In this document: piece after piece, positions 1 through 64,000 of the stretch
How positions within the stretch are numbered: position 1 is the stretch's first letter
How the letters are laid out: each line of letters begins with the position of its first letter
Assembly: GCA_963664405.1 (NCBI GenBank)
Contig: OY761158.1
Location: forward strand, 6,368,001 to 6,432,000
Length of the DNA stretch: 64,000 nucleotides
Reading direction: 5' to 3'
DNA from: Thermoanaerobaculia bacterium
GTDB lineage: Bacteria > Acidobacteriota > Thermoanaerobaculia > Multivoradales > Multivoraceae
Made by a program: the position numbers and the translations under genes
Notes under the pieces: model-generated
Seen by the model: the letters and a program-made list of their open reading frames with translations, nothing else
Databases searched by the model: none
What the model was told of the DNA's origin: nothing

Positions 1-34
1 GGTCGGCGGTTCAAATCCAGGCGCCGGGCCACCA
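1..34 (+). tRNA. 3' half of a tRNA-like sequence (possibly degenerate or an att-site remnant), cut by the window edge
   Basis: GGTTCAAATCC T-loop motif and a ...CCGGGCC-A-CCA end; the T-stem is imperfect (GGCGG vs CCAGG) and the 5' half lies outside the window. Confidence 0.5.
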
Positions 35-53
35 ACCGGCAGGCATAGCACCA

Positions 54-69
54 GCAGCCTTCGGGCTGC
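54..69 (+). terminator. GC hairpin with UUCG tetraloop downstream of the tRNA-like fragment
   Basis: GCAGCC-TTCG-GGCTGC perfect stem; no clear U-tract. Confidence 0.35.
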
Positions 70-298
70 CAGCCAGCCACGGTGCCAGCCGAATATTTCA
101 AGGAATCCTGCCCTATATAGATCCAATGATGTCAACAGGTTTACAAGTGGAGACACTGGGCCGGTGGCACCCCGGGCGGCCAGACTCGAGCGTCTCAATA
201 AGAGGGTGGCACCCTATGAGCGAAGCGAACAGGGCCATGCGGTTCTGCCGGCGGCTTGCGGCTAAACTATCGCCAATCCGTGGTAAATCGATACAAAT

Positions 299-1846
299 AT
301 GGATAGCACAATTCATATCCGTGTTCCGGATCTGGTGGTCATCTTTGTTTACCTGGCGGGCCTGGCAGCGCTGGGAATCTACTTTTCGCGGCGGAACAAG
401 ACGACGGACCAGTATTTCCTGGGAGATCGGAATTTTCCCGGCTGGGCGATCGGGCTTTCGTTGGTCGGAACCTCGATCAGCTCAGTGACCTTTCTGGCCC
501 ATCCGGCGGCGGCATACGCGCTGGATTGGCGTCAGTTTCACTCTAACTGGGCGGCGCCGGTTGGCGCGCTGCTGGCCGTTGTTTTTTTCATCCCCATCTT
601 CCGGCAAAAAGGCCGCACCACGGCCTTCGAATATCTGGAACAACGATTCGGTCCCGTGGCTCGGCTGTACGGAGCGATCAGTTTTATCGGCATTCAGGTC
701 GTTCGCACCAGTTCCATACTCTATCTGGTGGCAATTCCTATCAGCGTCTTGACGGGGCTTGACGTAGTCTGGGTGATCGTTATCAGCGGTGTCTTTATCG
801 GCTTCTATACAGTCGCGGGCGGGATTGCCGCCGTTATATGGACGGACGTCACTCAGACGATCATCCTGATCGCGGGAGGCGTCATCTGTTTGGCAATCAT
901 TGCCTGGGATTTGCCCGGCGGCTTGGTGGAAATTGTCAGCGTAGCCAACGCCCATGACAAATTCAGCCCGGGTTCGATGGCGTTCAGCCTCAGCGAAAGG
1001 ACTTTTCCCACCGTCGTTTTCTTGGGATTGTTCATTTTTCTAACCAGCTACGCATCGAACCAAAGTATTGTGCAGCGTTACATGGCGGCCTCTTCCCTAG
1101 CCGAAGCACGCAAGGCGACCTTGATCTCCGCCGGGCTCAGCTTGCCGATCTGGGCCTCGTTTTTCTTCTTGGGCACATCGCTGTTTGTGTACTACAACGT
1201 CTTCCCGGACCAAGCCGTCGCCAAATTGGAACCGGATCAGGTGTTTCCTCATTTCATGTTCACGCAGCTGCCCCCCGGTGTCGCGGGGCTGATCGTCGCG
1301 GCGGTGCTGTCGGCCGCCATGTCGTCACTCGACTCGAGCATTAACGCCAGTGCCATGGTCGGAGTTACAGACCTTGTGAAACGATATTTTGCTCCCCATC
1401 GCAAGGACGAGTACTACCTGAAGATAGGCTGGGCCCTCTCGGTTGCCTCCGCAATCCTGATGATTGGAGGCGCGATCGTGTTCCATAGCCTGCCGAAAGA
1501 AACCATCTTCGACCAAGTACTGATCGCCAGCTCTCTCTTCGGAGGCTGCCTGATGGGCATGTTTTTCATGGGGTTTTTCACAACGCGGGTAGGATACGAG
1601 GCCGTCTTGGCCGCCTTGCTCGTGGCACTTCTAGTACATTTCTATCTGGTGCTGAACACGATAAACATCTTGCCGGCATCACTACGATTGCCAATCCATG
1701 ACTATTGGGTCGGCATGTTGGTAAATTTGGCTTTCGCGCCGGCAGCCTATCTGTTGAGTTTTGCTTTTGGTCGACCTAGGTCCAAACTGGAGGGGTTGAC
1801 CGTGTGGACACAAAGAAGTGGGCCTTCCTCGACTCGCCGAGCATGA
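299..1846 (+). CDS. Sodium:solute symporter (SSS/SLC5 family)
   Basis: 515 aa polytopic membrane protein with YFLGDR, SISSVTF, GGIAAVIWTD, QSIVQRY and AAMSSLDS motifs typical of SSS transporters. Confidence 0.92.
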   Translation: MDSTIHIRVPDLVVIFVYLAGLAALGIYFSRRNKTTDQYFLGDRNFPGWAIGLSLVGTSISSVTFLAHPAAAYALDWRQFHSNWAAPVGALLAVVFFIPIFRQKGRTTAFEYLEQRFGPVARLYGAISFIGIQVVRTSSILYLVAIPISVLTGLDVVWVIVISGVFIGFYTVAGGIAAVIWTDVTQTIILIAGGVICLAIIAWDLPGGLVEIVSVANAHDKFSPGSMAFSLSERTFPTVVFLGLFIFLTSYASNQSIVQRYMAASSLAEARKATLISAGLSLPIWASFFFLGTSLFVYYNVFPDQAVAKLEPDQVFPHFMFTQLPPGVAGLIVAAVLSAAMSSLDSSINASAMVGVTDLVKRYFAPHRKDEYYLKIGWALSVASAILMIGGAIVFHSLPKETIFDQVLIASSLFGGCLMGMFFMGFFTTRVGYEAVLAALLVALLVHFYLVLNTINILPASLRLPIHDYWVGMLVNLAFAPAAYLLSFAFGRPRSKLEGLTVWTQRSGPSSTRRA

Positions 1847-2067
1847 TCGGTGGAAGCTTACGAGGGCATCTGGTTGTTTCAGGGCGACGCGTTCCCCAGG
1901 CCTCGAGGATGACCTCGCTGCCGGTGCTGCGGTTCCACGGCGCTCGCCTCCGGAAGTGATTGGTATCACTTCCTGCCGCGCGGAGTTTGCCGCGCGGAGT
2001 GGAGGAGTTGTCGACTTCGTCGCGGCGGACCCTCGATTGGGAGAGAATAGGCGCGGAGGGTCGAGAT

Positions 2068-3426
2068 TTGGAGAAGCAGCATTTCGTCGTCATGGGTGCC
2101 GGAGAGGTGGGCTTCTACCTCGCACAGACGCTCTCCAGGCAGGGTCACGACGTCGTCGTGATCGAAAGTGACCCCGGACGCGCCGCCAAGGTCGAAGCGG
2201 AGCTCGATGTCACGGTCATCGAGGGCAACGGCGCACACCTGCCCGTCCTCGAGTCGGCGAGGGTGGATCGCTGCGATCTCTTCATGGCCGTCTCTCAGAA
2301 CGACGAGTCCAATCTCGCCGCCACCCTCCTGGCCAAGAACCTGGGCGCAGCTCGGGCTGTTGCGCGCGTCGGCAACGCTGAAGAGGTCTCTGTTTATCAT
2401 CGTACCTACGAGGCTCTCTTCCGTGCCGACCTGGTGGTGTCGAGCGAGCTTCTGGCGACAACTCGAATTCTCAACTACATCCTCGGCCACAACACGGTGC
2501 AGGTCGAATACCTGGCCCAGGACAAGATCCAGTTTCGCCGCATCCGCCTCGAAGAGGACTCGCCCCTGGTCGGCAACCGGCTCAAAGATGTCGCGATGCC
2601 GGCCCAGGGCCTGGTGGTCGCCTTCTTTCGTGGCGCCGAGCTCACCATCGCCGGAGGTGATGACCGAGCCGAGCCGGGAGACCACGCGCTGGTCATCGGT
2701 CGCACCGAGGTCATCGACGAGGTCGAGAGCTTCGTCAACCCCAAGCCGCGGCGAGCAGGGAAGGTCTTCATCGCCGGCGGCGGCGCAACGGGTGCAACCA
2801 TCGCCCACGCTCTCGCCGGCAAGGTCGGCCGGCTGAAGATCATCGAGTGGAATCGCGCCCGCGCCGAGGAGCTGGCGGCGTCGCTACCGGATTGCTCGAT
2901 TGTTCTCGGGGATGCGACCGAGCAGGATCTCCTCGAGACCGAGGGCGTTGGCGAGGCCAGCGCCTTCGTCGCTGCCACCGGGGTGGACGAAACGAATCTG
3001 ATGGCCAGTCTTCTCGCCAAGGAGTTGGGCGTACCCGAGGTGATCGCGATGGTCGATCGGGCTCAGACCACCAACCTGTGGCGGAAGCTCGGCCTCGTTC
3101 ATATCGTCTCACCGCGAACTGTGATGTACGAGCGCATCGAAGGCTACATCAGCAGCGGCTACAACGCCAATATCGTTTCTCTCAAACGCGGCTCGGCGCA
3201 GGTCATCGAGCGAGTCATTCACGGCGCCAGTCCCACAGCCGGAGTGAAGCTCGTGGACATGCAGCTCCCCAAGGGTCTGCGGGTGGGTGCCGTGATCCGG
3301 GGCGAAAAGGTGTTCGTCCCCCATGGCCCGCATCGCCTCGAGATCGGCGACCGTGTCATCCTCTTCGTTGCGGAAAGTGAAGTCTCCCTCCTGACTCTGT
3401 TCTTTCCCGGCCAGGAAGCAGAGTAG
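2068..3426 (+). CDS. trkA: Trk system potassium uptake protein TrkA
   Basis: Two RCK_N/RCK_C repeats (GAGEVG, GGGATG); likely TTG start at 2068 with GGAGG RBS at 2055; directly upstream of trkH. Confidence 0.93.
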   Translation: MEKQHFVVMGAGEVGFYLAQTLSRQGHDVVVIESDPGRAAKVEAELDVTVIEGNGAHLPVLESARVDRCDLFMAVSQNDESNLAATLLAKNLGAARAVARVGNAEEVSVYHRTYEALFRADLVVSSELLATTRILNYILGHNTVQVEYLAQDKIQFRRIRLEEDSPLVGNRLKDVAMPAQGLVVAFFRGAELTIAGGDDRAEPGDHALVIGRTEVIDEVESFVNPKPRRAGKVFIAGGGATGATIAHALAGKVGRLKIIEWNRARAEELAASLPDCSIVLGDATEQDLLETEGVGEASAFVAATGVDETNLMASLLAKELGVPEVIAMVDRAQTTNLWRKLGLVHIVSPRTVMYERIEGYISSGYNANIVSLKRGSAQVIERVIHGASPTAGVKLVDMQLPKGLRVGAVIRGEKVFVPHGPHRLEIGDRVILFVAESEVSLLTLFFPGQEAE

Positions 3427-3438
3427 CGAGCTCTCCCC

Positions 3439-4902
3439 TTGAACGTTCGCCCGGTTCTTCACTTTCAGGGTCGCCTGCTGCTCTTCCTCTCCGGGGGAAT
3501 GCTCCTGCCGATGCTCTGCGCCGGGTGGTACGGCGAGATTGGCGACGTTCGCGCGTTCATCCTCTCGGCGATCGCAACATCGGGGATGAGCATGATCCTG
3601 ATGTTGGCCGGACGGCGCGGCACCGAAAATCTATATCGCAGCGAAGGCGTTTTGATCGTCGTCGGCGGGTGGGTGATCGCGTCCATCTTCGGCTCGCTGC
3701 CGTATCTCTTCAGCGGCAGCATCACCAGTCCGGTTAACGCCCTCTTCGAGTCGGCCTCCGGCTTCACCACCACCGGCTCCACGATCCTCCTCGATATCGA
3801 GTCGCTGGGCCGCGGCATGCTGTTCTGGCGGTCCTTCACCCAGTGGCTCGGTGGCATGGGCATCATCGTGCTCTTCGTAGCTCTGTTGCCCGAGCTCGGC
3901 ACCGGTGCCCGCTTTCTCTACAAGCTGGAAGTACCAGGCCCCACCGCCAAGACCCTGCATCCTCGAGTGCACGACACCGCCTCGGTGCTGTGGCGCATCT
4001 ACCTCCTCTTCACCGTGGTCGAGACCGGTCTGCTGATGCTAGCCGGCCTCGATCTCTACGACGCGCTCACCACCACCTTCTCGACCTTGGCGACGGCGGG
4101 ATTCTCGCCCTACAACGCTTCGATAGCGCACTTCGAGTCCGGGCTGGTCGAGATCGTCGTGATCCTGTTCATGCTGATCGCCGGAGCCAATTTCTCGCTC
4201 TACTACGGTCTGCGGGTTGCAGGGCTGAAGAGAGGTCTACGAGGGTTTGCCTCTGATCGGGAGTTCCTCTTCTACCTCGGCGTGGCCGCGAGCATCACCG
4301 TGATCACCTCTGCGACTCTGCTGCGCGCCGGCGTCTTCGAGGGTGTGGGCGCGAGCCTGCGCGGCAGCCTCTTTCAGGTGGTGTCGATCCTCACCACCAC
4401 CGGCTTCACCACGGTCGACTTCGATAGCTGGCCGAACTTCGCCCGCCTGTTGATCTTCAGCCTCATGTTCTTCGGCGGCTGTGCCGGCTCCACGGCGGGA
4501 GGTATGAAGTTGATGCGCCTCGTCATCGGCATGAAGTCCGCGCTGCGGGAGGTGAAGCTCATCTTCAACCCGAACGCGGTACTGGCGGTCTTTGTAGGAC
4601 GTGAGCCGGTGCCTAACGGGGTGGTGTCGAGTGTGGTTGCCTTCCTCTTTCTCTACATTGCGAGCTGGGTCGCTGGCAGCGCGTTACTGGCCATAGGAGG
4701 CGCCGATCTCGAGACTGCCGCGAGCGCGTCGATCGCCGCACTGGGAAACATCGGACCTGGACTCAACGCCGTAGGACCGACTGGCAACTTCGATTTCTTT
4801 GCCGGCTGGCAGAAGCTCGTGTTGGTGGGGCTGATGTGGCTTGGGAGGCTGGAGGTCTTTCCTCTGGCCGCCCTCGCAACGGTCGCCTTCTGGCGCCGTT
4901 GA
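3439..4902 (+). CDS. trkH: Trk system potassium uptake membrane protein TrkH
   Basis: [28 protein letters not shown] and LGNIGPG pore motifs. Confidence 0.95.
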
Positions 4903-5033
4903 GCTCGGAGTTCAAGGGGCGCAGGGCGTGTTTTAGTGGATCGCAGAACTCGATTGCTCGAGGTGTTTGGTGCTACCGTCATGGAGTGCCGTTGCTGAGA
5001 AAATTCTTGTCCGAGGCGGGGGGAAGGATCCCC

Positions 5034-8000
5034 ATGACAAGAAGGGGGCGGCTCCGGACAGTCGCGGTGTTGCTCGCCTGCGCGGGAGGGGTGGGGGCTC
5101 CTCTAGCCGGCCAGTCCGACGATGACCGCATCGAATTGGCGGTGGCGGCTCGTGGATCTTCCGGAAGCGTTCTCGATGCCCTCGATCCGACCGAGCTCGA
5201 AGTGGCGATCGACGGAGCTCCCGTCGACGCTGAAAGGATCTCGCTGGCCGCTCCCTCGGGGCCCGTGCGCGTGGTTCTCTACATTGACCATGCGGCATCG
5301 CGTGCTTCTTCGGTGCAGAGGCTGGTGAGCTCTCTACTCGACCAGAGCGAACGCCTCTTGGACCTTCCCGAGCTCGAGATCGTCGAGGCGGACCCCGTCC
5401 CGCAGACGATGCCGCGAGTCGCCAGCGTCGAGGAGCTCGAGAGGAGTCTCAACCGTGTCTTCCTCCGTCGCGAAGACAGCGACGAGGTCGCTCAGCTGCG
5501 GTCGAGCTTCCTTGCGGAAGTGCGCAAAGGCGAGGAACCGCACCTCGTTATCGCGGAAGCTGCGTATGGGCTCGAGCTCGATTTGCGGCGAGATCAATTG
5601 GACGGCTTGCTCGAGTGGGTGGCGGCGCAGGGCCCCTCACGGGAGCCCAAGATCCTCATGCTGCTCAATGACAATCTGGGGCTCGAAGCCAAGGACTTCT
5701 ATTTGCGGGGCCTGACCGCGAGCGCGGAGGTAGTGGGCCAGTGGGCGGCCGAGCCCGATCTCACCGAGCTCGCTTCCGCGCTGGCCGTCTACGGCTGGAC
5801 TCTGGTGCCGGTTCGACCCGAGCTTGCGAAAGACGGCGGCCGCCTGAGCTACCAACCGAGTGAGGAGCTTCCGGTCGGCTTCCGCGTCGGGCTTGGCCGG
5901 CGCCCCAGGGCGGAAGCCGCTCCCAGTCAAGACTTGGGCTGGGATTTCGGTGCGGTTGCTCGGCTCGAAGAGGCCGCCGGCCTCACCGGAGGTGAAGTTG
6001 TTACCGATCTCGGGGCTCTTTCCGACTGGGTCGAGGCGTACTCTTCGAGATCCGTTCTACGCATTGCCGACGTATCTCTGCCACCTGGCGAGATGCGCAC
6101 CGTGCGAGTGGCTTCTCGAAGCTCGGGAGTGAACGTGCTGGCCCCGGGGAGGGTCGGGCGAGGGACCCCGAATAGTGTCGCTGCGATGAGGGCGCGCCGC
6201 GCGGTAGCCGGTGATTCTGGTCTTGCCGAGCTCCAAGTTCGCTCCGCGATCGAGTTCGACCCCGACCTCTTGGGCCGGCAGCCCGGCCGCTTCGAGGTAA
6301 GAGTCGACCTCTTCGAGCTCCGAGAGCGTCTTGGCCAGTTCGATCAGGGCAGTTTCAGGGTTACAGTGGCCGTGCATCTGGAGACCGAAGAGCTGCTGCT
6401 GAGGCATGAGATCGTGCGCGACGTGGATCTCAGGGGGCAGGACGAATGGCGTTACGAGGGGAGTCTCAGAGTTCCGCCCGAAACCGATGGCGCGGTGGTG
6501 CTGGTGGAAGTTCTCGAGAGTGGTGATTGGGGCGAGTCTTTCGCCTCTTTCATTACCAAGACGGTACCGACACTGGCGGCTACGAGCGAGGATCTCCCCG
6601 CTCCTCGCGGACTCCTTCCGGATCGCCGAATCATCCGGATCGAACCGCCGGCAGACGCGGTGCTGATCGGCAAGGTGCGAGTGGAGGCTGAGGCCGACCC
6701 GGCGGTGCAACGAGTCGTATTCACTCTCGACGGCGACAGAGTCGCGACGCGCCGCAGGGAACCTTGGGCGACCAACGTCGATCTCGGACCGAACCCTCGC
6801 CAGCGTCTACTCGGTGTCGTTGCCTACGGCGCCAGGGGAAAGGAGCTGGGTCGCGATACTTTGACCCTCAACGAGGTAACGAAGTCCTTCGGTGTGCGGA
6901 TCGTCGAGCCGCGGAGTGGACGCAGAGTCGGCCCGGTTGATGTCGAGGCGGAGGTGAACCTTCCGAGCCCGGCGAAGCTGGATCGACTCGAGTTCTTTTG
7001 GCAGGACCAGTTGGTGTCGACGATGCGCCGCCCGCCTTTTCGCCAGCGCCTCTTCATACCGGTGGCATCCGAGCCCGGTCTCATCCGTGTTGCGGCCTAT
7101 CTCGAAGATGGCAGGATCGCCGAGGACGTGGTCCTCATGAACACGGACCTGTTCGAGGAGCTACTCACCGTCAAGTTGGTGGAGCTCTACGCCGTGGTTA
7201 CCGACCGCTCAGGCAAGCCGGTCCGGGACCTCGAGAGAGAGGACTTCGAGATCCTCGAGCAGGGAGCTCCGCAAGAGATCGAAAACTTCTCTCGTGCCGG
7301 TGACCTTCCCATCACCGTCGGCCTTGCCCTCGACTCCTCGCTCAGCCTCTTCGTCAAGATGCCGGCCGTGCAGGAGGCTGCCGGCGACTTCGTTCGGGGT
7401 CTGATGGAGGATCGTGACCGCGCCTTCTTGGTTGGCTTCAGCTCGCGCCCGCGCGTGGTGCGGGCCACTACCTCTGATCTCGACAACGTCATCAGCGGTA
7501 TCGAGTCGCTGACTCCTACCGGGACAACGGCGCTCTGGGAGGCAGTCGTGCTTTCGTTGCTGCAGCTTCAGGAGGCTACCGGGCGCAAGGCCTTGGTGCT
7601 CTTTTACGACGGCGATGACGAGGATGAAGACTTCTCGTTTTCGACCTCTCTCAAGCTCGCCCAGAAGGTGGGCGTACCGATCTATCTCATCATCATGAAC
7701 AATTCGGCCGCTCGCAGTGGCGGCAAGAGCTTCGGCACCAAGAATCGAGCTTCACGCCTGGAGAAGATCGCCAGGGCAGGGGGTGGAAAGGTCTTCTACG
7801 TTCGAACAGATCAGGATCTCGGTGAGATTTTCACTGCGATTCGCGAGGAGCTCCGCGCCCACTACCTCTTGACCTACTACCCGAAGATCGTCGATGAAGA
7901 GGCGGCGGAGGGGGCCGAGTCAGACTGGCGGCCGATCGATCTCGTAGTCAAGCGTCCTGGTCTCGTCGCCCGAACGCTGGCCGGGTACCAGAAACCGTGA
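5034..8000 (+). CDS. Secreted multidomain VWA protein (VWFA-related, Acidobacteria type) with Ig-like middle domains
   Basis: Signal peptide after ATG 5034; C-terminal VELYAVVTD...DSSLS (MIDAS)...TALWEAV...RKALVLFYDG. Confidence 0.8.
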   Translation: MTRRGRLRTVAVLLACAGGVGAPLAGQSDDDRIELAVAARGSSGSVLDALDPTELEVAIDGAPVDAERISLAAPSGPVRVVLYIDHAASRASSVQRLVSSLLDQSERLLDLPELEIVEADPVPQTMPRVASVEELERSLNRVFLRREDSDEVAQLRSSFLAEVRKGEEPHLVIAEAAYGLELDLRRDQLDGLLEWVAAQGPSREPKILMLLNDNLGLEAKDFYLRGLTASAEVVGQWAAEPDLTELASALAVYGWTLVPVRPELAKDGGRLSYQPSEELPVGFRVGLGRRPRAEAAPSQDLGWDFGAVARLEEAAGLTGGEVVTDLGALSDWVEAYSSRSVLRIADVSLPPGEMRTVRVASRSSGVNVLAPGRVGRGTPNSVAAMRARRAVAGDSGLAELQVRSAIEFDPDLLGRQPGRFEVRVDLFELRERLGQFDQGSFRVTVAVHLETEELLLRHEIVRDVDLRGQDEWRYEGSLRVPPETDGAVVLVEVLESGDWGESFASFITKTVPTLAATSEDLPAPRGLLPDRRIIRIEPPADAVLIGKVRVEAEADPAVQRVVFTLDGDRVATRRREPWATNVDLGPNPRQRLLGVVAYGARGKELGRDTLTLNEVTKSFGVRIVEPRSGRRVGPVDVEAEVNLPSPAKLDRLEFFWQDQLVSTMRRPPFRQRLFIPVASEPGLIRVAAYLEDGRIAEDVVLMNTDLFEELLTVKLVELYAVVTDRSGKPVRDLEREDFEILEQGAPQEIENFSRAGDLPITVGLALDSSLSLFVKMPAVQEAAGDFVRGLMEDRDRAFLVGFSSRPRVVRATTSDLDNVISGIESLTPTGTTALWEAVVLSLLQLQEATGRKALVLFYDGDDEDEDFSFSTSLKLAQKVGVPIYLIIMNNSAARSGGKSFGTKNRASRLEKIARAGGGKVFYVRTDQDLGEIFTAIREELRAHYLLTYYPKIVDEEAAEGAESDWRPIDLVVKRPGLVARTLAGYQKP

Positions 8001-10750
8001 CGCGGCGCTGGATCGGGCTCTTCGTTGCCGGTTGTTTGCTCGCTCCGGTGAGCGCCACCGCGCAAAATCTCTTTCGGAGTCGTGAGCTCAGCTTTGACCT
8101 TCGGCGTGACGGTCGTGCGCCGGACTCCCTGGCGGTTTCCGACCTGCGTGTTGAGCAGGGTGGAGGGGACGCGGAGGTTCTCGAGGTTGCCCCCGCAGCC
8201 GGCCGTCTGTGGAGCCTGCTCGTCTATGTCGATGCCCTCAGTGCCTCGACGCAGGAGCTCGGGAGGGCGGCGGCGATTCTGAGCGAGGCGGCTGGGGTCC
8301 TCACCGGTCTCGGCGAGGTCACCTTGCTGGTCGTGGACGAGCTAGCGGAGCCCTGGCTCGAAGAGAGTCGCGATCGGGAAGAGCTCGAGGAAGCGTTCGC
8401 GGAACTGGCGCAAGCCCGTTTTTCGTCGCTCGACCGGGGCGCAGAGGGTTTTTTGCCTTGGCGTAGAGCGATGCTGGTGGACGCGTTGGTCGGACAGGCG
8501 AAGGAGAATCCACGGGCGGTCTTGATTGTCGGCGACGTCAACGGCGAGCGGGGGGCTTCGCCGGGACAAGAGATCGAGAATCTCGAGCGAGCTCACCTCG
8601 CGGCGCTCGCTGCGTCTTTGGACTGGGTTGCGTTTCCGTTGCACATGGCCTCCGAGGGTGGAGATGTCTTACTCTCGCCACTCGCGGCAGAGACCGGAGG
8701 CGCCGTCGCGGCAGATGCCGACGAGCTCTCGGACGAGCTGTTGCGTTTGCCGGAGCGGTTCATGGTGCGTATTCGAGAGCGTGTGGTGGGTGATGGCGAC
8801 ATCACAGCTCTGTCGATCTCGGCAGCCACGGGAGAGGTGCGTGCGGCCCGTTGGTCGGCGACAGTGAGTCCCGATGTAGTGCTGGTCTCGAGGGTCCGAA
8901 ACCATCTCCAAGAGGGTGTCGACGGTGATCTGGAGATCCGGAGCAGCGGCGCGTTAGAGAGCGACGCCAATGGCGAAGAGGAGCTGAAGCTCGAGATCCT
9001 GACCGACCTTTCCTCGCTTCCCCCGCTTCAACGCTCTTTCTTGGATGTGGCCGACGGAGCTCGCGGTTTCCATTCTTCGTCACGGATGCGAGTCAGTCTC
9101 ATGCTCGACATCATCGATCAATCGCCGTTCATCATGCATCTCCGTGGCCGCGGAGCGCGGCTCTCGGGCTCCGCCGGGTGGTTGGTCCAAGTGCGGGCCC
9201 CGGTACCGGAGGATCTTCAGCATGTCGTTGCCATCGTCGAGGATCTGGGGAGCGGTCAATGGGGAGTCGCAGAGGTCGATTTCGAGGGCGACTTGCTGGG
9301 AATACTCGATGCCGAGACGGTGGTCGAGGCGATCGATCTGCGCCCTCTCTATGGCGCGGCTCGGGGAGCACAGACTGCAGCTGCCGGCGATGCCGAAGCC
9401 AAACTGATCGAGCTGATTCCTCCTCGTGCCCACGATCTCACCGGTCCGCAGCAGTTCCGCACCATGGCTCTCAACGCTTTCATCCGTCGCGTGGTCTTCT
9501 ACCTCGATGGCAAGCAGGTGGGAGAGGACGAGAGGAAGCCTTTCTCTGCGCGGATCGATCTGGGCTCAGAGTTGAAGCCCCAGGAGATTGAAGTCGTTGC
9601 TTACGATCGAGCTGGGGGTGAGATCAGTCGCGACAGCTTGATCGTCAACCGGGGCCGTAGCGCGTTCGAGGTCGAGCTGACTCGGGTTGAGGGAGATCCG
9701 ATCGATGGCTTGCTGCAGGTTGCGGTAGACGTCACGGTTCCTCTCGAGCGTTCGTTGGAGCGGGTCGAGCTGTGGTGGAACGACAGTTTGAAGAAAACCT
9801 TCACCCGGGGTCCCTTTGCTGCCGACATCGAGGTGCAGGGGACGGGCGGTGCCGACTTCGTTCGCGCCGTGGCGTATCTCGACGACGGCAGCAGCTTCGA
9901 AGATGTCGAGCTCTTCGGCGTCAGTGGAGGGATGGAGGAGGTAGAGGTCAACCTGGTCGAGATCTACGCGGTGGTGACCGACCAGCAGGGGGTGCCGCGA
10001 CGCGATCTTTCCCAAGAGGAGTTCAGTGTCAGGCTGCGCGGCGACGAGGTTCAAATCGAGCGCTTCGGGCTGGCGGAGGACATCCCCCTGGCGATGGGTT
10101 TGGTGATCGACACTTCGCAGAGCATGGAGGCCCTGATGCAGGACACTCGCATTGCTGCAATCCGGTTCCTCAGCGATGTGGTGACCGAGGCCGATCGTTC
10201 ATTCTTGGTCGACTTCGACAGTCAGCCGCGTCTAGCGCAGGCGATGACCCAGGACCTCGGAGAGATGGTCAGGGGGCTCGGTACCATGCGCGCCGGAGGC
10301 TTTACCGCCCTCTACGACTCGATCATCTTCTCGCTCCTCCAATTCGACGAGCGAGAGGACCGAAGAGCGCTCATCCTGCTTACTGACGGTGACGACTACA
10401 AGAGTCGCTTCAGCGCCCGGCAGGCCTCCCTGCAGTCGCGAGCCATCGGGGTCCCGGTCTACATCCTTTCCCTCGCTCAGCTCGACTCCTTCCGCCTCGC
10501 TCAGCGCAAGGCCGATCTCGAAGCGATCGCACGCCAGACAGGAGGCCATGTTTTCTACGTTTCGTCTCGCGAGGAGCTTTCACCCGCCTACGCCAAGATC
10601 GGAGCCGAGCTGCGCAGCCAGTACCTACTCGCCTTTTCAACCCCACAAGAGCTCAGCGAGAAGGACCTGCAGAAGATCGAGGTCAAGGTAAGAGGACGAG
10701 GCCTCTCGATCCGCGCCGTCGTCGGTGGCCGGTCAGTTCAGACCCGCTGA
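7997..10750 (+). CDS. Second secreted multidomain VWA protein, paralog of the upstream gene
   Basis: GTGA overlap with the upstream stop; signal peptide; VEIYAVVTD...DTSQS...TALYDS...RRALILLTDG. Confidence 0.82.
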   Translation: MTRRWIGLFVAGCLLAPVSATAQNLFRSRELSFDLRRDGRAPDSLAVSDLRVEQGGGDAEVLEVAPAAGRLWSLLVYVDALSASTQELGRAAAILSEAAGVLTGLGEVTLLVVDELAEPWLEESRDREELEEAFAELAQARFSSLDRGAEGFLPWRRAMLVDALVGQAKENPRAVLIVGDVNGERGASPGQEIENLERAHLAALAASLDWVAFPLHMASEGGDVLLSPLAAETGGAVAADADELSDELLRLPERFMVRIRERVVGDGDITALSISAATGEVRAARWSATVSPDVVLVSRVRNHLQEGVDGDLEIRSSGALESDANGEEELKLEILTDLSSLPPLQRSFLDVADGARGFHSSSRMRVSLMLDIIDQSPFIMHLRGRGARLSGSAGWLVQVRAPVPEDLQHVVAIVEDLGSGQWGVAEVDFEGDLLGILDAETVVEAIDLRPLYGAARGAQTAAAGDAEAKLIELIPPRAHDLTGPQQFRTMALNAFIRRVVFYLDGKQVGEDERKPFSARIDLGSELKPQEIEVVAYDRAGGEISRDSLIVNRGRSAFEVELTRVEGDPIDGLLQVAVDVTVPLERSLERVELWWNDSLKKTFTRGPFAADIEVQGTGGADFVRAVAYLDDGSSFEDVELFGVSGGMEEVEVNLVEIYAVVTDQQGVPRRDLSQEEFSVRLRGDEVQIERFGLAEDIPLAMGLVIDTSQSMEALMQDTRIAAIRFLSDVVTEADRSFLVDFDSQPRLAQAMTQDLGEMVRGLGTMRAGGFTALYDSIIFSLLQFDEREDRRALILLTDGDDYKSRFSARQASLQSRAIGVPVYILSLAQLDSFRLAQRKADLEAIARQTGGHVFYVSSREELSPAYAKIGAELRSQYLLAFSTPQELSEKDLQKIEVKVRGRGLSIRAVVGGRSVQTR

Positions 10751-10808
10751 GCGCAGAGCGAGAGGGACGCCGCGAGACGTCTGATTCGGCTTGCACTAAA
10801 ATACCTAT

Positions 10809-11807
10809 ATGTCGATTAACCTGAGCTCGGATTCGACGATCTTCGTTGCCGGCCATGGTGGCCTGGTCGGGTCGGCGGTCGTGCGTCACCTCGAGAGCCA
10901 GGGCCTTTCCAATATCCTCACCGCGAGTCGCGAGCAACTGGACCTAAGAGATCAGGCTGCCGTCAACTATTGGTTTCGCGCCAACCGTCCCGACTTCGTG
11001 TTTCTCGTAGCCGGTACCGTCGGTGGTATTCTTGCGAATTCGACTCGTCCGGCAGAGTTCATCTACGACAACTTGATGATCCACGCGACGGTTGTTCATG
11101 CCGCCTATCTATACGAGGTGAAGCGACTTCTCTACCTTGGAAGCTCCTGCATCTATCCTCGAGATAGCCCTCAACCGATGGCCGAGACGGCTCTGCTCAC
11201 CGGGCCGCTGGAGCCCACCAACGAGGCCTACGCCGTGGCCAAGATCGCCGGCATTCGACTCTGTCAGGCTTATCGGCAGCAGTACGGATGCGACTTCATT
11301 TCGGCGATGCCGACCAATCTCTACGGTCCTGGGGACAACTTCGAACTCGAGAGCTCGCATGTGGTCCCGGCGCTGATGCGGAAGTTTCACGAGGCCAAGA
11401 TTCGAGGCGAGAGAGAGGTCGTCGTCTGGGGAACCGGTGCGCCCAAGAGAGAGTTCCTGCATGTCGACGATCTGGCAGACGCATGTCTGTTCCTGGTACG
11501 CAACTACGACGATGCCGACCACATCAACGTTGGAACGGGCGAGGATCTGCCCATCCGAGAGCTGGCTGAGCTGATCCGCAGCATCGTAGCTCCAGGAGTC
11601 GAGCTGGTGTTCGACACCTCCAAGCCGGATGGCAGCCCTCGCAAGCTTCTCGACGTCTCGCGCCTCACCGGCTTGGGGTGGAAACCGCGCATCGATTTCG
11701 AGCAGGGAATCGCCACTACCTATGAGTGGCTTCGCGAGCACTACGACGCTCTAGTGAGTGAGGAGTCTCGGGAAGAAGTCCCGGCGGGGTCGAGCGGCGT
11801 CGCGTAA
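10809..11807 (+). CDS. fcl: GDP-L-fucose synthase
   Basis: AGHGGLVGSA, LGSSCIYP, YAVAK, MPTNLYGPGDNF and REFLHVDD motifs. Confidence 0.95.
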   Translation: MSINLSSDSTIFVAGHGGLVGSAVVRHLESQGLSNILTASREQLDLRDQAAVNYWFRANRPDFVFLVAGTVGGILANSTRPAEFIYDNLMIHATVVHAAYLYEVKRLLYLGSSCIYPRDSPQPMAETALLTGPLEPTNEAYAVAKIAGIRLCQAYRQQYGCDFISAMPTNLYGPGDNFELESSHVVPALMRKFHEAKIRGEREVVVWGTGAPKREFLHVDDLADACLFLVRNYDDADHINVGTGEDLPIRELAELIRSIVAPGVELVFDTSKPDGSPRKLLDVSRLTGLGWKPRIDFEQGIATTYEWLREHYDALVSEESREEVPAGSSGVA

Positions 11808-11988
11808 GCCTCCCTCGCCTCCTTGGGGCGGTCGATCCCTTCGAGGATCTCGCCTCGCCAAACCAACCAGTGCTCGGTCCGCGGCGAGGTCCCGGCGAGC
11901 GCAAGCAGACGAGCGGCCCCGCGGCGTCTGTAGGATTCCGGGCTGTGTAGCGCTCGAAGTAGGGGAGGGCCTTCTGAGGTTCGAGTCT

Positions 11989-13035
11989 CTATTCGGGGAG
12001 GAAAGTCTCTACCTCGGCCCTGGCGAGGAATTCGTCGACCTGTTCGAGCAGCATGCCCTGCACTTTTTGGGACGAAAGGACCTGGCCTATGGTCTCCTTC
12101 GCTTCGTCGAAAGAGGCGATACGCGAGGCTTGCGTGTCGATTCCCTTGATGATGTGGAAGCCGACCGGGGTCTCGACCAGGTTGCTGATCTCGCCCGGCG
12201 CCAGAGCGAAGGCCGTACTTTCGAAGGCGGGGAGTGTTTGGCCCCGAACCAGCCATGGAAGCTCCCCGCCCTGCGTCTTCGAAGCGTCTTCGGAGTGTTC
12301 GTAGGCAAGGGCGGCGAAGTCTTCGCCTTGCTTGGCGCGTTCGAGAAGAGCCACTGCCTTGCCTCGGGCCACCGCCTTGTCGTCGGCGGTCGCTTCGCGT
12401 TCGACTACGATCAAAACATGGCGCACCCTGACGCGCTCGGGCTGGCGGAAGCGCTCGACGTTCTCATCGTAGAAGAGGCGCATCTCTTCGTCACTGATGT
12501 TGACCTTGGGGGCTATCTCCGCATCCACATAGTGACCCCTCGAGATGTCTCGAGCGAACCTCTCGCGCAATTGTTCCTCGGTCGTTCCCTGATTCTTCAT
12601 GGCCTCCTGAAAAGCCTCTTCTGAGGGGGCGGCGGCGCGGGCCTGGAGGAGGCTCTGGTTGATCTCGTCGGCAGTGGCCGCGACCCCCTTCGCCCTCGCT
12701 TCTTGCGCGATGAGTTGGGCGGCGATCAGCTGTTGCAGTGCCTGCTGGTAGAAGTGGCGATCGGCGACCACCTCTTGGCCCATCTGGCGGAGCTGCGAAT
12801 ACGCACCCTGGGCCTCCTGCAGTAGCTCGGCCCGGGTGAGCTCGCGACCGTTGACCCGAGCCACGATCTCAGGAAGAAGGGCGGGGTCGAGGGCCGTCGG
12901 TGCTGTTGAAGCGGCGTCCGCTGCGGCTTGCGGCGATGCGGCTGTGGCGGTGCACAGCGCGAGTGCCACGAGACCCGCAGCCATCATCCTGGCGCAGGGG
13001 TTGTCTCCGGATTCGATTCTGTCTGGTCGAGTCAT
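11989..13035 (-). CDS. Parvulin-type peptidyl-prolyl isomerase (SurA/PrsA-like, exported)
   Basis: Signal peptide, SurA-N-like helical region and PpiC domain (VRVRHVLI...FAALA..HSED..GGEL...ETPVGFHII). Confidence 0.88.
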   Translation of the reverse strand: MTRPDRIESGDNPCARMMAAGLVALALCTATAASPQAAADAASTAPTALDPALLPEIVARVNGRELTRAELLQEAQGAYSQLRQMGQEVVADRHFYQQALQQLIAAQLIAQEARAKGVAATADEINQSLLQARAAAPSEEAFQEAMKNQGTTEEQLRERFARDISRGHYVDAEIAPKVNISDEEMRLFYDENVERFRQPERVRVRHVLIVVEREATADDKAVARGKAVALLERAKQGEDFAALAYEHSEDASKTQGGELPWLVRGQTLPAFESTAFALAPGEISNLVETPVGFHIIKGIDTQASRIASFDEAKETIGQVLSSQKVQGMLLEQVDEFLARAEVETFLPE

Positions 13036-13066
13036 CTTTAAGCCCTCGAACCGAGCCTATCAATCT

Positions 13067-13232
13067 CTAGTGTCCTGTATCAGTGGTTCGTTGCATGAAT
13101 CGCGCAGTCATTTTGTGGGCTGCCAAGGCGCGCCGACGAAGTCATATTGGGAATATTTCGAGGAGGTGCAACGACGGCAGGACGCAAAGCGGCCAGCGAG
13201 TTATGTGACGAACTACTGGTACAGGACACTAG
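13067..13232. mobile_element. Palindromic MITE/REPIN-like element, terminal type A (copy A1)
   Basis: CTAG-TGTCCTGTATCAGTGGTTCGT ... ACGAACTACTGGTACAGGACA-CTAG; 166 bp; inverted copy at 18471. Confidence 0.85.
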
Positions 13233-13244
13233 GGCCGCGGGCAG

Positions 13245-14285
13245 TTAGAGTAATCGGCCGAGGAGGAGCTCGGCGCTGAAGCCCGGCCCAAAGGCCCCGA
13301 GAAGCGAATATCCAGGCTCAGCCTCTCCTTCGAGCGCTTTGTGCAGCACCCAGAGAATGCTGGCGGACGACAGATTCCCCACTTCCCGCAAGGTGGCCCG
13401 CGAGAGGGCGAGCTGCTCCTCTTCGAGATCGAAGAGCTCACGCATAGTGTCGAGGATCTTGCGCCCCCCCGGGTGGAGTAGATAGTTGCGGATCTCTGCA
13501 CCCTCCACCCCGGCGTCGCTGAGGAAAGCCTCGACGACCGGCGACAGCTGGTCTCGGAGCAGCCGAGACACGCGTTTGTCCAGGATGATGCGAAATCCGT
13601 CGTCGTTGAGGTCGAAGCCCATCATCTCGGGGCTGTCCGGAAAGAGGTGAGTGCGGGTGCAGAGAATCTCGAGAGGGCCCCGGTCGCCGCGGACCAGGGC
13701 CGCAGCGCCGCCGTCTCCGAAGAGCGCGCTCGAGACCAGATTCGCGACGCTCATGTCACCGCGCAGGTAGGTCATCGAAGGGATCTCGATGGAGACGATC
13801 GCGATCTTGTGGTCCGGATAAGCCAGAAGGTGATCGTGGGCGTGAGAGATCGCCATAGCTCCAGCGGCGCAACCCAGCTCGGTGAAGGGAAGCCTCTTGG
13901 TGTCCGAGCGCATCCGGAAGTGGTTGATGAGATAGGTGTCGAGCGCCGGGATCATGAAACCGGTACAGGAGGTGGTGATGAGAACGTCGATGTCGGTCGG
14001 AGAGACAGAGCCCTTCTCCAGCAGCCGCCCCAAGAGCTCGATCCCGAGCTTCTGGCACTCTTCGATGTAGACATCGTTACGCCACTTGAGAGAGTGGTGG
14101 GCGAGAAGGGTGTCGACGTCTCGTACCAAGTAGCGGTTCTCCACTCCGGCGTTGCGGAACAAGCCGAGCGCCTGGTCGAGAAAGGCGACCTTGCCTTTGA
14201 GGACATCGCGCGCCAGGTCGATCACCCGCTCTTGGGAGAGCTGATGAGGAGGCAAAGCGGTGGTAACGCAATCAACGAAGCTCAG
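13245..14285 (-). CDS. Type III polyketide synthase (chalcone/stilbene synthase-like)
   Basis: Cys-His-Asn triad (LGCAAG, HPGG, GNLSSA) plus LFGDG and FGPGF; start uncertain (CTG at 14285 or an upstream TTG). Confidence 0.9.
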   Translation of the reverse strand: MSFVDCVTTALPPHQLSQERVIDLARDVLKGKVAFLDQALGLFRNAGVENRYLVRDVDTLLAHHSLKWRNDVYIEECQKLGIELLGRLLEKGSVSPTDIDVLITTSCTGFMIPALDTYLINHFRMRSDTKRLPFTELGCAAGAMAISHAHDHLLAYPDHKIAIVSIEIPSMTYLRGDMSVANLVSSALFGDGGAAALVRGDRGPLEILCTRTHLFPDSPEMMGFDLNDDGFRIILDKRVSRLLRDQLSPVVEAFLSDAGVEGAEIRNYLLHPGGRKILDTMRELFDLEEEQLALSRATLREVGNLSSASILWVLHKALEGEAEPGYSLLGAFGPGFSAELLLGRLL

Positions 14286-15064
14286 GGCATATTCCAGGAG
14301 AAGTAGGAGGATCTTCCGGGCTCTCGAATCTCGAAAGTAGCTTGCGGGACACCCTGCGAAAGTGCCCAGAGAATCCCGAGGCCCGGTTCGAGACAGGGTG
14401 AGAACGGCCAATCAGCCGCCGGCGGCGAAGATGCGCTTGCACCCAGGACCATCGCTTCGCCACCGGTGGCGCGAGCGATGGTTCCCAACTCGCCGTCGCC
14501 GCTGAAGAGTAGCGCAATTGCGCCTTCGAGACCCTGGCTCGCCCCGGTTTGGAGAATATTGCGGCTCCTCTCTTCTGCTCGATCGCTCGCCGAGCTGAGG
14601 ACGAAGAGTACGGGGCGATCAGGTATTTCCAGGGCGGCCGCTGGAATCAGGTCCGCGAAGGCGGCCGCGGAGTCGATTGTGCTCAACGATGGCCCGCGAA
14701 GGTGGAAGTGAAGACTGAGACTGGCAGGCACCTGGTTGCGGAGCGAGAGCAGCAGCGCAAAGGGGTGAATCCGCCGTGATCTGCGCCGGCCGAACCCGGG
14801 TCCGACCAGACGACCGTCTGGGGAGTCCTTGCGGGCCGCATCGAAAAGGTGGAGACACGACCCGGGAGAGCCGGAGATCGTGTAGAGAGCCGCCTCAGCG
14901 GCCCGCTCCGCCAGTTCCTCCACCGCCGCTATGGCGTATTCGGCCGCCGCCGAGACTGCGTGGCTCGCCGGCGGTTTCTCGATGACCCGAACGCCGGGGC
15001 AGTCGAGGATCTGCGCTGGAGCGGCGCCGGCCAGAACGGCCCGGTAGTCTGCCAGCTTCAACAT
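14282..15064 (-). CDS. Degenerate ketosynthase-like (chain-length-factor-like) protein
   Basis: HPFALLLSLRNQVPASLS...LRGPSLS resembles a KS N-terminal domain; no catalytic Cys motif; overlaps both neighbours. Confidence 0.55.
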   Translation of the reverse strand: MLKLADYRAVLAGAAPAQILDCPGVRVIEKPPASHAVSAAAEYAIAAVEELAERAAEAALYTISGSPGSCLHLFDAARKDSPDGRLVGPGFGRRRSRRIHPFALLLSLRNQVPASLSLHFHLRGPSLSTIDSAAAFADLIPAAALEIPDRPVLFVLSSASDRAEERSRNILQTGASQGLEGAIALLFSGDGELGTIARATGGEAMVLGASASSPPAADWPFSPCLEPGLGILWALSQGVPQATFEIREPGRSSYFSWNMP

Positions 15065-16215
15065 GGGTGATCGGCGGAGAGCAAGAGTGCGGAGTTGTGG
15101 CCGCCGAAGGCGAAGGCGCTGGAGAGTGCGAAGTCGCCGCTCAGAGCGCGGGGCTCGAGGGCCACATAGTCGAGATCACATTCCGGGTCGGGCTCGTGCA
15201 GGTTCAAGGTCGGCGGGGCCTGTTGTCGGCCCAGCGCCTCCAGGGTGACCACCACCTCCATCAGGGAGGATGCGCCGAGACAGTGCCCGGTCATCGACTT
15301 GAGCGAGCTCACAGGAATCGAGTGCGCCCGCTCTCCGAAGAGGTTCTTGTAGAGACGGGTCTCGCAGCGGTCGTTGCCAGGGGTTGCGGTGCCATGCGCG
15401 CAGATGTAGGAAGGAACGGTGCCGGCGAGCGCCGCTCGGCAGGCGGCCTCCATGGCGGAGAGATCCTCTGGCATGTCGGTGAACTTCTCGGCATTCATCG
15501 ACCTGCCGTGGCCACAGAGGTAGCCGGTGGGTTGTCGCGGCCGCCGGCTGCTGAGCCAACACGCGGCGCCGCCTTCGCCCATGACGAAGCCTTTGCGCCG
15601 GCGGTCGAAGGGGCGGCTGGCAGTCAGATCGTCTTCGGTGCTGAGGGCGTGAATGTTGTTGAAGAGAGCGATACCAACCGGGTCGAGCATCGATGCGGCG
15701 GCGACGACCAGAACGTCTTCGGCGATTCCGGCTTCGATCCATCGGTGGGCGAGGATGAGGGCGTCGCTCCCCGAGGCACATGCACTGTCGACTCGGGCCC
15801 GCGGTCCATGCGCGCCAAGGACCGAGGCCACGTACTCGAGCGGAAAGTCGCCGGCGAAGCCGAGGATCTCTTCCATCTGCTGCGGGTCACAACGATGCTG
15901 GAGTACGTGCTCTAGGTAGGCGGGCTCGGAGTGAAGGCTCGAAAGGGCCAATACCAGGCCATAGCTCGGTCCCTCTTCGCGCTCCAGTCTGCGCCCCGCT
16001 TCGACCGCCGCGAGAAGGCCCCTTGGGGCCAAAGCGTAGGGGAAGTTTCGGGGTCGGGGTGGGTCGGCGGCGAAGGGGGCGCCAACCGCGACCGCAAACT
16101 CTCCCTCGAGGCGGGTGACCGCCGAGCGACCCCGCACCAGGTCTTCTTTCGTCAGCTCACCAGGAGCAAAAAGAGACGTTGCGAGGATGGGGAGCGGCTT
16201 CAGCCGGGAGGACAC
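15058..16215 (-). CDS. Beta-ketoacyl-ACP synthase (FabF/KS-like)
   Basis: SACASG, SRPFD..RKGFVMGEG, AHGTAT, KSMTGH and AFAFGGHN (Cys-His-His triad). Confidence 0.9.
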   Translation of the reverse strand: MSSRLKPLPILATSLFAPGELTKEDLVRGRSAVTRLEGEFAVAVGAPFAADPPRPRNFPYALAPRGLLAAVEAGRRLEREEGPSYGLVLALSSLHSEPAYLEHVLQHRCDPQQMEEILGFAGDFPLEYVASVLGAHGPRARVDSACASGSDALILAHRWIEAGIAEDVLVVAAASMLDPVGIALFNNIHALSTEDDLTASRPFDRRRKGFVMGEGGAACWLSSRRPRQPTGYLCGHGRSMNAEKFTDMPEDLSAMEAACRAALAGTVPSYICAHGTATPGNDRCETRLYKNLFGERAHSIPVSSLKSMTGHCLGASSLMEVVVTLEALGRQQAPPTLNLHEPDPECDLDYVALEPRALSGDFALSSAFAFGGHNSALLLSADHPC

Positions 16216-16763
16216 TACTCTCCAGAGATCTCTTTCGACTTCTCCTCGAGCCAGCTCTCGAGGATCTCATCACCGGTCGGGGGCGGTACGGGCTCGCCTG
16301 ACCCCTTGGAGATCACCTTGAGGCCTACGAGGACGGCTACTTCACCATTAGGAGACAGGTCCGGAGTCTGGTCGTAGAAATCCTTGATCAATCCCGCGAA
16401 AGTACGAATGCTGAAGTACTGGGGAATGTCCGCCGCGCGCAGCGAGCCAGGTAGCTCGACCTCTGCCAACGCCGGCATACGCTGGAGCAGGATCTTGGTA
16501 CCGAGGTCAGTGAGAAATCCCTCCCGGAGAATGATTCCGTCACCGACGACCCGATCGAGCTCTTCGATGGCATTACGCCCGCTGAACTCCACATCGAAGG
16601 CCTCTTCGAGTGCGAAACTGGCCTCGATCATATCCAGCGAGTCGAGGCCGAGCTCCTTCATCAGAGGGCTCGAGAGTAAAAGCTCGACCTCGGGAATGAG
16701 AGCCTCGGTCAGGATTTCTTGGATGGCCTCGGCGAGGGTATCGATAGAGGGTGGGTTCTTCAT
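16215..16763 (-). CDS. Extended acyl carrier protein
   Basis: ELGLDSLD phosphopantetheine motif; 182 aa with internal and C-terminal extensions. Confidence 0.8.
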   Translation of the reverse strand: MKNPPSIDTLAEAIQEILTEALIPEVELLLSSPLMKELGLDSLDMIEASFALEEAFDVEFSGRNAIEELDRVVGDGIILREGFLTDLGTKILLQRMPALAEVELPGSLRAADIPQYFSIRTFAGLIKDFYDQTPDLSPNGEVAVLVGLKVISKGSGEPVPPPTGDEILESWLEEKSKEISGE

Positions 16764-16788
16764 GCTCGCGCTCCGTCGAAGCCTGATC

Positions 16789-18444
16789 TTACAGCCACTC
16801 TACTGCCAGTACCGTCGCCGGGATACCCGCCGTCTCGAAGTAGTCGAGCCAGCCGCGTTGCTCCGGTCGGAGCTGATCGCCCGGACCCTTGACTTCCAGT
16901 AGCTCGTAGCCGGGAGTCCCCTCACTCGGTACGAAGAGATCGGGAAAGCCGTTTCGGTACCGGCGCAGATCGCGGCTCAGGCGTGCGCACACCGAGGCCA
17001 GGTGCGGGCCGGGGAGGCGAGGAAGGACGAGCTCGAGGCTCGATCGCAATGCCTGGGACCACAAGACGAGGGAGTTGCGGGTCCCCTCCTTGGCTGCCAA
17101 CACTTCCAAGATACGCGCCGCCGGCCACTCGTCTTCCTCGATCTCCTGCAGGCGGCTTGCCACCGCCTGCTCTCGACGAGTGCGGAAGGCCGGGTCGTAG
17201 AGGTCGAGAGGGGCGGCCTGGAAGGGGTGCTGGAAAGCGCCTTGGATGGGTTGGAAGATGATGTCCCAGAAACTGAGACCGAAGAGACTGCTCCACAGCC
17301 AGTTCTCGCTATGGATACCGACACAGCCCTGCTTCGATAGCTCTTCGAGCACGTCGGTTTCGATTGGCTTGGTCCCGCTGCGCGACACTCGCAGCAGGCG
17401 CCGCCGACGTCGACTTCGGTAGGCCGGTGGTATCTGCCCCAGGCGCCGCCGCAGTAGATACGAGAAGCGAGGCGCGAAGACCCTTTCACTTTCGTCCCGA
17501 GGCGAGCTCTCGATCTGGCGACAGACTCGCAAAGCCGCCCTGGTGCGATCGAGGCGAGCGAGAATGCGGGCTCTCCGCTCCCTTGCCGGAGGGCGTTCGG
17601 CAGTGAAGAAGATCTCGAGGGCACAGGTTAGCTCTCCGGCGCGTTCGAGGCTGGAGGCTACCTCGCAAAGGGTGCGGTCGACGACCGGGAGTGCCAGGGG
17701 GTGCCATGCGGGGGTGCGCTCCACAAGGCGCTGAGCCAGGTCCCGGGCGGCGGTGAAATCGGCGTCGTGCAGATAGCGCCGAGCGAGAGCGAGCTCGGCG
17801 CGGACGGCGAGAGTGTCGTCGACTGCCTCCCGGGTCGGAAAGAGGCGCATCTCGTCGGTCAGCGCATAAGGCTCGTAGCGCAAGACCTCGAGGTCGGTGA
17901 GTACGAGCTCGGTCCAGTCCTGGCGAAGGTTGCCGAAGAAGAGAAGGCGAAAGACACGCACTTCGTGTTGGGCCAGGGGGCGGAGAACCTCGATTCGGTG
18001 GCGAAGCGCCGGGTGGAGGATCGTAGCGGGGAAGTTCTCGACAATCTGCTCGAGAAGCTCGCTCTTGGTTCGGCGAGTGACTTCGGGGCCGCCGAGCTCC
18101 CTTGCAAGCTCGTCGAGCTCGGAGCGAAGCAGCAGGCGCAGAAGGTCCAGGGGCTCTGCCTCCGGTGCCTGATCGAGAAGCGTGGCCGCGCTCAGCTCGA
18201 GGACGGCGCCGGCCAGATCGGGTACTTCGCCGTAGCAGAGCCGGTCCTGGCGAAAGAGCGGCCCCTTACGAGAGAGGAGACGCAGCCACAGGCAGCGGGC
18301 CGGCTGGGAGAGAGCGTGGTAGCGGTCGAGGAACGCAAGCTCCGCGGGGACCAAGAGATCTCGATAGCACTCCAGGACCGTCCCGAGGATCTTCTCGAAA
18401 TTCTCTACATAGTAAGGGCCGTTGGATGCCCGGGCATCGGCCAT
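16789..18444 (-). CDS. VRR-NUC domain nuclease (bacterial FAN1-like)
   Basis: YY..NF N-terminus, FFGNL.QD.TE.VL, ENWLW and GFPDLF...EVKGPGDQL..Q motifs. Confidence 0.92.
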   Translation of the reverse strand: MADARASNGPYYVENFEKILGTVLECYRDLLVPAELAFLDRYHALSQPARCLWLRLLSRKGPLFRQDRLCYGEVPDLAGAVLELSAATLLDQAPEAEPLDLLRLLLRSELDELARELGGPEVTRRTKSELLEQIVENFPATILHPALRHRIEVLRPLAQHEVRVFRLLFFGNLRQDWTELVLTDLEVLRYEPYALTDEMRLFPTREAVDDTLAVRAELALARRYLHDADFTAARDLAQRLVERTPAWHPLALPVVDRTLCEVASSLERAGELTCALEIFFTAERPPARERRARILARLDRTRAALRVCRQIESSPRDESERVFAPRFSYLLRRRLGQIPPAYRSRRRRRLLRVSRSGTKPIETDVLEELSKQGCVGIHSENWLWSSLFGLSFWDIIFQPIQGAFQHPFQAAPLDLYDPAFRTRREQAVASRLQEIEEDEWPAARILEVLAAKEGTRNSLVLWSQALRSSLELVLPRLPGPHLASVCARLSRDLRRYRNGFPDLFVPSEGTPGYELLEVKGPGDQLRPEQRGWLDYFETAGIPATVLAVEWL

Positions 18445-18470
18445 GGCCCCATCTTATCGGCCGCGCTTCG

Positions 18471-18637
18471 CTAGCGTCCTGTATCAGTAGTTCGTCACAC
18501 AACTCGCTGGCCCTTTTGCGCGCTGCCGTCGTTGCTCCTCCTTGCAATATTGCCCAATATACCTTCGTCGTAGCGCCTTGGCAGCACCCAAAATGACTGC
18601 GCGATTTATGCAACGAACCACTGATACAGGACACTAG
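18471..18637. mobile_element. Palindromic MITE/REPIN-like element, terminal type A (copy A2, inverted relative to A1)
   Basis: CTAG-CGTCCTGTATCAGTAGTTCGT ... ACGAACCACTGATACAGGACA-CTAG; its right end contains the htpG stop codon. Confidence 0.85.
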
Positions 18638-20601
18638 AGCCCTCTACCCATCAACTCCGCCAACAAGCGGTTGAATTTGGACGGGTCGGGCAGGTCCGAG
18701 CCCTCCGCGAGCAGGGCATAACCGAGGAGTAGCTCCGCGTAGTCGTCGAGTGCCGGATCTTCGCCGTCCTCGGCGAAGCGCTGTTGCAGCTTCGTCATCA
18801 CTTCATGCTTTGCGTTGAGCTCGAGGACCCGCTTTTGCGAAGGCACCTCCATCGCTCCTTCTGTCTGTCGAAGCAGGCGCTCGAGCTGGGGACTGATGTC
18901 GCCCTCTTCACCTACCAGACACGAGGGAGACGTGGTCAGGCGGCTCGACAGGCGCACTTCTTTCACCTGGTCGCCAAGCTTTCCCTGCAGCGCTTCGAGG
19001 AGGCTCTTGTACTCTTCCTTCTTTTCCTCGAGCTCCTTGTCGGCTTCGTCATTGTCTTCCTTGGCGCCGAGGTCGACCTCTCCCGAGGCCGCCGAGCGCA
19101 GCTTCTTTCCCTCCCACTCGGCGAGCGCCTGGACCAGGATCTCGTCGATGGCGTCGACCAGGTAGAGCACCTCGACGCCGCGCGCTGCGAAGGCCTCGAG
19201 ATGGGGGGAGCTCTCGACCGCGGTGCGGTTCTCGCCGCTGAGGTAGAAGATCTCTTCCTGGTCTTCTTTCATGCGCTCGAGGTAGCCGGCGAGATCGGTG
19301 AGCTTGGTGGAGTCCGCCGACGAGTTGAAGAGAAGAAGCGGCACGATCCGCTTCTGATTGTCGGGATCGCCGCTCACGCCCTCTTTGATCACAGAGCCGA
19401 ACTCATTCCAGAATTTGAGGTATTTCTCCTCATCTGTGGTCCGCATCTCTTTGAGGTGGTCGAGGACTTTGCGCGTGATCCACTTGCGCATCTGGTTGAT
19501 ATGTCGATCCTGCTGGAGCATCTCTCTCGACAGGTTGAGCTGCAGGTCGGCGGAGTCGACGACTCCCTTGACGAAGCGCAGCCAGGTGGGTAGCAGCGCT
19601 TCGCAGCGATCCATGATCATCACGCGCTTGACGTAGAGCTGAAGGCCGATGTTCTGGTCGCGGTAGTAGAGATCGAAGGGGGCCTTGCCGGGAAGGAAGA
19701 GCAGGGCCTGGTATTCGATCCTTCCTTCGGCCCGCGCCGACAGTCGATCCAGCGGCTCGGACCAATCGTGGGAGATGTGGCGGTAGAACTCGGTGTACTC
19801 CTCGTCCTTGACCTCGTCGGCGGGACGGGTCCAGATCGGCTTCATCGAGTTGAGGGTGACTTCTTCGATCTTTGAGGTGGTCTTCCCTGGGATCGGCTTG
19901 CCCTCGGAGTCGAGCTCGGGCTCTTGGAGGGGAATCTTGGTCCGGATCGGGTAGGGAATGAAGTCGGAGTAGCGCTTGACCACATTCTGGAAAACGTAGT
20001 GATCGGCAAAGTCGTCGAGACCGTTGTCGGGATCCGCCGGCTTGAGATGGAGGGTGACCGTGGTGCCGCGCAGGAAGCGGCTATCGTCGCCGATCTCGAA
20101 GCTGCCCCCTCCATCCGACTCCCAGCGGGTCGCCGTTTCTTCCCCGGCTCTACGGGCCACTACGGTGACCTTGTCGGCGACGATGAAGGAGGAGTAGAAG
20201 CCAACGCCGAACTGGCCGATCAGTTGGGCGATCGAGTCCCTCCCCTTGTCGCCTTTTTCGAGTTGTTCCAGGACCTCTCGGGTCCCCGACTTGGCGATCG
20301 TGCCGAGGTTGTCGATGACCTCCTGGCGCGACATGCCGATGCCGTTGTCGATGATCGATAGTGTTCTTGCGTCGGTATCCGCCTCGATGCGAATCTCCAG
20401 AATCTCGCCCTTCTCCATCAGCTCAGGAGAGGTGAGGGCTTCGAAGCGTAGGCGGTCGAGGGCATCCGAGGAGTTGGAGATCAGCTCGCGCAGAAAGATC
20501 TCTTTGCTCGAATAGAGCGAATTGATGACGATGTCGAGAAGCTGGCGAGTTTCGGCTTTGAACTCGTACGAGCCAGCGGTAGCAGTCGCTTGCGAACTCA
20601 T
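18634..20601 (-). CDS. htpG: Molecular chaperone HtpG (Hsp90)
   Basis: SLYSSKEIFLRELISNSSDA, IGQFGVGFYS and LNLSREMLQ motifs. Confidence 0.98.
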   Translation of the reverse strand: MSSQATATAGSYEFKAETRQLLDIVINSLYSSKEIFLRELISNSSDALDRLRFEALTSPELMEKGEILEIRIEADTDARTLSIIDNGIGMSRQEVIDNLGTIAKSGTREVLEQLEKGDKGRDSIAQLIGQFGVGFYSSFIVADKVTVVARRAGEETATRWESDGGGSFEIGDDSRFLRGTTVTLHLKPADPDNGLDDFADHYVFQNVVKRYSDFIPYPIRTKIPLQEPELDSEGKPIPGKTTSKIEEVTLNSMKPIWTRPADEVKDEEYTEFYRHISHDWSEPLDRLSARAEGRIEYQALLFLPGKAPFDLYYRDQNIGLQLYVKRVMIMDRCEALLPTWLRFVKGVVDSADLQLNLSREMLQQDRHINQMRKWITRKVLDHLKEMRTTDEEKYLKFWNEFGSVIKEGVSGDPDNQKRIVPLLLFNSSADSTKLTDLAGYLERMKEDQEEIFYLSGENRTAVESSPHLEAFAARGVEVLYLVDAIDEILVQALAEWEGKKLRSAASGEVDLGAKEDNDEADKELEEKKEEYKSLLEALQGKLGDQVKEVRLSSRLTTSPSCLVGEEGDISPQLERLLRQTEGAMEVPSQKRVLELNAKHEVMTKLQQRFAEDGEDPALDDYAELLLGYALLAEGSDLPDPSKFNRLLAELMGRGL

Positions 20602-20778
20602 GGTTCGGGGTCTCCGAGTCGTTGTTGGTTGTGTTTGAGCTCACGGCCTGGATCGGCCGTTTTCGTCGTCAGAAGATTCTATCGCGGTACGGTGTCTTTG
20701 GGTGCCGCGGTCTGCCCCATGCTAGGGTTTGCCTGACTAATTCGTGCTGGTTCCCGGCACGACCCTAGGGAGGCGACC

Positions 20779-22140
20779 ATGCATCGACCGTGGCGAATAC
20801 GAACGCAGATCCTTCTTCTCCCGGCCAGCCTCTTTCTTGTCGCTGCGAGCGCCTCGTTGGCGGACGACTGGCCGCAGTGGAGAGGCGAGAATCGCGAGGG
20901 CATCTGGCACGAGGACGGCATCCTCGATCGTTTCCCCGCCGGCGGTCCGGAGGTCAAGTGGCGGGTGCCTCTCGGCTCGGGATATTCGGGACCGTCGGTC
21001 GCGGAGGGCAAGATCTTCGTGATGGACTGGACGAAGACGGAAGGCACTAGAACCATGGAGGGAACGGAGCGTCTTCACTGTTTCGACGAGGAGACCGGCA
21101 AGAAGTTGTGGTCCCAGGAGTGGCCGGTTGCCTACGGCTCGTTGATGGTGTCCTACGCTACCGGCCCGCGTGCAACGCCGACGGTCGATGGGGATCTCGT
21201 CTACGCCCTCGGGGCGGTCGGCGATCTGATGGCCGCGAAAGTGACGAACGGTGAAGTGGTGTGGCGGCGTGACTTCGTCGAAGAATATGACGCCAGCGTT
21301 CCGATCTGGGGCACCACCAGCTCGCCGCTGGTTGATGGCGATCTCTTGATCACGGTGGCCGGAGCCGAGAACAACGGCAAAGTGATCGCCTACGACAAGC
21401 GCACTGGCGAAGAGCGTTGGCGGGCGATCTCCTCCGATTGGGAGATGGGCTACGAGCAGCCCGTGATCGTCGAGGCCGGCGGGGTGCGCCAGCTGATCAT
21501 CTGGGAGCCCAAGGCGGTGTTCTCGCTCAATCCGGCCAACGGCGAGGTCTATTGGAGCCAGGAGTGGGACGTTCGCAGCGGCATGTCGGTGGCGACGGCG
21601 GTGACCGACGGCAAACAGCTGCTCTTTACTCAGTTCTACAAGGGCTCGCTGATGATGGAGCTCGACGCCCAAGCACCGAAGGCGGAGCTGGTGTGGATGG
21701 GTGAGGGAAAGAGCGAGATGCCGGACAAGACCCAGGGTCTCCATTCGCTCATCACGACTCCCATTCTCGAGGGAGACACCATCTACGGCGTCGGCAGCTA
21801 TGGCGAGCTTCGCGCCCTCGATGCGAGTACCGGCGAGCGGCTGTGGGAGACCGACAAGATGACGCGCCAAGGCCGTTGGGGAGCCGCATTCATGGTCAAG
21901 AATGGCGATCGGTGGTTCGTCAACAACGACCAGGGCGATCTCATCATCGCCGACTTCAGCCGCGAGGGCTATCACGAAATTGATCGCGTCAAGCTTCTCG
22001 CCCCCGACTCCAACGCCGCGATCGGACCACGCAGGATGTTCGCGGCCGAGGTCAACTGGTCGCATCCCGCCTATGCCAACGGGCATGTCGTTGCTCGTAA
22101 CGACAGCGAGTTGATTCGCGTTAGTCTCGAAGCCAAGTAG
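20779..22140 (+). CDS. PQQ-binding-like beta-propeller protein (BamB-like), copy 1
   Basis: Signal peptide, DWPQWRG, repeated D..TG...W motifs, WSHPAYANG. Confidence 0.88.
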   Translation: MHRPWRIRTQILLLPASLFLVAASASLADDWPQWRGENREGIWHEDGILDRFPAGGPEVKWRVPLGSGYSGPSVAEGKIFVMDWTKTEGTRTMEGTERLHCFDEETGKKLWSQEWPVAYGSLMVSYATGPRATPTVDGDLVYALGAVGDLMAAKVTNGEVVWRRDFVEEYDASVPIWGTTSSPLVDGDLLITVAGAENNGKVIAYDKRTGEERWRAISSDWEMGYEQPVIVEAGGVRQLIIWEPKAVFSLNPANGEVYWSQEWDVRSGMSVATAVTDGKQLLFTQFYKGSLMMELDAQAPKAELVWMGEGKSEMPDKTQGLHSLITTPILEGDTIYGVGSYGELRALDASTGERLWETDKMTRQGRWGAAFMVKNGDRWFVNNDQGDLIIADFSREGYHEIDRVKLLAPDSNAAIGPRRMFAAEVNWSHPAYANGHVVARNDSELIRVSLEAK

Positions 22141-22146
22141 GCGAAC

Positions 22147-23508
22147 ATGCATCGACCGGCGCGGATACGGACCCGGATCATCCTCCTCTTCGCGAGCCTT
22201 GTTTTTTCGGCTGTGAGTGGGCTCTTCGCAGACGATTGGCCACAGTGGAGAGGCAAGAATCGAGAGGGCGTCTGGCATGAGGACGGCATCCTCGATCGTT
22301 TTCCCGCCGGCGGCCCTGAGGTCAAGTGGCGTGTGCCACTCGGCTCGGGGTATTCCGGGCCGTCGGTCGCAGACGGCAGGATCTTCGTGATGGACTGGAC
22401 GAAGACGGAAGGCACCAGAGCGATGGAGGGCACAGAGCGTCTTCACTGCTTCGACGAGGAGACCGGCAAGACGTTGTGGACGCAGGCATGGCCGGCTGCC
22501 TACGGCTCGCTGATGGTGACCTACGCTACGGGCCCGCGCGCCACGCCCACCGTTGATGGGGATCTCGTCTACGCCCTTGGAGCCGTCGGTGATCTGGTCG
22601 CGGCAAAGGCGGAGGACGGCGAGGTGGTCTGGCGGCGGGACTTCGTCGAGGAATATGGAGCCAGCGTACCGATCTGGGGCACGACCGGCTCCCCTCTGGT
22701 CGACGGCGACCTCTTGATCACGGTCGCCGGGGCCGAGAACGACGGCAAAGTGATCGCCTACGACAAGCGCACCGGCGAAGAGCGTTGGCGCGCGATCTCG
22801 TCCGATTGGGAGATGGGCTACGAGCAGCCAGTGATCATCAAGGCCGGCGGCGCGCGCCAGCTCATCATCTGGGAGCCCAAGGCGGTGTTCTCGCTCAATC
22901 CGGTCAACGGTGAGGTCTATTGGAGCCAGGAGTGGGATGTACGCGGCGGCCTGTCGGTTGCCACGGTCGTGACCGATGGTCGGCAGCTCTTGTTCAGCCA
23001 GTTTTACAAGGGCTCGCTGATGATGGAGCTCGACGCCCACGCACCGAAGGCGAAGCTGGTGTGGATGGGTGAGGGGAAGAGCGAGATGCCGGACCAGACT
23101 CGGGGACTGCACTCTCTCATCACCACACCCATCTTGGAGGGAGACGCCATCTACGGAGTCTGCAGCTATGGTGAGCTTCGTGGTCTCGACGCGCGCACCG
23201 GCGAGCGCCTGTGGCAGACCGACCAGATGACGCGCCAGGGCCGCTGGGGGGCCGCCTTCATGGTCAAGAATGGTGATCGGTGGTTCGTCAACAACGACCA
23301 GGGCGAGCTCATCATTGCCGACTTCAGCCGCGAGGGCTATCACGAGATCGATCGCGTCAAGCTTCTTGTGCCGAACTCCGACGCCGCGATCGCGCGGCGT
23401 AGGGAGGATGCCGCCGACGTCAATTGGTCGCACCCCGCCTACGCCAACGGACATATCGTCGCTCGCAACGACAGCGAGCTGATCCGGGTCAGCCTCGAGG
23501 CCGAATAG
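22147..23508 (+). CDS. PQQ-binding-like beta-propeller protein, copy 2 (tandem duplicate)
   Basis: Same 453-aa length; about 87% identical to copy 1 by manual comparison. Confidence 0.88.
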   Translation: MHRPARIRTRIILLFASLVFSAVSGLFADDWPQWRGKNREGVWHEDGILDRFPAGGPEVKWRVPLGSGYSGPSVADGRIFVMDWTKTEGTRAMEGTERLHCFDEETGKTLWTQAWPAAYGSLMVTYATGPRATPTVDGDLVYALGAVGDLVAAKAEDGEVVWRRDFVEEYGASVPIWGTTGSPLVDGDLLITVAGAENDGKVIAYDKRTGEERWRAISSDWEMGYEQPVIIKAGGARQLIIWEPKAVFSLNPVNGEVYWSQEWDVRGGLSVATVVTDGRQLLFSQFYKGSLMMELDAHAPKAKLVWMGEGKSEMPDQTRGLHSLITTPILEGDAIYGVCSYGELRGLDARTGERLWQTDQMTRQGRWGAAFMVKNGDRWFVNNDQGELIIADFSREGYHEIDRVKLLVPNSDAAIARRREDAADVNWSHPAYANGHIVARNDSELIRVSLEAE

Positions 23509-23578
23509 GCGCCGCCCGCCGTATGGCCTCAGAGGGGCAGCCACCAGTTGTAGAATCCGCGTCGAGGAGAAGGAAGCC

Positions 23579-24991
23579 ATGAAGAACCTCGTTTTTGTCA
23601 CGCTGTTGGTCCTACTCTCTGCAGCCGGTCTCGGTGCCGCCGAACCGGCCGGCGACTTTGATCAGTATTGGCCGCATTGGCGGGGTCCTGGCGATGACGG
23701 AGTTGCTCCACATGCCGACCCGCCGGTGACCTGGTCGGAGAGCGAGAACATTCGTTGGAAAGTGCCGATCGAGGGCGAAGGCTCGGCCTCGCCGATCGTC
23801 TGGGGAGATCTCGTTTTCGTCACCTCGGCGGTGGACACCGGCGAGGGGACCGGCGAAGAGGATGGCTCGGCGGAGGTGGCCGCCCCGCAGCCACCGCCGC
23901 GGCCCCCCCGGCCGCCCGGTGCTCGAGGACCTGGTGGCCGCGGTGGAGGTCGTGGCCGCGGTGGCGGGCGTCCGAGCGGGCGCACCTCGAGCAACGATTG
24001 GCGTTTTGTCGTAACGGCCCTGCGCCGCACTGACGGTGAGACAGTATGGCAACGAACCGCCAACACCGAACGCCCTCACGAGGGGATCCATCCGACAGGA
24101 ACCTTCGCCTCCAACTCGGCGGTCACCGACGGCGAGAGCCTGTTCGCCTATTTCGGTTCGCGCGGGATCTACGCCTACGACCTCGAAGGAAACCCGAAAT
24201 GGAAGCGCGATCTCGGCGACATGACCAAACGTCTCGGCTTCGGCGAGGGGAGCTCGCCGGCCGTCGCAGGCAACGCGCTGGTGATCATCTGGGACCACGA
24301 GGGGGAGTCCTTCGTCGTCGCGCTGGACAAGCATACGGGTGACGAGCTTTGGCGCACGCCGCGAGACGAGATGACGTCGTGGACAACTCCGTTGATCGTC
24401 GAGGAGGGCGGGCGAGCCCAGGTCGTCACCAGTGCGACCGGTAAGGTGCGTAGCTATGCCCTCGACAATGGGGAGCTGCTCTGGGAGTCGAAGGGCGTGA
24501 CTCTGAACGCCATTCCCGCGCCGGTCTACGAAGACGGCATCGTCTACCTCATGAGCGGCTTCCGAGGCAGCGCGCTACAGGCGATTCGACTCGCCGACGC
24601 CAAGGGCGATGTCAGCGGTTCCAAAGCGGTTCTGTGGGAGTACGACCAGGACACGCCTTATGTACCCTCTCCGCTTCTCTACAACGGCGATCTCTATTTC
24701 ACCAAGAGCAACAATGCGATCCTGTCGGTCTTCGACGCCGCCAGCGGCAAGCCGCACTACACGACACAGAGGATCGAGGGACTCACCAACCTCTACGCCT
24801 CCCCGGTCGGCGCCGCGGGTCGGGTCTACATCACCGACCGCAAGGGCAATACCACGGTCATCAAGGCCGGTAGCAGCTATGAAGAGTTGGCGCAGAACTC
24901 GCTCGACGACGCCTTCGACGCGTCGGCGGCCGTAGTCGGCGGCGAGATCTATCTCCGCGGTAAGAATCTCTACTGCATCGCTGAGAACTAG
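23579..24991 (+). CDS. PQQ-binding-like beta-propeller protein with a Pro/Gly/Arg-rich loop
   Basis: WPHWRGP, ASPIVWGD.VFVT, PYVPSPL and YASPV motifs. Confidence 0.88.
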   Translation: MKNLVFVTLLVLLSAAGLGAAEPAGDFDQYWPHWRGPGDDGVAPHADPPVTWSESENIRWKVPIEGEGSASPIVWGDLVFVTSAVDTGEGTGEEDGSAEVAAPQPPPRPPRPPGARGPGGRGGGRGRGGGRPSGRTSSNDWRFVVTALRRTDGETVWQRTANTERPHEGIHPTGTFASNSAVTDGESLFAYFGSRGIYAYDLEGNPKWKRDLGDMTKRLGFGEGSSPAVAGNALVIIWDHEGESFVVALDKHTGDELWRTPRDEMTSWTTPLIVEEGGRAQVVTSATGKVRSYALDNGELLWESKGVTLNAIPAPVYEDGIVYLMSGFRGSALQAIRLADAKGDVSGSKAVLWEYDQDTPYVPSPLLYNGDLYFTKSNNAILSVFDAASGKPHYTTQRIEGLTNLYASPVGAAGRVYITDRKGNTTVIKAGSSYEELAQNSLDDAFDASAAVVGGEIYLRGKNLYCIAEN

Positions 24992-25013
24992 CGTGCATCG
25001 CTGAGAACTAGCG
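24974..25013 (+). repeat. Perfect 20-bp tandem duplication spanning a stop codon
   Basis: TGCATCGCTGAGAACTAGCG x2. Confidence 0.9.
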
Positions 25014-25044
25014 CGTTCACGTACTTATTAGAGAGGCTGATGAC

Positions 25045-26235
25045 ATGAGCTCTGTTCTAGCGGGAACTCGCGTTCTCGATTTCGGGCGGTATATCGCCGG
25101 GCCCTATTGCGCCACCCTTCTCGGCGACATGGGGGCGGACGTGGTGCGGGTGGAGAAGCCTGGCACTGGCAGTGAAGATCGCTGGACGACTCCGATCGCC
25201 GAGGGCGGGGAGGGTAGCTTGTTCATGCAGGTCAATCGCAACAAGCGCTGCCTGACCCTGAACCCCAAGAAACCGGAGGGCCGGCGCATCGTCAAGGAGC
25301 TGGTCTCACGCTCTGACGTGGTGGTGGCCAATCTGCCGCCGCAGACTCTGAAGTCGATGGATCTCGACTACGAGTCGTTGAAAGCGACCAAGCCGGACAT
25401 TATTCTTTCCACCGTCTCGGCCTTCGGTCACGGCGGACCCTACAGTCACCGGGTCGGCTTCGACGGTATCGCCCAGGCGATGTCGGGAGCGATGTACATG
25501 TCGGGTGAGGCGGAAGAACCCGCCAGGCTCTACTACCCCTGGGTCGACTTCACCACCGCCATCCTCACTGCCTTCGGCACAATGGCGGCGATCGTCGAGC
25601 GCCAGAAGACGGGCGAAGGCCAGCAGGTCGAAGGCTCTCTTCTCGCCTCGTCGCTCACCGTCGGTAACAGCACCCTGATCGAGCAGGCCGTCATCGAGGC
25701 GAATCGCACTGCCACCGGGAACCGGGGCCAGACCGCGGCGCCGGTCGATTGCTTCCGCACCAAGGACGGCTTTGTCCAAGTGCTCGTGGTCGGTCAACCC
25801 CTCTTCGAGCGCTGGGCGCGTCTCATGGGTGACGAGCGCCAGTGGCTCGACGACGAGCGCTTCAAAGACGACCTCGCCCGCGGAAACAACGGCGTGGTGA
25901 TCTCAGAGCGAATGCAGCGCTGGTGCGACGATCGCACAACGGCGGAGTGTTTAGAGGATCTGGACGAAGCGAGAGTTCCGGTTGGCCCGGTGTACTCGCC
26001 TCAGCAGGCCTTGGACGATCCTCATATCCAGGCGATGAAGTTCATGGAGCCGGTCGACTACCCCGGCTTGCCGCGGCCCGCTCCGATCGCGGGGACACCG
26101 GTGCGCCTGTCGCGGACGCCGGGTGAGATTCGCCACCGCGCCCCCCTGTTGGGGGAGCACACCGACGAGATCCTCGCCGAGCTTGGCTACGATACCGTTG
26201 CGATAGAGGGGCTTCGCGCAGACAACGTGGTGTGA
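25045..26235 (+). CDS. CoA-transferase family III (CaiB/BaiF)
   Basis: AGPYC..LLGDMGADVVRVE, NRNKR, GFD.IAQA and APLLGEHT motifs. Confidence 0.93.
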   Translation: MSSVLAGTRVLDFGRYIAGPYCATLLGDMGADVVRVEKPGTGSEDRWTTPIAEGGEGSLFMQVNRNKRCLTLNPKKPEGRRIVKELVSRSDVVVANLPPQTLKSMDLDYESLKATKPDIILSTVSAFGHGGPYSHRVGFDGIAQAMSGAMYMSGEAEEPARLYYPWVDFTTAILTAFGTMAAIVERQKTGEGQQVEGSLLASSLTVGNSTLIEQAVIEANRTATGNRGQTAAPVDCFRTKDGFVQVLVVGQPLFERWARLMGDERQWLDDERFKDDLARGNNGVVISERMQRWCDDRTTAECLEDLDEARVPVGPVYSPQQALDDPHIQAMKFMEPVDYPGLPRPAPIAGTPVRLSRTPGEIRHRAPLLGEHTDEILAELGYDTVAIEGLRADNVV

Positions 26236-26239
26236 GCGC

Positions 26240-26689
26240 CTACGGGAGCGGAATCAGGTCGTCTCGCTCCGTCAGCTCTCGTAGCCGCTCCTCGCAGCGA
26301 GCGATGACCTGCACCGCGTCGAGGTCGGGGAAGCGCTTGGCGTCTGAAGAGACGTTGCTCCAACGGATGGTGGTCCGGCGCGGCGCGGCACGACCGCCGG
26401 GCTGCGCGACCAGCATACGGATCACCGTCTCGCTGGTGTCGGAGACGTGGAATAGTTCGCCCCGGCTCTCCTCTTCGGCCACGGCGCCCCGGCGCAGCAG
26501 CTCTCCGCCGGCCACATCCAGTGTCGGCAGCCCCTCGCCTTCGAGATCCGCGAGCAGATTCCGCATCTCGTCGGTGGAGAGTTGCAGCTCGTAGTCGCCG
26601 GCCCTCTTCATATAGACGGGGTAGTGAACGCGAGCTCGGCCGTCACCGTAGAGGCGCAAGAGCGGGGTCGGGTCCTGCTCGGCGAGCAT
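26240..26689 (-). CDS. Hypothetical protein, possibly 5'-truncated
   Basis: Coding-like ORF (LLRLYGDGRARVHYPVYMKRAGDY); the frame appears to continue upstream of the ATG toward the motif at 26779. Confidence 0.5.
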   Translation of the reverse strand: MLAEQDPTPLLRLYGDGRARVHYPVYMKRAGDYELQLSTDEMRNLLADLEGEGLPTLDVAGGELLRRGAVAEEESRGELFHVSDTSETVIRMLVAQPGGRAAPRRTTIRWSNVSSDAKRFPDLDAVQVIARCEERLRELTERDDLIPLP

Positions 26690-26778
26690 GTGGTGGATCT
26701 GGGTGTACTCCAGAATGACGTCGGTGGGCAGCGCACGGGCGGGCGGGCGCCGATGACCAGACGAGAAGTGATTGCTCC

Positions 26779-26794
26779 AAGAAGTGCCACCCGA
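26779..26794 (-). repeat. 16-bp motif TCGGGTGGCACTTCTT, copy 1 (reverse orientation)
   Basis: Exact reverse complement of 40286-40301; 14/16 match to the intron-split copy at 28004-28013 + 33262-33267. Confidence 0.75.
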
Positions 26795-27044
26795 GTATCG
26801 AGTGAGGACTTGAATGGCGGGGAGAGCTCGAAGCTGTTGATGCGTCGAGGACCCTGCGCGTCCTCTTCGGCGCTAGGTTTGCTCTGTCTGACCGTGCACC
26901 CGCCGGGAGTCCTCCTCCCCCGAGACTAGACCTCGAGAGCGAAGTGCGCTAGAAGGCACACGAGGGCGCCCGGTTCGGATTCCGAGGAGAGTTGCCGCCG
27001 TTCTCTGAGCCTTTCCGCTCGAGACGACCGGTGAATGTCGAGAA

Positions 27045-27956
27045 TCAGGTGACAACGAAGGGCAAGGCGGGCGGGAAACATCGCTGCGGAAAGCCGACAG
27101 GCCCAAATTCGGGGAGCTTTCCGCAGGCCTCGCGATAGACAGCTACAAAGCGTTCGTAGGCTTCGTGGAATTGACGAGCCCTTCGCCTCGTAGCCGCGTG
27201 AACGAGCGGAGCGGGGGATCTCGCGCTCGTGCTTGGTCTTCCGTGACGATCCTGTTTCATGATGCCTTCTCTCCCAAGAGGTCGTCCGCCACGCCGGCGC
27301 TGCGTCTCTGCAATGTGTCCAACGCGTTCCCGGAACCATTCAAGACGATCCTCGGGCCTCCAGGCCACCATACAGGGCAGCGGGGTCAGCGTGACCACGC
27401 GACGCTCGACAAAGCGCTCGACCGATGTGTCTGCACCCCGTTGATGTGCCTGATACTGAGCTGTCCGATTGACCCATTCGCCTTCGATTTCGCTCCTTTC
27501 ATGGAGAAGGGCGTGAGTACTCTGCGCTCCTGGCCAGTCCTGGGGCTTCGCGACTAGGCCCTCCTTGCAACCCTGTGCGAGGACGTAATCCATACGCGAG
27601 AGTTGCGCAGTCTCTTCCTCCGTCACCACGATCGCCTGGTATCGGCGGCCCCAGAACTTCTCCCGCCACTGGGCGAGTCTTCCTGCCTCTCGAGCTACGT
27701 TGGATTGAACGTAGTTCATGAAGCGAGCCATCTGCTCGGCATCATCGACGGTTATGAGCAGATGGCAGTGGTTTGAAAGGTAGGTGAAGGCGTGGATCTC
27801 GACCTCATAGAGCTCCTGCGCGCGGCTAAGGACTCCTATGATGCGACGCTTGAGACGCCTCGAAGGACGCAGCAGAAAGCGCCCCTGCATCGTGCGACAA
27901 GTGATCTCGACCAGAGATCGCTCGGGAACAAAGCGGATTCGACGGCTCATACCCAT
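27045..27956 (-). mobile_element. Y1/HUH transposase (IS200/REP-associated tyrosine transposase-like)
   Basis: ITCRT..GRFLLRP, HUH motif YLSNHCHLL, FWGRRY and downstream Tyr (MDYVL). Confidence 0.85.
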
Positions 27957-28422
27957 CTAGGGTGCGTGGGCGGCGGGAAAAATGCGCTCTGCGTCAACCT
28001 TTTTCGGGTGGCAGTGCGACACGAAGGAGGAATCTGATGACCTGATCGAAAGACAGAGATAGGAGACCTCTGGGTCTCGAAGGCCGACGGGTGAAAGTCC
28101 CGCCCGGGGAGTTGTCGGTACACCCCGGTAGCCGCCGGAGCAGTCGATGCGGGTGACCGTCCGGCTGAAGCCTCCGGAACAGCTGGAGTAAGTCCAGTGG
28201 GCAAAGGTGCAGGCCGCAACGCGAGTGAACCCTGAGAAGGCCCCGAAAGTTACTTGCTGGAGCCGACCCTCCTGCCATAAGGGGAAGGCCGCCGCTCGAC
28301 GGAGGAGCAACCGACCGTTGAATCCGCCGAATCCAGCCGGGGTAGTGGGGGTGGCATGTACCGAAGGTCTTTGAGGCAACGTGTGAGACCCACGTCGGTG
28401 GCGGGTTGCGACCGCCAACCGG

Positions 28423-28899
28423 TGAGAGTGAGCACGATAATCGATGGGAATGTTGGCCATTCTGAGCACGGTAGGTGAGGGAAGGGTGTTTGGTCCCTCA
28501 AGTAGTGTGCTCAAGACTAGGTCCGTCGGCATCATCCCCGCCGAAGGCGGGCCGTCGGGGCCTGACGCGCAGTCCATACTTGTTCTTTCGCTGATCACGC
28601 TGAACGAGGGCTGACACGCAGCGATGGGATGAACGGCACGCTATCTGATGGGCGATCGAGGCGGTTCGCCGAGCTTCCATCGCGCTTGGGCCCCTGGTTG
28701 CGCCCTCAGATACCTTGAACGGAACACCCATTCCCACCAGACAACGTGATCGGGTTTCCTCGAATCGCCATCAAATACTGTGAACAAGACCGTCTGAGGC
28801 AAGTGGCAGCGAAACGCAGCTTCGGCTAAGTCCTTCAAAAGGCTACGCGACCATCACTTATCGTGATCGGACCGCCATCGATTATCGTGCTCACTCTCA
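28423..28899. mobile_element. 477-bp non-autonomous transposon inside intron 1 domain II
   Basis: Perfect 25-bp TIRs (TGAGAGTGAGCACGATAATCGATGG) and a 5-bp direct repeat ACCGG at 28418 and 28900. Confidence 0.9.
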
Positions 28900-29594
28900 A
28901 CCGGGAAGGCGTAAAAGGTCGTTCTCGGGCCGTTGTGGGAGTCGGAGGGGCTTGTATTGTGCGCCAGGCAGCGCGTTGATCGGGAGGGTTTGAGTCCCTC
29001 CGGCGCTCGGATGAGGGGCGTCGTATCCAAAAGCGGGGGTAATGCCTCGCTGGCCGAAGAGGGAGACAGGTATGGAGAGCTCTAAACGGGCACGAAGGGG
29101 AAACCCGGAAACAGCCAAGGGTGACCTGGAGCCAGCTCTCGTGAGACTTCGGAGGGCAGGGTGTCCACCGCGAGGTGGGATCCGAAGGGCTTGCGGAGAA
29201 GTACCGGGCCGTAGTCGATGGGGGCCACCCCGAAGACGAACCGGTCGGCCAAAGGTGGGACAAGGTCGAGCCTGCAGTATGGAGGCGAAGGCATTTTTCA
29301 TCCACCCACCGCACCAAGGTGTTTGCGGACGGCACGGTACGGAAGATCAGCGTGTGACCCTGGGAGAGCTCGTCGTGTCTGCGGGTGGCACCGCGGTAAC
29401 GGACCCTATAAGCGCAAGCGAAGTGGGAAGGGATGCGCGGCGAGCAGTCGGACGGTCGAGTAGTACTTCAAGCGCGGTGAAAGCCGTGTGACCGCGAGGA
29501 GCGGCAGCTGTGTGAGCTGGGGAAGGCGGCCGGCGAAGACGGTAGGGGAGAGAAGGAAGGCGAGCGAGTAAGGCGGTCGAGGCTGGATAGTTCC

Positions 29595-32500
29595 ATGAGT
29601 GAAAAACCCGAACATCGACAGCCGAGGAGACTGGCTGACTGGATCAACCCGTCGGGAGAGAGGAAGATTCACTCTCTGATCGACAAGGTGTACAAGCGCA
29701 AGAACCTGGAGATCGCCTGGGAACGCGTCAAGTCCAATCGGGGCGCGGGCGGCATCGACGGCCAGAGCATCGAGGAGTTCTCCGAGGGGCTCTCTGAGCA
29801 CCTCGACAGACTTCACGAGGAGCTGTGTCGTGATGAGTACCGACCGCAACCCGTGAGGCAGAAGCGGATCCCGAAGGCGGGCCAGCCGGGGAAGTACCGC
29901 ACGTTGGGCATCCCCACGGTCTATGACCGTGTCTGCCAGCAAGCGATGCTGAATCGGTTGGAGCCGATCTTCGAGCCGGTATTCGATGCTGCCAGCTTCG
30001 GATACCGTCGAGGGCGATCCCAACACGGGGCTCTGCGCAAGGTTTGGAAGGAGATCCAATCGGGCAAGGAGTGGATCGTGGACGCGGACCTGAGGGATTT
30101 CTTCGGGAGCGTGGACCACGAGAAGCTGTTGACGCTCGTGAGCCAACGGGTTTCCGACGGTCGGGTGCTGAGGGTTTTGCGCTCAGTACTCAAAGCCGGG
30201 AGCTACGGGGAGGGTCGCCTGTTTCCGACCGAGCGTGGGACTCCGCAGGGCGGGGTCGTATCGCCCTTGCTGAGCAACATTCTTCTGACTCCTTTTGATC
30301 AGGAGATGCGACGCAGAGGGTTTCGACTCACGCGGTATGCCGACGACTGTGCGCCACGACGGCGCGAAAGGAGTACTCATGTAATTGGGTGTTCTAGAGC
30401 AGCCTTGCTACACGAGAGATGAGGGTGGGCCCCTCGGAGCCGGCATGCAGGTGCAGGCTTCAAACCGCCACGAGCTGCGCGGGTCAAGAGCCCGGGTGGT
30501 GAGCGTCGCTGGAAAAGGCGGGACAAGATTCCGTCAGGTGTGGATCGAGGAGACGAGCGCAAGCGAACCGTCGATGACCTGTCGAAAGCGTAGGGACGAC
30601 GTCAAAACCGGAGGGAGTCGTTACTCCGGGAGGAGTCTGGGTGTTACCTGCCTACAGCCCAGGCGGCGTCCGGCAGCAAGGCGGCGTGACCTCGATGCAG
30701 GCTCTCGTGTGGAACGTGGGAACCTGTCGTCCCGATGCGAAGGGAGAATTCCAAGTGGTCGACCCATGAGGAAGAGAGTACCGATGCGGGGCACAGGGGC
30801 GGAGTCGCGCGTAGTAGTGAGGAAGGTCCTGTAATGGGGCCGGAGCGAAGGCGCGGCACCAACCAGCCGGGTCCGGAGGCCAACCGGCAACGGGAGGAGT
30901 CTTTGGCGAAGGCAAAGCCCTTTCGCATTCCCAAGCGGTGGGTTTGGGAGGCGTACAAGCGGGTAAAGGCAAACCGAGGCGCGGCAGGCGTGGATGGGCA
31001 GTCGTTGGCAGCTTTCGAGGAGCGTCTGAGAGACAATCTGTACAAGCTGTGGAATCGGCTGTCATCAGGGAGCTACATGCCGCCGCCGGTCAAGCGGGTA
31101 GAGATCCCGAAGCCCGGCGGTGGAACGCGTCCCCTGGGTGTGCCAACCGTGGCGGATCGGATCGCGCAAACGGTCGTGAAGAGGATCCTGGAGGCCGAGG
31201 TGGAGACACACTTCCACCCAGACTCCTACGGGTACCGGCCCGGGAAATCAGCGCTTGGTGCGTTGGGTGTGGCGCGGCAGCGATGCTGGCGCTACGACTG
31301 GGTTTTGGATCTCGATGTCAAAGGTTTTTTCGACGCGATCGATCACGATCTTCTGCTGCGGGCGGTGCGTTACCACACGGATTGCCGTTGGGTGCTGCTC
31401 TACATTGGGCGGTGGCTCCGTGCCCCCGTTCAGTTGAAGGATGGCACTCTTGAGTCTCGGGAGAGGGGGACTCCCCAGGGGTCGGTGGTTTCACCACTGC
31501 TGGCGAACCTCTTCTTGCACTATGCGTTCGACCGGTGGATGGCGCGTCACCACTCGGACATTCCGTTCGAGAGGTTTGCTGACGATGCGATCTGCCATTG
31601 CCGAACGGCGGAGCAAGCGCAGAGACTGAAGCAGGAGCTCGCGGGTCGCTTTGCGGCATGTGGGCTTGAGCTGCATCCGCGCAAGACGAAGATCGTCTAC
31701 TGCAAGGATGACGACCGACGGGGGACGTACGAGAACGAGAAGTTTGACTTCTTGGGCTACACGTTTCGTGCTCGGCGATCGAAGAATCGCTGGGGTAAGT
31801 ACTTCGTCAACTTCAGTCCCGGCGTGAGCAACGCGGCGGGTAAAGCGATGCGTCAGACCATTCGGGGCTGGCGTCTCGACTGTCGGATCGACAAGCAAGT
31901 GGACGACCTGGCTCGGATGTTCAATCCGATCGTCCAGGGCTGGATCAACTACTACGGTCGGTACTACAAGTCGGCGCTCTATCCGTCCCTTTGCCATCTT
32001 GATCGTCATCTGGCTCGCTGGGCGAGGGCGAAATACAAACGTCTGCGGAGACATCGAAGGAGATCGGATCAGTGGGTGCGGAAAGTCCGTGACCGGGATC
32101 CACATCTCTTTGCGCATTGGCGCTTCATGTCGTCTCAGGCGAAGGCTGGATGGTAAGAGCCGGATGAGTGGAGACATTCACGTCCGGTTCTGTGAGGGGG
32201 TGGGGGTGAGATTCCCCCGCCCTACTCGACGGGTCCTCACTTCTTCGACCGTGGCTGAGGCTCGTAGAGCCTTGGCTGTGGCGACGAGGATCTTGGAGCG
32301 GCTCGGTGTCTCCATCAATCCGCAGAAGACGCGGATCGTGCACGTGAAGCATGGTTTCGAGTTTCTCGGGTACAAGATCAAGCTCGGAAAGCAGCTTCGG
32401 CTGCCGCGGGCGAAGATCCGCAGCGGTGCCCTTTCGGGCGCCCTGTATGCCTACCCGACTCAGAAGTCGATCCAGCACTTCAAGCAGCAGATTCGCGGTC

Positions 32501-32784
32501 GGACGCGGCGGAAGGCACCGGTTACCACCGAGCAGCTGATCGAACAGCTGAATCCGGTCCTGCGTGGATGGGGGCACTACTACAAACGTGCCCACGTCCG
32601 ACGGCTCTTTCACCAGCTCGACCCATGGGTGGTGCGGCGCCTCTGGTCGCACCGTCACAAGCGCTGGCGCTGTAAAGGGTGGGACAGCCTGCCCAAGGCC
32701 ACGCTGTACGGCGAGATGGGCTTGGTGAACCTTGTCGGTCTGATTCCTTCCATCGATTCTTCCCCCAAGGGGGCGTCTTCGTGA
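29595..32784 (+). CDS. ltrA: Intron 2 reverse transcriptase/maturase, split: join(29595..30348,32231..32784), 435 aa
   Basis: RT0-7 motifs (LGIPTVYDR, DADLRDFF, GTPQGG..SPLL.N); splicing restores YADD-W-VLT, then F.FLGY and domain X (LNPVLRGWGHYY); 1308 nt in frame. Confidence 0.9.
30349..32230 (+). ncRNA. Group II intron 3 (class D/RmInt1-like), inserted right after the YADD codons of the intron 2 RT
   Basis: 5' GTGCGCC; EBS2 CGGCAT (30441) and EBS1 AGTCGT (30616) complement exon ATGCCG-ACGACT; domain V GAGCCGGATGAGTGGAGACATTCACGTCCGGTTC; 3' CCTACTCGAC. Confidence 0.92.
30903..32156 (+). CDS. ltrA: Intron 3 reverse transcriptase/maturase (no endonuclease domain)
   Basis: TTG start after GGAGGAG; NLYKLWNRLSSGSY.PPPV, GTPQG..SPLLAN, RFADD, FDFLGY, GWINYYG; ends at LFAHW. 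Confidence 0.93.
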   Translation: MAKAKPFRIPKRWVWEAYKRVKANRGAAGVDGQSLAAFEERLRDNLYKLWNRLSSGSYMPPPVKRVEIPKPGGGTRPLGVPTVADRIAQTVVKRILEAEVETHFHPDSYGYRPGKSALGALGVARQRCWRYDWVLDLDVKGFFDAIDHDLLLRAVRYHTDCRWVLLYIGRWLRAPVQLKDGTLESRERGTPQGSVVSPLLANLFLHYAFDRWMARHHSDIPFERFADDAICHCRTAEQAQRLKQELAGRFAACGLELHPRKTKIVYCKDDDRRGTYENEKFDFLGYTFRARRSKNRWGKYFVNFSPGVSNAAGKAMRQTIRGWRLDCRIDKQVDDLARMFNPIVQGWINYYGRYYKSALYPSLCHLDRHLARWARAKYKRLRRHRRRSDQWVRKVRDRDPHLFAHWRFMSSQAKAGW

Positions 32785-33261
32785 AAGCCGGATGCGGGAA
32801 ATCTGCACGTCCGGTTTGAGCGGCGGACGGAGGCCAGCCTGCGGGTAACCGCGGGCGCCTCCTCCGACCCGACACTGACGAAGCCGGGTAACTCCGGTGG
32901 AGGGAAGGAGCCCTAGTTCTGGTGCGCTTTGGAAGGAGAAGGAGACCGGGATTGACGCAAGTCTAGGAACCCGAATGAGTCAAACGACTCCGGAAGAAGC
33001 TCTGTGACAAGACCAAGCGAGAGGACGGTACAAGCTCCGATCGCAAGGAGCCGCCCGGCTAGATCGGGTCGAGGGGATCGACTCGCGAATGCCTTGTCGT
33101 GAAGCCAGTCCGGGAGCCGTGTGCGGGAAAACCGCAAGCACGGTTCGATGAGAGGCGGCGGGAAACGGAGCCAAGGACAGGATAGTGAGGCACTCGCAAC
33201 CGAAAGGGCGAGAAAACAGATGGGCCTGACCTACAGCCACCGCGCCCGCCGTCGACTCCAC

Positions 33262-33375
33262 CCTCATTTCAAGGCGTCCTCCCAGGGGATCTTCGTCAAA
33301 GGCAAGAACATTCGGGTGCCTGCCGGTACGGAGTACATGCTGTTCACCAGGGACGACTCGGGGGTTCGCATGTAA
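33262..33375 (+). pseudogene. 3' fragment of an unknown gene abutting the intron-split motif
   Basis: ...GIFVKGKNIRVPAGTEYMLF...* reads like a protein C-terminus but has no 5' part. Confidence 0.4.
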
Positions 33376-33430
33376 CCCAGCGAGCGTCGGCGGGCTGTGA
33401 GCTCGGGAGGCAGCCGCCAATGAATCCACC

Positions 33431-33904
33431 TCAGAGGGCCATGGCGAAGAGCCCCGCCGCGGCCAGTGACGCGGCGGTCCTGACGGTATTCCAGAGAGTC
33501 CAACGCGAGAGGTAGTGGTCCCACAACGCCTCTGCACCCGAGCTGTCTGGCTCGGCAGATGCCAGCCGATTGTTCAGAGGCACGTTGAACGCTACCGTCA
33601 CCAGAAGGCACCCGAGCAAATAGAGGGCACACCCAGCGAGCAAGTACGCCCGGTGCGTCCCGGTAGTGCTCCCCAAAGCGAGAAAGGCGACTGGGAGGCA
33701 CGCCGCCCCCGTCCCAAAAAAGGCGAGGACGAACCACGGGTTGAGTACCGTGACGTTGATGGCCTTCATGGCGGCGATTCCCTCACTCTTCGGCAACTGG
33801 CCGAGGGCTCGCATGATGAATGTCGAGAAGGCGAAGAAGATTCCGGCCACTAGGCCGGAGCCCAGCACCGCGGCGAAGATCAGCAGGTCTAAGAGATGAT
33901 TCAT
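33431..33904 (-). CDS. DUF1772 / anthrone oxygenase family membrane protein
   Basis: GLVAGIFFAFSTFIM.AL, AMKAIN, NVPLNN.L and W..WNTVRT; ATGA overlap with the upstream gene. Confidence 0.88.
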   Translation of the reverse strand: MNHLLDLLIFAAVLGSGLVAGIFFAFSTFIMRALGQLPKSEGIAAMKAINVTVLNPWFVLAFFGTGAACLPVAFLALGSTTGTHRAYLLAGCALYLLGCLLVTVAFNVPLNNRLASAEPDSSGAEALWDHYLSRWTLWNTVRTAASLAAAGLFAMAL

Positions 33905-34923
33905 CCTTGGCGCTCCCAGATGCCGGTCGCGGCGGTCTGAAGAGCGTAGTCGGTGAAGTCGCGAGGCTCTCTTCCCAGTGCTCGACGCACGCCGTCTCCC
34001 AAGTGAGCGTTTCGACCGTCGAGGACGGTGGCGAAGAGGTAATTCAACAGCCACGCGATGTCCTCCGGTAGGCCCCCCTCAGCCACCCCGGCCGCGAAGG
34101 CTTCGGGCGGGATCTGCTCGTAGCGGATCTCACGTCCGGTCGCCCGGGCGATCTCGCCCACTGCTTCAGCGAAGGTGAGGAGTCGGGGCCCGGTGAGCTC
34201 GTAGATCTGGCCGCCGTGGCCGTCTTCGGTCAGCGCGGCAACTGCGACATCGGCGATGTCGTCCACGTCGACGAACGGCTCCCCGACTTCGCCCGCTGGA
34301 AGCGCGATCTCTCCGCCCAGCACCATGTCGAGAAATTCCCCTTCTGAGAAGTTCTGGGAGAACCAGCTGCAGCGAACGACGGTCCATTCGATGTCCGCAC
34401 GTTGGATGATGAGCTCGCACTCCTGCGCCTCCTCCTCTCCGCGACCGGACAGGAGAACCAAGCGCCGCACTCCCTGCCTCACGGCTCGCTCGACGAAGGC
34501 GCGGATGGCGTCCGTCGCCCCCGGGATGGCGAGGTCGGGGGCATAGCTGATGTACGCCGCGGTAACGCTATCGAGCACGGCGCCCCAATTGCTCTGATCG
34601 CCCCAGTCGAAGGGCGGATCGGACTGCCGCGACCCCTTCCGCACTGGGTGGCCTTTCTCTGCGAGACCTTCGACGATCCGTCGACCGGTTTTGCCGGTGA
34701 CCACCATCGTGTCACCGGAAATGGCGAGGATTCCAAACTTGTCCCCAGCCTCGGTATTGGAGGCCTTGAGATAGATGGCTTGCTCAAAGCTGGAATCAAT
34801 GGTGAGCGGATAATTGGATAAGTCATTAGGCACCTCGCCGGCTTCGACGCCGCCGGGAGCCACTACTCCTACACTAGGGAGGCACAAGAGGGCGAGAGCC
34901 CACAACGGTGTCCTGAAGGGCAA
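33901..34923 (-). CDS. NmrA-like NAD(P)H-binding protein with a foreign N-terminus (probable chimera/pseudogene)
   Basis: TGKTGRR...FDW...LSGRGE...WFSQNF...FVDVDDIADVA core, preceded by a signal peptide and an FG-GAP-like YLKASNT..GD.FG..AISGDT segment. Confidence 0.7.
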   Translation of the reverse strand: MPFRTPLWALALLCLPSVGVVAPGGVEAGEVPNDLSNYPLTIDSSFEQAIYLKASNTEAGDKFGILAISGDTMVVTGKTGRRIVEGLAEKGHPVRKGSRQSDPPFDWGDQSNWGAVLDSVTAAYISYAPDLAIPGATDAIRAFVERAVRQGVRRLVLLSGRGEEEAQECELIIQRADIEWTVVRCSWFSQNFSEGEFLDMVLGGEIALPAGEVGEPFVDVDDIADVAVAALTEDGHGGQIYELTGPRLLTFAEAVGEIARATGREIRYEQIPPEAFAAGVAEGGLPEDIAWLLNYLFATVLDGRNAHLGDGVRRALGREPRDFTDYALQTAATGIWERQG

Positions 34924-35339
34924 GTCTCCTTTCTCAGGTCGCGAGCGACAGGATGTTCAAAGCGGCGGTATCGTGATTCTGACAGAGTTTCCTTTTCTGC
35001 GCGAAGCCGGGCCGCTCAGAGCGGTCACCACTGCCGCAGTCCGTCAGCTTCTGCTCACGTGGCCCGGGCACCGCGAGCCTTGCTCTAGTCGAGGAGCCGC
35101 GATAGCCAATGCAGAGTGTTCATGAACAGCTGCGGGTTGTGGAGCTCCGGATGGCGCTCAGCCCACTCCCGTGGATCTGCGACTATTCCGTGCTCGCTAA
35201 AGATGGCGAGCCGTCCTCTTTCGACTCGTAGCACCCCCCGGTTCTTGGGACTGGACCGATCCCGCGATGAGGACGATAGCCGAGAGCAGAAGAGACCACC
35301 CTTCGCGGGCTCCCGAGAGGATTTCGACCGTGCCTGAGG

Positions 35340-35882
35340 TCAGGCCCACGGCAGACGTCCCTTGCCAGCCAGGTGAGCCAGCACGCCTTCCAGCAACGCT
35401 CGGCCGTCCTTTGCCGGCTCTACACCGACCTCTCGAGCCCACTCTGGCCACGCCCTCAGCTGGGTCGCGTGGTGTCCGGTCTCGGTGTGGACTTGTCGCC
35501 CGAGGACGAGCAGGCGCTGTTGGAGCGCCCTGCCGGCTTTGCCGCTCGCCCGTACCGTTCCCTCGCGCTCGACCCGGCCCAGTAGCGCCTGTTCTTCTTC
35601 CGATAGCCCGTCGCGGCTCGCCTCGAGGGCGGCGGCAAGCAGCGCCGGCCACAACCGCCGGTGAACGAAGGTCGTCTTCCCGGAGACCAGCTTGCAAACC
35701 AGCACATCGGGATGGTCCTCGAGCTCACCAGTGAGCGCGAAGATGCGATGGCTCTCTGGGTGGCCCCACCAAGAGCCCTTTACCGACCCCACAAGCAGCC
35801 CGACGACGCTCGGCAGGGCCTTGTCTTGCTGCAACAGCAGCCCGTACTCTTCGAGGGCCTCCAGCAGGTCGCTAAACTCCAT
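35340..35882 (-). CDS. Conserved hypothetical protein
   Basis: Coding-like ORF with GSWWGHP and KLVSGKTTFVHRRLWP motifs; follows the hydrolase gene. Confidence 0.7.
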   Translation of the reverse strand: MEFSDLLEALEEYGLLLQQDKALPSVVGLLVGSVKGSWWGHPESHRIFALTGELEDHPDVLVCKLVSGKTTFVHRRLWPALLAAALEASRDGLSEEEQALLGRVEREGTVRASGKAGRALQQRLLVLGRQVHTETGHHATQLRAWPEWAREVGVEPAKDGRALLEGVLAHLAGKGRLPWA

Positions 35883-35887
35883 CGCGG

Positions 35888-36769
35888 CTACTTCGTCGAC
35901 ACTGAGGCCAAGAAGCGGCTGAGCTCGGCCTCAAACTCTGCCGGCCGCTCGATCATCAGAAAGTGGCTGACATCGCGCCACATCACCCAGTCGAGCTGCG
36001 GCGCCAGTTTCTCGATTGCGGCTCTGTACTCGTCGTTCCAGGTCGGCTGTTCGACCAGGAGTGCCAGCAACGGTACGCGGATCACTTCGTCACTCCACAT
36101 CGCCGGATCGGCCGTCGCGAGCACCGCATCGACCATCGTCCGTTGCGGTGTGGCAAGAGCCATCTCGGTGATGCCCCGGACGCTCTCTTCCGCAAGGCCG
36201 CCGCCCGCCATCCCCGTGATCATCTGGGTCACGGTGTCCCGGTAGCCCTCTGCGCGCAGCGGCGCGACCATACCTTCGACCGCTTCGACCGTGAACATGT
36301 GCCGCAGTGCGCCATCGACCGCCACCAGCGCCGCCGTTCGCTCAGGATAGGAGCGGTAAAAGCGCACCGCCACCGGCGTGCCGTTGGAGTGACCGACAAT
36401 CACCGCCCGCTCGACCCCGGCGTCGTCCATCACAGTGGCTACGGCGTCGGCGAAGAGGCCCAGGGTGTATTCCTCATCGTCACCGATCTCGTCGCTCTTG
36501 CCGTGACCCGGTAGATCGACGACCAGCACCCTGCCAAGCTCGCTGAGCGCCGGCAGCTGCCGATGCCAGGCCCAGGTCGAGCTCGCCCAGCCGTGAACGA
36601 GAACAAGAGTCGGTTTGTCGCTCTGCGACCTGCCGTAGCTCTCGTAGTAGAGCTTGTGGCCGTCGAGCGTCGTCGTGTGCTCAGAAGCGTGCGTCTCGGC
36701 GGAGATCGGCGATCCGGCCAGGCCGAGCAGGAGCAGCAATGAGGGAATCGTGGGAAGAGGGTCGGTCAC
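35888..36769 (-). CDS. Secreted alpha/beta hydrolase
   Basis: LVHGW, DLPGHGKS, GHSNG nucleophile elbow and C-terminal SHF. Confidence 0.9.
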   Translation of the reverse strand: MTDPLPTIPSLLLLLGLAGSPISAETHASEHTTTLDGHKLYYESYGRSQSDKPTLVLVHGWASSTWAWHRQLPALSELGRVLVVDLPGHGKSDEIGDDEEYTLGLFADAVATVMDDAGVERAVIVGHSNGTPVAVRFYRSYPERTAALVAVDGALRHMFTVEAVEGMVAPLRAEGYRDTVTQMITGMAGGGLAEESVRGITEMALATPQRTMVDAVLATADPAMWSDEVIRVPLLALLVEQPTWNDEYRAAIEKLAPQLDWVMWRDVSHFLMIERPAEFEAELSRFLASVSTK

Positions 36770-36798
36770 GCGACGTGCTCACGAGGGGATTATCGAAC

Positions 36799-36964
36799 CT
36801 AGACCAGCGTTTCCAAAGTTCGCGCACATATCTCGGCCCCTTCTGCCCGCTGCCGGCGTTACGCCTCCTCGACATATTGCCCAATATGCCTGCGTCGGCG
36901 CGCCTGGCCAGCGAACAGAATGAGCTCGAGCTATGCAGCACGAACTTTGGAAACGCTGGTCTAG
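36799..36964. mobile_element. Palindromic MITE/REPIN-like element, terminal type B (copy B1)
   Basis: CTAG-ACCAGCGTTTCCAAAGTTCG ... CGAACTTTGGAAACGCTGGT-CTAG; 166 bp. Confidence 0.88.
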
Positions 36965-37016
36965 TTTGCGCCATGAGCTGAATAGGCGCAACTTCTTGCG
37001 GTCTCCTCCGTTACTT

Positions 37017-37068
37017 CTCTTGACGGTCTACAGGAACGCGTGGTATCACTACTGTAGACCATCAAGAG
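37017..37068 (+). promoter_or_regulatory. Putative sigma70 promoter overlapped by two inverted 17-bp operator boxes upstream of padR
   Basis: TTGACG (37020) - 18 nt - TATCAC (37044); CTCTTGACGGTCTACAG and CTGTAGACCATCAAGAG are 16/17 inverted copies. Confidence 0.6.
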
Positions 37069-37075
37069 GAAGGCC

Positions 37076-37420
37076 ATGGCACACGACCAATCCGAACTTC
37101 TCCAGGGCACGTTGGAGCTCTTGATCCTGAAGACGCTCTCGCTCGAGCCGCTGCACGGCTGGGGGATCAGCTTGCGGATCCGGCAGATGTCGAGAGACGT
37201 GTTCCAGGTGAACCAGGGAAGCCTCTATCCCGCACTCCAGCGGATGACGTCCAAAGGCTGGATCCGCTCCGAGTGGCGGACGACAGAAAACAATAGGCGC
37301 GCGAGGTACTACATGCCGACCCCGGCAGGGGAGCGGGAGCTAGCCCGGGAGCGCTCGCAGTGGGAGCGCTCATCAGCCGCCGTCAACTGGGTCCTCAACT
37401 CGACCGGAAACACCGCATGA
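37076..37420 (+). CDS. PadR family transcriptional regulator (Acidobacterial subfamily)
   Basis: LLQGTLELLILKTL..PLHGWGI, GSLYPAL.R and ENNRRARYY motifs. Confidence 0.93.
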   Translation: MAHDQSELLQGTLELLILKTLSLEPLHGWGISLRIRQMSRDVFQVNQGSLYPALQRMTSKGWIRSEWRTTENNRRARYYMPTPAGERELARERSQWERSSAAVNWVLNSTGNTA

Positions 37421-40135
37421 GGTGGGTCGCGGCGTGGCGCGAGCGGTTGCGGGCACTGATCTTCCGGGCGCGCCAGGAGACCGAGCTGGACGAGGAGCTT
37501 CGCTTCCATCTAGACCAGGAGACGGAGCTCCTCCTCGAGGCGGGGCTCGACCCGCAGGAAGCGAGGCGCCAGGCCCGACTTCGCTTTGGCGGCGTCGAGC
37601 GATTCAAGGAAGAGGTGCGGGAGGCGCGTGGCACAGGTGTAATCGACTGCCTGATGCTCGACACACGCTATGCCGCCCGGCGGCTCACGCGCGACTGGCG
37701 TTTCACGCTGCCCGCGGTGCTGATCCTCGCACTCGGGATCGGCGCGAACACCGCAATGTTCAGCGTTGTGAATAGGGCGTTGTTCCAGCCGCTGCCCTTC
37801 GCCGATGCCGATCGACTAGTCAACATCTACCAGAACGTAGGCGAATCGAGTCAGCCCTGGGCCAGCTCCTATCCGGCCTACCAGGACATGGCCGGCTACA
37901 CCGATCTGTTCTCCGGGGTGGCGGCTTCCATGATGCCAACACAGGTTCGCTATTTGGCGGGCCCGCTCGTCAGGACAGGGTCGGCCGAGTACGCCACGTC
38001 CAACTACCTGGAGGTCCAGGGGGTGGACCTGCCCATGGGACGATGGTTCACCGCCGAAGAGGACCGGCCCGGCGCAGCGGCGGTGGCCGTCCTCGGTCAC
38101 CAAGCCTGGACCTCCAAGTTTGGCGCGGCGCCGTCGGTGCTCGGACAGACGATGCGCATCAACGGCGTCCCGGTCACGATCATCGGTGTCGGTCCCGAGG
38201 CGTACAACAGCAATTTCCACTCTGGGTGGGTGACGGACTTCTGGCTCCCGATCTCCTCCGTGACGACGGTCGGGGGGCGCGCGGATGTGCTGCAGCGAAG
38301 GGACGAGGATGCATTTCTGGTCAGAGCCCGTCTGCGGGGCGGTGTGAGCCTGCCCCAGGCACAGGCGGCGATGACGGCTCTCGGAGCGCATCTGGCGAAG
38401 GAGTATCCGGACGACGATCCGGGGCGCGGTATTTCGGTATTGCGATCGGACGAGGTCCTCGTTCACCCCCAGTTCGACACGATACTGGGTGCGGGAGCTT
38501 CGATCCTGATGATCGTGGTGGCGCTGATCCTGGCCATCGCCTGCACCAACTTGGCGACATGGCTTCTCGTGCGCGGACTGTCGCGCGCCAAAGAGATGTC
38601 GGTCCGCCTGGCTTTGGGTGCCACCCGCGCGCAGCTGGCACGCCATCTGCTGGTCGAGAGCACAGTGTTGGCGGGGTGGGTGGTGCGGTGGGTTACCTCT
38701 TGGCGGAATGGGCGATTCGACTGGTGGCGCTCATGGACCTGCCGGTGGACGCAAGCGGTGGCCTCGACTACCGGGTGCTCGGCTTCACGCTGGCACTGTC
38801 GCTACTGACCGGCGTGGCCTTAGGGCTCGCGCCGGCGCTCAACGCCACAGGGGTCACTCTGACACCGAGTCTACGAGCCGATGAGGCCACTCTCGACCCG
38901 AACCGCCGAGGGTTCAACCTCAGAAACGTACTCGTCGTCTCTCAGGTGGTGCTCTCGTGCGTGCTGTTGGTCTTCGAGGGAATCCATCTGCGCGCTCTCG
39001 CCACCACACAGGCGGTGGACCTCGGTTTCAGTGTCGAAGGGCTGGCGTTTATCGAAACGGACGCCTCCTTCGCAGGGTATGCGCCGGACGAGGCGGTGGC
39101 GCTGTACGAGGCCTTGCGCGAACGGCTCTCGGTGCTCCCCGGTGTCGAGTCGGCTAGTCTCGCGGCAGGCCCGCCCCCAGCGTGGCAGCACAGCAGTGAG
39201 CTCGCTATCGATGGGTATGAGCCCGCCGCCGGCGAGCGCCCCTGGGTGCGATGGGTGTGGGCAGGACCTGATTACTTCGACGTGCTTCGCGTCCCGCTTC
39301 TGTATGGCCGCACTTTCACCGACTTTGACCGGCCCGAGACACCGGGCGTCACGGTGATCAACGAGAGCCTGGCGCGCCTTTACTTCGGAACGCCGAATGC
39401 AGTTGGTCGGCGCCTCCGCCTGGTGGATGGTTCCCGTTCGAAGGCAGATGGGGCTCCAGGAGCCGAGCTCGAGGTCATCGGCGTGGTGCCCGACGACTGA
39501 CGTCCCTTACCGACGTCTGGCGTCCGTTGCTCTACCGGTCCTACCACCAGGGGATGGCGATCACGTCGACGGTGCTGGTGCGAACAACGGCGGATCCGGC
39601 CAGCCTGCTGCGACCCATGCTACAAGCGGTTCGCGATCTCGACGACGCGCTGCCCGTCATCACCGCCAAGACGATGACCCAGCATGTCTCTGACTCCCTT
39701 GGCCCTCTGCGGCGCGGTATCGGGTCGCTCCTGGGTCCACTCAGTGCGCTGGGACTCGGATTGGCCAGCCTGGGCCTGTATGTCGTCGTCAGCTTTGCCG
39801 TGTTGCGGCGGTCGCGGGAGATCGGCATCCGCATGACGCTGGGCGCACGGCCGCCACGGGTGATCTGGGTCCTATCGAAGAGCGTGGCGAAGCTGCTCGG
39901 GGTCGGTGTGACGCTGGGTCTGGCGCTGTCATGGCTCGTCGTTCTGGGACTGGGCGCGCTGCATTCCAGCCTCGACCAACAAGAGTCTGTTGGGTTGGCG
40001 TCCGCACCGGCCGCCGACCCGATGACCTTCGCGCTCGTGATGCTGGTCATGGCCGCCGTCGGCCTCGCGGCCACCTTCTTCCCCGCATGGCGCGCTACCA
40101 GGGCCAACCCACTCGTGGCGCTGCGCGATCTGTAA
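37417..40135 (+). pseudogene. ADOP-type (MacB/FtsX duplicated) ABC permease with two frameshifts
   Basis: ELDEELRFHL...RFGG..., ALGIGANTAMFS, R.KE..VRLALGA and REIGIRM.LGA; frame changes at ~38675 and ~39495. Confidence 0.85.
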
Positions 40136-40142
40136 GACGCGG

Positions 40143-40280
40143 TCACCCGACGTGCTCACGAACACGCTTCTCGATTTCAGCTCCCACCGCGCGCCGCGCC
40201 ATTCGTAGCTCGAAGTCAGCCTGGAGGCCCGTCCAAGTCTCAGCTGAGACGCCGAAGCACCTGCTGGATCTAGCGACAAC
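40143..40280 (-). pseudogene. C-terminal fragment of a HigA-family antitoxin
   Basis: FGVSAETWTGLQADFELR..R....EIEKRV resembles the HigA C-terminus; the HTH part is absent. Confidence 0.55.
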
Positions 40281-40281
40281 T

Positions 40282-40917
40282 TTATTCGGGTGGCACTTCT
40301 TCCCTCCCCCCGAGGGGGGGCCCAAAGCGCGGAAGAAGGCGCCCGGTGTCTCTACGATATTCCTCGTAGCAACGGCCGAACTTCTTGACCAGCTCGGCCT
40401 CCTCGCGCGGGATGATGACGAGGGAGAAGAAGACCAAGGCAGCCAAGGTGAGCGCCGCCATCAGCCAGTTCGCCACCACCAGGCTCAGCGCTCCGAGCAT
40501 GAGCAAGCCGAAGGAGTAGAGAGGGTGGCGCAGCCACCGGTAAGGGCCCGTTCTCACCAGCTCGTGGCTCTGCTTGGTCAGCACCGTCTCCGAGATGTTC
40601 TTGCCTAGGCTACGAAGCATCCAGACGTTCAGGGGCGCTACCGCCAGACCCACGAGAACCCCGATCCAGCGAACCCAGGCGGGGACGGCAAGCGACGACC
40701 AGGCGATCCAAGAGGGATGGATCAGGAAGGCGAGGATGAGCAGCAGCCCCGGAAGGCTGATCAGAACCCGTGCTAGTCGCAGTCGGCTCGATTCGGCCGA
40801 GCGCGAAATCGTCTCCTCGGAGCGCGCTCGGCGCCGGTAGTAACCGGAGATCGTCCCATTGAGGAGTAGCACCAGCAAGAGCAGCCAACGGAAGATCTGT
40901 GGGTCTGGATCTGACAT
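40282..40917 (-). CDS. Isoprenylcysteine carboxyl methyltransferase family membrane protein
   Basis: LGKN.S...H.LV.TGPYRWLRHPLY, EE..L...FG..Y..Y. Confidence 0.88.
   Translation of the reverse strand: MSDPDPQIFRWLLLLVLLLNGTISGYYRRRARSEETISRSAESSRLRLARVLISLPGLLLILAFLIHPSWIAWSSLAVPAWVRWIGVLVGLAVAPLNVWMLRSLGKNISETVLTKQSHELVRTGPYRWLRHPLYSFGLLMLGALSLVVANWLMAALTLAALVFFSLVIIPREEAELVKKFGRCYEEYRRDTGRLLPRFGPPLGGREEVPPE
40286..40301 (+). repeat. 16-bp motif TCGGGTGGCACTTCTT, copy 3
   Basis: Perfect inverted repeat of 26779-26794. Confidence 0.75.
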
Positions 40918-40964
40918 GGATGATCGAGGGCGCCACCATCGCGAGATGGCGCGCTCGCAGCTCT

Positions 40965-42611
<1,647 letters not shown>

Positions 42612-42659
42612 AGGACTCCGAGGCGGAGCTCGTCTCCGCCGTTTCTGCCCGCACGAGCT

Positions 42660-43901
42660 CTACGAGCTCGACGGGATGTCGCTGAACGGAACGTCGCGGT
42701 CGACGCGGATGTCACCCGGCAGGCCGAGCACGCGCTCGGCGATGACGTTCTTGAGGATCTCGTCGGTGCCTCCCTCGATGCGGATGCCGAGCGAGCGAAG
42801 AACCATGGCCTGGAACTTGGCGTCGTAGTCCGCCTGCGCCGGGTCGACGAGCACTCCGCCCATCTCCTGCAGCTCGAGGGCGAGACTGGCCGCCTCCTGC
42901 ATTGTGTTGCCGACGACGACCTTGCCGATCGAGTTCTCCGGTCCCGGATCCTTACCGGCGGAAATGGCGGAAACCGATCGCCAGCCAACGTATTCGAGCC
43001 CGCTGGTGCGGACATACCAGTCAGCCAGCTTGTCTCGCACCGCCGGATCGTCGATCGCAGGACCGTGGTCGGTGTCAACGCGCTTCGCGTAGTCGAAAAT
43101 CTCGGCGAAACCGGTGTTGATACTGCCGCCCAAGGTGGCGCGCTCATTCATGAGGGTGGTCAAACACACCTGCCAGCCGGCGCCGACCTCACCCAGGCGC
43201 TGGGCGTCGGGCACCCTTAGATTGGTGAAGAAAACCTCATTGAACTGGGACTCTCCCGACACCTGCTTGATCGGCCGGATCTCGACCGCGGGGTCGGTCA
43301 TGTCGATGAAGAAGTAGGTGAGCCCCTTGTGCTTGGCCAGCGAGGGGTCGCTGCGGGTAACGATGATGGCGTGCTCGCTGTGCTGTGCGCCCGAGGTCCA
43401 GATCTTCTGGCCGTTGATCACCCACTCGTCGCCGTCGCGCTTGGCGCGGGTGCGAATGCCGGCGAGATCCGAGCCCGCCCCCGGCTCGCTGAAGAGCTGG
43501 CACCAGATCTCGTCGCCGCGGGCCATCGGCGGCAGCAAGCGCTCCTTCTGCTCGTCGCTGGCGTAGGCCATGAGGGTCGGGGCTGCCATGCCGTGACCGA
43601 TGACGAAGATCCCGGTAAGGGCCGCGTAGGCGCCTTCTTCCTGATTCCAGATGATGCGTTCGATCGGGGTCGCGTCGCGGCCGCCGAACTGCTTGGGCCA
43701 GTGCAGGCAGGCCCATCCGCCCTCGTACTTCTTCGCCTGCCAGTCACGGCTGTGCTTGAGGTACTCTTCGGCCTCGAAGGGAGGTTTGCCGAAGGCCGCC
43801 TTCTGCAGCGCCGGCAGAAGATGCTTGGGCTCGTTGGTGTCGAGCCAGGCCCTCACCTCGGCGCGAAACTCGGCCTGTTCCGTGGTGTCGCTGAGATCCA
43901 T
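42660..43901 (-). CDS. Acyl-CoA dehydrogenase
   Basis: WCQLFSEPGAGSDLA, INGQKIWTS, FNEVFF and IEGGTDEI motifs. Confidence 0.94.
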   Translation of the reverse strand: MDLSDTTEQAEFRAEVRAWLDTNEPKHLLPALQKAAFGKPPFEAEEYLKHSRDWQAKKYEGGWACLHWPKQFGGRDATPIERIIWNQEEGAYAALTGIFVIGHGMAAPTLMAYASDEQKERLLPPMARGDEIWCQLFSEPGAGSDLAGIRTRAKRDGDEWVINGQKIWTSGAQHSEHAIIVTRSDPSLAKHKGLTYFFIDMTDPAVEIRPIKQVSGESQFNEVFFTNLRVPDAQRLGEVGAGWQVCLTTLMNERATLGGSINTGFAEIFDYAKRVDTDHGPAIDDPAVRDKLADWYVRTSGLEYVGWRSVSAISAGKDPGPENSIGKVVVGNTMQEAASLALELQEMGGVLVDPAQADYDAKFQAMVLRSLGIRIEGGTDEILKNVIAERVLGLPGDIRVDRDVPFSDIPSSS

Positions 43902-44076
43902 GTCAGGCGCCGTCGTTTCTAATCGTCGTCGCAGTCGGGAGTGATCGGGCTGACGGGGCAATCGTCATCGTCGCTATCGCGACAACCCAACGCAGCCGAG
44001 TCTTTTTTTACCATTTATCCTGAGCCGACCCCGCCCAGAAACGTACCATCATGAACCTGGTTTCGCAAAGAGAGCC

Positions 44077-44262
44077 GTGAGGCGGGCGCTTCCCACTCTG
44101 ACCGCGTCGCTGCTGGCCACGGCGCACATCTGGGCCCTGTGGCACTACGGTGCGGCGCAGCCCTCCGTGCGCTACGTTCTCTTCCTGCTCGTGCTGCCGT
44201 TGGTGGCGGTCACGATCGTGGCCCTCCCGGCGGAGTACCTTCTCCGTCCTCGAAAGCACTAG
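44077..44262 (+). CDS. Small hydrophobic hypothetical protein
   Basis: 61-aa ORF with two hydrophobic segments upstream of the sugar dehydrogenase. Confidence 0.35.
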   Translation: MRRALPTLTASLLATAHIWALWHYGAAQPSVRYVLFLLVLPLVAVTIVALPAEYLLRPRKH

Positions 44263-44310
44263 CCCCGAAAGCTTCGTTGTACAGTGCCTCGAGATGGAGG
44301 AGTATGGACT

Positions 44311-45639
44311 ATGGCCGGAGCTCTGATTGCCGATCGGCTTGCCAGAGAAATCGACGATCGGAGCGCGCTTGTGGGAGTCGTCGGGTTGGGCTACGTCGGT
44401 CTCCCGTTGGCACTTACCTTTGCCGAGGCCGGTTTTCGTGTGCTCGGGTTCGACACTGACAAGGCGAAGATCGAGGCCTTGGAAGAAGGTCGCTCCTATA
44501 TCGGTCACCTCGGCCCAGAACGGCTCGCCGCGTGTCGGGACGGCGGGCGCTTTGAGGTCACCTCTTCGTTGGCTCGTCTCGGCGAGCCCGACGCAATCTT
44601 GATCTGCGTTCCGACGCCGATCACCGACGACCGTGAGCCCGATCTCTCTTTCGTCGAGGCGACGGTCGAGGCGATCGCCGAGACTCTTCGAGCGGGCCAG
44701 CTGGTGGTCCTCGAGTCGACCACCTATCCGGGGACGACGGAGGAACTGCTTTTGGGGAAGCTGTCGGAGAATGGTCTCGAGTGCGGTCGTGACTACTTTC
44801 TGGCCTTCTCACCCGAGCGGGAAAACCCCGGTGACAGCGAGCACAGCACCGACAAGATGCCCAAGGTGGTGGGAGGCGTCGACGACGAGAGCGGCGACCT
44901 GGCCGAAGCCCTATACGGCGCGGTGGTCCCGCGCACGGTGCGGGTGTCTTCGGCGGCGGTGGCCGAAGCGGCGAAGCTCACCGAGAACATCTTCCGTGCG
45001 GTCAATATCGCCCTCGTCAACGAGCTCAAGATGATTTACGAGCCGATGGGGATCGATGTCTGGGAGGTGCTCGACGCCGCTGCGACGAAACCCTTCGGAT
45101 TTATGAAGTTCACTCCCGGCCCCGGTCTTGGAGGGCACTGCATTCCAGTCGATCCGTTCTATCTGGCGTGGAAGGCCCGCCAGTACGGAGAGGAGGCTCG
45201 CTTCATCGAGCTCGCCGGCGAGGTGAATGCGGCCATGCCGGCGTACGTAGTCGGGAAGCTGCGAGAGGCCCTGCAGGAGCGAGGGATGGAGTTGTCGGGG
45301 AGTCGAGTGCTCCTCCTCGGACTGGCCTACAAGGCCGACGTCGACGACCCCAGAGAGAGTCCGGCTTTCGAGATTCTCGACCAACTCCTAAGCGAGGGGG
45401 CGGTAGTCGCGTACCACGACCCGCACATCCCCTCGGCGCCCCGAATGCGCTCCTGGCCCGATCTTCCCGAGCTCGCTTCGGTCGAGCTCACGCCGAGCAC
45501 GCTCGCGGGACACCATGCGGTGGTCGTGGTTACGCCGCATCAGGCGATCGATTGGCACCTCGTGGCGGAGGAGGCGCAACTGATCGTCGACACCCGGGGG
45601 GTATATCGCAAGCCTCGTTCCAACTTGGTCAAGGCCTAG
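44311..45639 (+). CDS. Nucleotide-sugar dehydrogenase (UDP-GlcNAc/UDP-ManNAc 6-dehydrogenase family)
   Basis: GLGYVGLP, ICVPTP, LESTTYPGTT, GGHCIPVDP and AYK..VDDPRESP motifs. Confidence 0.94.
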   Translation: MAGALIADRLAREIDDRSALVGVVGLGYVGLPLALTFAEAGFRVLGFDTDKAKIEALEEGRSYIGHLGPERLAACRDGGRFEVTSSLARLGEPDAILICVPTPITDDREPDLSFVEATVEAIAETLRAGQLVVLESTTYPGTTEELLLGKLSENGLECGRDYFLAFSPERENPGDSEHSTDKMPKVVGGVDDESGDLAEALYGAVVPRTVRVSSAAVAEAAKLTENIFRAVNIALVNELKMIYEPMGIDVWEVLDAAATKPFGFMKFTPGPGLGGHCIPVDPFYLAWKARQYGEEARFIELAGEVNAAMPAYVVGKLREALQERGMELSGSRVLLLGLAYKADVDDPRESPAFEILDQLLSEGAVVAYHDPHIPSAPRMRSWPDLPELASVELTPSTLAGHHAVVVVTPHQAIDWHLVAEEAQLIVDTRGVYRKPRSNLVKA

Positions 45640-45818
45640 CCTGGATTATTCATGAAGCTCCTACTGCGGTGCCGCAGCTGCCCGAATCTACTGCGTTGCG
45701 CTCGGTCGGGCCCCTCGACGTATTGCCAAATACGCCTGCGGTGCCCTCGGTTGCGACGCCTTGTATCTCCGGGCATCTGCGGCACCTCGCTACGGACCTC
45801 ATGAATAGTCCAGGCTAG
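45636..45818. mobile_element. Palindromic MITE/REPIN-like element, terminal type C
   Basis: CTAG-CCTGGATTATTCATGA ... TCATGAATAGTCCAGG-CTAG; 183 bp; core CCTCGACGTATTGCCAAATACGCCTGCG. Confidence 0.82.
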
Positions 45819-45883
45819 ACCCGATTCGAAGACCCCACTCCCACGATTCTGCGTGTTGGCGCGTCGCCGCGAGCCTCGTCAGC

Positions 45884-47617
45884 TCAGTCGACCACGAGTC
45901 TCTCCGCTTCCAGCAGCGGAATCAGCTTCTCCGGGGGTAACGCCTTGTGAAAAAGGTGCCCCTGGAACTCATCGCAGTCGCTCTCTCGCAGGAACTCGAA
46001 CTGACGTCGGGTCTCCACGCCTTCGGCGACCACCTTCAATTTGAGACGGTGGGCCATGGAGATGATCGCCGCGGTTAGGATCGCCGTGTCGGAGCCGGTC
46101 CCCGCATCCTGGACGTAGCTCCGGTCGATCTTGATCGTGTCGACGGGAATTCGGCGCAGCAGTTGGAGAGAGGAGTACCCGGTGCCGAAGTCGTCGAGGT
46201 AGAGCCCGAGACCCATGGACTTCAGAATCCCCAGGGCGGAGATGGTCGCCTCGTCGTCTTCGAGGATGGTGCGCTCGGTGATCTCGAGCCGGAGTTGGGA
46301 GGTCGGCAGTGCCAACCCCCTGATCAGGGTGGCGATCCTTCCCACCTGCTCGGGACTCCTGATTTGCACGCCCGAGATATTTACCGATAGAGGAACCGAG
46401 ACGAGGCCGGCCTCGCGCCACTCCTGCCACTGCTTGCAGGCAGTCTCCAGCACCCATTCGCCGATAGGGATGATCAGGCCGCTCCTTTCTGCAATGGGAA
46501 TGAACTTCTCCGGTGGAATGAAGCCTTCTCTGGGATCCGCCCACCTTATGAGGGCCTCCGCCCCGGCCAGCTTGTCGCTCAGGGCATTTCGGATCGGCTG
46601 ATAGTGGATGGAGAACGCTTTGCTCGCCAGAGCCTCCCGCAGCCTGCTCTCGAGGTCGAGACTCCGAGCGTCGCTTCGCTTCTCGGGCTTGGAGAGGTGG
46701 CGAGCCTGGCTGCGTGGACTGAGGCACGTCGTTTCTTTAGCCTTGTCGATCAGAGTGTCTGGGTCTCGACCATCGCCCGGGAAGATGGCCATCCCGACTC
46801 GCGCGGCGAGTCTGATCTCCCTCGCCCCTGGGCTGAGGGGTTGGGCCAGAGTTTCGTGAAGCTCTTGGATGACCCTGGCGGCGCCGTCATCCTTGCTGGG
46901 ATCCTGGAGCATGACGATGAACTCGCTATCTCCCACGCAAGCGACCTTGTCGCTCTCGCGTATGACCTTCGAGATGCGTTCGGCTACCAGTCTCAGCAAC
47001 TTGTCCCGGTCGGGCCGTCCGAGCGGTTGGTTACCGCCCCTGAAGCTGTCTAGATCGATGAAAACTACCGCCACGTGCTGGTGGCTGCGCTTTGCGCTAA
47101 CTATGGCGAAGTGCAAATCCTCTCGGAAGGACGCTCGATTCTGAAGACCGGTCACACCATCGTGGCGGGCCAGGAAGATCTCTTGTGTCCGAGCCGCGTG
47201 AAGTTCCATGAGAAGACGATGTCGAGAGAGCGCACCGAGGACGGTGTGCTCGAGAAGGCGCTGATTCCACCCTCTCGTCACCAGAAAGTCCTGCACGCCA
47301 TCGCACCGGGTCGTCAGCTTCCGCCCACGCTCGTCGTCTTCGACCAGCGCGACAATGGGAGTTCGCCTGCTCTGCCACAGCCGCTCGAGATCTGCCGACC
47401 GGACCTCCTCGTGCCCCCTGGTCTCCACGACCAGGAGGTCATAGTTGGCCCCTGCCAACGCGGCCTCTGCATCGTCGAGGTCGTCGGTGTGTGACACCTC
47501 TATGTTGGCCGTCGTGATCCGCTCGAGTGCGTGCCTAATACGCCACGCTTCCCAACGGTGGCTGTTTACGAGGAGAAGTCTCACGGCCTCGACCTTCCCC
47601 CAAAACCCGCAAAACAC
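45884..47617 (-). CDS. REC-like + degenerate GGDEF + EAL protein (probable c-di-GMP phosphodiesterase)
   Basis: GDSEF instead of GGDEF; EAL, SVNIS, DDFGTGYSS and AEGVET intact; true start may be GTG ~47584. Confidence 0.88.
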   Translation of the reverse strand: MFCGFWGKVEAVRLLLVNSHRWEAWRIRHALERITTANIEVSHTDDLDDAEAALAGANYDLLVVETRGHEEVRSADLERLWQSRRTPIVALVEDDERGRKLTTRCDGVQDFLVTRGWNQRLLEHTVLGALSRHRLLMELHAARTQEIFLARHDGVTGLQNRASFREDLHFAIVSAKRSHQHVAVVFIDLDSFRGGNQPLGRPDRDKLLRLVAERISKVIRESDKVACVGDSEFIVMLQDPSKDDGAARVIQELHETLAQPLSPGAREIRLAARVGMAIFPGDGRDPDTLIDKAKETTCLSPRSQARHLSKPEKRSDARSLDLESRLREALASKAFSIHYQPIRNALSDKLAGAEALIRWADPREGFIPPEKFIPIAERSGLIIPIGEWVLETACKQWQEWREAGLVSVPLSVNISGVQIRSPEQVGRIATLIRGLALPTSQLRLEITERTILEDDEATISALGILKSMGLGLYLDDFGTGYSSLQLLRRIPVDTIKIDRSYVQDAGTGSDTAILTAAIISMAHRLKLKVVAEGVETRRQFEFLRESDCDEFQGHLFHKALPPEKLIPLLEAERLVVD

Positions 47618-47810
47618 GGGGTGACGCCTCGACGCCTAGAGAGCCCAAGCCGGCGGCCAACGTTGGGCGCCCTCAGATGAATCGCTGTTGGGCCGAGAAG
47701 TCTAAAATACGAGGGCCCGATGGGTCAAAGAGCTGGATCGTCATACAAGTATGCGCTCCCTCTCGAGCTTGTTGCAGGCGGCCAGCACGATGCGGCCGCC
47801 GAGCGCCGTC

Positions 47811-48701
47811 TTACCTGCGGGAGCGAGGTTTCATGTGCCTCGCTGCAAACGACGACGGCCCATCCCAGACGGGACTATCGGCCCGCCAAGGTTGCGGGAC
47901 TTTGATGTAGACCGAGATCCACTGCTTGCTGCGCCGGGCAATAGCGTGGCAGGTGAGAGAGAGGCCGCTCGCGCTCACGCAGTCGAAGACGCCCGTGTAA
48001 CGCTCCGTGGTATAGGGAGTGAGAAAGCCGACCCGTTGGTCTCGAATCCAGACGGAAACGCAGGCCACGGGCGGCCCGTCTCCGGTGTCGTCTTGGTCGG
48101 GCCGCTGGAGCCGCGCCGTAACGCTGCGGTGCTTCTCAGAACCGAGAACGCCTTCGAGGAAGGGCTGGCAGTCCTGCACTCCGGTCACGGCGACTTCATC
48201 GCCGGGGGGGAGGAAGGGCGTTTCGGGCGAGGATGGCCGCGGCGGATTGCCGGCAAGTAGACAGATGCCGAGAAGGTCGTCGCTGACCTGACGCCGGTTC
48301 CATCCTGCCTTGAGGCGAGCGTGGCAAGACGCTGGTTTCCCTCGAGACCAGAGGTCCTTGATGAGCTGGTTGTACTCGGGAACGTCCGCGGGTGCGATGA
48401 AGCCGACTGTCATTCCGCCCACGTCGACCCTGATGTTCTTGGTGTCGACGCGCTTCCCGGGCTCGGGCACCAGCTCAGCAAGTACCAACAGGCTCCTGCT
48501 CCCAGGCGTCCGAGGATCTCCCCCATAGGCTGCCTGGAGAGCCTTCCGGCGACTTTCCTGGACAACTACTTCGCACTCGAGCTCGGAAGCGATGGTGGGT
48601 ACTTGAAGCCACGAGGGAGAAACTATCGCCTCGGGCCGCGGTGGAAGGGTGTCTCTGGGGGCGGATTTGAAGATCTCGCCGAACAACTCGAGCAACTGCA
48701 A
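47811..48701 (-). CDS. Protein with two HIRAN-like domains
   Basis: LVPEP....D.KNIRV.VGG.TVGFI and a second V.V.I....VGFL repeat. Confidence 0.55.
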   Translation of the reverse strand: MQLLELFGEIFKSAPRDTLPPRPEAIVSPSWLQVPTIASELECEVVVQESRRKALQAAYGGDPRTPGSRSLLVLAELVPEPGKRVDTKNIRVDVGGMTVGFIAPADVPEYNQLIKDLWSRGKPASCHARLKAGWNRRQVSDDLLGICLLAGNPPRPSSPETPFLPPGDEVAVTGVQDCQPFLEGVLGSEKHRSVTARLQRPDQDDTGDGPPVACVSVWIRDQRVGFLTPYTTERYTGVFDCVSASGLSLTCHAIARRSKQWISVYIKVPQPWRADSPVWDGPSSFAARHMKPRSRR

Positions 48702-48766
48702 TGCTGACTCTCCTCCACGGAGGGGCCGTAGTGTATCACCTCGGGGAGCCCCCTCAGGGACCTCGT

Positions 48767-50070
<1,304 letters not shown>

Positions 50071-50086
<16 letters not shown>

Positions 50087-51588
50087 TTCCTCTTCACGGC
50101 TTCCCGATCCACGGAACCGTCCTCGCTCTTGGGTAGCTCTCTTGTGACCTCAAGATATCCCGGGCGCTTGAAATGGGCAATACGCTCGCCGACGAAGCTA
50201 CGCACCTCTTCGAGGCTGAGCAAGGAGCGCTTGGTCTCGATGACCGCCTTTATGCCCTCACCCCACTTCGGGTCCGGCACTCCGAAAACGCAGACTCCGC
50301 GAACGCTCTCCATCTGGAGGACGACACTCTCCACTTCGGCGGGATAGACGTTCTCGCCCCCGGGCTTGATCAGCTCCTTTTCGGGCTTGCGTTTGACATA
50401 GAAAAGATTGCCTTCTTCGTCGAAACGACCCACATCGCCGGTGTGATGCCAACCGCCGCGAAAGGTGTGCTCGGTGACTTCGGGCTGCTGGTCGTAGCCC
50501 AAGAAGATGAGCGGGCCGCGCGCCACGATCTCGCCCGGCTCTCCCGCCGGCACTTCGTTGTCGTCGTCGTCGACGAGCTTGACCTGAGCGAGGCTGCTGG
50601 TCTTGCCCGCGGCGCCCGGGAGATCGGTATAGCGCTGGATGGTGACGAAGCCGGAGGTCTCGGTCTGGCCGAACCCGGTCCAGAACTCGGCTCTCTCGGT
50701 TTCTTCGTGAAGACGTTCCATGGTTGCCGGCGCGTCGAGCCCCGAGACGACACGAAGGCTCGGAAGACGGGTGCCGGCGAGCGCGGCGGCGTCGAGGACA
50801 TTGGCGAGCAGCGGTGGGAAGTCGCTGAGGAAGGTGACCTGGTGCTGGTCGATCAACCGCACCGCGTCCTCAGCGTCGAACTTGGGCATGACGACATTGG
50901 CTCCGCCGGCCTGAAAGACGGCAAGGGCGTTGCCCAGCCCGGCGATGTGGAAGAGGGGAAGGGCGAGGAGGTTGCGATCGGTGGACGACATGGCCATCGC
51001 ACCGATCTGTTGAGCGCTGGAGGCGAGAATGTTGACGTGGGAGAGCATCGCACCACGAGGAATGATGTCGACAGCCGCGGTGGCGATGACCGCAAAAGGG
51101 TCGGAAGATTCGACGATTGCCTGGGGCGTGGTGGTGTCGCTGTACAGGAGCTCGAAGGCGGTCCAGCCTGGCTCAGGGTCTCCGTCGAAGACTGCGCGCA
51201 GAGAGAGGGTTTCGTCGTTCGTGACCTCTTCGGGAACTTTCTCCATCGAGAACTGGTCGGCGACGAAGGCGCTGGGTTTCGCGCGTTCCAGCATGCGCTC
51301 GATCTCTTGGCCGGACCAGCGCCAGTTCAGGGGATACGCGACGAAGCCTTGGCGGGCACAGGCAAGATAGAGCTCGAAAAAGGCGGCGAAATTCTGCGCC
51401 AAGATGCAGATCCGATCTCCTTGGGAGAGCCCGGTCGCGGTCAGTCCGGAGCCCAGGGCATCGACTCGCGTCAGTAACTGAGAGTAGTTGAGGGTGTCGC
51501 CGGTTTCGGTGACCAGGGCAAGGTCAGCCGACTGAGCTTGGGCGTTGCGAGCGAGCAAGTGGTAGAGGGTGAAGCTGCGAGGATTCAT
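50071..51588 (-). CDS. AMP-binding acyl-CoA synthetase family protein
   Basis: LPLFHIAG, GFGQTET, WHHTGDVG and IKPGGENVYPAEVE; atypical P-loop. Confidence 0.9.
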
Positions 51589-51662
51589 CTGCGACGAGTA
51601 TATGACGGGGTTGCGGTCTCGCCTGGGCACTTCGAAGGTCCGAAGACGGTTACAATCCGCGC

Positions 51663-52403
51663 ATGCAGCTACAGACTTCTACCTGGCTAGAGGTCGAGAC
51701 CTATCTCGCGTCCTCGACCGGCCTCCTGATCCCGATCGGCGCCACCGAGCAGCATGGTCCCAACGGCCTTATCGGCACCGACGCCATCTGCCCAGAGACG
51801 GTTGCCAGGAGGGTCGGCGATTCGCTCGGCGCGCTGGTGGGACCGACCCTGAATGTAGGGATGTCTCAACATCACATGGCCTTTGCGGGCTCGATGACTC
51901 TGCGCCCTTCGACTCTCATTTCGGTGGTGCGTGACGTTGTCGAGTCGGTGGCTCGCCATGGCTTTGACTCCGTCTATTTCCTCAACGGGCACGGCGGCAA
52001 TATCGCCACCGTGAATACTGCGTTCGGGGAGATATACGGGAGCGGTTTGCGAACGGGTAGCGGCGCGCCGGTTCGACTTCGACTCCGCAACTGGTGGAGT
52101 GGAAAGCGGGTGAACAAGTTGGGGCCCGAGCTCTTCGCCAACTCCGACGGCGCCCACGCCACCGCTTCCGAGGTGTCGCTGAGCTGGTATGCGCATCCCG
52201 ACGCGGTGAAAAGGGTGGAGATGAGTCCGAAGGTCGCACCCTACGGTCCGATTCGCGACGCCGAGGACTACCGCAAGCGCTTTCCGGATGGGCGCATCGG
52301 ATCGGACCCGAGCTTGGCCACGGTCGAGGCGGGGGAGAAACTCTGTGCTGCCGCGGTGGCCGACGTTGAAGACGACTATCGGCAGTTTCTGAAGGGGGGC
52401 TGA
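51663..52403 (+). CDS. Creatininase family protein
   Basis: P.GATEQHGP...GTD, NGHGGN and HA..SEVS motifs. Confidence 0.92.
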   Translation: MQLQTSTWLEVETYLASSTGLLIPIGATEQHGPNGLIGTDAICPETVARRVGDSLGALVGPTLNVGMSQHHMAFAGSMTLRPSTLISVVRDVVESVARHGFDSVYFLNGHGGNIATVNTAFGEIYGSGLRTGSGAPVRLRLRNWWSGKRVNKLGPELFANSDGAHATASEVSLSWYAHPDAVKRVEMSPKVAPYGPIRDAEDYRKRFPDGRIGSDPSLATVEAGEKLCAAAVADVEDDYRQFLKGG

Positions 52404-52405
52404 GC

Positions 52406-52993
52406 TTGGAAGGTGAGGGCGTAGCCTCGCCCGAGGCGAGCGAGCGAGTATTCAAGTGCAGTCCGGGTGGGGCAGTGGCTTTGGGAAAACGCCGGATCAG
52501 GCGACTGCTCTTGGGCTTGGCGCTCCTCATGGCGGGCCTGGGGGTTTGGATGTTCGTGGTCGGTCGTTGGGGCCCCGGCCTGATCTGCTGCGGAGCCGTG
52601 GCGCTGATCTTGTTGTCTCTGAGTATGAGTGGCGACCTCGACCCGCTGTGGCTGACTGTCAGCCGCGGTCGACTATCGGTGCAGATGCGTCGTAAGAGTC
52701 AGGCTCTCGAGCTTGTTTCGGTGACGTCGCGGCGCCTGGCCGCCGAGGAGCTCCGCCATCTCAGCTCGCTGAGCGCGGCTTCTGGAGTTATCTTCGCGAC
52801 CGCGAGCTTCGAATCCCACCTTCTTGGCGCCTTCGACCTCTTCGCTACCGATCTCGACAACGCGGTGGCAGTGGAGGTGGACGCGCCCCCGGAGCAGGAA
52901 GAGGATCGGATCTGCTGGGTGGTGACGCCGGACGACCCGGCCGGTTTTCTCGAGGCTGTTGAGATTGCCGGCGGCGCGGAAGCGCTCGAATAG
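52406..52993 (+). CDS. Hypothetical membrane protein
   Basis: Two TM segments followed by a soluble domain ending VVTPDDP..FL. Confidence 0.55.
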   Translation: MEGEGVASPEASERVFKCSPGGAVALGKRRIRRLLLGLALLMAGLGVWMFVVGRWGPGLICCGAVALILLSLSMSGDLDPLWLTVSRGRLSVQMRRKSQALELVSVTSRRLAAEELRHLSSLSAASGVIFATASFESHLLGAFDLFATDLDNAVAVEVDAPPEQEEDRICWVVTPDDPAGFLEAVEIAGGAEALE

Positions 52994-53033
52994 CCTTTTC
53001 TGAAGTATTCTTCTTTCTTCTCAATGAGAACCA

Positions 53034-53636
53034 ATGGAGGTAAGTATGCGTAGAGCGTTGATTCTGTTTCTTGCAGTGATGCTTCTTGCAGGGTCCGGTG
53101 CAGTCATGGGGCAGGGCGGAAAGCCTAAGAGCCCGGCCGGAAAGGCGGCTACACAGGTGGGTGAGTCATGGATCGAGATCAGCTACGGCCGCCCCATTCT
53201 TCGCGGTCGCCAGGCTATTTTCGGCGAGGGAGAAAGCTACGGTCAGGCTCTCTTGAAGGGGGCCCCGATATGGCGCGCGGGTGCGAACGTGTCGACACGC
53301 CTCAAGACCGACCTCGATCTCAAGTTCGGTGACACCGTCGTGGCCGCCGGAGAGTACAGCGTGTTCATGGACCTCAAGGCTGGGGGCTGGACCTTCATCG
53401 TCTCCAACCACAACGCCCAGCTCGAGTTCGATAGGGACAACAAGAGCGCGATCTGGGGAGCCTACGGTTACACGCCGGAGAAGGATGTGGTGCGGGTGCC
53501 GATGACCCTGGAGACCACCGAGTTTTCGATCGACCAGCTCACCATCGGCTTTGCTGGCATGACCGATGAAGGCGGAGGTATCTACCTGATCTGGGACAAC
53601 CAGTTGGCGTCAGTGCCCTTCACTATCGAGAACTAG
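53034..53636 (+). CDS. DUF2911 domain secreted protein
   Basis: SP...A...I.I.YGRP..RGR..IFG, WRAGAN..T and GEYS motifs. Confidence 0.85.
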   Translation: MEVSMRRALILFLAVMLLAGSGAVMGQGGKPKSPAGKAATQVGESWIEISYGRPILRGRQAIFGEGESYGQALLKGAPIWRAGANVSTRLKTDLDLKFGDTVVAAGEYSVFMDLKAGGWTFIVSNHNAQLEFDRDNKSAIWGAYGYTPEKDVVRVPMTLETTEFSIDQLTIGFAGMTDEGGGIYLIWDNQLASVPFTIEN

Positions 53637-53638
53637 AA

Positions 53639-54250
53639 CTAGAACCCCGATTTCAGGGCCGTATCGTCGACCACGTCTCCGTCGAGGTGGTGGGTGCAGT
53701 TGAGCAGACGGATTTTCCAGGGGGCGTCTTCTTCGATGATGGTGAGGGAGGTGTTGCCCCAACGCTCGGTCGACTCTGTGCCTGGGCTTCGGGTGAGGTG
53801 ATGAAGCTCGAAAGAGTGGCAGACGAGCCCGTGAGTCACGATTGCCAGATCTCCCTCGATTGCGGCGGCCTCCGCCACTCGCTGCCAGGCACGGGCGGCG
53901 CGCTCGTGGAAGACGTCCCAGCTCTCGCCTCCGGGAGGGGCATAGCCTTCGGCCATGGGGTCGAAGCCCAGCGAGGCGTAAGGCTGACCACGAAGGTCGC
54001 CGAAATTGCGCTCTTGGAGAAGAGGCTCGGGCTCGATCTCGACGCCAAGGCTCTCCTCTAGAGGCTCGGCGGTCATGTGTGCCCGGGTCAGATCGCTCGA
54101 CAGGATGCGCCGGATATTGGAACCACGAAGGCGAAGGGCGAGTCTCGCGGCTTGCGCCATGCCGCTCTCGTTGAGTGGGGTCTCCGGCACCTGGACCACA
54201 CGATCCTTGTTGCCGTCGGTTTCGCCATGCCGAATCAGGTAGATGGCCAT
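53639..54250 (-). CDS. Histidine phosphatase (phosphoglycerate mutase family)
   Basis: LIRHGET, SSDL.RA..TA, ERNFG and VTHG motifs. Confidence 0.92.
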   Translation of the reverse strand: MAIYLIRHGETDGNKDRVVQVPETPLNESGMAQAARLALRLRGSNIRRILSSDLTRAHMTAEPLEESLGVEIEPEPLLQERNFGDLRGQPYASLGFDPMAEGYAPPGGESWDVFHERAARAWQRVAEAAAIEGDLAIVTHGLVCHSFELHHLTRSPGTESTERWGNTSLTIIEEDAPWKIRLLNCTHHLDGDVVDDTALKSGF

Positions 54251-54283
54251 GGCGGCATACTATTCCAAGATCGAGTGAACGAT

Positions 54284-54742
54284 ATGGGTGATGCCGGACA
54301 GCAGAGCCCCTGGTATGCCGAGGGTCTCGAGTTCAGCTGCTCTGGCTGTGGTGACTGCTGCAGGGGCGAGGGATATGTATGGGTAAGTCCTGAGGAGATT
54401 GAGGCACTAGCGGACTTTCTCGGTATCGAGATCGCCGAGATGTCAAAGCGGTATCTGCGCAGCTTCGGTCCGGAGACCAGCTTGACCGAAAAGGCCAACT
54501 ACGACTGCATCTTCTGGGAGGGGCATTGCACGGTCTACGCCGCTCGGCCCGGTCAGTGCCGGACCTTCCCGTTCTGGCCCGACAACATCGCCAGTAAAGG
54601 GGCGTGGAATGAGCTCGAGCGGCAGTGTAGGGGAGCTGGGCAGGGCGAGCACTACGACCTGATCCAGATCCGGAACCTGTCACAGGGCCGCGGCAAGACC
54701 GAGAATGGCCCGCCGGAAGGGGGCTGTTGCGGTTCGGGTTAG
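54284..54742 (+). CDS. YkgJ family cysteine-cluster (Fe-S/Zn) protein
   Basis: F.C.GCGDCC, CIFW..C.VY.ARP.QCRTFPFW. Confidence 0.88.
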   Translation: MGDAGQQSPWYAEGLEFSCSGCGDCCRGEGYVWVSPEEIEALADFLGIEIAEMSKRYLRSFGPETSLTEKANYDCIFWEGHCTVYAARPGQCRTFPFWPDNIASKGAWNELERQCRGAGQGEHYDLIQIRNLSQGRGKTENGPPEGGCCGSG

Positions 54743-54904
54743 ACCAGCGTTTCCAAAGTTCGTGTTGCATAGCTCGAGGTCATTCTGTTCGCTGGCCAGG
54801 CGCGCCGACGCAGGCATATTGGGCAATATGTCGAGGAGGTGCAACGTCGCCAGCGGGCAGAAGGGGCCGAGATATGTGCGCGAACTTTGGAAACGCTGGT
54901 CTAA
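54739..54904. mobile_element. Palindromic MITE/REPIN-like element, terminal type B (copy B2)
   Basis: TTAG-ACCAGCGTTTCCAAAG ... CTTTGGAAACGCTGGT-CTAA; both ends hold stop codons of convergent genes. Confidence 0.88.
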
Positions 54905-55809
54905 ATTGTCTCTGGGGCGCCCTCTTCTTTGGCACGCGCATCATGCCCGGCCTTGGCCTCCATCAGTCGCGGCATGATCTTGTCGATGTCTTCGACATCC
55001 CACAGCCCGTCCTTGGTGAAGGAGCGGATGACCGCCGGCTGCTGCATGATGCCGACCCAGCCTCGCATGATGTCGATGATCTGGCCGCTGACGCCCTGAC
55101 CGTTCTCGGAGGCGAGCCAGGCGACGACGGGAGCGATCTGGGCGGGACTCTGGTCGGGCGCGTCGATGTCGACCGAGGCTCCTCGAGCTCGCCGTAACTC
55201 GATGGTCATCCGAGTCGAAGCCCCGGGAGAGATTGCGTTGACGGTACATCCGTACTTGGCCAGCTCGAGGGCGAGGACTCTGGTGAAGCCCGCGATCCCC
55301 GCTTTGGCGGCCCCATAGTTGGATTGGCCGAAGTTGCCGTAAAGGCCGGAGACCGACGAGAAATTGAGGATGCGGCAGTTCGGTCGGCTGGTTTCGCGAA
55401 TGTAGCGGGCAAAAGGTCTGCTACAGCAATAGTGCCCCTTGAGGTGGACGCCGATTACGGCATCCCAATCATCTTCTTCGAGGTTGAAGATGGTGCGGTC
55501 GCGCAGAATGCCGGCGTTGTTTACCAGAATGTCGAGCTTGCCGAAGCTGTCCAAAGCGGTCTGGAAGATGCGCTTGCCGCCGTCGACCGTTGCGACCGAG
55601 TCGTAGCTCGGCGCTGCCTCTCCGCCGGCAGCGGCGATCTCCGCGACGACTTTGTCTGCGATGGGCGACGCTCCGGTGCCGTCGGTGGCGCCTCCTAGGT
55701 CGTTGACGACAACTTTGGCTCCCTGCCGGGCGAGCTCGAGAGCGATCTCACGCCCGATACCTTGGCCGGAGCCGGTGACGATGCCTACTTTTCCTTCTAG
55801 TACGCCCAT
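54901..55809 (-). CDS. SDR family oxidoreductase
   Basis: TGSGQGIG, NNAGILRD and YGAAK motifs. Confidence 0.93.
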   Translation of the reverse strand: MGVLEGKVGIVTGSGQGIGREIALELARQGAKVVVNDLGGATDGTGASPIADKVVAEIAAAGGEAAPSYDSVATVDGGKRIFQTALDSFGKLDILVNNAGILRDRTIFNLEEDDWDAVIGVHLKGHYCCSRPFARYIRETSRPNCRILNFSSVSGLYGNFGQSNYGAAKAGIAGFTRVLALELAKYGCTVNAISPGASTRMTIELRRARGASVDIDAPDQSPAQIAPVVAWLASENGQGVSGQIIDIMRGWVGIMQQPAVIRSFTKDGLWDVEDIDKIMPRLMEAKAGHDARAKEEGAPETI

Positions 55810-55887
55810 GACTATCTCTCCTAGGAAGTGGAACTACGACTCGGGTCACCCCCGAAGTGGACGTTGGATGTTACCCCGACGGGGGCT

Positions 55888-56131
55888 CTAGACCAGCGTT
55901 TCCAAAGTTTGCGCACATATCTCGGCCCCTTCTGTCCGCTGGCGGCGTTTCGCCTCCTCGACATATTGCCCAATATGCCTGCGTCGGCGCGCCTCGCCCC
56001 GTAGAACGGACCTGCGGCCCGTTCTCCGGCCCATCCCCACCTGAGAACTACTCGCCTGCTTCGCAGGCTCCTAGCCAGCGAACAGAATGACCTCGAGCTA
56101 TTGCACACGAACTTTGGAAACGCTGGTCTAG
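55888..56131. mobile_element. Palindromic element type B (copy B3) carrying a 78-bp internal insertion
   Basis: Same ends as B1; extra 55995-56072; its right end holds the M28 peptidase stop. Confidence 0.88.
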
Positions 56132-57834
56132 TGGCCGACCGCTGCCCGTGACGCGAGTCGGGCGGCCTCGAACTCGCTGCCCGGCTTCCAGGCGGGAAAC
56201 TCCTCACTCTCGGCGATCAGCAGGCCGCAGAGGATGGCAAGTCTCACATCCTCCGCCATACCATCATAGGTCCAGGAAGGGTCGAGCTCGTCGCTGACCT
56301 GGTGGTAGTCGTGTCCAGTGTAGTGCTCGACTTGGCGGATGCCCCAGCCCTCCGGGCGGCCGATGAACTCGGTCCCGGGTTTGAGATAGAGCGCCGGCAC
56401 TCCGATCTTGGCGAAGTTGAACTGATCCGAGCGGTAGAAAGAGCCGCGGTCCGGGAAGATGTCGCCGGTGACTCGCCTGCCCTGTTGACGGGCTACCGCC
56501 TCGATGACGGCGTCGAGCGACGACTTGCCGTAGCCGATGGAGCTGATGTCGGCGGTTCGCCCCAGCACATTGCCGCCGTCGATGTTGATGTTGGCAGCGA
56601 TCCTGCCCGGCGCGAAAGTGGGGTTGAGAGTGTAGTAGCGCGAGCCGAGAAGGCCCTGCTCTTCAGCGCCGAAAAGGGCAAAGACGGTAGAGCGCCTTGG
56701 TTTCTCTGGCAGGGCCGCCACGGCTCTCGCGATCTCCAAGATCATGCTCACACCGCTGGCGTTGTCGAGCGCACCGTTGTAGATAGTGTCGCCCGCGGCG
56801 CTGCCGTCGCGCATGCCGAGATGGTCGTAATGAGCGCTGAAGACGACAGCCTCGTTGGCGAGATCCGGGTCGCGCCCGGTAACGACGCCGATGACGTTTG
56901 CGGTCTGGACCTGCCGAAGGCGGTTGCGGAATGCGATCGAAGTTTCGACGCCGAGAGGGATGGGGCGGAAATCGCGGGTACGAGCCCCCCGGCGAAGCCG
57001 AGCCAAGTCGAAGCCACCGAGTGCCACGATCCTGGAAGCAGCCTCTTCCCCAATCCAGCCTTGCACTAGCAGGTGAGGCTCTCCCGCACTCGGCAAGGAG
57101 AAACGCTCGCCGCCCCAGGAATTCTGAACCACGGGCCAGGGATAGCCGGCGGAGGAGGTAGTGTGGATGATGAGTGCACCGAGGGCACCGTGAGCGATCG
57201 CGCTCTCGTATTTATAGGTCCAGCGGCCGTAGTAGAGACGGGCGTTGCCGGCGAAGAGAGCCGGATCCCAGTCAGGATCGTTGTTCATGATCAGCAGAAA
57301 CTTGCCGCGAAGATCTACGCCCTTGAAGTCGTTCCATCCGTACTCGGGGGCATCGATGCCGTAGCCGACGAAGACGATCTCGGCGGCGTCTGCCGAGACT
57401 CGTTCGCTCTGGACCCCGCTTGCCGCCACGATCTCGACACCGGGTCGCAGGTCGATCGCGGCTCTGGGAGTCCTGAAAGACCAGGTCGGGGGTAGCTCGG
57501 GGGTGAGGCCGATGAGCTCGAAGCTCTGGTCCCAGCTGGCGCCGGATGCGCCTGGCTCCACTCCCAGAGCGGAGAGTTGGCCGGCGATGTAGGAGCGTGC
57601 GCGGAGACTGCCCGCGCTGCCGGGGCCGCGCCCCTCCATGCTGTCGTCGGCGAGATTGCGCAGATGGGCCTCGAGGGCCGCCGGGTCGATCGTCGCGGCT
57701 ACCTCTTCGGCGCCCGAGGGCAGAGGCGAAAGAGGCTCGGCGGTGTCGAGCCGCTCGCTGCTACAGCCTGCGAGGAGGACGAGCACGAAGAAGGCTGCGA
57801 GGGGCGTGCGACGGAAGCGGAGGCAGAGGTTCAT
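56128..57834 (-). CDS. M28 family metallopeptidase lipoprotein with PA domain
   Basis: Lipobox LAGC; SAHYDH, NGALDNASG, AEEQGLLGS, RSDQ and YHQ motifs. Confidence 0.93.
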   Translation of the reverse strand: MNLCLRFRRTPLAAFFVLVLLAGCSSERLDTAEPLSPLPSGAEEVAATIDPAALEAHLRNLADDSMEGRGPGSAGSLRARSYIAGQLSALGVEPGASGASWDQSFELIGLTPELPPTWSFRTPRAAIDLRPGVEIVAASGVQSERVSADAAEIVFVGYGIDAPEYGWNDFKGVDLRGKFLLIMNNDPDWDPALFAGNARLYYGRWTYKYESAIAHGALGALIIHTTSSAGYPWPVVQNSWGGERFSLPSAGEPHLLVQGWIGEEAASRIVALGGFDLARLRRGARTRDFRPIPLGVETSIAFRNRLRQVQTANVIGVVTGRDPDLANEAVVFSAHYDHLGMRDGSAAGDTIYNGALDNASGVSMILEIARAVAALPEKPRRSTVFALFGAEEQGLLGSRYYTLNPTFAPGRIAANINIDGGNVLGRTADISSIGYGKSSLDAVIEAVARQQGRRVTGDIFPDRGSFYRSDQFNFAKIGVPALYLKPGTEFIGRPEGWGIRQVEHYTGHDYHQVSDELDPSWTYDGMAEDVRLAILCGLLIAESEEFPAWKPGSEFEAARLASRAAVGH

Positions 57835-59252
57835 TGCGGGGAGTCGGCAGGGAGGTGCGGTGGCGCGGTCCCGGCGTCCAGCACATCCTTGAGCGTGACT
57901 CCCTCGGTCGCCTCGTTCTGGTCGGCGGCGAGATTTGCGAGATGAGCCGCCGCCGGGCCCTTGGCTGGTGAGGTTGCTGCCAAAGCGAGGATCTCGTCCA
58001 CGGAGATCGAGGCGGCGGGTCTGGCCAGGGTCAAGGCGCTCTGCCCTCCACGGCCTCGATTTCGGTGGATGAACCCCTCCTTCTCCAGACGAAGAAGCTG
58101 GGGTCGCAGAAGACGGGGCGGAGCATCGAGATCACGGGCGAGATCGATCGTGGTCAGCGTCTCGCCTCGCGAGAAGGCAGCTGCGATACAGGCGAGCACT
58201 TGCAGGTGCCACCGGGGGTCGATGGGGAGGGTCGCGTTGTCGTCGAAGATCGCGCCGGCGGTGGCCATGTACTGGAGGCTGAAAGCGATCTCCAGACCGA
58301 AGAGAAGGAGAAGCCAACTGCCGTACAGCCACAGCAGGAAGAAGGGCACCAGGGCGAGAGCGCCGTAGAGGCTGGTGAGAGCGGTGCTGCTGAGGTAGAG
58401 GCCGAAGAGCTCTTGGAACAGCAGCCATGTGAACGCGGTGATGAGTGCACCGATCGCGGCGGATCGCCAGTGCACGTGAGTGTTCGGGACGAGGCGAAAG
58501 ACCACCGCGAGGACAAACCAGGTGACGGCGAGGGGGGCCAGGAACGCGAGGGGGGCCGAAAGCCAGGTTCCGAAGATGCCGCTGCCGATGCCGATGATCT
58601 TGTTCTGGATCACTTGAGCGCCGACAATGGCGAGGGGGCCCAGAGTGATGACGGTGAAGTAGAGGGGGAGACGCGTGCTCAGCGAACGCGTCTCTTCGGC
58701 GTGATAGACCGTGTTGAAACTCGACTCGATCGTGTCCATGAGGGCGGTGGCGCCGTAGACGAAGATCAGGAACCCGACCAGGCCGATGCCGGCGAAGTTG
58801 ACCGAGGAGAGGCGCTCGAAGACCTCATCCAGGCGCTCTCTCAACACTTCCCGCGCTCCGTCGAACTCGGCTGCGCTTCGAGGACTGTCTATTTCGAGGA
58901 CGTCCGCCTCGACGCGGTCGGCCTCGACGCGGTCGGCCTCGACATTCAACAGACTATCGGGCAGGAGCAGGTTCACGACGGTAGTGCGGAGCGCCTGCAT
59001 CTCGTCAGGGCCCTGCATCGACTGGAAGAGCATGAGGCCGAGGACGGCCATGGGAATCAAGCTGAGCAGGGTCTGATAGACCAGAGCCGCCGCCATCTGC
59101 GGTGCGTGGTCGCGACGGAGCTTGCGGAAGCAGGAGATGGAGAGTCGAACCCAGAAGGCCGCGGTCTGGGGCAGCTGAGCGAGCTCCTCGAGCGGATGGG
59201 TCAGAATGGCGGTGAGGTACCCCAGCCCTTTTCTCGGGGCGTTAGATGACAC
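57831..59252 (-). CDS. YihY/BrkB family inner membrane protein with a C-terminal wHTH (Rrf2-like) domain
   Basis: AAALVY.TLLSLIP and LYGALA.VP.FLLWLY..W; C-terminal L..L...G.I...LARPA; GTG start overlapping the upstream stop. Confidence 0.85.
   Translation of the reverse strand: MSSNAPRKGLGYLTAILTHPLEELAQLPQTAAFWVRLSISCFRKLRRDHAPQMAAALVYQTLLSLIPMAVLGLMLFQSMQGPDEMQALRTTVVNLLLPDSLLNVEADRVEADRVEADVLEIDSPRSAAEFDGAREVLRERLDEVFERLSSVNFAGIGLVGFLIFVYGATALMDTIESSFNTVYHAEETRSLSTRLPLYFTVITLGPLAIVGAQVIQNKIIGIGSGIFGTWLSAPLAFLAPLAVTWFVLAVVFRLVPNTHVHWRSAAIGALITAFTWLLFQELFGLYLSSTALTSLYGALALVPFFLLWLYGSWLLLLFGLEIAFSLQYMATAGAIFDDNATLPIDPRWHLQVLACIAAAFSRGETLTTIDLARDLDAPPRLLRPQLLRLEKEGFIHRNRGRGGQSALTLARPAASISVDEILALAATSPAKGPAAAHLANLAADQNEATEGVTLKDVLDAGTAPPHLPADSPQ
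58906..58943. repeat. In-frame 15-bp tandem repeat (VEADR x ~2.7) in YihY
   Basis: GCCTCGACGCGGTCG repeated. Confidence 0.75.
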
Positions 59253-60423
59253 CTTCGTCCTCCAGCTCTGCGACCCTCTCTTCGTCGTAGCCCAGGGAGT
59301 CGAGCACTTCCTTGGTGTGGGCGCCGCGCTCGGCGGTGGCGAAGCGCATGCGCTGGGGGGTTCTCTCGAGGTGGACAGGCTGGCCGACGACGCGGATCGG
59401 ACCGAGCTGCGGATGGTCCAGCGGAGTGGCAATGCCCAGGTGCTCGACCTGGGGATCGGCCATGGTCTGGTCGATGCTGTTGATCGGGCCACAGGGAATT
59501 CCGCGCTGATTGAGCTCCTCGATCCATTCCTGGCTGGTCCGCCGGCGCGTGCCTTCACCGACCTCCTCGATCAGAGCCTCGCGATTCTTGGAGCGGAGCT
59601 TGGGATCTGCATAGGCCGGATTGTCGACGAGGTCGGCCCGGCCGATCGCCTCGGCGAGCTGTCGAAACTGCTTGGCGCTGGAAGCGGCGATGTTGATATG
59701 CCCGTCGGCGGTGGGGAAGACGCCCATCGGGGCCAGGGTGGGGTGGTGGTTGCCGGCTTGCCCTGCCACTTCGCCTTCGATCAGCCATCTGGCGACCTGG
59801 AAATCGAGCATGCCGATCTGGGCTTCGAGGAGAGAGGTGTTGACCCATTGACCTCGCCCCGATCGCGAGCGCTCGTGCAGTGCCACCATGATGCCGAAGG
59901 CCAGGTATAGGCCCGCGGCGAGGTCGGAGATCGCCGTCCCCACCCGCACCGGGCCCTGGCCGGGGAGGCCGGTCACCGACATCAGGCCGCCCATGCCCTG
60001 TGCGATCTGGTCGACTCCTGGGCGGTCGCCGTAGGGCCCGCTCTGACCGAATCCCGAGATGCTGCCGTAGACGATGCGCGGATTGAGCTTCGCCAGGGTC
60101 TCGTAGTCGACTCCGAGGCGATGCTTGACCTCGGCGCGGTAGTTCTCGACCACGACGTCGGCCTGCTCGGCGAGCTTGTAGAAGATCTCCTGCCCCCGCG
60201 GGTCCTTCAGATTGAGGGTGATGCAGCGTTTGTTGCGGTGCAGGTTCTGGAAATCCGAGCCGAGCCGGTTGCCGGCGCTGAAGCCCTCCTTGCCTAAGGG
60301 GGGCTCGACACGGACCACCTCCGCGCCCCAATCGGCGAGCTGGCGAACCGCGGTCGGCCCGGCACGCGCGATGGTGAGGTCGAGCACCTCGATGTCGCGG
60401 AGGGGAAGATCTGGGTCGCTCAT
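59242..60423 (-). CDS. CoA-transferase family III (CaiB/BaiF), second paralog
   Basis: AGP..VRQLADWGAEVVRVE, HRNKR, VENYR and GVDQIAQG motifs. Confidence 0.93.
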   Translation of the reverse strand: MSDPDLPLRDIEVLDLTIARAGPTAVRQLADWGAEVVRVEPPLGKEGFSAGNRLGSDFQNLHRNKRCITLNLKDPRGQEIFYKLAEQADVVVENYRAEVKHRLGVDYETLAKLNPRIVYGSISGFGQSGPYGDRPGVDQIAQGMGGLMSVTGLPGQGPVRVGTAISDLAAGLYLAFGIMVALHERSRSGRGQWVNTSLLEAQIGMLDFQVARWLIEGEVAGQAGNHHPTLAPMGVFPTADGHINIAASSAKQFRQLAEAIGRADLVDNPAYADPKLRSKNREALIEEVGEGTRRRTSQEWIEELNQRGIPCGPINSIDQTMADPQVEHLGIATPLDHPQLGPIRVVGQPVHLERTPQRMRFATAERGAHTKEVLDSLGYDEERVAELEDEGVI

Positions 60424-60434
60424 CGCCGCTTTGA

Positions 60435-60665
60435 TCAGGATTGGGTGGCGTCGTTGCCGAGAGACAAGAGCTCCCCGGCCTGCGAGTGCTCTCGCTCCGC
60501 CCGTTTCGGGCAGGTGGCGCAGAGCAGCGACTCGCCGTTGGGGCCGACGATGTCGGGGCCGCCACACGATCCGCGAAGGCAGCGTCCGCTGAAGATGACG
60601 CCTACCGACATCATCAGCATGATGATGCCCATGAGAGACACTGTGAGTAGGATCATCGTGGCCAT
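60435..60665 (-). CDS. nqrM: Na+-NQR maturation protein NqrM-like
   Basis: Single TM, MSVGVI...L.GSCGG and C..C; located after apbE in nqr context. Confidence 0.7.
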   Translation of the reverse strand: MATMILLTVSLMGIIMLMMSVGVIFSGRCLRGSCGGPDIVGPNGESLLCATCPKRAEREHSQAGELLSLGNDATQS

Positions 60666-60680
60666 CTGGGAACGACTAGT

Positions 60681-61240
60681 CTAACGTTCTTGGCCGGCGA
60701 AGCGACCGAAGGCGGAGCTCTCGAGCTCGCTCACGCCGTCTGCGTCGTAAACCAGGAGCAACACGGCCAGACCTTCTTGCTCCGCGAGCCGGAGTCCCTC
60801 CTCGGGCCCCAGCACCATCATCGCGGTGGCCCAGGCATCGGCGACCGCGCAGCGGGGGTGAATGACGGTGGCCGACGCCAGCGAGTGTGAGACCGGACGC
60901 CCGGTGCGCGGGTCGATGGTGTGGGAGTAGCGTCTACCGTGTCGCTCATAGAAGTTGCGATAGTCGCCCGAGGTGGCCATCGCCTCGCCCGACAGCTCGA
61001 CAATGCGCTGTACCTTCCGGGAGCCCGGCTGCGGACTCTCGATGGCCAGCCGCCAGGCCCCGCCTTCGGCGCGCTCCCCTGCGCTTCGTACCTCACCTCC
61101 CACCTCGACCAGGAAGCGGTCGTAGCCTTGCTCCCGGAGGCGAAGAGCGATGAGGTCGACCGCCCACCCCTTGGCGATGCCGGAGAGATCGGCGTAGATC
61201 TCGGGGTTGTCTTTGGTCGCCGTCCGCTCGCCCGGATCCA
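60681..61240 (-). pseudogene. apbE: 3' part of the FAD:protein FMN transferase ApbE (5' part deleted)
   Basis: DLSGIAKGWAVD, VEVGGE, ATSGDYRNF, YSHTIDPRTG and ADAWATA; no N-terminal half. Confidence 0.88.
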
Positions 61241-61894
61241 GGCTTGGTCCCCGGAGATCTCCGTCGGATAGGCGAAGAAGAGAAAGACTCGCGAGGCGAG
61301 TGCGGGGTTGAGAATGTTCATCCCGGTGCCGCCGAAGACTTCTTTGGCTAGAACGACGCCGAAGCTGATTCCGAGCGCCACCTGCCATAGCGGGATGGTG
61401 GGGGGCAGGATCAAGGGGAAGAGCATGCCGGTAACCAGGAAACCCTCGTTGATCTCGTGGCGCCGGATCATGGCGAAGGCCCCTTCCCAGAGTCCGCCGA
61501 CCATGAAGGTGACCAAGAGCACCGGCAGGTAGTAGAGGCTGCCGTGCGCTACGCAGGCCAGTAGGTCAGTAGAGGAAAAGGGGAGTCCGAGCACGGTCAT
61601 CACATCGCTCTGCCAGGTCGCGAGCGGCGCGGCTCCGCCCTCGATGGCGCGGTGGGCTTGCAGGCCCGTGTTGTACATGGCCATGCAGGCACAGGGGATC
61701 AGGGCCACGACCACGGTCATCATCATCCGCTTGAGATCGAGCGCGTCACGAACATGGGAAGCGGCGCGCGTGGTCTTGCCCGGCGTATACAGAATGGTGT
61801 CGATCGCCTCGTAGAAAGGGAAGAGGCGCGGAAAGCGACCGCCCTCCTCGAAGAGGGGAGCCACCCGGTCGAGCAGATTACGTAGAGGCTTCAT
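61235..61894 (-). pseudogene. nqrB: 5' part of NqrB, truncated and joined to the apbE remnant
   Basis: HVRDALDLKRMM, EINEGFLVT, KEVFGGTGMNILNPAL and AYP..ISGD, after which homology stops. Confidence 0.9.
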
Positions 61895-61895
61895 C

Positions 61896-62612
61896 TCAGC
61901 CCTCCGCCTCGAGCTCGTCGAGCACGGCGCGCAGATGGGGCCCGTAGTCGACCTTGGACGGGCAGACAAAGGTGCAGAGCGCCAGGTCCTCTTCTTCGAG
62001 CTCGAGGGCACCGAGCTCGGCGGCGCGATCGATGTCGCCCATGACCACGGCTTTGAGGAGGAAGGAAGGTTCGATGTCGAGCGGCATCACTCGCTCATAA
62101 AGACCGATGGGAATGATCGCCCGATCCGAGCCGTGTGTCGTAGTGGTCATGGCGAACTTCTTCTCGGGGAGCAACTTCGACAGAAACGTTCTGGAGGTGG
62201 AGAAGAGCTCGCGTCCGGGACTGAGCCAGCCGAGGAGCTCTCTTTGATCGCCCTCGCCGAGGACCGAAATCTGCTGATGGTAGCGCCCCAGAAAGCCCTC
62301 GGTCGCGCCCTCGGCACGTCGGCCCGAGAGGACGGAGCCGGAGACCACTCGGTGCTGCCCCTCGACCAACTCGCCGCGGACCAGGTCTGCTGTTGCAGCC
62401 CCCAGGCGGGTCCGCAGGAGTCGCGGATCGCGCACCGACGGACCGCAGAGAGCGACGATCCTCTCACTGCTCAGCTCACCGGTGGCGAAGAGACGGCCGA
62501 TCGCGGTCACGTCCTGGAGACCGACATACCAGACGAGTTTGTCCTGGTGGACCGGGTCGAGAAGATGAATATGAACGCCCACGGTGCCGGAAGGGTGCGG
62601 GCCGCTGAATTG
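61896..62612 (-). pseudogene. nqrA: 3' half of NqrA (5' half missing)
   Basis: FSGPHPSG.VG.HIH, SGSVLSGR, FLGRYH.Q, LGALELEEEDLALCTFVCPSK..YG; no valid upstream portion before valS. Confidence 0.88.
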
Positions 62613-62734
62613 GTGGTCCTGAAAGGGCTCTGTCGGTGCTTGTTCTGACGTGCGCGGACGGGTATCGTTCGCCAGCCGGGAAGGTGGATGACGGACGTCC
62701 GCGGGGGCGGAAGATAGACCTCTGGGTGGTATGA

Positions 62735-64000
62735 ATGAAAGAGATACCGAAGAAGTACGACCACCGCTCTGTCGAAGAGCAGTGGCGACGGCAATGGGAG
62801 GAGTCCGGGCTCTATCGCTGGGACCCTGAGCGCCCTCGAGACGAGAGCTTCGTGGTGGACTCTCCGCCTCTCACCGTTTCGGGCTCTTTGCACGTGGGGC
62901 ACGCTTTCAGCTACACCCACCAGGATCTTCTGGTGCGATACCGCCGTATGCAGGGGCTCAACATCGCATACCCGATGGGGTGGGATGACAATGGACTCCC
63001 GACCGAACGGCGGGTCCAGAACGTTTTCGGTGTCCGTCCAAACCCCAAGCTGCCCTATGACCCGGCCTGGCGTCCTCGGCGCGATAAGAAGAAAGACGAG
63101 GGGGTGGAAGAGATCTCGCGTCTGAATTTCGTCGAGGCCTGCAGTGTGCTCACGGAAGGCGACGAGGAGGCATTTGCCGAGAGCTGGCGCCAGCTGGGTC
63201 TCTCGGTCGATTGGGCGCTGAGCTACGCCACGATCGACCCGCACTGCCGCCGGATCTCTCAGCTTTCTTTCCTCGACCTGTTCCGCAAGGGAAAGGTCTA
63301 CCAGAGCTTCGCGCCGACGATGTGGGATGTGGACTTGCGCACCGCTGTGGCCCAGGCTGAGGTCGAGGACCGGGATCGTAAGGGAGCGTTTCATGACCTT
63401 CGCTTCGCGGTCGATGGCGGTGGCGAGGTCGTGATCTCGACCACTCGTCCGGAGCTTCTCGGGGCTTGTATCGCGGTGGTAGCCCACCCCGACGACGGGC
63501 GCTACAGCGATTTCTTTGGCAAGACGGCAGTGACCCCGCTGTTCCACTCTCCGGTGCCGATTCTCCCGGCTGAGCACGCGGACCCGGAAAAGGGCACCGG
63601 CATTCTGATGGTGTGTACTTTCGGCGATGTGATGGACGTGGAGTACTGGAAGCGTTCGGGGATGGCTCATAAGCAGCTCGTCGGCGCCGATGGCAGGATG
63701 ATGGAGGTCGACTACGGCAGCTCTCCTTTCGGGAGTCGTGAGCCCGAGCTGGCCCGTCGCTCCTGGGCCGATCTTGCCGGGCTGACCGTGGTTCAAGCCC
63801 GGCGCAAGATCGTGGAGATGCTCGCGGCACCGGACTCCGCGGTCGGTGGCGGAGGGCCGGCGATGGTCGGAGAGCCGAAACCCACCGAGCACGCGGTCAA
63901 GTTTTACGAAAAGGGTGATCGTCCTCTCGAGTTCTTGCCCACTCGTCAGTGGTTCATCCGCATCTTGGACGCAAAGCAAGAGCTGATCGCGCAGGGGCGA
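62735..64000 (+). CDS. valS: Valyl-tRNA synthetase (5' part; runs off the window)
   Basis: Translated by hand: MKEIPKKYD...DSPPLTVSGSLHVGH (HIGH), GWDDNGLPTERRV, TTRPELL and KGTGILMVCTFGD. Confidence 0.95.
   Translation, partial: MKEIPKKYDHRSVEEQWRRQWEESGLYRWDPERPRDESFVVDSPPLTVSGSLHVGHAFSYTHQDLLVRYRRMQGLNIAYPMGWDDNGLPTERRVQNVFGVRPNPKLPYDPAWRPRRDKKKDEGVEEISRLNFVEACSVLTEGDEEAFAESWRQLGLSVDWALSYATIDPHCRRISQLSFLDLFRKGKVYQSFAPTMWDVDLRTAVAQAEVEDRDRKGAFHDLRFAVDGGGEVVISTTRPELLGACIAVVAHPDDGRYSDFFGKTAVTPLFHSPVPILPAEHADPEKGTGILMVCTFGDVMDVEYWKRSGMAHKQLVGADGRMMEVDYGSSPFGSREPELARRSWADLAGLTVVQARRKIVEMLAAPDSAVGGGGPAMVGEPKPTEHAVKFYEKGDRPLEFLPTRQWFIRILDAKQELIAQGR

Follow-up and report, generated by a model that had tools for sequence, protein, structure and literature searches.

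In the RAYT groups linked to REPINs, the transposase gene is single-copy and vertically inherited, and bacterial group II introns are known to nest within one another. The part of a review on bacterial group II introns that is cited here lists three target strategies, namely homing to a unique site, use of terminators and use of attC sites, and describes class C introns as landing behind terminators or within the attC sites of integrons (Zimmerly and Semper 2015, PMC4424553). The same part also describes ORF-less bacterial introns that are mobilised in trans. A link between a group II intron and REP sequences is given in one table entry, in which two of nine copies of a P. putida group II intron were REP-associated (Tobes and Pareja 2006, PMC1525189); beyond this entry, our search of the literature, with supplementary files outside its scope, found no paper on a group II intron targeting a REP-like repeat.

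We analysed a stretch of 64,000 nucleotides (the window) from the 6,780,313-bp genome of a Thermoanaerobaculia bacterium, in which a 16-mer occurs at 26779-26794 (minus strand) and 40286-40301 (plus strand). These are the sole exact matches in the window and also in the whole genome. This 16-mer is likely to represent one variant of a dispersed, REP-like repeat that brackets Y1 transposase genes and is targeted by a group II intron, here called intron A. An earlier note on this DNA had reported the two inverted copies and a third, 14/16 copy broken by the outer intron. All three were recovered, the third being split into the 5' exon TCGGGTGGCA at 28004-28013 and the 3' exon CCTCAT from 33262. 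When up to two mismatches were allowed, the 16-mer had 13 matches genome-wide compared with 9 for the reversed control, which indicated that the 16-mer as a whole forms no repeat family of its own, and the identity shared by the two exact copies stops at 16 nt, with unrelated flanks.

The copy at 26779 (TCGGGTGGCACTTCTT) is the downstream, right-end type box of a Y1 module and lies 255 nt beyond the Y1 stop codon, while the plus-strand copy at 28004-28013, with its 3' half at 33262-33267, is the upstream box of the same module. At 40286 the box stands alone, followed by a GC-rich hairpin (about 40302-40345), and it provides the final 7 codons and the stop of an ICMT-family ORF on the minus strand. 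Two of the copies abut 5'-truncated genes. The 26240 ORF (26243-26740, minus strand), next to the box at 26779, lacks its signal-peptide end and is about 56 N-terminal residues short of its closest homolog (206 aa), and the higA C-terminal fragment (40146-40271, minus strand), next to the box at 40286, corresponds to no more than residues ~72-112 of a paralog of 115 aa. The earlier claim of a broken gene beside every copy therefore holds for these two; for the putative 35-aa "fragment" at 33262, neither a Pfam search nor a paralog search gave a match.

The gene of the module (27045-27956, minus strand) encodes a RAYT-like Y1 (HUH) tyrosine transposase of 303 aa, of which some 160 aa form a C-terminal extension, and the module contains no second ORF. 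The protein scored 37.8 bits with Pfam Y1_Tnp (cutoff 23); its best NCBIfam model was REP_Tyr_transpos at 54.5, under the cutoff of 80, and transpos_IS200 scored 24.8 against a cutoff of 55. The sole PDB sequence match was 4ER8 (E = 0.009), which was also the top fold match (E = 5e-6, TM 0.62 on the target, model pLDDT 84.8), and the extra C-terminal domain was without a PDB match. Among 33 sequences, H63 and Y124 were invariant and H65 was at least 90% conserved. The genome carries 13 paralogs and one fragment, the relative G005 has 30 matches, and the protein family counts 2211 database relatives, with many homologs on contigs of 1-2 kb.

Boxes of the form GGGTGGNAC flank the Y1 paralogs in a fixed inverted orientation, the upstream box at a distance of about 55-250 nt and the downstream box at 222-309 nt. 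An upstream box on the opposite strand was present at 9 of the 13 paralogs compared with 41 of 4937 control genes, a downstream box on the same strand at 10 of 13 compared with 47 of 4937, and both boxes at 8 of 13 compared with 2 of 4937. Boxes in the wrong orientation occurred at 0/13 paralogs, and the pattern used finds no boxes at 3/13. In three other genera (G019, G020 and G028), five of nine Y1 homologs had an upstream box in the same orientation, and one of these homologs bears the full AATATTCGGCTGGCACC twice; at the 11 homologs examined in G005, the box was found at none. The inverted boxes at the paralogs, and at some homologs in other genera, support the proposed tie between the motif and the Y1/HUH family.

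Boxes with fixed positions and inverted orientation could also be read as terminal inverted repeats of an IS-like element, with the dispersed copies being MITE or solo-end debris rather than a REP/RAYT system. The 13 paralogs and the homologs on short contigs fit this reading, the head-to-head doublets described below resemble internally deleted elements, and in the paralog pair 6297348/1064349 the identity passes through the upstream boxes. However, the identity of this pair stops before the downstream boxes, and that of the near-identical pair 5855890/6180487 falls short of the boxes on both sides, reaching only ~60 nt upstream and ~30 nt downstream of the ORF, which indicated that the boxes are not simply the ends of a unit copied whole. 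Solo boxes also far exceed the genes (82 vs 13), a REP-associated enzyme is the closest match in both sequence and fold, and Y1/HUH transposases of the IS200/IS605 type are not known to have terminal inverted repeats. We therefore regard the IS-like reading as unlikely.

Genome-wide, the repeat consists of the box AATATTCGG[G/C]TGGCACC followed by a GC-rich hairpin of variable sequence. The box consensus was taken from column counts, and its conserved part is 17 nt long and non-palindromic. GG[GC]TGGCACC had 82 intergenic copies compared with 2 for reversed controls, where intergenic DNA was 17.6% of the genome as defined by a crude gene caller of our own that assigned 82% as coding. On the same basis, GGGTGGCACC had 83 copies, 51 of them intergenic (control 27, 1 intergenic), and GGCTGGCACC had 56, 31 of them intergenic (control 18, 1 intergenic). 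Over the genome, TCGGGTGGCAC and TCGGCTGGCAC occurred 43 and 38 times, compared with 6 for each reversed control, and a box 13-mer was enriched over its control in G000 (41/1), G020 (36/0), G019 (12/1) and G028 (10/1). The 35 nt 3' of the box folded more stably than random intergenic DNA (median -10.3 vs -7.0 kcal/mol, p = 2e-9), with a hairpin in part of the copies only (MFE of -12 or lower in 38%, compared with 13% of controls). The doublets among the box copies were head-to-head in six cases and tail-to-tail in none, and a head-to-head doublet of this family lies at 81-213 of the window (GGCTGGCACC at 81-90, minus strand; GGGTGGCACC at 204-213, plus strand). No replichore bias in box orientation was evident. 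Classical REPs are conserved imperfect palindromes with a conserved 5' tag; here the conserved element was the box and the hairpin varied.

In one array, three toxin-antitoxin pairs or operons are each preceded by a box in the same orientation. Outside it, a link between box and toxin-antitoxin genes was seen at only one remaining locus of this kind, the higA piece of the window, within 400 nt, and for the array itself the test is circular, since the array supplied the queries. The array would suit a box with a regulatory role, either as an operator or as a promoter, for example of the sigma-54 type, with the transposase and the intron nearby by coincidence. The core indeed holds TGGCAC, and measured against the -24/-12 promoter consensus, GC stands at the matching spacing in 23/82 copies. 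The fuller -12 element, however, was present in 0/82 copies, and the next gene within 300 nt was a same-strand start in 28/82, a convergent end in 34/82 and absent in 20/82; on these counts we rejected the promoter reading. Inverted pairs at Y1 genes and doublets do not suit a promoter either, and a regulatory role as the explanation of the box is extremely unlikely.

The earlier note had further suggested that the two exact 16-mers may bound a 13.5-kb unit (26779-40301); on this reading, the Y1 transposase would move or invert the composite stretch between them as a block. In its favour, the copies agree at all 16 nt and face each other like the boxes at Y1 genes and the doublets, truncated genes adjoin both, and both have a CTTCTT tail that is elsewhere found almost only near Y1 genes. 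Yet the canonical partner of the copy at 26779 is the intron-split copy at 28004, with a spacing as at other paralogs. Since the latter copy lies at the canonical upstream distance, the module already closes at 28004, after 1.2 kb, and the spacing of the box at 26779 fits the 222-309 nt range found in 10/13 paralogs. In addition, the identity ends at 16 nt, only one of the two truncated genes falls within the interval, and the genes between the copies are ordinary ones (DUF1772-like, NmrA-like, hydrolase, PadR and a broken permease) of unremarkable GC. Contigs from two independent studies (runs X1 and X2) cover 24500-28038 and 37587-41072/40404, across both sites, with 0 differences, and no joint spanning the block was among the joints listed. 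The 13.5-kb unit is thus very unlikely and is not supported; the true module runs from 26779 to 28013 and resumes at 33262-33267.

An inversion between the two 16-mers was considered and rejected, as no higA N-terminal piece was found near 26779 or elsewhere in the window. In run X8, cover was low over 34.7-39.8 kb, to which we give no weight. The neighbouring fumarase gene was found in 5/18 relatives, and four 10-20 kb regions held no other window genes nearby; the 26240 gene was found at 15 loci in the species collection, with other window genes nearby at none. Neither comparison weighs for or against the unit.

Some 80 solo box copies are dispersed over the genome, that at 40286 among them, and its full identity with the copy at 26779 may be chance within the family, with no specific history. 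The core 11-mer occurs 43 times, so that only five further letters must agree, and the flanks are unrelated. Against chance, the TTCTT continuation is found only in the window's two among these 43 copies, and almost all other intergenic occurrences of a GGGTGGNACT-type tail lie 254-305 nt downstream of Y1 genes, which suggests that the copy at 40286 was derived from a Y1 right end. We regard chance identity as possible but doubtful.

The split box at 28004 is interrupted by intron A (28014-33261, plus strand), an ORF-less outer group II intron of 851 nt when bare, which starts with GTGCG and carries a MITE and two further introns, B and C. Rfam group-II-D1D4-4 matched at 28085-28224 with 97.9 bits, and Intron_gpII (D5-D6) at 33112-33261 with 40.4 bits at a gathering score of 40. 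We located the genomic copies of the intron by blastn and found that 6/6 of their 5' junctions were at TCGG[C/G]TGGCA|, with flanks unrelated past the box. The TCGG context was present at only 81 of 1940 [CG]TGGCAC sites, and the genome has 81 unoccupied TCGG[CG]TGGCAC sites; the earlier statement that two unoccupied sites remain understated their number.

The sequence TCGGGTGGCA at 28004-28013 corresponds to IBS1 and part of IBS2. The EBS1 loop UGCCAU (28273-28278, plus strand) is a consensus hairpin loop that pairs with the exon sequences GUGGCA/CUGGCA, and the pairing of TGCCAT with GTGGCA that had been proposed earlier can form, with one G-U pair. This loop covaries with IBS1 in related introns. 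A 6-nt IBS1 was readable in 22 related introns from other genomes; in 14 of these it pairs 6/6 with the EBS1 loop of the same intron (read by eye), and compensatory changes include CTGACA-TGTCAG, ATGGCA-TGCCAT and GTGGCA-TGCCAC. The 6/6 junctions and this covariation support homing of the outer intron into the motif. We suggest that intron A would retrohome specifically into the box, with the EBS1 loop pairing with [G/C]TGGCA, a second loop probably pairing with the AATATTCGG part, and C as the first base of the 3' exon. The candidate EBS2 for this second loop is CCGAAAGUU (28243-28251, plus strand), which is complementary to the box part AAUAUUCGG. The best covarying loop in the relatives, GUUUC/GAAAC, had 69% of cells paired and no same-register pairing with the G000 box, and the EBS2 assignment is partly supported and weak.

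A master copy of the intron outside the window (G000:6214298-6216332) encodes an endonuclease-less RT-maturase of 454 aa (RVT_1 1e-40, GIIM 2e-10). The other copies, including that of the window, are ORF-less derivatives that presumably depend on mobilisation in trans. In other genomes the lineage was located at ...YTGGCA, with a box-like upstream part in only 3/26, and among five other genomes ARYGYCTGGCACC was weakly or locally enriched in G283 (19 vs 9) and G549 (10 vs 2) and without excess in three. Four matches to the junction pattern, obtained when occupied boxes were sought in 30 relatives, were chance matches in coding DNA rather than introns. In an RNA library, a contig of 659 nt (X19) matches a bare A-type intron with 14 differences, which is a weak hint of expression, as DNA carry-over is possible.

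The MITE within intron A (28423-28900) has inverted ends of about 24 bp and CCGG on either side. Intron B (28959-32873, plus strand) contains an RT ORF in two parts (29595-30348 and 32231-32784) that is interrupted by the inner intron C (30349-32230, plus strand), whose own RT-maturase ORF (30735-32156) is intact. The insertion point of intron C is immediately after the YADD codons of the intron B RT. Contig joints at 28415->28898, 28952/28958->32874 and 30348->32231 trace to paralogous copies in other parts of the genome. From this arrangement, intron A would have broken up the upstream box of the module, the MITE and intron B would have come later, and intron C would then have entered intron B, so that the locus documents a four-layer stack of mobile elements.

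In this genome, the boxes bracket multi-copy, long (about 300 aa) RAYT-like Y1 genes, with solos and head-to-head doublets scattered intergenically. By analogy to RAYT and IS200/IS605 enzymes, the Y1 protein would bind and cut single-stranded box-plus-hairpin DNA, and cutting at boxes would seed box copies and cause rearrangements nearby. The box together with its hairpin is a candidate DNA partner for the widespread, unstudied long form of RayT-like proteins. The base-pairing loops of the intron lineage are probably tuned to a REP-like repeat of a tyrosine transposase family, and such tuning to a dispersed repeat provides dozens of places in a single genome where the intron can land without harm. 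A more speculative reading, which we hold to be quite unlikely, is that the box is a single-strand DNA site common to two unrelated machines, attC-like for the Y1 enzyme and then adopted by an intron that became an EBS-adapted hyperparasite. If so, Y1 cutting and joining at the box would seed copies, truncate neighbours and string small operons into arrays, and the intron, by splitting the box, would disarm a transposase end as a hyperparasite on a parasite. The array of three toxin-antitoxin pairs with boxes would be one existing example of such an array. The sense strand of 5/6 intron copies lies on the inferred lagging-strand template, which fits this reading weakly.

Overall, the locus represents known kinds of elements, namely REP/RAYT-type repeats and intron homing into a repeated target, in a new variant form. 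Like the REP/REPIN-RAYT systems (E. coli TnpA-REP, PDB 4ER8), it has a Y1/HUH enzyme with 4ER8 as the closest relative in sequence and fold, a gene between inverted copies of a short repeat, and dispersed intergenic solo copies and inverted doublets. It differs in that its enzyme, at twice the length and with an additional C-terminal domain, scores below the NCBIfam family cutoff, that the 17-nt box beside a variable hairpin takes the place of a conserved tagged palindrome, and that the 13 paralogs and one fragment depart from the single-copy state and are IS-like rather than RAYT-like. It differs from IS200/IS605, whose short Y1 TnpA is often accompanied by tnpB, in the low family-model score, the inverted boxes and the lack of a second ORF in the module. 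As with the REP-targeting insertion sequences in the cited part of PMC1525189, a dispersed repeat serves as the landing site of a mobile element; here, however, the association is 6/6 and is made through intron RNA/DNA base pairing, and the invader is a retroelement rather than a DNA transposon.

Class C introns, as described in the cited part of PMC4424553, are similar in being endonuclease-less and in using a repeated, structured non-coding target that offers many sites in harmless places. The analogy drawn in the earlier note stands for this behaviour and does not extend to class assignment: intron A enters the box upstream of the hairpin rather than behind it, its 6-nt EBS1 covaries with the exon, and its D1 matches Rfam group-II-D1D4-4. 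This position and the 6-nt EBS1 argue against class C membership. Class C introns are marked by a very short IBS1, the lack of an EBS2 and an RT clade of their own. As in the ORF-less introns covered by the same part of the review, ORF-less copies are found beside a related ORF-bearing copy in one genome. The intron-in-intron arrangement through repeated homing is shared with nested bacterial introns, whereas here the nesting is three-deep, includes a MITE and is located at a transposase-linked repeat.

The 16-mer TCGGGTGGCACTTCTT was located by pattern search at 26779-26794 on the reverse strand and at 40286-40301 on the forward strand, exactly where the earlier note had placed two copies in opposite orientations. 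These were the only exact matches in the window, and no further one was found in the 6,780,313-bp single-contig genome that contains it. The identity between the two copies ends at 16 nt. With up to two mismatches allowed, the genome had 13 matches, compared with 9 for the reversed pattern, which indicated that the full 16-mer, taken by the earlier note as the signal, is not itself a repeat family.

Shorter parts of the 16-mer were found to be enriched. Its first 11 letters had 43 genome copies and the variant with C at position 5 had 38, against 6 for the reversed control in each case. GGGTGGCACC occurred 83 times, with 51 copies in the 17.6% of the genome left as intergenic by a simple gene caller (control, 27 copies and 1 intergenic), and GGCTGGCACC occurred 56 times, with 31 intergenic (control, 18 and 1). 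Column counts over 82 intergenic copies gave the consensus AATATTCGG[G/C]TGGCACC(T), hereafter the box, the short conserved part of a REP-like dispersed repeat. The 35 nt following the box had a median folding energy of -10.3 kcal/mol, compared with -7.0 kcal/mol in random intergenic 35-mers (Mann-Whitney p = 2e-9), and the box pairs within 200 nt of each other were head-to-head in six cases and tail-to-tail in none; one head-to-head doublet lies at 81-213 of the window. Within 300 nt downstream of the 82 boxes, a same-strand gene start was present in 28, a convergent gene end in 34 and no gene in 20, and on this mixed context we rejected a promoter or terminator family. A fuller sigma-54-like -12 element accompanied 0 of the 82 boxes, and GC was found at the expected spacing in 23. 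The 13-mer TTCGGSTGGCACC was enriched over control in the source genome G000 (41 versus 1) and in the relatives G020 (36 versus 0), G019 (12 versus 1) and G028 (10 versus 1), with no enrichment in the other 27 genomes searched. In G020, which belongs to another family, this 13-mer also forms tandem arrays with 18-90 nt spacing (C14:54432-54606, C4:118748-118904 and C22:42509-42712).

The genome has 13 full-length paralogs of the Y1 transposase and one fragment. To relate the box to this family, we looked for GGGTGGNAC or GGGTGACAC in the 330 nt before and the 420 nt after each paralog. An upstream box on the opposite strand was present at 9 of 13 paralogs, compared with 41 of 4937 control genes, and a downstream box on the same strand at 10 of 13, compared with 47 of 4937. 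Boxes on both sides flanked 8 of 13 paralogs and only 2 of 4937 controls, and a box in the other orientation flanked none of the 13. Upstream boxes clustered at distances of about 55-250 nt, and downstream ones at 222-309 nt. The copy at 26779 lies 255 nt beyond the Y1 stop codon, and the third copy (28004), which the intron splits, is about 50 nt ahead of the start codon and would raise the upstream total to 10 of 13 when counted. Boxes downstream of Y1 genes typically end like the 16-mer, with ...ACTTCTT, and intergenic GGGTG[GA]NACT was found almost exclusively 254-305 nt from such genes, the copy at 40286 being the exception. The closest paralog (2208825) has a box and the same hairpin on both flanks, the layout of the dispersed copies.

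The same arrangement was observed for some homologs in G019, G020 and G028, which represent three other families of the order: a same-orientation upstream box was found at 5 of 9 homologs and a downstream box at 2 of 9, with one homolog carrying the full AATATTCGGCTGGCACC twice in tandem; a single wrong-orientation hit was recorded. The link between box and transposase therefore extends beyond the source genome, and the proposal that the motif belongs to this transposase family is supported. No box was found beside the 11 Y1 homologs examined in G005, and other Y1 subfamilies presumably use other ends. The Y1 protein has 30 matches in G005, a member of the same family as the source genome, and several of these form clusters with spacings of a few kb.

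The Y1 protein (303 aa; 27045-27956, reverse strand) carries a Pfam Y1_Tnp domain. Its best NCBIfam model was REP-associated tyrosine transposase at 54.5 bits, under the cutoff of 80, and the IS200 model scored 24.8. The sole PDB sequence match was 4ER8, the E. coli REP-associated enzyme (E = 0.009), in an alignment spanning the HUH histidines and the region of the catalytic tyrosine. The AlphaFold model (mean pLDDT 84.8) also matched 4ER8 best (E = 5e-6), with the ISDra2, IS200 and IS608 transposases next; these fold matches cover only about 115-135 N-terminal residues. H63 and Y124 were invariant and H65 was conserved in at least 90% of 33 sequences. Among 2211 database relatives of about 305-313 aa, many on 1-2 kb contigs, some are labelled 'REP element-mobilizing transposase RayT' by one source. 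On the basis of these models, matches, residues and names, we call the protein RAYT-like, although it differs from described RAYTs in length and copy number, and its conserved box is non-palindromic.

As the earlier note described, the outer intron splits the third copy. The 5' exon closes with TCGGGTGGCA at 28013, GTGCG at 28014 opens the intron, the D5-D6 match from Rfam extends to 33261, and CCTCAT at 33262 opens the 3' exon. Rfam searches, with boundaries taken from the sequence and from genomic copies, identified three group II introns nested one inside another in the interval 26779-40301: intron A (28014-33261; D1D4-4 97.9 bits, D5-D6 40.4 bits), intron B within it (28959-32873) and intron C (30349-32230) within the RT gene of intron B. 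Nested three deep, they occupy the repeat box together with a 478-bp MITE (28423-28900) that has CCGG on either side; genomic copies of this MITE family come in two sizes, about 480 bp and about 1.85 kb. Intron C is inserted (30348/30349) directly after the YADD codons of RT genes, and this was seen in two different RT genes (also G000:3048372 and G000:2678712). G000:3046982-3050253 has the RT of intron B as its 5' flank and the other RT gene as its 3' flank, and looks like a recombination product of two intron C copies. The 3' exon of intron C, GGGTCCTCACTTCTT (32231-32245), loosely resembles the box tail GGGTGGCACTTCTT, which may be chance, and the GGGTGGCACC at 29381-29392 inside intron B, kept in all three genomic B copies, is probably chance or a piece of a stem.

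Intron A was found in six copies or fragments: the window copy, a 2035-nt master (G000:6214298-6216332), a bare 851-nt copy at 2592101, a copy at 2890811 with a partly deleted intron B, and two fragments. ...TCGG[C/G]TGGCA lies directly 5' of all six, with AATA-like letters ahead in five, and the 3' exon starts with CCT or CTT in the four complete copies; the other flanking sequence is unrelated. Homing of the intron into the motif is thus upheld. Only 81 of 1940 genomic [CG]TGGCAC sites have the TCGG context, which indicated that the specificity involves more than the six exon bases next to the intron. An RT-maturase of 454 aa (RVT_1, GIIM), in which no additional domain was detected, is encoded by the master; the other copies are ORF-less and were presumably mobilised in trans. 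The master is the last unit of a one-strand array outside the window (G000:6212127-6216332) of box/VapB-like plus PIN, box/antitoxin plus ParE, box/Phd plus PIN, and the box holding the master, which resembles cassettes in layout; boxes and toxin-antitoxin genes showed no general association in the genome. Cumulative GC skew is lowest near 2.7 Mb and highest near 6.7 Mb, which places the window near the inferred terminus, and the intron A sense strand is on the inferred lagging-strand template in five of six copies, the sixth being 0.1 Mb from the skew minimum.

The EBS1 of intron A, UGCCAU (28273-28278), lies in the loop of a conserved hairpin. Relatives were found in 52 of 300 genomes of the order, a tally including one unpublished genome that was left out of all junction counts. 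The 26 foreign 5' junctions ended with TGGCA in 19 cases and differed by one letter in 7. Where the six-base IBS1 was readable and the loop aligned (22 junctions), pairing with the intron's own EBS1, read by eye, was 6/6 in 14, 5/6 in 7 and 4/6 in 1. Two positions showed compensatory changes (CTGACA with TGTCAG twice; loop T, C or G with A, G or C at -6). The best covarying EBS2-candidate loop in relatives was GUUUC with GAAAC at -13 to -9, with 69% of cells paired. In the source genome, CCGAAAGUU (28243-28251) on the 5' side of that hairpin complements the box part AAUAUUCGG, with 4-7 contiguous pairs at the six sites, making it a candidate EBS2, less certain than EBS1. Only 3 of 26 foreign junctions resemble the box upstream of TGGCA, so tuning to the full box seems restricted to the source genome and a few others.

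The suggestion that the exact copies delimit a 13.5-kb unit (26779-40301) was not supported; there was no sign of the block moving as one. The module matching the paralog pattern runs from 26779 to 28013 and continues at 33262-33267, so 26779 pairs with 28004, and the copy at 40286 is a solo box with hairpin. An ICMT-family ORF (40282-40968, reverse strand) ends within the latter, which supplies its last seven codons and stop codon. Between 33.4 and 40.1 kb are genes for a DUF1772/anthrone-oxygenase-like membrane protein, an NmrA-like protein, an alpha/beta hydrolase and a PadR regulator, and beside the last a MacB/FtsX-type permease, probably a pseudogene, whose sequence is divided among three ORFs that overlap or adjoin (37360-38808, 38043-39500 and 39527-40135). 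A broken gene beside each copy was confirmed for two of the three copies, not for all. The 26240 ORF lacks about 56 N-terminal residues of its homologs, including the signal peptide, with its frame open through the box, and the higA piece corresponds to residues about 72-112 of a 115-aa paralog; one truncated gene is outside the interval and one inside, and no complementary piece was found. Rearrangement breakpoints are thus found at box copies, as expected if the site is prone to recombination. Contigs from two studies were identical to the window across both 16-mer sites, and no neighbouring genes common to the window and relatives were found around the interval.

None of the literature searched described an intron lineage adapted to a dispersed repeat that is linked to a transposase. 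The kinds of components, REP/RAYT and intron homing, are already known. According to a review (PMC4424553), bacterial group II introns use three target strategies, directed at homing sites, at terminators or at attC sites; bacterial introns lacking an ORF are uncommon and are found alongside related copies that carry one. REP-targeting IS elements have already been described (PMC1525189). In its working, the system resembles a REP/REPIN-RAYT pair that a site-specific retroelement has invaded. In a table of PMC1525189, only 2 of 9 copies of a P. putida group II intron lie at REPs, whereas all six copies of intron A lie at the box.

What the first reader, a model, noticed from the sequence alone, without database searches (positions are those of the whole stretch)
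28014..33261. Three nested group II introns plus a TIR element in one locus
Seen in sequence: intron 1 (28014-33261) contains intron 2 (28959-32873) in its domain III, and intron 2 contains intron 3 (30349-32230) inside its RT ORF. Each has its own GUGCG start, domain V and AC end. Removing the introns in silico from the inside out restores a 435-aa RT and then an intact domain III. Inference: splicing must be hierarchical, because intron 3 has to leave before intron 2 can make its maturase, and intron 2 has to leave before ORF-less intron 1 can fold. Twintrons are known, but a three-level nest with clean junctions is unusual.
Basis: partly seen in the sequence, partly recalled or inferred. 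Interest (0 to 1): 0.9.

Follow-up and report, generated by a model that had tools for sequence, protein, structure and literature searches.

The report
Three nested bacterial group II introns
Three self-splicing mobile introns really do sit one inside another here, with a small transposon as a fourth layer, but such stacking of selfish elements is a known kind of arrangement and has no visible role for the host.

Summary
Observation confirmed. Rfam finds three domain V/VI ends and three 5' ribozyme motifs at the stated coordinates. Uninterrupted paralogs in the same genome give exact empty sites for all four insertions: intron 3 in intron 2, intron 2 in intron 1, and a 477-bp IS256-family MITE in intron 1.

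Intron 3 belongs to the published lineage that homes into the YADD codons of other introns' RT genes (PMC2504315). Intron 2 belongs to a widespread lineage: 52 of 61 assessable metagenome loci show the same domain-III-type 5' flank.

Nests of up to five introns are known in Methanosarcina (PMC4424553). This scan has also noted YADD-type twintrons in at least 14 other genomes.

"Must be hierarchical" is only partly supported:
- An intact intron 2 RT and an ORF-bearing intron 1 exist elsewhere in the genome.
- The MITE cannot be spliced out.
- The nest lies in no gene.
- No splicing data could be obtained.

Verdict: a new member of a known kind, of moderate interest. The most novel part is the domain-III-homing habit of intron 2's lineage.

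The parts
28003..28013 (+). 5' exon of intron 1. It is an 11-nt target, TTCGGGTGGCA (candidate IBS2+IBS1), and a copy of a genome-wide repeat, TCGG(C/G)TGGCA|CC.
   Evidence: Six intron 1 copies share (T)TCGG(C/G)TGGCA before GTGCGA. The genome has 133 hits of TCGG[CG]TGGCA, 34 of them followed by C[CT]T. Candidate EBS1 (TGCCA at 28273) and EBS2 (GCCGAA at 28326) were located.
28014..33261 (+). Intron 1, the outer intron. It is an ORF-deleted group II intron, 851 nt without its inserts. Pieces: 28014-28422, 28905-28958 and 32874-33261.
   Evidence: D1D4-4 at 28085-28224 and domain V/VI at 33112-33261. An uninterrupted 851-nt paralog lies at G000:C1:2592101-2592951, and an RT-bearing paralog at 6214298-6216332.
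28385..28943 (+). Domain II of intron 1. It is Y-shaped (intron positions about 372-448) and is interrupted by the MITE at its three-way junction.
   Evidence: RNAalifold on 12 unique homologs: the closing stem and the second arm have pairs of 3-6 standard types, while the two predicted pairs of the first arm have only 1-2. The domain I closing helix ACACG/CGUGU is read from the sequences.
28423..28899 (.). 477-bp MITE. It is a deletion derivative of a 1849-bp IS256-family element. TIRs are at 28423-28447 and 28875-28899; the ACCGG target duplication is at 28418-22 and 28900-04.
   Evidence: Perfect 25-nt inverted repeat. Eight MITE copies and seven full-length copies in the genome. The transposase matches Pfam Transposase_mut at 2.2e-87. 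Empty sites in three intron 1 paralogs.
28944..28958 (+). 5' half of domain III of intron 1, up to the intron 2 insertion point. The 3' half is 32874-32919.
   Evidence: The domain III stem has covariation: pair 139:191 shows 4 types and 140:190 shows AU/GC. All 12 of 12 sequences form standard pairs in 8 of its 10 stem pairs. The site GUAGU|ACUG is conserved in homologs.
28959..32873 (+). Intron 2, the middle intron. It encodes an RT and is 2033 nt without intron 3. Pieces: 28959-30348 and 32231-32873.
   Evidence: Domain V/VI at 32783-32873 (42.2 bits) and a weak D1D4-3 hit. Empty sites in intron 1 paralogs B and C. An uninterrupted copy at G000:C1:2679570-2681602.
29595..30348 (+). N-terminal part of the intron 2 RT ORF, ending ...RYADD plus 1 nt.
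   Evidence: Pfam RVT_1 profile positions 1-155 of 205, E 8e-30.
30349..32230 (+). Intron 3, the innermost intron. It is a complete 1882-nt RT-encoding intron of the YADD-homing lineage.
   Evidence: D1D4-2 at 108.3 bits and domain V/VI at 64.7 bits. Three copies in the genome are 100% identical. Empty sites in two intron 2 copies. It is 66.9% nt-identical over 1866 aligned positions to a same-length intron at RYADD in a Photorhabdus record.
30735..32156 (+). Intron 3 RT/maturase ORF. The longest frame is 473 aa and the true start may lie further downstream. It has no endonuclease domain.
   Evidence: Pfam RVT_1 1.9e-39 and GIIM 1.4e-16. Best solved relative is GsI-IIC RT at 3.1e-46.
32231..32784 (+). 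C-terminal part of the intron 2 RT ORF: the end of the RT domain plus the maturase (X) domain.
   Evidence: Pfam RVT_1 profile positions 158-205 and GIIM at 3.1e-20.
32920..33107 (+). Domain IV of intron 1, holding only remnants of the RT ORF.
   Evidence: The 4-bp basal helix directly follows domain III, and its 3' strand lies just before GUCCGRR and domain V. It forms 32 of 32 standard pairs in 8 distinct strand pairs, with 4/2/2/3 pair types; slid controls give 9-18 of 32. Paralog B carries 1226 extra nt here that encode the RT.
27045..27956 (-). Neighbouring Y1 (IS200-like) transposase-like gene, flanked by inverted copies of the intron 1 target repeat. This is context, not part of the nest.
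   Evidence: Pfam Y1_Tnp at 2.5e-09. Repeat copies at window 26784-26794 (-) and 28004-28014 (+).

Best explanation
The locus is a stack of four selfish elements built by successive site-specific insertions. It has no apparent role for the host.

The four layers:
1. Intron 1 is an ORF-deleted derivative of an RT-bearing intron still present in the genome. It retrohomed, by EBS/IBS pairing, into one copy of a genome-wide short repeat (..TCGG(C/G)TGGCA|CC..) next to a Y1-transposase-like gene.
2. Intron 2 belongs to a lineage whose usual target is the conserved internal loop of ribozyme domain III of other group II introns (..GUAGU|ACYG..). It inserted there in intron 1.
3. Intron 3 belongs to the published lineage that targets the YADD-coding sequence of other introns' RT genes. 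It inserted into the RT gene of intron 2.
4. An IS256-family MITE transposed into domain II of intron 1.

What follows if the locus is transcribed:
- Intron 3 has an intact ORF and is 100% identical to two other copies. It could splice and move by itself.
- Intron 2 cannot make its own RT until intron 3 is removed, but it could use the nearly identical RT of the intact copy in trans.
- Intron 1 cannot form domain III until intron 2 is removed. It needs the RT of its ORF-bearing paralog, and it stays burdened by the MITE.

Shown: the anatomy, the boundaries, the domain positions and the lineage habits. Inferred: retrohoming as the insertion mechanism, any splicing at this locus, and its order.
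For: - Boundaries. Empty-site paralogs exist for all four insertions.
- Ribozyme and protein parts. Rfam; Pfam, with RVT_1 split between profile positions 155 and 158; the restored frame is 435 codons.
- Trans sources. An intact intron 2 (473-codon open frame) and an RT-bearing intron 1 are present.
- ORF-less intron 1 was mobile. Copies A, C and D share the same ORF deletion but lie at three different sites, each with the same target motif.
- Domain map. Domain III and the domain IV basal helix are supported by covariation.
- Intron 3 lineage. Of 80 RT relatives, 22 are flanked on both sides by the halves of another RT, and 18 show the explicit (R/N/G)(Y/F)ADD+1 nt|GTG(C/T)G junction. It is 66.9% nt-identical to a Photorhabdus intron of identical length at RYADD. 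The habit is described in PMC2504315 section 13.
- Intron 2 lineage. 52 of 61 metagenome loci with at least 30 nt of 5' flank have the domain-III-type flank, and 48 of 61 end in TAGT. Of the 20 long-flank loci that I picked from the 80, 18 show parts of a host intron beside it.
- Within this genome, intron 2 sits at the same site in two intron 1 backgrounds and in a different intron, 'I4'.
- Precedents. Methanosarcina nests and homologous-recombination deletions (PMC4424553). A matching recombination product exists here at G000:C1:3046577-3050756.
Against: - No RNA or mobility data exist for this locus.
- The candidate EBS1 (ACTTCG) and EBS2 (CAGCCA) of intron 2 pair with only 4+4 of 12 positions at this copy's site. 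By my own inspection, the figures are 4+6 at paralog D and 6+3 in I4. Entry here may therefore have been by recombination or by a relaxed event.
- The closest whole-genome relative of intron 2 (G393, 71% RT identity) is not clearly in a domain III site.
- 9 of 61 metagenome loci have other 5' flanks. Some lie in IS6-type transposase genes.
- The domain map rests on 12 sequences of a single intron class.
- The assembly of a locus made of 100%-identical repeats was not checked with long reads.
Confidence: 0.85

Rival explanations
1. One reading: the locus is transcribed and processed by an obligatory ordered cascade (intron 3, then intron 2, then intron 1). Each step depends on the one before, and the cascade ends in ligated exons.
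For: - Intron 2 lies in the domain III internal loop of intron 1, and intron 3 splits the RT of intron 2. The cis products do therefore need inside-out removal.
- Sequential splicing of a bacterial twintron has been shown in Trichodesmium (PMC4649490, passages read).
Against: - Trans RT sources exist.
- The MITE in domain II cannot be removed at the RNA level.
- The flanks are non-coding on this strand and the neighbouring genes are on the other strand.
- The identical 3272-nt block made of the intron 2 5' half plus intron 3, found at two loci, is compatible with intron 2 moving while still holding intron 3.
Confidence: 0.1
2. Intron 2 arrived in intron 1 already carrying intron 3. A pre-formed twintron moved as one unit, or was copied in by recombination or gene conversion. 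The insertions were not two successive events at this locus.
For: - The 5' half of intron 2 (1390 nt) plus intron 3 (1882 nt) are 100% identical between this locus and G000:C1:3046982-3050253. The intact intron 2 copy differs by 0.7%.
- The intron 2 site in this copy pairs poorly with the candidate EBS1/EBS2.
Against: - All three intron 3 copies are identical, which also fits very recent independent insertions. That was the argument made for the identical inner introns of Thermosynechococcus (PMC2882425).
- There is no direct evidence that a 3.9-kb composite RNA can reverse-splice.
Confidence: 0.35
3. Assembly artefact: repeated introns were joined wrongly, and no such nest exists in the cell.
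For: The inner elements are 99-100% identical repeats of 0.5-3.9 kb. Short-read contigs of public runs break at every element boundary.
Against: - The genome is a single 6.78-Mb contig.
- Both outer ends of intron 1 carry the proper target halves at the same locus.
- Short-read contigs of two runs reach 25-27 nt into intron 1 from both unique flanks (table 8).
- The MITE has its own target duplication inside intron 1.
- A two-level version (intron 1 holding intron 2) exists at another locus.
Confidence: 0.03

Closest known systems
Nested group II introns of Methanosarcina acetivorans (Dai & Zimmerly 2003, known to me only through PMC4424553 section 17, PMC2882425 and PMC2504315; the original paper is not held)
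   Same: - Several introns sit one inside another, and the flanking exons are non-coding.
- The nest was built by repeated site-specific homing into other introns.
- The nests are trimmed by homologous recombination; a recombination product is present in this genome too.
   Different: - This case is bacterial, not archaeal.
- It has three levels rather than up to five.
- One layer is in ribozyme domain III rather than in an ORF.
- A DNA transposon (MITE) forms a fourth layer.
YADD-homing introns M.a.I5, UA.I3, P.l.I2 and B.th.I3 (Tourasse & Kolsto 2008, PMC2504315 section 13, passage read)
   Same: - Intron 3 targets the ..(Y/F)ADD-coding sequence, GC(C/T)GACGACT|.
- It is about 1.8 kb (1882 nt).
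- Its RT has no endonuclease domain.
- It is 66.9% nt-identical to a Photorhabdus record's intron at the same site. The paper gives 58-67% among members.
   Different: It is a new host and a new copy. No direct comparison with the named members was possible, because their sequences were not at hand.
Thermosynechococcus elongatus twintrons, TeI3 inside TeI4 (Mohr et al. 2010, PMC2882425, passages read)
   Same: - The inner intron homes to a conserved site of another intron.
- Identical inner copies sit in diverged outer copies.
- ORF-less introns are served in trans by related RTs.
   Different: - There, the inner intron is ORF-less and lies in domain IV between two start codons.
- Here, intron 2 encodes an RT and lies in domain III, and there is a third level.
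Trichodesmium erythraeum twintron (Pfreundt & Hess 2015, PMC4649490, passages read)
   Same: The inner intron lies in the ribozyme body of the outer one (there, domain I), so ordered splicing is needed.
   Different: - That twintron is in a protein-coding gene, and sequential splicing was shown experimentally.
- Here the setting is intergenic and untested.

Membership tests
Group II intron (each of the three) | Domain V/VI matching the Rfam Intron_gpII model at or above its gathering score | tested here: met
   64.7, 42.2 and 40.4 bits against a cut-off of 40.
Group II intron (each of the three) | 5' GUGYG, 3' AY, and a bulged A 7-8 nt from the 3' end | tested here: met
   GTGCG at 28014, 28959 and 30349. 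The ends are ..CAC..GAC and ..GAC, with A at -7 in each (sequence).
Group II intron (each of the three) | Domains I-IV with a class-typical 5' motif | tested here: met
   D1D4-4 at 97.9 bits for intron 1 and D1D4-2 at 108.3 bits for intron 3. Intron 2 reaches only 30.9 bits for D1D4-3, against a cut-off of 32. A full I-VI map was made for intron 1 only.
Group II intron (each of the three) | Intron-encoded RT with a maturase (X) domain in domain IV | tested here: met
   RVT_1 plus GIIM in intron 3 and in the two halves of intron 2. For intron 1 they are found only in paralog B.
Group II intron (each of the three) | EBS-IBS pairing with the flanking 5' exon | tested here: inconclusive
   Candidates were found by inspection. 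Intron 1: TGCCA and GCCGAA, 5+5 of 11 at this copy. Intron 3: AGTCGT, 6 of 6. Intron 2: ACTTCG and CAGCCA, only 4+4 of 12 at this copy. None was tested by covariation.
Group II intron (each of the three) | Self-splicing or RT-assisted splicing activity | not testable with these tools
   The public runs are kept as contigs only. No junction specific to splicing was seen.
Twintron / nested intron | Removing the inner element restores the outer one exactly | tested here: met
   Empty-site paralogs match the joined flanks base for base at all junctions. The RT frame is restored to 435 codons.
YADD-homing intron lineage (M.a.I5 / P.l.I2 / B.th.I3) | Insertion right after the (Y/F)ADD codons of another RT gene | tested here: met
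   Seen in 3 of 3 genomic copies: two in intron 2 and one in I4. Among 80 relatives, 18 have the explicit junction.
YADD-homing intron lineage (M.a.I5 / P.l.I2 / B.th.I3) | About 1.8 kb, an En-less RT, and 58-67% nt identity along the whole length to other members | tested here: met
   1882 nt. There is no domain beyond GIIM. It is 66.9% identical to the 1882-nt intron in a Photorhabdus heterorhabditis record. The named members themselves were not compared.
MITE of an IS256-family element | Terminal inverted repeats, a target duplication, no transposase, and a full-length parent encoding one | tested here: met
   25-nt perfect TIRs. The duplication here is ACCGG. At the other copies direct repeats of 3-7 bp can be read in the flanks, imperfect or absent at a few. 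The 1849-bp parent has a Transposase_mut ORF.
Sequentially spliced twintron (Euglena / Trichodesmium type) | Observed splicing intermediates in the order inner, then outer | not testable with these tools
   No raw RNA reads were available.

The most novel reading that the evidence does not exclude
Intron 2 represents a widespread lineage of RT-encoding group II introns that, as far as my searches go, has not been described. Its natural home is the conserved internal loop of ribozyme domain III of other group II introns, with hosts of at least three Rfam D1-D4 types. It would be an 'intron of introns' that silences its host ribozyme until it splices out.

Together with the YADD-homing intron 3, this genome holds filled and empty sites for two different intron-on-intron parasites. 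It would be a tractable system for an ordered three-step splicing cascade.
Probability: 0.35. Interest if true: 0.6.

Novelty: new member of a known kind. Interest (0 to 1): 0.42.

Why it matters
The locus is a clean natural example of mobile introns parasitising other mobile introns at two different conserved targets: the RT active-site codons and ribozyme domain III. Filled sites, empty sites and a recombination product all lie in one complete genome.

Such nests create 'safe' and self-renewing homing sites, and they expand non-essential DNA.

They also defeat automatic intron finders. One published pipeline states that it cannot detect the outer intron of a twintron (PMC8919778, passage read).

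If the domain-III-homing habit is new, it adds a second general strategy of intron hyperparasitism. It would also give a case in which ordered splicing is structurally enforced.

Tried and rejected
**1. RNA evidence.**
- One search for runs and one laying of two RNA and two DNA-type runs.
- All four runs are kept as contigs.
- Most joints seen (28415>28898; 28952>32874 with 6 other letters; 28958>32874; 30348>32231; 29371>30080) are the DNA forms of paralogs B, C, D and H. All but the first also stand in the DNA-type runs. The other five joints of table 5 I could not assign.
- No joint at 28013|33262 and no junction specific to splicing was seen. This says nothing either way.
- RNA-library contigs of 659 and 806 nt carry an uninterrupted ORF-less intron 1 variant. 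DNA carry-over cannot be excluded.

**2. Promoter and terminator scan of 27600-28200.** None found. The scan covers sigma-70 consensus sites only.

**3. My first idea for the intron 2 site.**
- I first placed the site in domain IVa. The reasons were the analogy with Thermosynechococcus and the ATG that lies 5 nt downstream of the site in I4.
- I rejected this. The stem-loop is closed locally with covariation, and a separate 4-bp helix right behind it pairs with the strand before domain V.
- The ATG is not conserved.

**4. An 8-bp helix, CGGAGAGG with ..UCCG before domain V.** Pairs 5-8 showed many mismatches, so I dropped it.

**5. Whole-intron MFE folds.**
- They were not informative for domains.
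- My 'restored' copy there kept both target-duplication copies (856 nt instead of 851 nt) and was not used further.
- For a while I also numbered the intron 2 site 468. The correct intron position is 463|464.

**6. Class assignment of the three RTs by PDB search.** All three are nearest to GsI-IIC RT, so the search does not discriminate. No labelled reference set was available, so the classes are not assigned.

**7. Closest whole-genome relative of intron 2 (G393).** Its boundaries and site are unclear.

**8. Literature.**
- Searches. None of the listings, nor the passages I opened, describes a domain-III-homing lineage.
- Not held, and so not read: Dai & Zimmerly 2003, Simon et al. 2008 and Dai & Zimmerly 2002.
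- Supplements are closed. These unread sources may already describe the lineage.

**9. Organism.** It was not identified.
Full report
**What is there**

The window is G000:C1:6368001-6432000 of a single-contig 6.78-Mb genome.

A permissive Rfam scan of 24000-38000, and a gathering-score scan of the whole window, place three group II domain V/VI matches at 32155-32230 (64.7 bits), 32783-32873 (42.2 bits) and 33112-33261 (40.4 bits). They place 5' ribozyme motifs at 28085-28224 (D1D4-4), 30421-30539 (D1D4-2) and, just under its cut-off, 29164-29353 (D1D4-3). Nothing else in the 64 kb reaches a gathering score.

The sequence shows GTGCG at 28014, 28959 and 30349. It shows ends in AC at 33261, 32873 and 32230, each with an A at -7.

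A perfect 25-nt inverted repeat bounds 28423-28899.

**Proof of the boundaries**

I laid the genome in the script box and compared the seven pieces of the locus with it.

Every insertion has an empty-site counterpart.
- The MITE is absent from intron 1 copies B (6214298-), C (2592101-2592951) and D (2890811-). There the sequence reads through a single ACCGG.
- Intron 2 is absent from copies B and C, which read ..TTGTATT|ACTGAGG.. and ..CGAAGT|ACTGATG..
- Intron 3 is absent from the intron 2 copies H (2681602-2679570, minus strand) and D, which read ..GCCGACGACT|GGGTCC..

In-script joining of the two RT halves gives a 435-codon frame. It matches copy H at 429 of the 436 positions compared. Pfam finds RVT_1 profile positions 1-155 in the first half, and positions 158-205 plus GIIM in the second.

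**The elements**

*Intron 1.* Without its inserts it is 851 nt and has no ORF. Copy B carries 1226 extra nt in the same place, encoding a 454-aa RT with RVT_1 and GIIM. Copies A (this locus), C and D share one deletion but lie at three different sites. The ORF-less form has therefore moved, presumably with the RT of copy B.

All six copies or fragments follow (T)TCGG(C/G)TGGCA and precede CCT or CTT. That motif is a dispersed repeat, with 133 hits of its 10-nt core in the genome. Many hits are followed by a GC-rich hairpin (by eye). Inverted copies flank the neighbouring Y1-transposase-like gene. This agrees with earlier first-stage notes.

*The MITE.* It consists of the two ends of a 1849-bp element that is present seven times and encodes a Mutator/IS256-type transposase.

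*Intron 3.* It is present three times at 100% identity.

*Census of the genome.* The genome holds 12 domain V matches, 7 of them over the cut-off, and 8 GIIM matches.

**Domain map of intron 1**

I collected homologs of intron 1 from 400 further genomes of the same phylum. Counting G000, 26 of 401 had a match. I aligned the region between domain I and the ORF, and the region before domain V.

RNAalifold on 12 unique sequences gives two structures.
- A Y-shaped domain at intron positions about 372-448. Its closing stem has pairs of up to six standard types.
- A separate stem-loop directly behind it, at positions about 449-509. Its 10-bp stem covaries: pair 139:191 shows four types and 140:190 shows AU/GC.

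The four bases that follow this stem-loop pair with the four bases just upstream of GUCCGRR and domain V. They form 32 of 32 standard pairs in 8 distinct strand pairs, with 4, 2, 2 and 3 pair types. With the partner slid by 1-3 columns, only 9-18 of 32 pair.

This helix encloses the ORF, so it is the base of domain IV. The stem-loop before it is then domain III, and the Y-shaped domain is domain II.

Intron 2 sits at 463|464, in the 5' internal loop of domain III, within a conserved ..GUAGU|ACYG... The MITE sits at the three-way junction of domain II.

My own first guess, domain IVa, was wrong.

**Lineage habits: intron 3**

The RT of intron 3 has hundreds of relatives. Of 599 candidate stretches, 591 were confirmed and the best 80 were kept.

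Flank analysis of these 80 loci:
- 22 are flanked on both sides by the N- and C-halves of another RT. That makes 19 of the 56 loci with enough flank on both sides. Four of the 22 belong to one MAG with a different, unresolved arrangement.
- 10 more have such a flank on one side.
- 18 show the explicit junction (R/N/G)(Y/F)ADD plus 1 nt|GTG(C/T)G.

Several loci come from the same MAGs, so these counts are not independent.

One of these introns, in a Photorhabdus heterorhabditis record, is also 1882 nt long and 66.9% identical over 1866 aligned positions.

This is the lineage described by Tourasse & Kolsto (PMC2504315, section 13, passage read). Its members are B.th.I3, M.a.I5, UA.I3 and P.l.I2. 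The paper describes them as about 1.8 kb, En-less, 58-67% identical, targeting the RYADD codons and creating twintrons.

In this genome, intron 3's own RT reads GCTGACGATG at that place. The RT of a fifth intron (I5) carries a perfect, unoccupied target.

**Lineage habits: intron 2**

In 401 genomes of the phylum, only one other genome has an RT more than 47% identical to that of intron 2 (G393, 71%). Its site is unclear.

In metagenome contigs, 557 of 600 candidate stretches were relatives and the best 80 were kept, at 69-100% identity. One of them, L159, is 100% identical and probably comes from the same organism.

Flank counts:
- Of 61 loci with at least 30 nt of 5' flank, 52 have the same flank type: ..GUC(A/G)G.. 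followed 8-15 nt later by (A/G)U(A/U)(G/A)U|. In 48 of the 61 the flank ends in TAGT.
- Of 66 loci with at least 60 nt of 3' flank, 47 begin A(C/G)(C/U), and 28 carry the GGAG(G/C)GAAGG-type motif within 75 nt.
- 23 of the 52 loci that are assessable on both sides match on both sides.

I chose the 20 loci with the longest flanks from the 80 and ran Rfam on them.
- 15 have another intron's D1-D4 motif (types -3, -4 or -6) 40-260 nt upstream of the intron 2-like 5' end.
- 5 have a second domain V about 1.5 kb downstream.
- 18 of the 20 have at least one of these; 2 have neither.

Exceptions include IS6-type transposase genes.

Inside this genome, intron 2 occupies the same site in two intron 1 backgrounds (A and D). 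It also occupies it in a different intron, I4 (D1D4-6 type).

I found no description of this habit in the listings of six literature searches or in the passages I opened. The key early papers are not held, and supplements are closed.

**Other loci of the same network**

- Locus H. I4 holds intron 2 in its domain III-equivalent and intron 3 after its FADD codons.
- Locus G. The order is I4 5' part, intron 2 5' half, intron 3, I4 3' part. This is what recombination between two direct intron 3 copies would leave. The review of the Methanosarcina nests describes the same balance of homing and recombination (PMC4424553, section 17).
- The intron 2 5' half plus intron 3 are 100% identical between this locus and G. 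This leaves open that the pair moved as a unit.

**How it most likely works**

The insertions are best explained as retrohoming events guided by intron RNA pairing, plus one DNA transposition.

All three RTs lack an endonuclease domain. According to the review, such introns use replication-fork primers (PMC4424553, section 8).

Candidate exon-binding sites were located by inspection. They fit well for intron 3 (6 of 6) and for intron 1, but only partly for intron 2 at this copy.

The nest lies between the start of a minus-strand Y1-transposase-like gene and the end of a minus-strand anthrone-oxygenase-like gene. The host therefore needs no splicing here.

If the locus is transcribed:
- Intron 3 is autonomous.
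- Intron 2 needs either prior removal of intron 3 or the RT of copy H.
- Intron 1 needs removal of intron 2 (the domain III insert) and the RT of copy B. It keeps the MITE in domain II, where the 25-nt repeats could at best fold the insert into an extra arm (inference).

**Comparison and verdict**

Nested arrays of up to five introns in Methanosarcina, twintrons in Thermosynechococcus, a sequentially spliced twintron in Trichodesmium and the YADD-homing lineage are all in print. Earlier agents of this scan reported YADD-type twintrons in at least 14 other genomes. One first-stage note reports the CCGUAGU| site in another genome.

The finding is real and well bounded. It is a new member of a known kind.

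Its most original aspect is that the middle intron belongs to a widespread lineage that homes into domain III of other introns. I could not find that in print.

Noticed in passing
window 26784-26794 (-) and 28004-28014 (+); genome-wide: A dispersed repeat, ..(A/T)AT(A/G)(T/C)TCGG(C/G)TGGCACC.., is often followed by a GC-rich hairpin such as GCAGCCGAAGGCTGC. Its core has 133 hits in the genome. Inverted copies flank the Y1 (IS200-like) transposase-like gene at 27045-27956, in a REP/RAYT-like layout. The repeat is the target of intron 1.
   Followed up: partly
G000:C1:3046577-3050756 (L012): A chimeric element in the order I4 5' part, intron 2 5' half, intron 3, I4 3' part. It looks like a deletion by recombination between two direct copies of intron 3.
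   Followed up: partly
G000:C1:2676190-2682008, minus strand (L011): A second three-intron locus with a different topology. Intron I4 (D1D4-6 type) holds intron 2 in its domain III-equivalent and intron 3 after its FADD codons, side by side. This intron 2 copy starts GCGCG instead of GTGCG.
   Followed up: partly
G000:C1:884854-886834, minus strand (L014): A distant relative of intron 1 (I5, 1981 nt, with a 449-codon RT frame) splits what reads like an IS6-type transposase gene (..WLYHRF|LSFRDVEDLL..). Its RT carries a perfect but unoccupied target for intron 3.
   Followed up: no
L020, L021, L023; L230, L231, L237: Some members of both intron-homing lineages sit in transposase genes instead, at sequences that read W-H-L-D-E or V-D-E-T-Y (my reading: IS6-type DDE motif). 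This is an alternative conserved target with similar nucleotides.
   Followed up: no
G164:C5:1484832-1485681 and 1445876-1446488 (L100, L126): A genome placed in another family of the same phylum holds intron 1 copies that are 97-99% identical to those of this genome. Either the intron was transferred recently or the two genomes are closer than their labels suggest.
   Followed up: no
window 32886 > 30338 (table 5): Contigs of two DNA-type public runs join 32886 back to 30338. No such junction exists in the assembled genome. It may be another arrangement in a related strain, or a graph artefact.
   Followed up: partly
window 28022-33230 as laid (records 9 and 15): Two metatranscriptome libraries contain contigs of 659 and 806 nt of an uninterrupted ORF-less intron 1 variant. 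Their word depth (35 and 22.6) is higher than in most other bins of the locus in those runs. DNA carry-over is not excluded.
   Followed up: no

What the first reader, a model, noticed from the sequence alone, without database searches (positions are those of the whole stretch)
30337..32230. An intron targeting the RT catalytic YADD motif while its own RT lacks that target
Seen in sequence: intron 3 EBS2 CGGCAT (30441-30446) and EBS1 AGTCGT (30616-30621, in the loop of the CCGGAG/CTCCGG stem) are perfectly complementary to the 12 nt before the insertion, ATGCCG-ACGACT. These are the Y-A-D-D codons of the host RT. Intron 3's own RT has FADD coded TTT GCT GAC GAT G, which mismatches both EBS elements. 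Inference: this is a hyperparasitic retroelement that homes into the most conserved codons of other RT genes, gates their expression, and avoids inserting into itself. It might also hit other RT classes such as retrons, DGRs or CRISPR-RTs.
Basis: partly seen in the sequence, partly recalled or inferred. Interest (0 to 1): 0.88.

Follow-up and report, generated by a model that had tools for sequence, protein, structure and literature searches.

The report
Known YADD-homing group II intron
A mobile self-splicing intron sits exactly at the catalytic YADD codons of another intron's reverse-transcriptase gene; this target habit is real and widespread but was described in 2003-2008, and the idea that the intron protects its own gene by recoding does not hold up.

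Summary
Intron 3 (window 30349-32230) is a complete group II intron without an endonuclease domain. It is inserted one base after the Tyr-Ala-Asp-Asp codons of the reverse transcriptase (RT) of intron 2. EBS1 (AGTCGT, 30616-30621) is right and covaries with the target across relatives. It lies in conserved helices and does not covary. The true EBS2 is GCGTA (30588-30592), pairing with TATGC (30336-30340).

YADD homing is lineage-wide. 36 of 67 resolvable relatives in other genomes follow Y/F-A-D-D codons. The genome itself has three identical copies in two different RT genes.

This is already in print (Tourasse and Kolsto 2008, citing Dai and Zimmerly 2003) for M.a.I5, UA.I3, P.l.I2 and B.th.I3. 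Intron 3 is 57% identical in DNA to B.th.I3 and has the same EBS1 and EBS2. This scan has also reported the same lineage in at least five other genomes.

The self-avoidance claim is not supported. The intron's own FADD site still pairs at 9 of 11 positions. Relatives occupy sites of that quality, and RT genes of the same lineage are invaded (host up to 73% identical to the resident RT).

Additions here:
- The guide sequences tolerate synonymous codon changes.
- Retron RTs are hit.
- An in-frame chimeric RT arose by recombination between intron copies.

The parts
30349..32230 (+). Intron 3: complete group II intron, 1882 nt, no endonuclease domain, IIB-like. Three 100% identical copies in the genome.
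   Evidence: GTGCG start; Rfam RF01999 at 30421-30539 (108.3 bits) and RF00029 D5/D6 at 32155-32230 (64.7 bits). Excision restores the host ORF. Copies listed.
30343..30348 (+). IBS1 ACGACT: last 2 nt of Asp codon 1, Asp codon 2, and the first nt of the next codon.
   Evidence: Perfect complement of EBS1.
30336..30340 (+). IBS2 TATGC: the Tyr codon plus GC of the Ala codon. Positions -8 and -7 (30341-30342) are unpaired.
   Evidence: Pairs with GCGTA through 4 Watson-Crick pairs and 1 G.U. Position fixed by covariation in relatives.
30616..30621 (+). EBS1 AGTCGT in a hairpin loop.
   Evidence: 146 of 156 pairs in 29 relatives with other targets; 0 of 2000 shuffles reach this. Hairpin predicted.
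30588..30592 (+). True EBS2 GCGTA, in the motif GTCGAAA-GCGTA-GGGA.
   Evidence: Covaries with exon positions -13..-9: 111 of 140 pairs, 0 of 2000 shuffles reach this. Same loop in B.th.I3.
30441..30446 (+).
   Evidence: Paired in the RF01999 consensus structure. No covariation with targets. Chance about 7%.
30735..32156 (+). Intron 3 RT/maturase ORF (473 aa from the first ATG; the real start may lie further in). No endonuclease domain.
   Evidence: Pfam RVT_1 at residues 124-344 (E 1.9e-39) and GIIM at 370-447 (E 1.4e-16); nothing else.
31575..31587 (+). Intron 3's own FADD codons plus 1 nt (TTT GCT GAC GAT G).
   Evidence: pairs 5 of 6 with EBS1 and 4 of 5 with EBS2.
28958..30348 (+). Host intron 2, 5' part, including the RT ORF 29595-30347 that ends ...RYADD.
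   Evidence: 1391 nt identical to the L002 copy and 99.2% identical to the uninterrupted copy I2b. RVT_1 profile positions 1-155.
32231..32873 (+). Host intron 2, 3' part: rest of the RT, maturase domain, and D5/D6 at 32783-32873.
   Evidence: GIIM E 3.1e-20; RF00029 42.2 bits.
28014..33261 (+). Outer ORF-less intron 1. It holds intron 2 and a 477-bp repeat element (28423-28899).
   Evidence: RF02003 at 28085-28224 and RF00029 at 33112-33261. Empty and ORF-bearing copies elsewhere in the genome.

Best explanation
Intron 3 is an intact, recently mobile group II intron. It lacks an endonuclease domain, has IIB-like RNA, and belongs to the already described lineage (M.a.I5, UA.I3, P.l.I2, B.th.I3) whose homing site is the RYADD-coding sequence of reverse-transcriptase genes.

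Shown here:
- Two RNA guides read the target. EBS2 (GCGUA) pairs with UAYGC, the Tyr codon plus the first two bases of the Ala codon. EBS1 (AGUCGU) pairs with AYGAYN, covering the two Asp codons plus one base.
- The fourfold-degenerate third base of the Ala codon is left unpaired.
- A guide G faces each Y wobble position, so C and U both pair. One guide therefore fits nearly any synonymous spelling of YADD.

Inferred from the family's known biology: the excised lariat, bound to its own RT/maturase, reverse-splices into single-stranded target DNA at replication forks, because there is no endonuclease domain.

Shown here: the insertion splits the host RT at its catalytic site in codon phase 1, and removing the intron restores the ORF exactly. 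The host RT can therefore be made only from spliced RNA.

Shown in this genome: the intron has entered at least two different intron RT genes (intron 2 at YADD, intron B at FADD). Recombination between two copies has produced a chimeric locus (L002).

It has no special immunity to itself.
For: Anatomy: Rfam D1 and D5/D6 matches, RVT_1 plus GIIM without an endonuclease domain, exact ORF restoration.

Copies: three 100% identical copies. The flanks are A5'/A3', A5'/B3' and B5'/B3'.

Lineage-wide target:
- Of the 80 best genome loci with 61-75% RT identity, 67 have a resolvable 5' junction and 36 of those follow T[AT]Y GCN GAY GAY N.
- In intron 3's own clade, 9 of 9 members with a flank do so (quick tree).
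- The junction pattern in metagenomes gave 80 loci. 71 of them have a Tyr or Phe codon in front. The ADD part was forced by the pattern.

Guides: EBS1 and EBS2 covary with the target.

Hosts: GIIM is present in the 3' exons of L017, L032, L049, L066 and window intron 2. 45 of 51 metagenome hosts with a 5' ORF of at least 100 aa best match group II RTs.

Literature: PMC2504315 section 13, read whole, describes exactly this specificity.

Direct link to a named member: the published B.th.I3 target string is at L086 1234-1249, followed by GTGCGCCACGAA. That 1866-nt intron is 57.2% identical to intron 3 over 1860 nt, its RT is 53% identical over 413 aa, and its EBS1 and EBS2 are the same.
Against: - Splicing and mobility are not shown. 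No spliced junction was seen in the two RNA libraries laid. They gave only sparse contigs, so this says nothing either way.
- Five other RT sites in this genome pair at 10-11 of 11 positions with the guides yet are empty: I2b, I2c, the RT at 885 kb, the intron-1-type RT at 6215 kb and a retron RT at 1419 kb. Homing is therefore far from saturating, or is currently inactive.
- 31 of 67 relatives sit at other sites, so the specificity is evolvable and not absolute.
- Sequences of M.a.I5, UA.I3 and P.l.I2 were not available here. The link to the named lineage rests on B.th.I3 alone.
Confidence: 0.9

Rival explanations
1. The intron is a hyperparasite that also protects itself: its own RT is recoded (FADD, GAT G) so that its guides no longer match, which prevents self-insertion.
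For: - Own sites are on average slightly poorer matches than occupied sites. In 28 introns the means are 9.71 pairs of 11 for own sites, 10.43 for host sites and 10.26 for other introns' hosts.
- Only 1 of 28 own sites pairs at all 11 positions, against 14 of 28 host sites.
- Own motifs are FADD in 11 of 28, against 4 of 28 hosts and 8 of 80 metagenome hosts.
- No host at least 80% identical to its resident RT was found among the 30 comparable metagenome cases.
Against: - The own site keeps 9 of 11 pairs.
- Sites with 9 of 11 pairs are occupied (L006, L010).
- The occupied FADD site of host B (TTTGCTGACGACT) differs from intron 3's own site (TTTGCTGACGATG) only at the last two bases.
- RTs of the same lineage are invaded: the L012 host reads ERFADD|AIVHCRSE and is 59-60% identical, L020 is 53%, L124 is 73% and L098 is 60.5% identical.
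- In L124 the resident's own site (TATGCTGACGATG) pairs at least as well as the site it occupies (TACGCTGATGATG).
- Host sites are ascertained for good pairing, which alone biases the comparison.
- The FADD cases cluster in two clades, so there were few independent events.
- The EBS2 on which the claim was built is wrong.
Confidence: 0.12
2. The position at YADD is a one-off ectopic insertion, or a coincidence of sequence, and not a dedicated homing site.
For: Five good sites in the same genome are empty. 31 of 67 relatives sit elsewhere.
Against: - The same codon phase is used in two different host RTs in this genome.
- The same site is used by 36 relatives in many phyla and by B.th.I3.
- The guides covary with the target when relatives change target.
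- The specificity is published.
Confidence: 0.02
3. The nested intron has a regulatory role. By splitting the host RT at its active site, it makes the host intron's mobility depend on the inner intron's splicing, which limits the copy number of the host introns.
For: The host RT ORF is restored only after excision. The inner intron brings its own maturase. An uninterrupted copy of intron 2 coexists.
Against: No expression or splicing data are available; one search was uninformative. The uninterrupted copy I2b can supply intron 2's RT in trans, so this locus gates nothing by itself. The published view is that such nests serve as safe, perpetual homing sites (PMC4424553 passages).
Confidence: 0.25

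Closest known systems
B.th.I3 of Bacillus thuringiensis sv. israelensis (Tourasse and Kolsto 2008, PMC2504315; section 13 read whole)
   Same: - Inserted right after RYADD codons plus 1 nt (AGGTATGCTGATGACT|GTGCGCCACGAA).
- About 1.87 kb, with an RT lacking an endonuclease domain.
- Identical EBS1 (AGTCGT) and EBS2 loop (GTCGAAAGCGTAG).
- 57.2% DNA identity over 1860 nt and 53% RT identity.
   Different: Its host is not an intron RT but a retron-type RT. PADLOC RT_II-A matches both halves, split at profile positions 182/183, and a SLOG-family gene lies next door. It has one copy per strain according to PMC6199540 (passage). Intron 3 has three copies, all in intron RTs.
[quoted passage not shown] That paper is not held. 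It is known here only through its title in reference lists and through PMC2504315 and PMC4424553.
   Same: As described in print: the same target motif, B-like RNA class, no endonuclease domain, nested arrays, and deletions by homologous recombination between intron copies. The last matches the chimeric locus L002 seen here.
   Different: Their sequences could not be compared here. The window's nest has three different intron types plus a transposon-like repeat.
Thermosynechococcus elongatus TeI3/TeI4 twintrons (Mohr et al. 2010, PMC2882425; passages)
   Same: An intron homes into a conserved site of another mobile intron. The inner copies are identical while the outer ones have diverged.
   Different: There the inner intron has no ORF and inserts between the first two ATGs of the host ORF, not at the catalytic codons.
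RmInt1-type introns without an endonuclease domain that home into insertion-sequence transposase genes (recalled; not tested against RmInt1 itself)
   Same: No endonuclease domain, and homing into genes of other mobile elements. Relatives of intron 3 sit in IS66 transposase genes: L079 and L084 match DDE_Tnp_IS66 at E 1.6e-89 and 2.1e-81.
   Different: Different target and class. The S. meliloti plasmid hits at 67% identity are themselves twintrons in intron RT genes.

Membership tests
RYADD-homing group II introns without an endonuclease domain (M.a.I5 / UA.I3 / P.l.I2 / B.th.I3 lineage) | Group II ribozyme with domains I to VI | tested here: met
   RF01999 108.3 bits; RF00029 64.7 bits; GTGCG 5' end.
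RYADD-homing group II introns without an endonuclease domain (M.a.I5 / UA.I3 / P.l.I2 / B.th.I3 lineage) | Intron-encoded RT plus maturase with no D/En domain | tested here: met
   RVT_1 and GIIM only. The ORF ends 26 aa after GIIM and there is no HNH domain.
RYADD-homing group II introns without an endonuclease domain (M.a.I5 / UA.I3 / P.l.I2 / B.th.I3 lineage) | Insertion directly 3' of the RYADD-coding sequence, with IBS1 and IBS2 lying in that motif | tested here: met
   CGG TAT GCC GAC GAC T|GTGCG. EBS1 and EBS2 pair with the site.
RYADD-homing group II introns without an endonuclease domain (M.a.I5 / UA.I3 / P.l.I2 / B.th.I3 lineage) | Homology over the whole ~1.8 kb to named members (published range 58-67% among them) | tested here: met
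   57.2% over 1860 nt to the intron at the published B.th.I3 target in pBTHD789-2, with the same guide loops. M.a.I5, UA.I3 and P.l.I2 were not available.
RYADD-homing group II introns without an endonuclease domain (M.a.I5 / UA.I3 / P.l.I2 / B.th.I3 lineage) | Formal class assignment (B-like RNA; ORF class D, F or unclassified) | not tested
   PMC3552965 (passages) places B.th.I3 among unclassified and former class F ORFs. No reference set was available here.
RYADD-homing group II introns without an endonuclease domain (M.a.I5 / UA.I3 / P.l.I2 / B.th.I3 lineage) | Splicing and retrohoming activity | not testable with these tools
   Only indirect signs: an intact ORF and three identical copies. 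The RNA libraries were uninformative.
Twintron (intron nested in an intron) | Inner intron lies wholly within the outer intron, and the outer sequence is contiguous once the inner one is removed | tested here: met
   The uninterrupted intron 2 copy I2b aligns across the junction at 99.2-99.5% identity.

The most novel reading that the evidence does not exclude
The guides of this lineage are built to read a protein motif, not one DNA sequence. A G faces each Y wobble base of the Tyr and the two Asp codons, and the fourfold-degenerate Ala third base is skipped. One lineage can therefore invade almost any RT with Y/FADD.

Two consequences seen here may not be described:
1. It splits retron anti-phage RTs at the catalytic site. 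The B.th.I3 host is a type II-A retron RT by PADLOC, and the L109 host is also retron-type.
2. Copies sit at the same codon phase in different RT genes, so recombination between them yields in-frame chimeric RT genes. L002 carries the intron 2 N-terminus fused to the intron B C-terminus. This is a bacterial case of intron-mediated exon shuffling.

A weak bias against self-targeting (Y to F, and a non-T base after DD) is not excluded.
Probability: 0.3. Interest if true: 0.55.

Novelty: new member of a known kind. Interest (0 to 1): 0.3.

Why it matters
The element shows that a retroelement can use the least mutable codons of other retroelements as a permanent landing pad. That principle has been in print since 2003-2008, so this locus is one more clean example, with a triple nest.

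What is added here is modest but useful:
- The correct EBS2 position.
- The wobble-tolerant layout of the guides.
- A survey showing that YADD homing runs through all major branches of the lineage, with repeated switches to transposase genes (IS66, probably IS6/IS240).
- The observation that retron defence RTs are among the targets.
- An in-frame hybrid RT made by recombination between intron copies.

For genome annotation, such nests explain 'truncated' RT genes that end in YADD followed by read-through residues.

Tried and rejected
- RNA evidence. Two metatranscriptome runs (X19, X20) and two runs of unrecorded type treated as DNA (X1, X4) were laid on window 28900-32950. The RNA contigs cover only short parts of intron 3 and intron 2 at low depth, and none spans 30348>32231. 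The joint 30348>32231 appears in X1 and X4, as expected from the empty intron 2 copy in the genome. The joint 28952>32874 (intron 1 without intron 2) appears in all four runs and also exists as DNA in the genome. None of this shows or excludes splicing.
- Local RNA fold of 30566-30634. The EBS1 hairpin is predicted, the z-score is -0.66, and the EBS2 loop is not resolved. The EBS2 call rests on covariation with exons.
- Dai and Zimmerly 2003 (PMC1370365) and Simon et al. 2008 (PMC2525957) are not held. I therefore cannot say whether the wobble layout, the EBS2 position or self-targeting were discussed there. Supplements were not opened.
- Phrase searches for 'within/into/after/at the YADD', 'YADD codons' and 'YADD-encoding' found no relevant paper. 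A search for retron + group II intron + 'interrupted by' + YADD gave 2 papers, neither of which was opened for this point.
- The careful tree search did not finish in 288 s. Only the quick tree is reported. L050 and L058 (ORF under 380 aa) and the second tandem copies were left out of it.
- Viral contigs. 7 contigs hold the junction pattern. Two (L092, L093) carry the B.th.I3-type site and one (L090) shows ADD before the junction at the contig edge and an open 181-aa 3' exon ORF. The other four lack a Tyr codon and a recognisable 3' end, and were not followed.
- My first boundary pick chose upstream GTGCG strings that were really host codons (V-R-Y...). This was corrected.
- L026 carries YADD-type guides at a non-YADD 5' flank, with an RT-like 3' exon. 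It remains unexplained.
Full report
**What is there**

The window holds a triple nest.
- Intron 1 is outermost and has no ORF (28014-33261; RF02003 at 28085-28224, D5/D6 at 33112-33261).
- Intron 1 contains a 477-bp repeat element (28423-28899) and intron 2 (28958-32873; D5/D6 at 32783-32873).
- Intron 2's RT gene is split by intron 3 (30349-32230).

Intron 3 starts GTGCG. It has an RF01999 domain I match (108.3 bits) and a D5/D6 match (64.7 bits). It encodes a 473-aa protein with RVT_1 and GIIM and no endonuclease domain. Removing it joins ...CGG TAT GCC GAC GAC T to GG GTC..., which gives ...RLTRYADD-WVLTSS... and an open RT-maturase frame. The 3' exon carries GIIM (E 3.1e-20).

**The observation**

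EBS1 is right. I aligned the first 330 nt of intron 3 with those of the relatives that had a usable 5' end. Every change of target is matched in the loop at 30616-30621. Examples are CCGTAA/TTACGG, GCAAAC/GTTTGC, ACTTAC/GTAAGT and AAATAA/TTATTT. Over 29 distinct relatives with non-YADD targets, 146 of 156 positions pair. The shuffle mean is 82.8 and 0 of 2000 shuffles reach the observed value.

- In the Rfam consensus structure, CGGCAT is the last base of helix GGAGCC/GGCUUC, one bulged G, and the helix GCAU/GUGC.
- The segment stays nearly unchanged in relatives whatever their target. It gives 69 of 174 pairs, with a shuffle mean of 71.0 and 1527 of 2000 shuffles as high.
- A perfect hexamer of this kind arises in 7% of shuffles of the upstream 267 nt.

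The segment that does covary is GCGTA at 30588-30592, in the conserved motif GTCGAAA-NNNNN-GGGA. Examples are CGTTA with TAACG, CATTA with TAATG, TGAAA with TTTCA and TCGTA with TACGG. It gives 111 of 140 pairs, with a shuffle mean of 64.3 and 0 of 2000 shuffles as high. It pairs with exon positions -13 to -9, here TATGC (30336-30340).

**How the target is read**

The paired target is TAY GC(n g)AY GAY N.
- The guide G residues (GcGua in EBS2, aGuCGu in EBS1) face the third bases of the Tyr and the two Asp codons, so both C and U pair.
- The fourfold-degenerate third base of the Ala codon (-8) and the next base (-7) are unpaired.

This is a direct reading of the alignment. That it is an adaptation to synonymous variation is my inference. 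It fits the occupied sites. In 28 introns with full data (intron 3, B.th.I3 and 26 of the 36 loci), host sites pair at 9 (2 sites), 10 (12 sites) or 11 (14 sites) of 11 positions, even though they are spelled in many ways.

**Relatives**

The RT search of one genome per species matched 597 stretches, of which 573 encode a relative. The best 80 were kept, at 61-75% identity and from many phyla. Junctions were set with nhmmer and a consensus 5' end.

| Class of 5' junction | Loci |
|---|---|
| All loci | 80 |
| 5' end off the contig, unresolved or without flank | 13 |
| Resolved | 67 |
| Follows Tyr/Phe-Ala-Asp-Asp codons plus one base | 36 |
| ...TTTCAAnnnGTAA | 9 |
| ...TGTCGCGCAC | 5 |
| ...ACGCGACTTAC | 3 |
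| After W-H-L-D-E codons | 3 |
| IS66 transposase genes, at K-Y-[AG]-D-H codons | 2 |
| Other sites | 9 |

Notes on these classes:
- For the W-H-L-D-E class there is a weak match to DDE_Tnp_IS240 that lies below its cut-off.
- For the IS66 class, Pfam gives E 2.1e-81 and 1.6e-89.
- Several loci are copies from one genome, so these counts are not independent events.

On a quick, unfinished tree of 71 rows, YADD homing occurs in every major branch. In intron 3's own clade it holds for all 9 members with a flank. The other targets are nested among YADD homers.

71 of those 80 have Tyr or Phe before the pattern-forced ADD.

**Hosts**

Most hosts are group II intron RTs of other classes.
- 29 of 31 comparable hosts in the genome set are 26-43% identical to their resident RT.
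- GIIM was found in 4 of the 6 locus 3' exons tested. They had been picked because a simple maturase motif search missed them.
- L074 has an HNH domain instead, and L072 has nothing recognisable.
- 45 of 51 metagenome hosts with a 5' ORF of at least 100 aa best match group II RTs. One is retron-type, and five have no match to my six references.

**This genome**

There are three 100% identical copies.
- The window copy has intron 2 on both sides.
- L003 sits in a different intron (B) after R-F-A-D-D (CGC TTT GCT GAC GAC T).
- L002 has intron 2's 5' half on the left, identical over 1391 nt back to intron 2's first base, and a B-type 3' half on the right.

In the B locus, an uninterrupted intron 2 copy (I2b) lies upstream of intron 3 inside B. 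L002 is therefore what a deletion between two direct intron 3 copies would leave, one copy in intron 2's YADD and one in B's FADD. This is the process the review describes for Methanosarcina (PMC4424553 passages). Both copies sat in the same codon phase, so the spliced product of L002 is an open, in-frame hybrid RT.

Five further RT sites in the genome pair at 10-11 of 11 positions but are empty:
- I2b
- the deleted copy I2c
- an RT at 885 kb
- the intron-1-type RT at 6215 kb
- a type XI retron RT-protease at 1419 kb

**Self-avoidance**

Intron 3's own site (TTT GCT GAC GAT G) pairs at 5 of 6 plus 4 of 5 positions.

Evidence for a small shift across the 28 introns:
- Own sites average 9.71 pairs, against 10.43 for host sites.
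- Only 1 of 28 own sites is perfect, against 14 of 28 host sites.
- Own motifs are FADD in 11 of 28, against 4 of 28 hosts.

Evidence against any real immunity:
- Sites of own-site quality are occupied (L006 and L010, 9 of 11).
- Host B's occupied site differs from the own site only at -2 and -1 within the 13-nt target.
- RTs of the same lineage are invaded. The L012 host reads ERFADD|AIVHCRSE and is 59-60% identical to the resident RT and to intron 3's RT. L020 is 53% identical. L124 is 73% and L098 is 60.5% identical.
- In L124 the resident's own site pairs at least as well as the site it occupies.
- Occupied sites are ascertained for pairing, and FADD clusters in two clades. The small shift is therefore weak evidence.

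I rate real self-immunity as unlikely. A mild bias is not excluded.

**Known or new**

Tourasse and Kolsto 2008 (PMC2504315, section 13 read whole) state that B.th.I3 is inserted at the RT active site (AGGTATGCTGATGACT, RYADD). [quoted passage not shown] They also report that these introns are 58-67% identical over 1.8 kb, B-like and without an endonuclease domain, and that B.th.I3's host is retron-like.

I found the published target string in pBTHD789-2 (L086 1234-1249), directly followed by an 1866-nt intron. That intron:
- is 57.2% identical to intron 3;
- has an RT 53% identical over 413 aa (E 1e-166);
- has the same EBS1 and EBS2 loops.

Intron 3 is thus a new member of a described lineage. 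Earlier follow-ups in this scan reached the same conclusion on other genomes.

The B.th.I3 host can now be named more precisely. Both halves match PADLOC retron RT_II-A (profile positions 8-182 and 183-293 of 304), next to a SLOG-family gene. A second retron-type host is L109 (E 4.4e-71).

**Verdict**

- Novelty is low.

Noticed in passing
L002 = G000:C1:3046981-3050253 and its right flank: A chimeric locus: intron 2's 5' half, then intron 3, then the 3' half of intron B. After removal of intron 3 it reads as one open, in-frame hybrid RT (...RLTRYADD-FVMGFQYRDD...). It is best explained by recombination between two intron 3 copies that sat at the same codon of two different RT genes. This would be a bacterial instance of intron-mediated exon shuffling.
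   Followed up: partly
window 28423-28899: A 477-bp element with inverted ends lies inside intron 1. It has many near-identical copies across the genome. Some loci hold the two ends about 1.85 kb apart, which suggests a non-autonomous derivative of an insertion sequence.
   Followed up: partly
G000:C1:2679570-2681603 (-), copy I2b: An uninterrupted intron 2 copy, 99.2-99.5% identical, with a perfect but empty intron 3 target. It begins GCGCG and not GTGCG, which may disable its splicing. It lies 857 nt upstream of an intron 3 copy in the same orientation.
   Followed up: partly
window 28937-28957 / 32874-32885, and G000:C1:2592530-2592590: Intron 2 is itself an intron-homing intron. It sits at the same ribozyme segment (GGGAGTCGGA..GGCT....AGT|ACTGATGAA) in intron-1-type and B-type introns. 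An empty site exists in an ORF-less intron 1 copy.
   Followed up: partly
L079:3599-4660, L084:4318-5259: Two relatives have shifted from YADD to the K-Y-[AG]-D-H codons of IS66 transposase genes. That target resembles YADD at the DNA level, and EBS1 has changed to match (GGTTGT, GGTGGT). L040, L056 and L058 sit after W-H-L-D-E codons, with only a weak IS240/IS6-type DDE match.
   Followed up: partly
L086 (pBTHD789-2) 574-1249 and 3115-3504; L109:138-620: The host of B.th.I3 matches PADLOC retron RT_II-A in both halves and lies next to a SLOG-family gene and a GIY-YIG nuclease gene. A metagenome locus has a retron-type RT split at YADD by the same intron lineage. Anti-phage retrons are therefore among the targets.
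   Followed up: partly
L094:1527-2942 (G000:C1:1419026-1420441): A type XI retron RT-protease fusion (PADLOC E 4.4e-94; Trypsin_2 domain). Its YADD site pairs at 10 of 11 positions with intron 3's guides but is not invaded. The profile match starts at position 100, so the N-terminus may be missing or lie in another frame.
   Followed up: partly
L042:2455-6186, L047:2201-5864: Two complete intron copies lie head to tail with no exon between them. This is either tandem integration or an assembly artefact.
   Followed up: no
L018, L027, L029, L036, L047, L054, L069, L078, L080: Nine relatives in deltaproteobacterial assemblies all sit after ...TTTCAAnnnGTAA, with matching EBS1 and EBS2. The nature of this target was not determined.
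   Followed up: no
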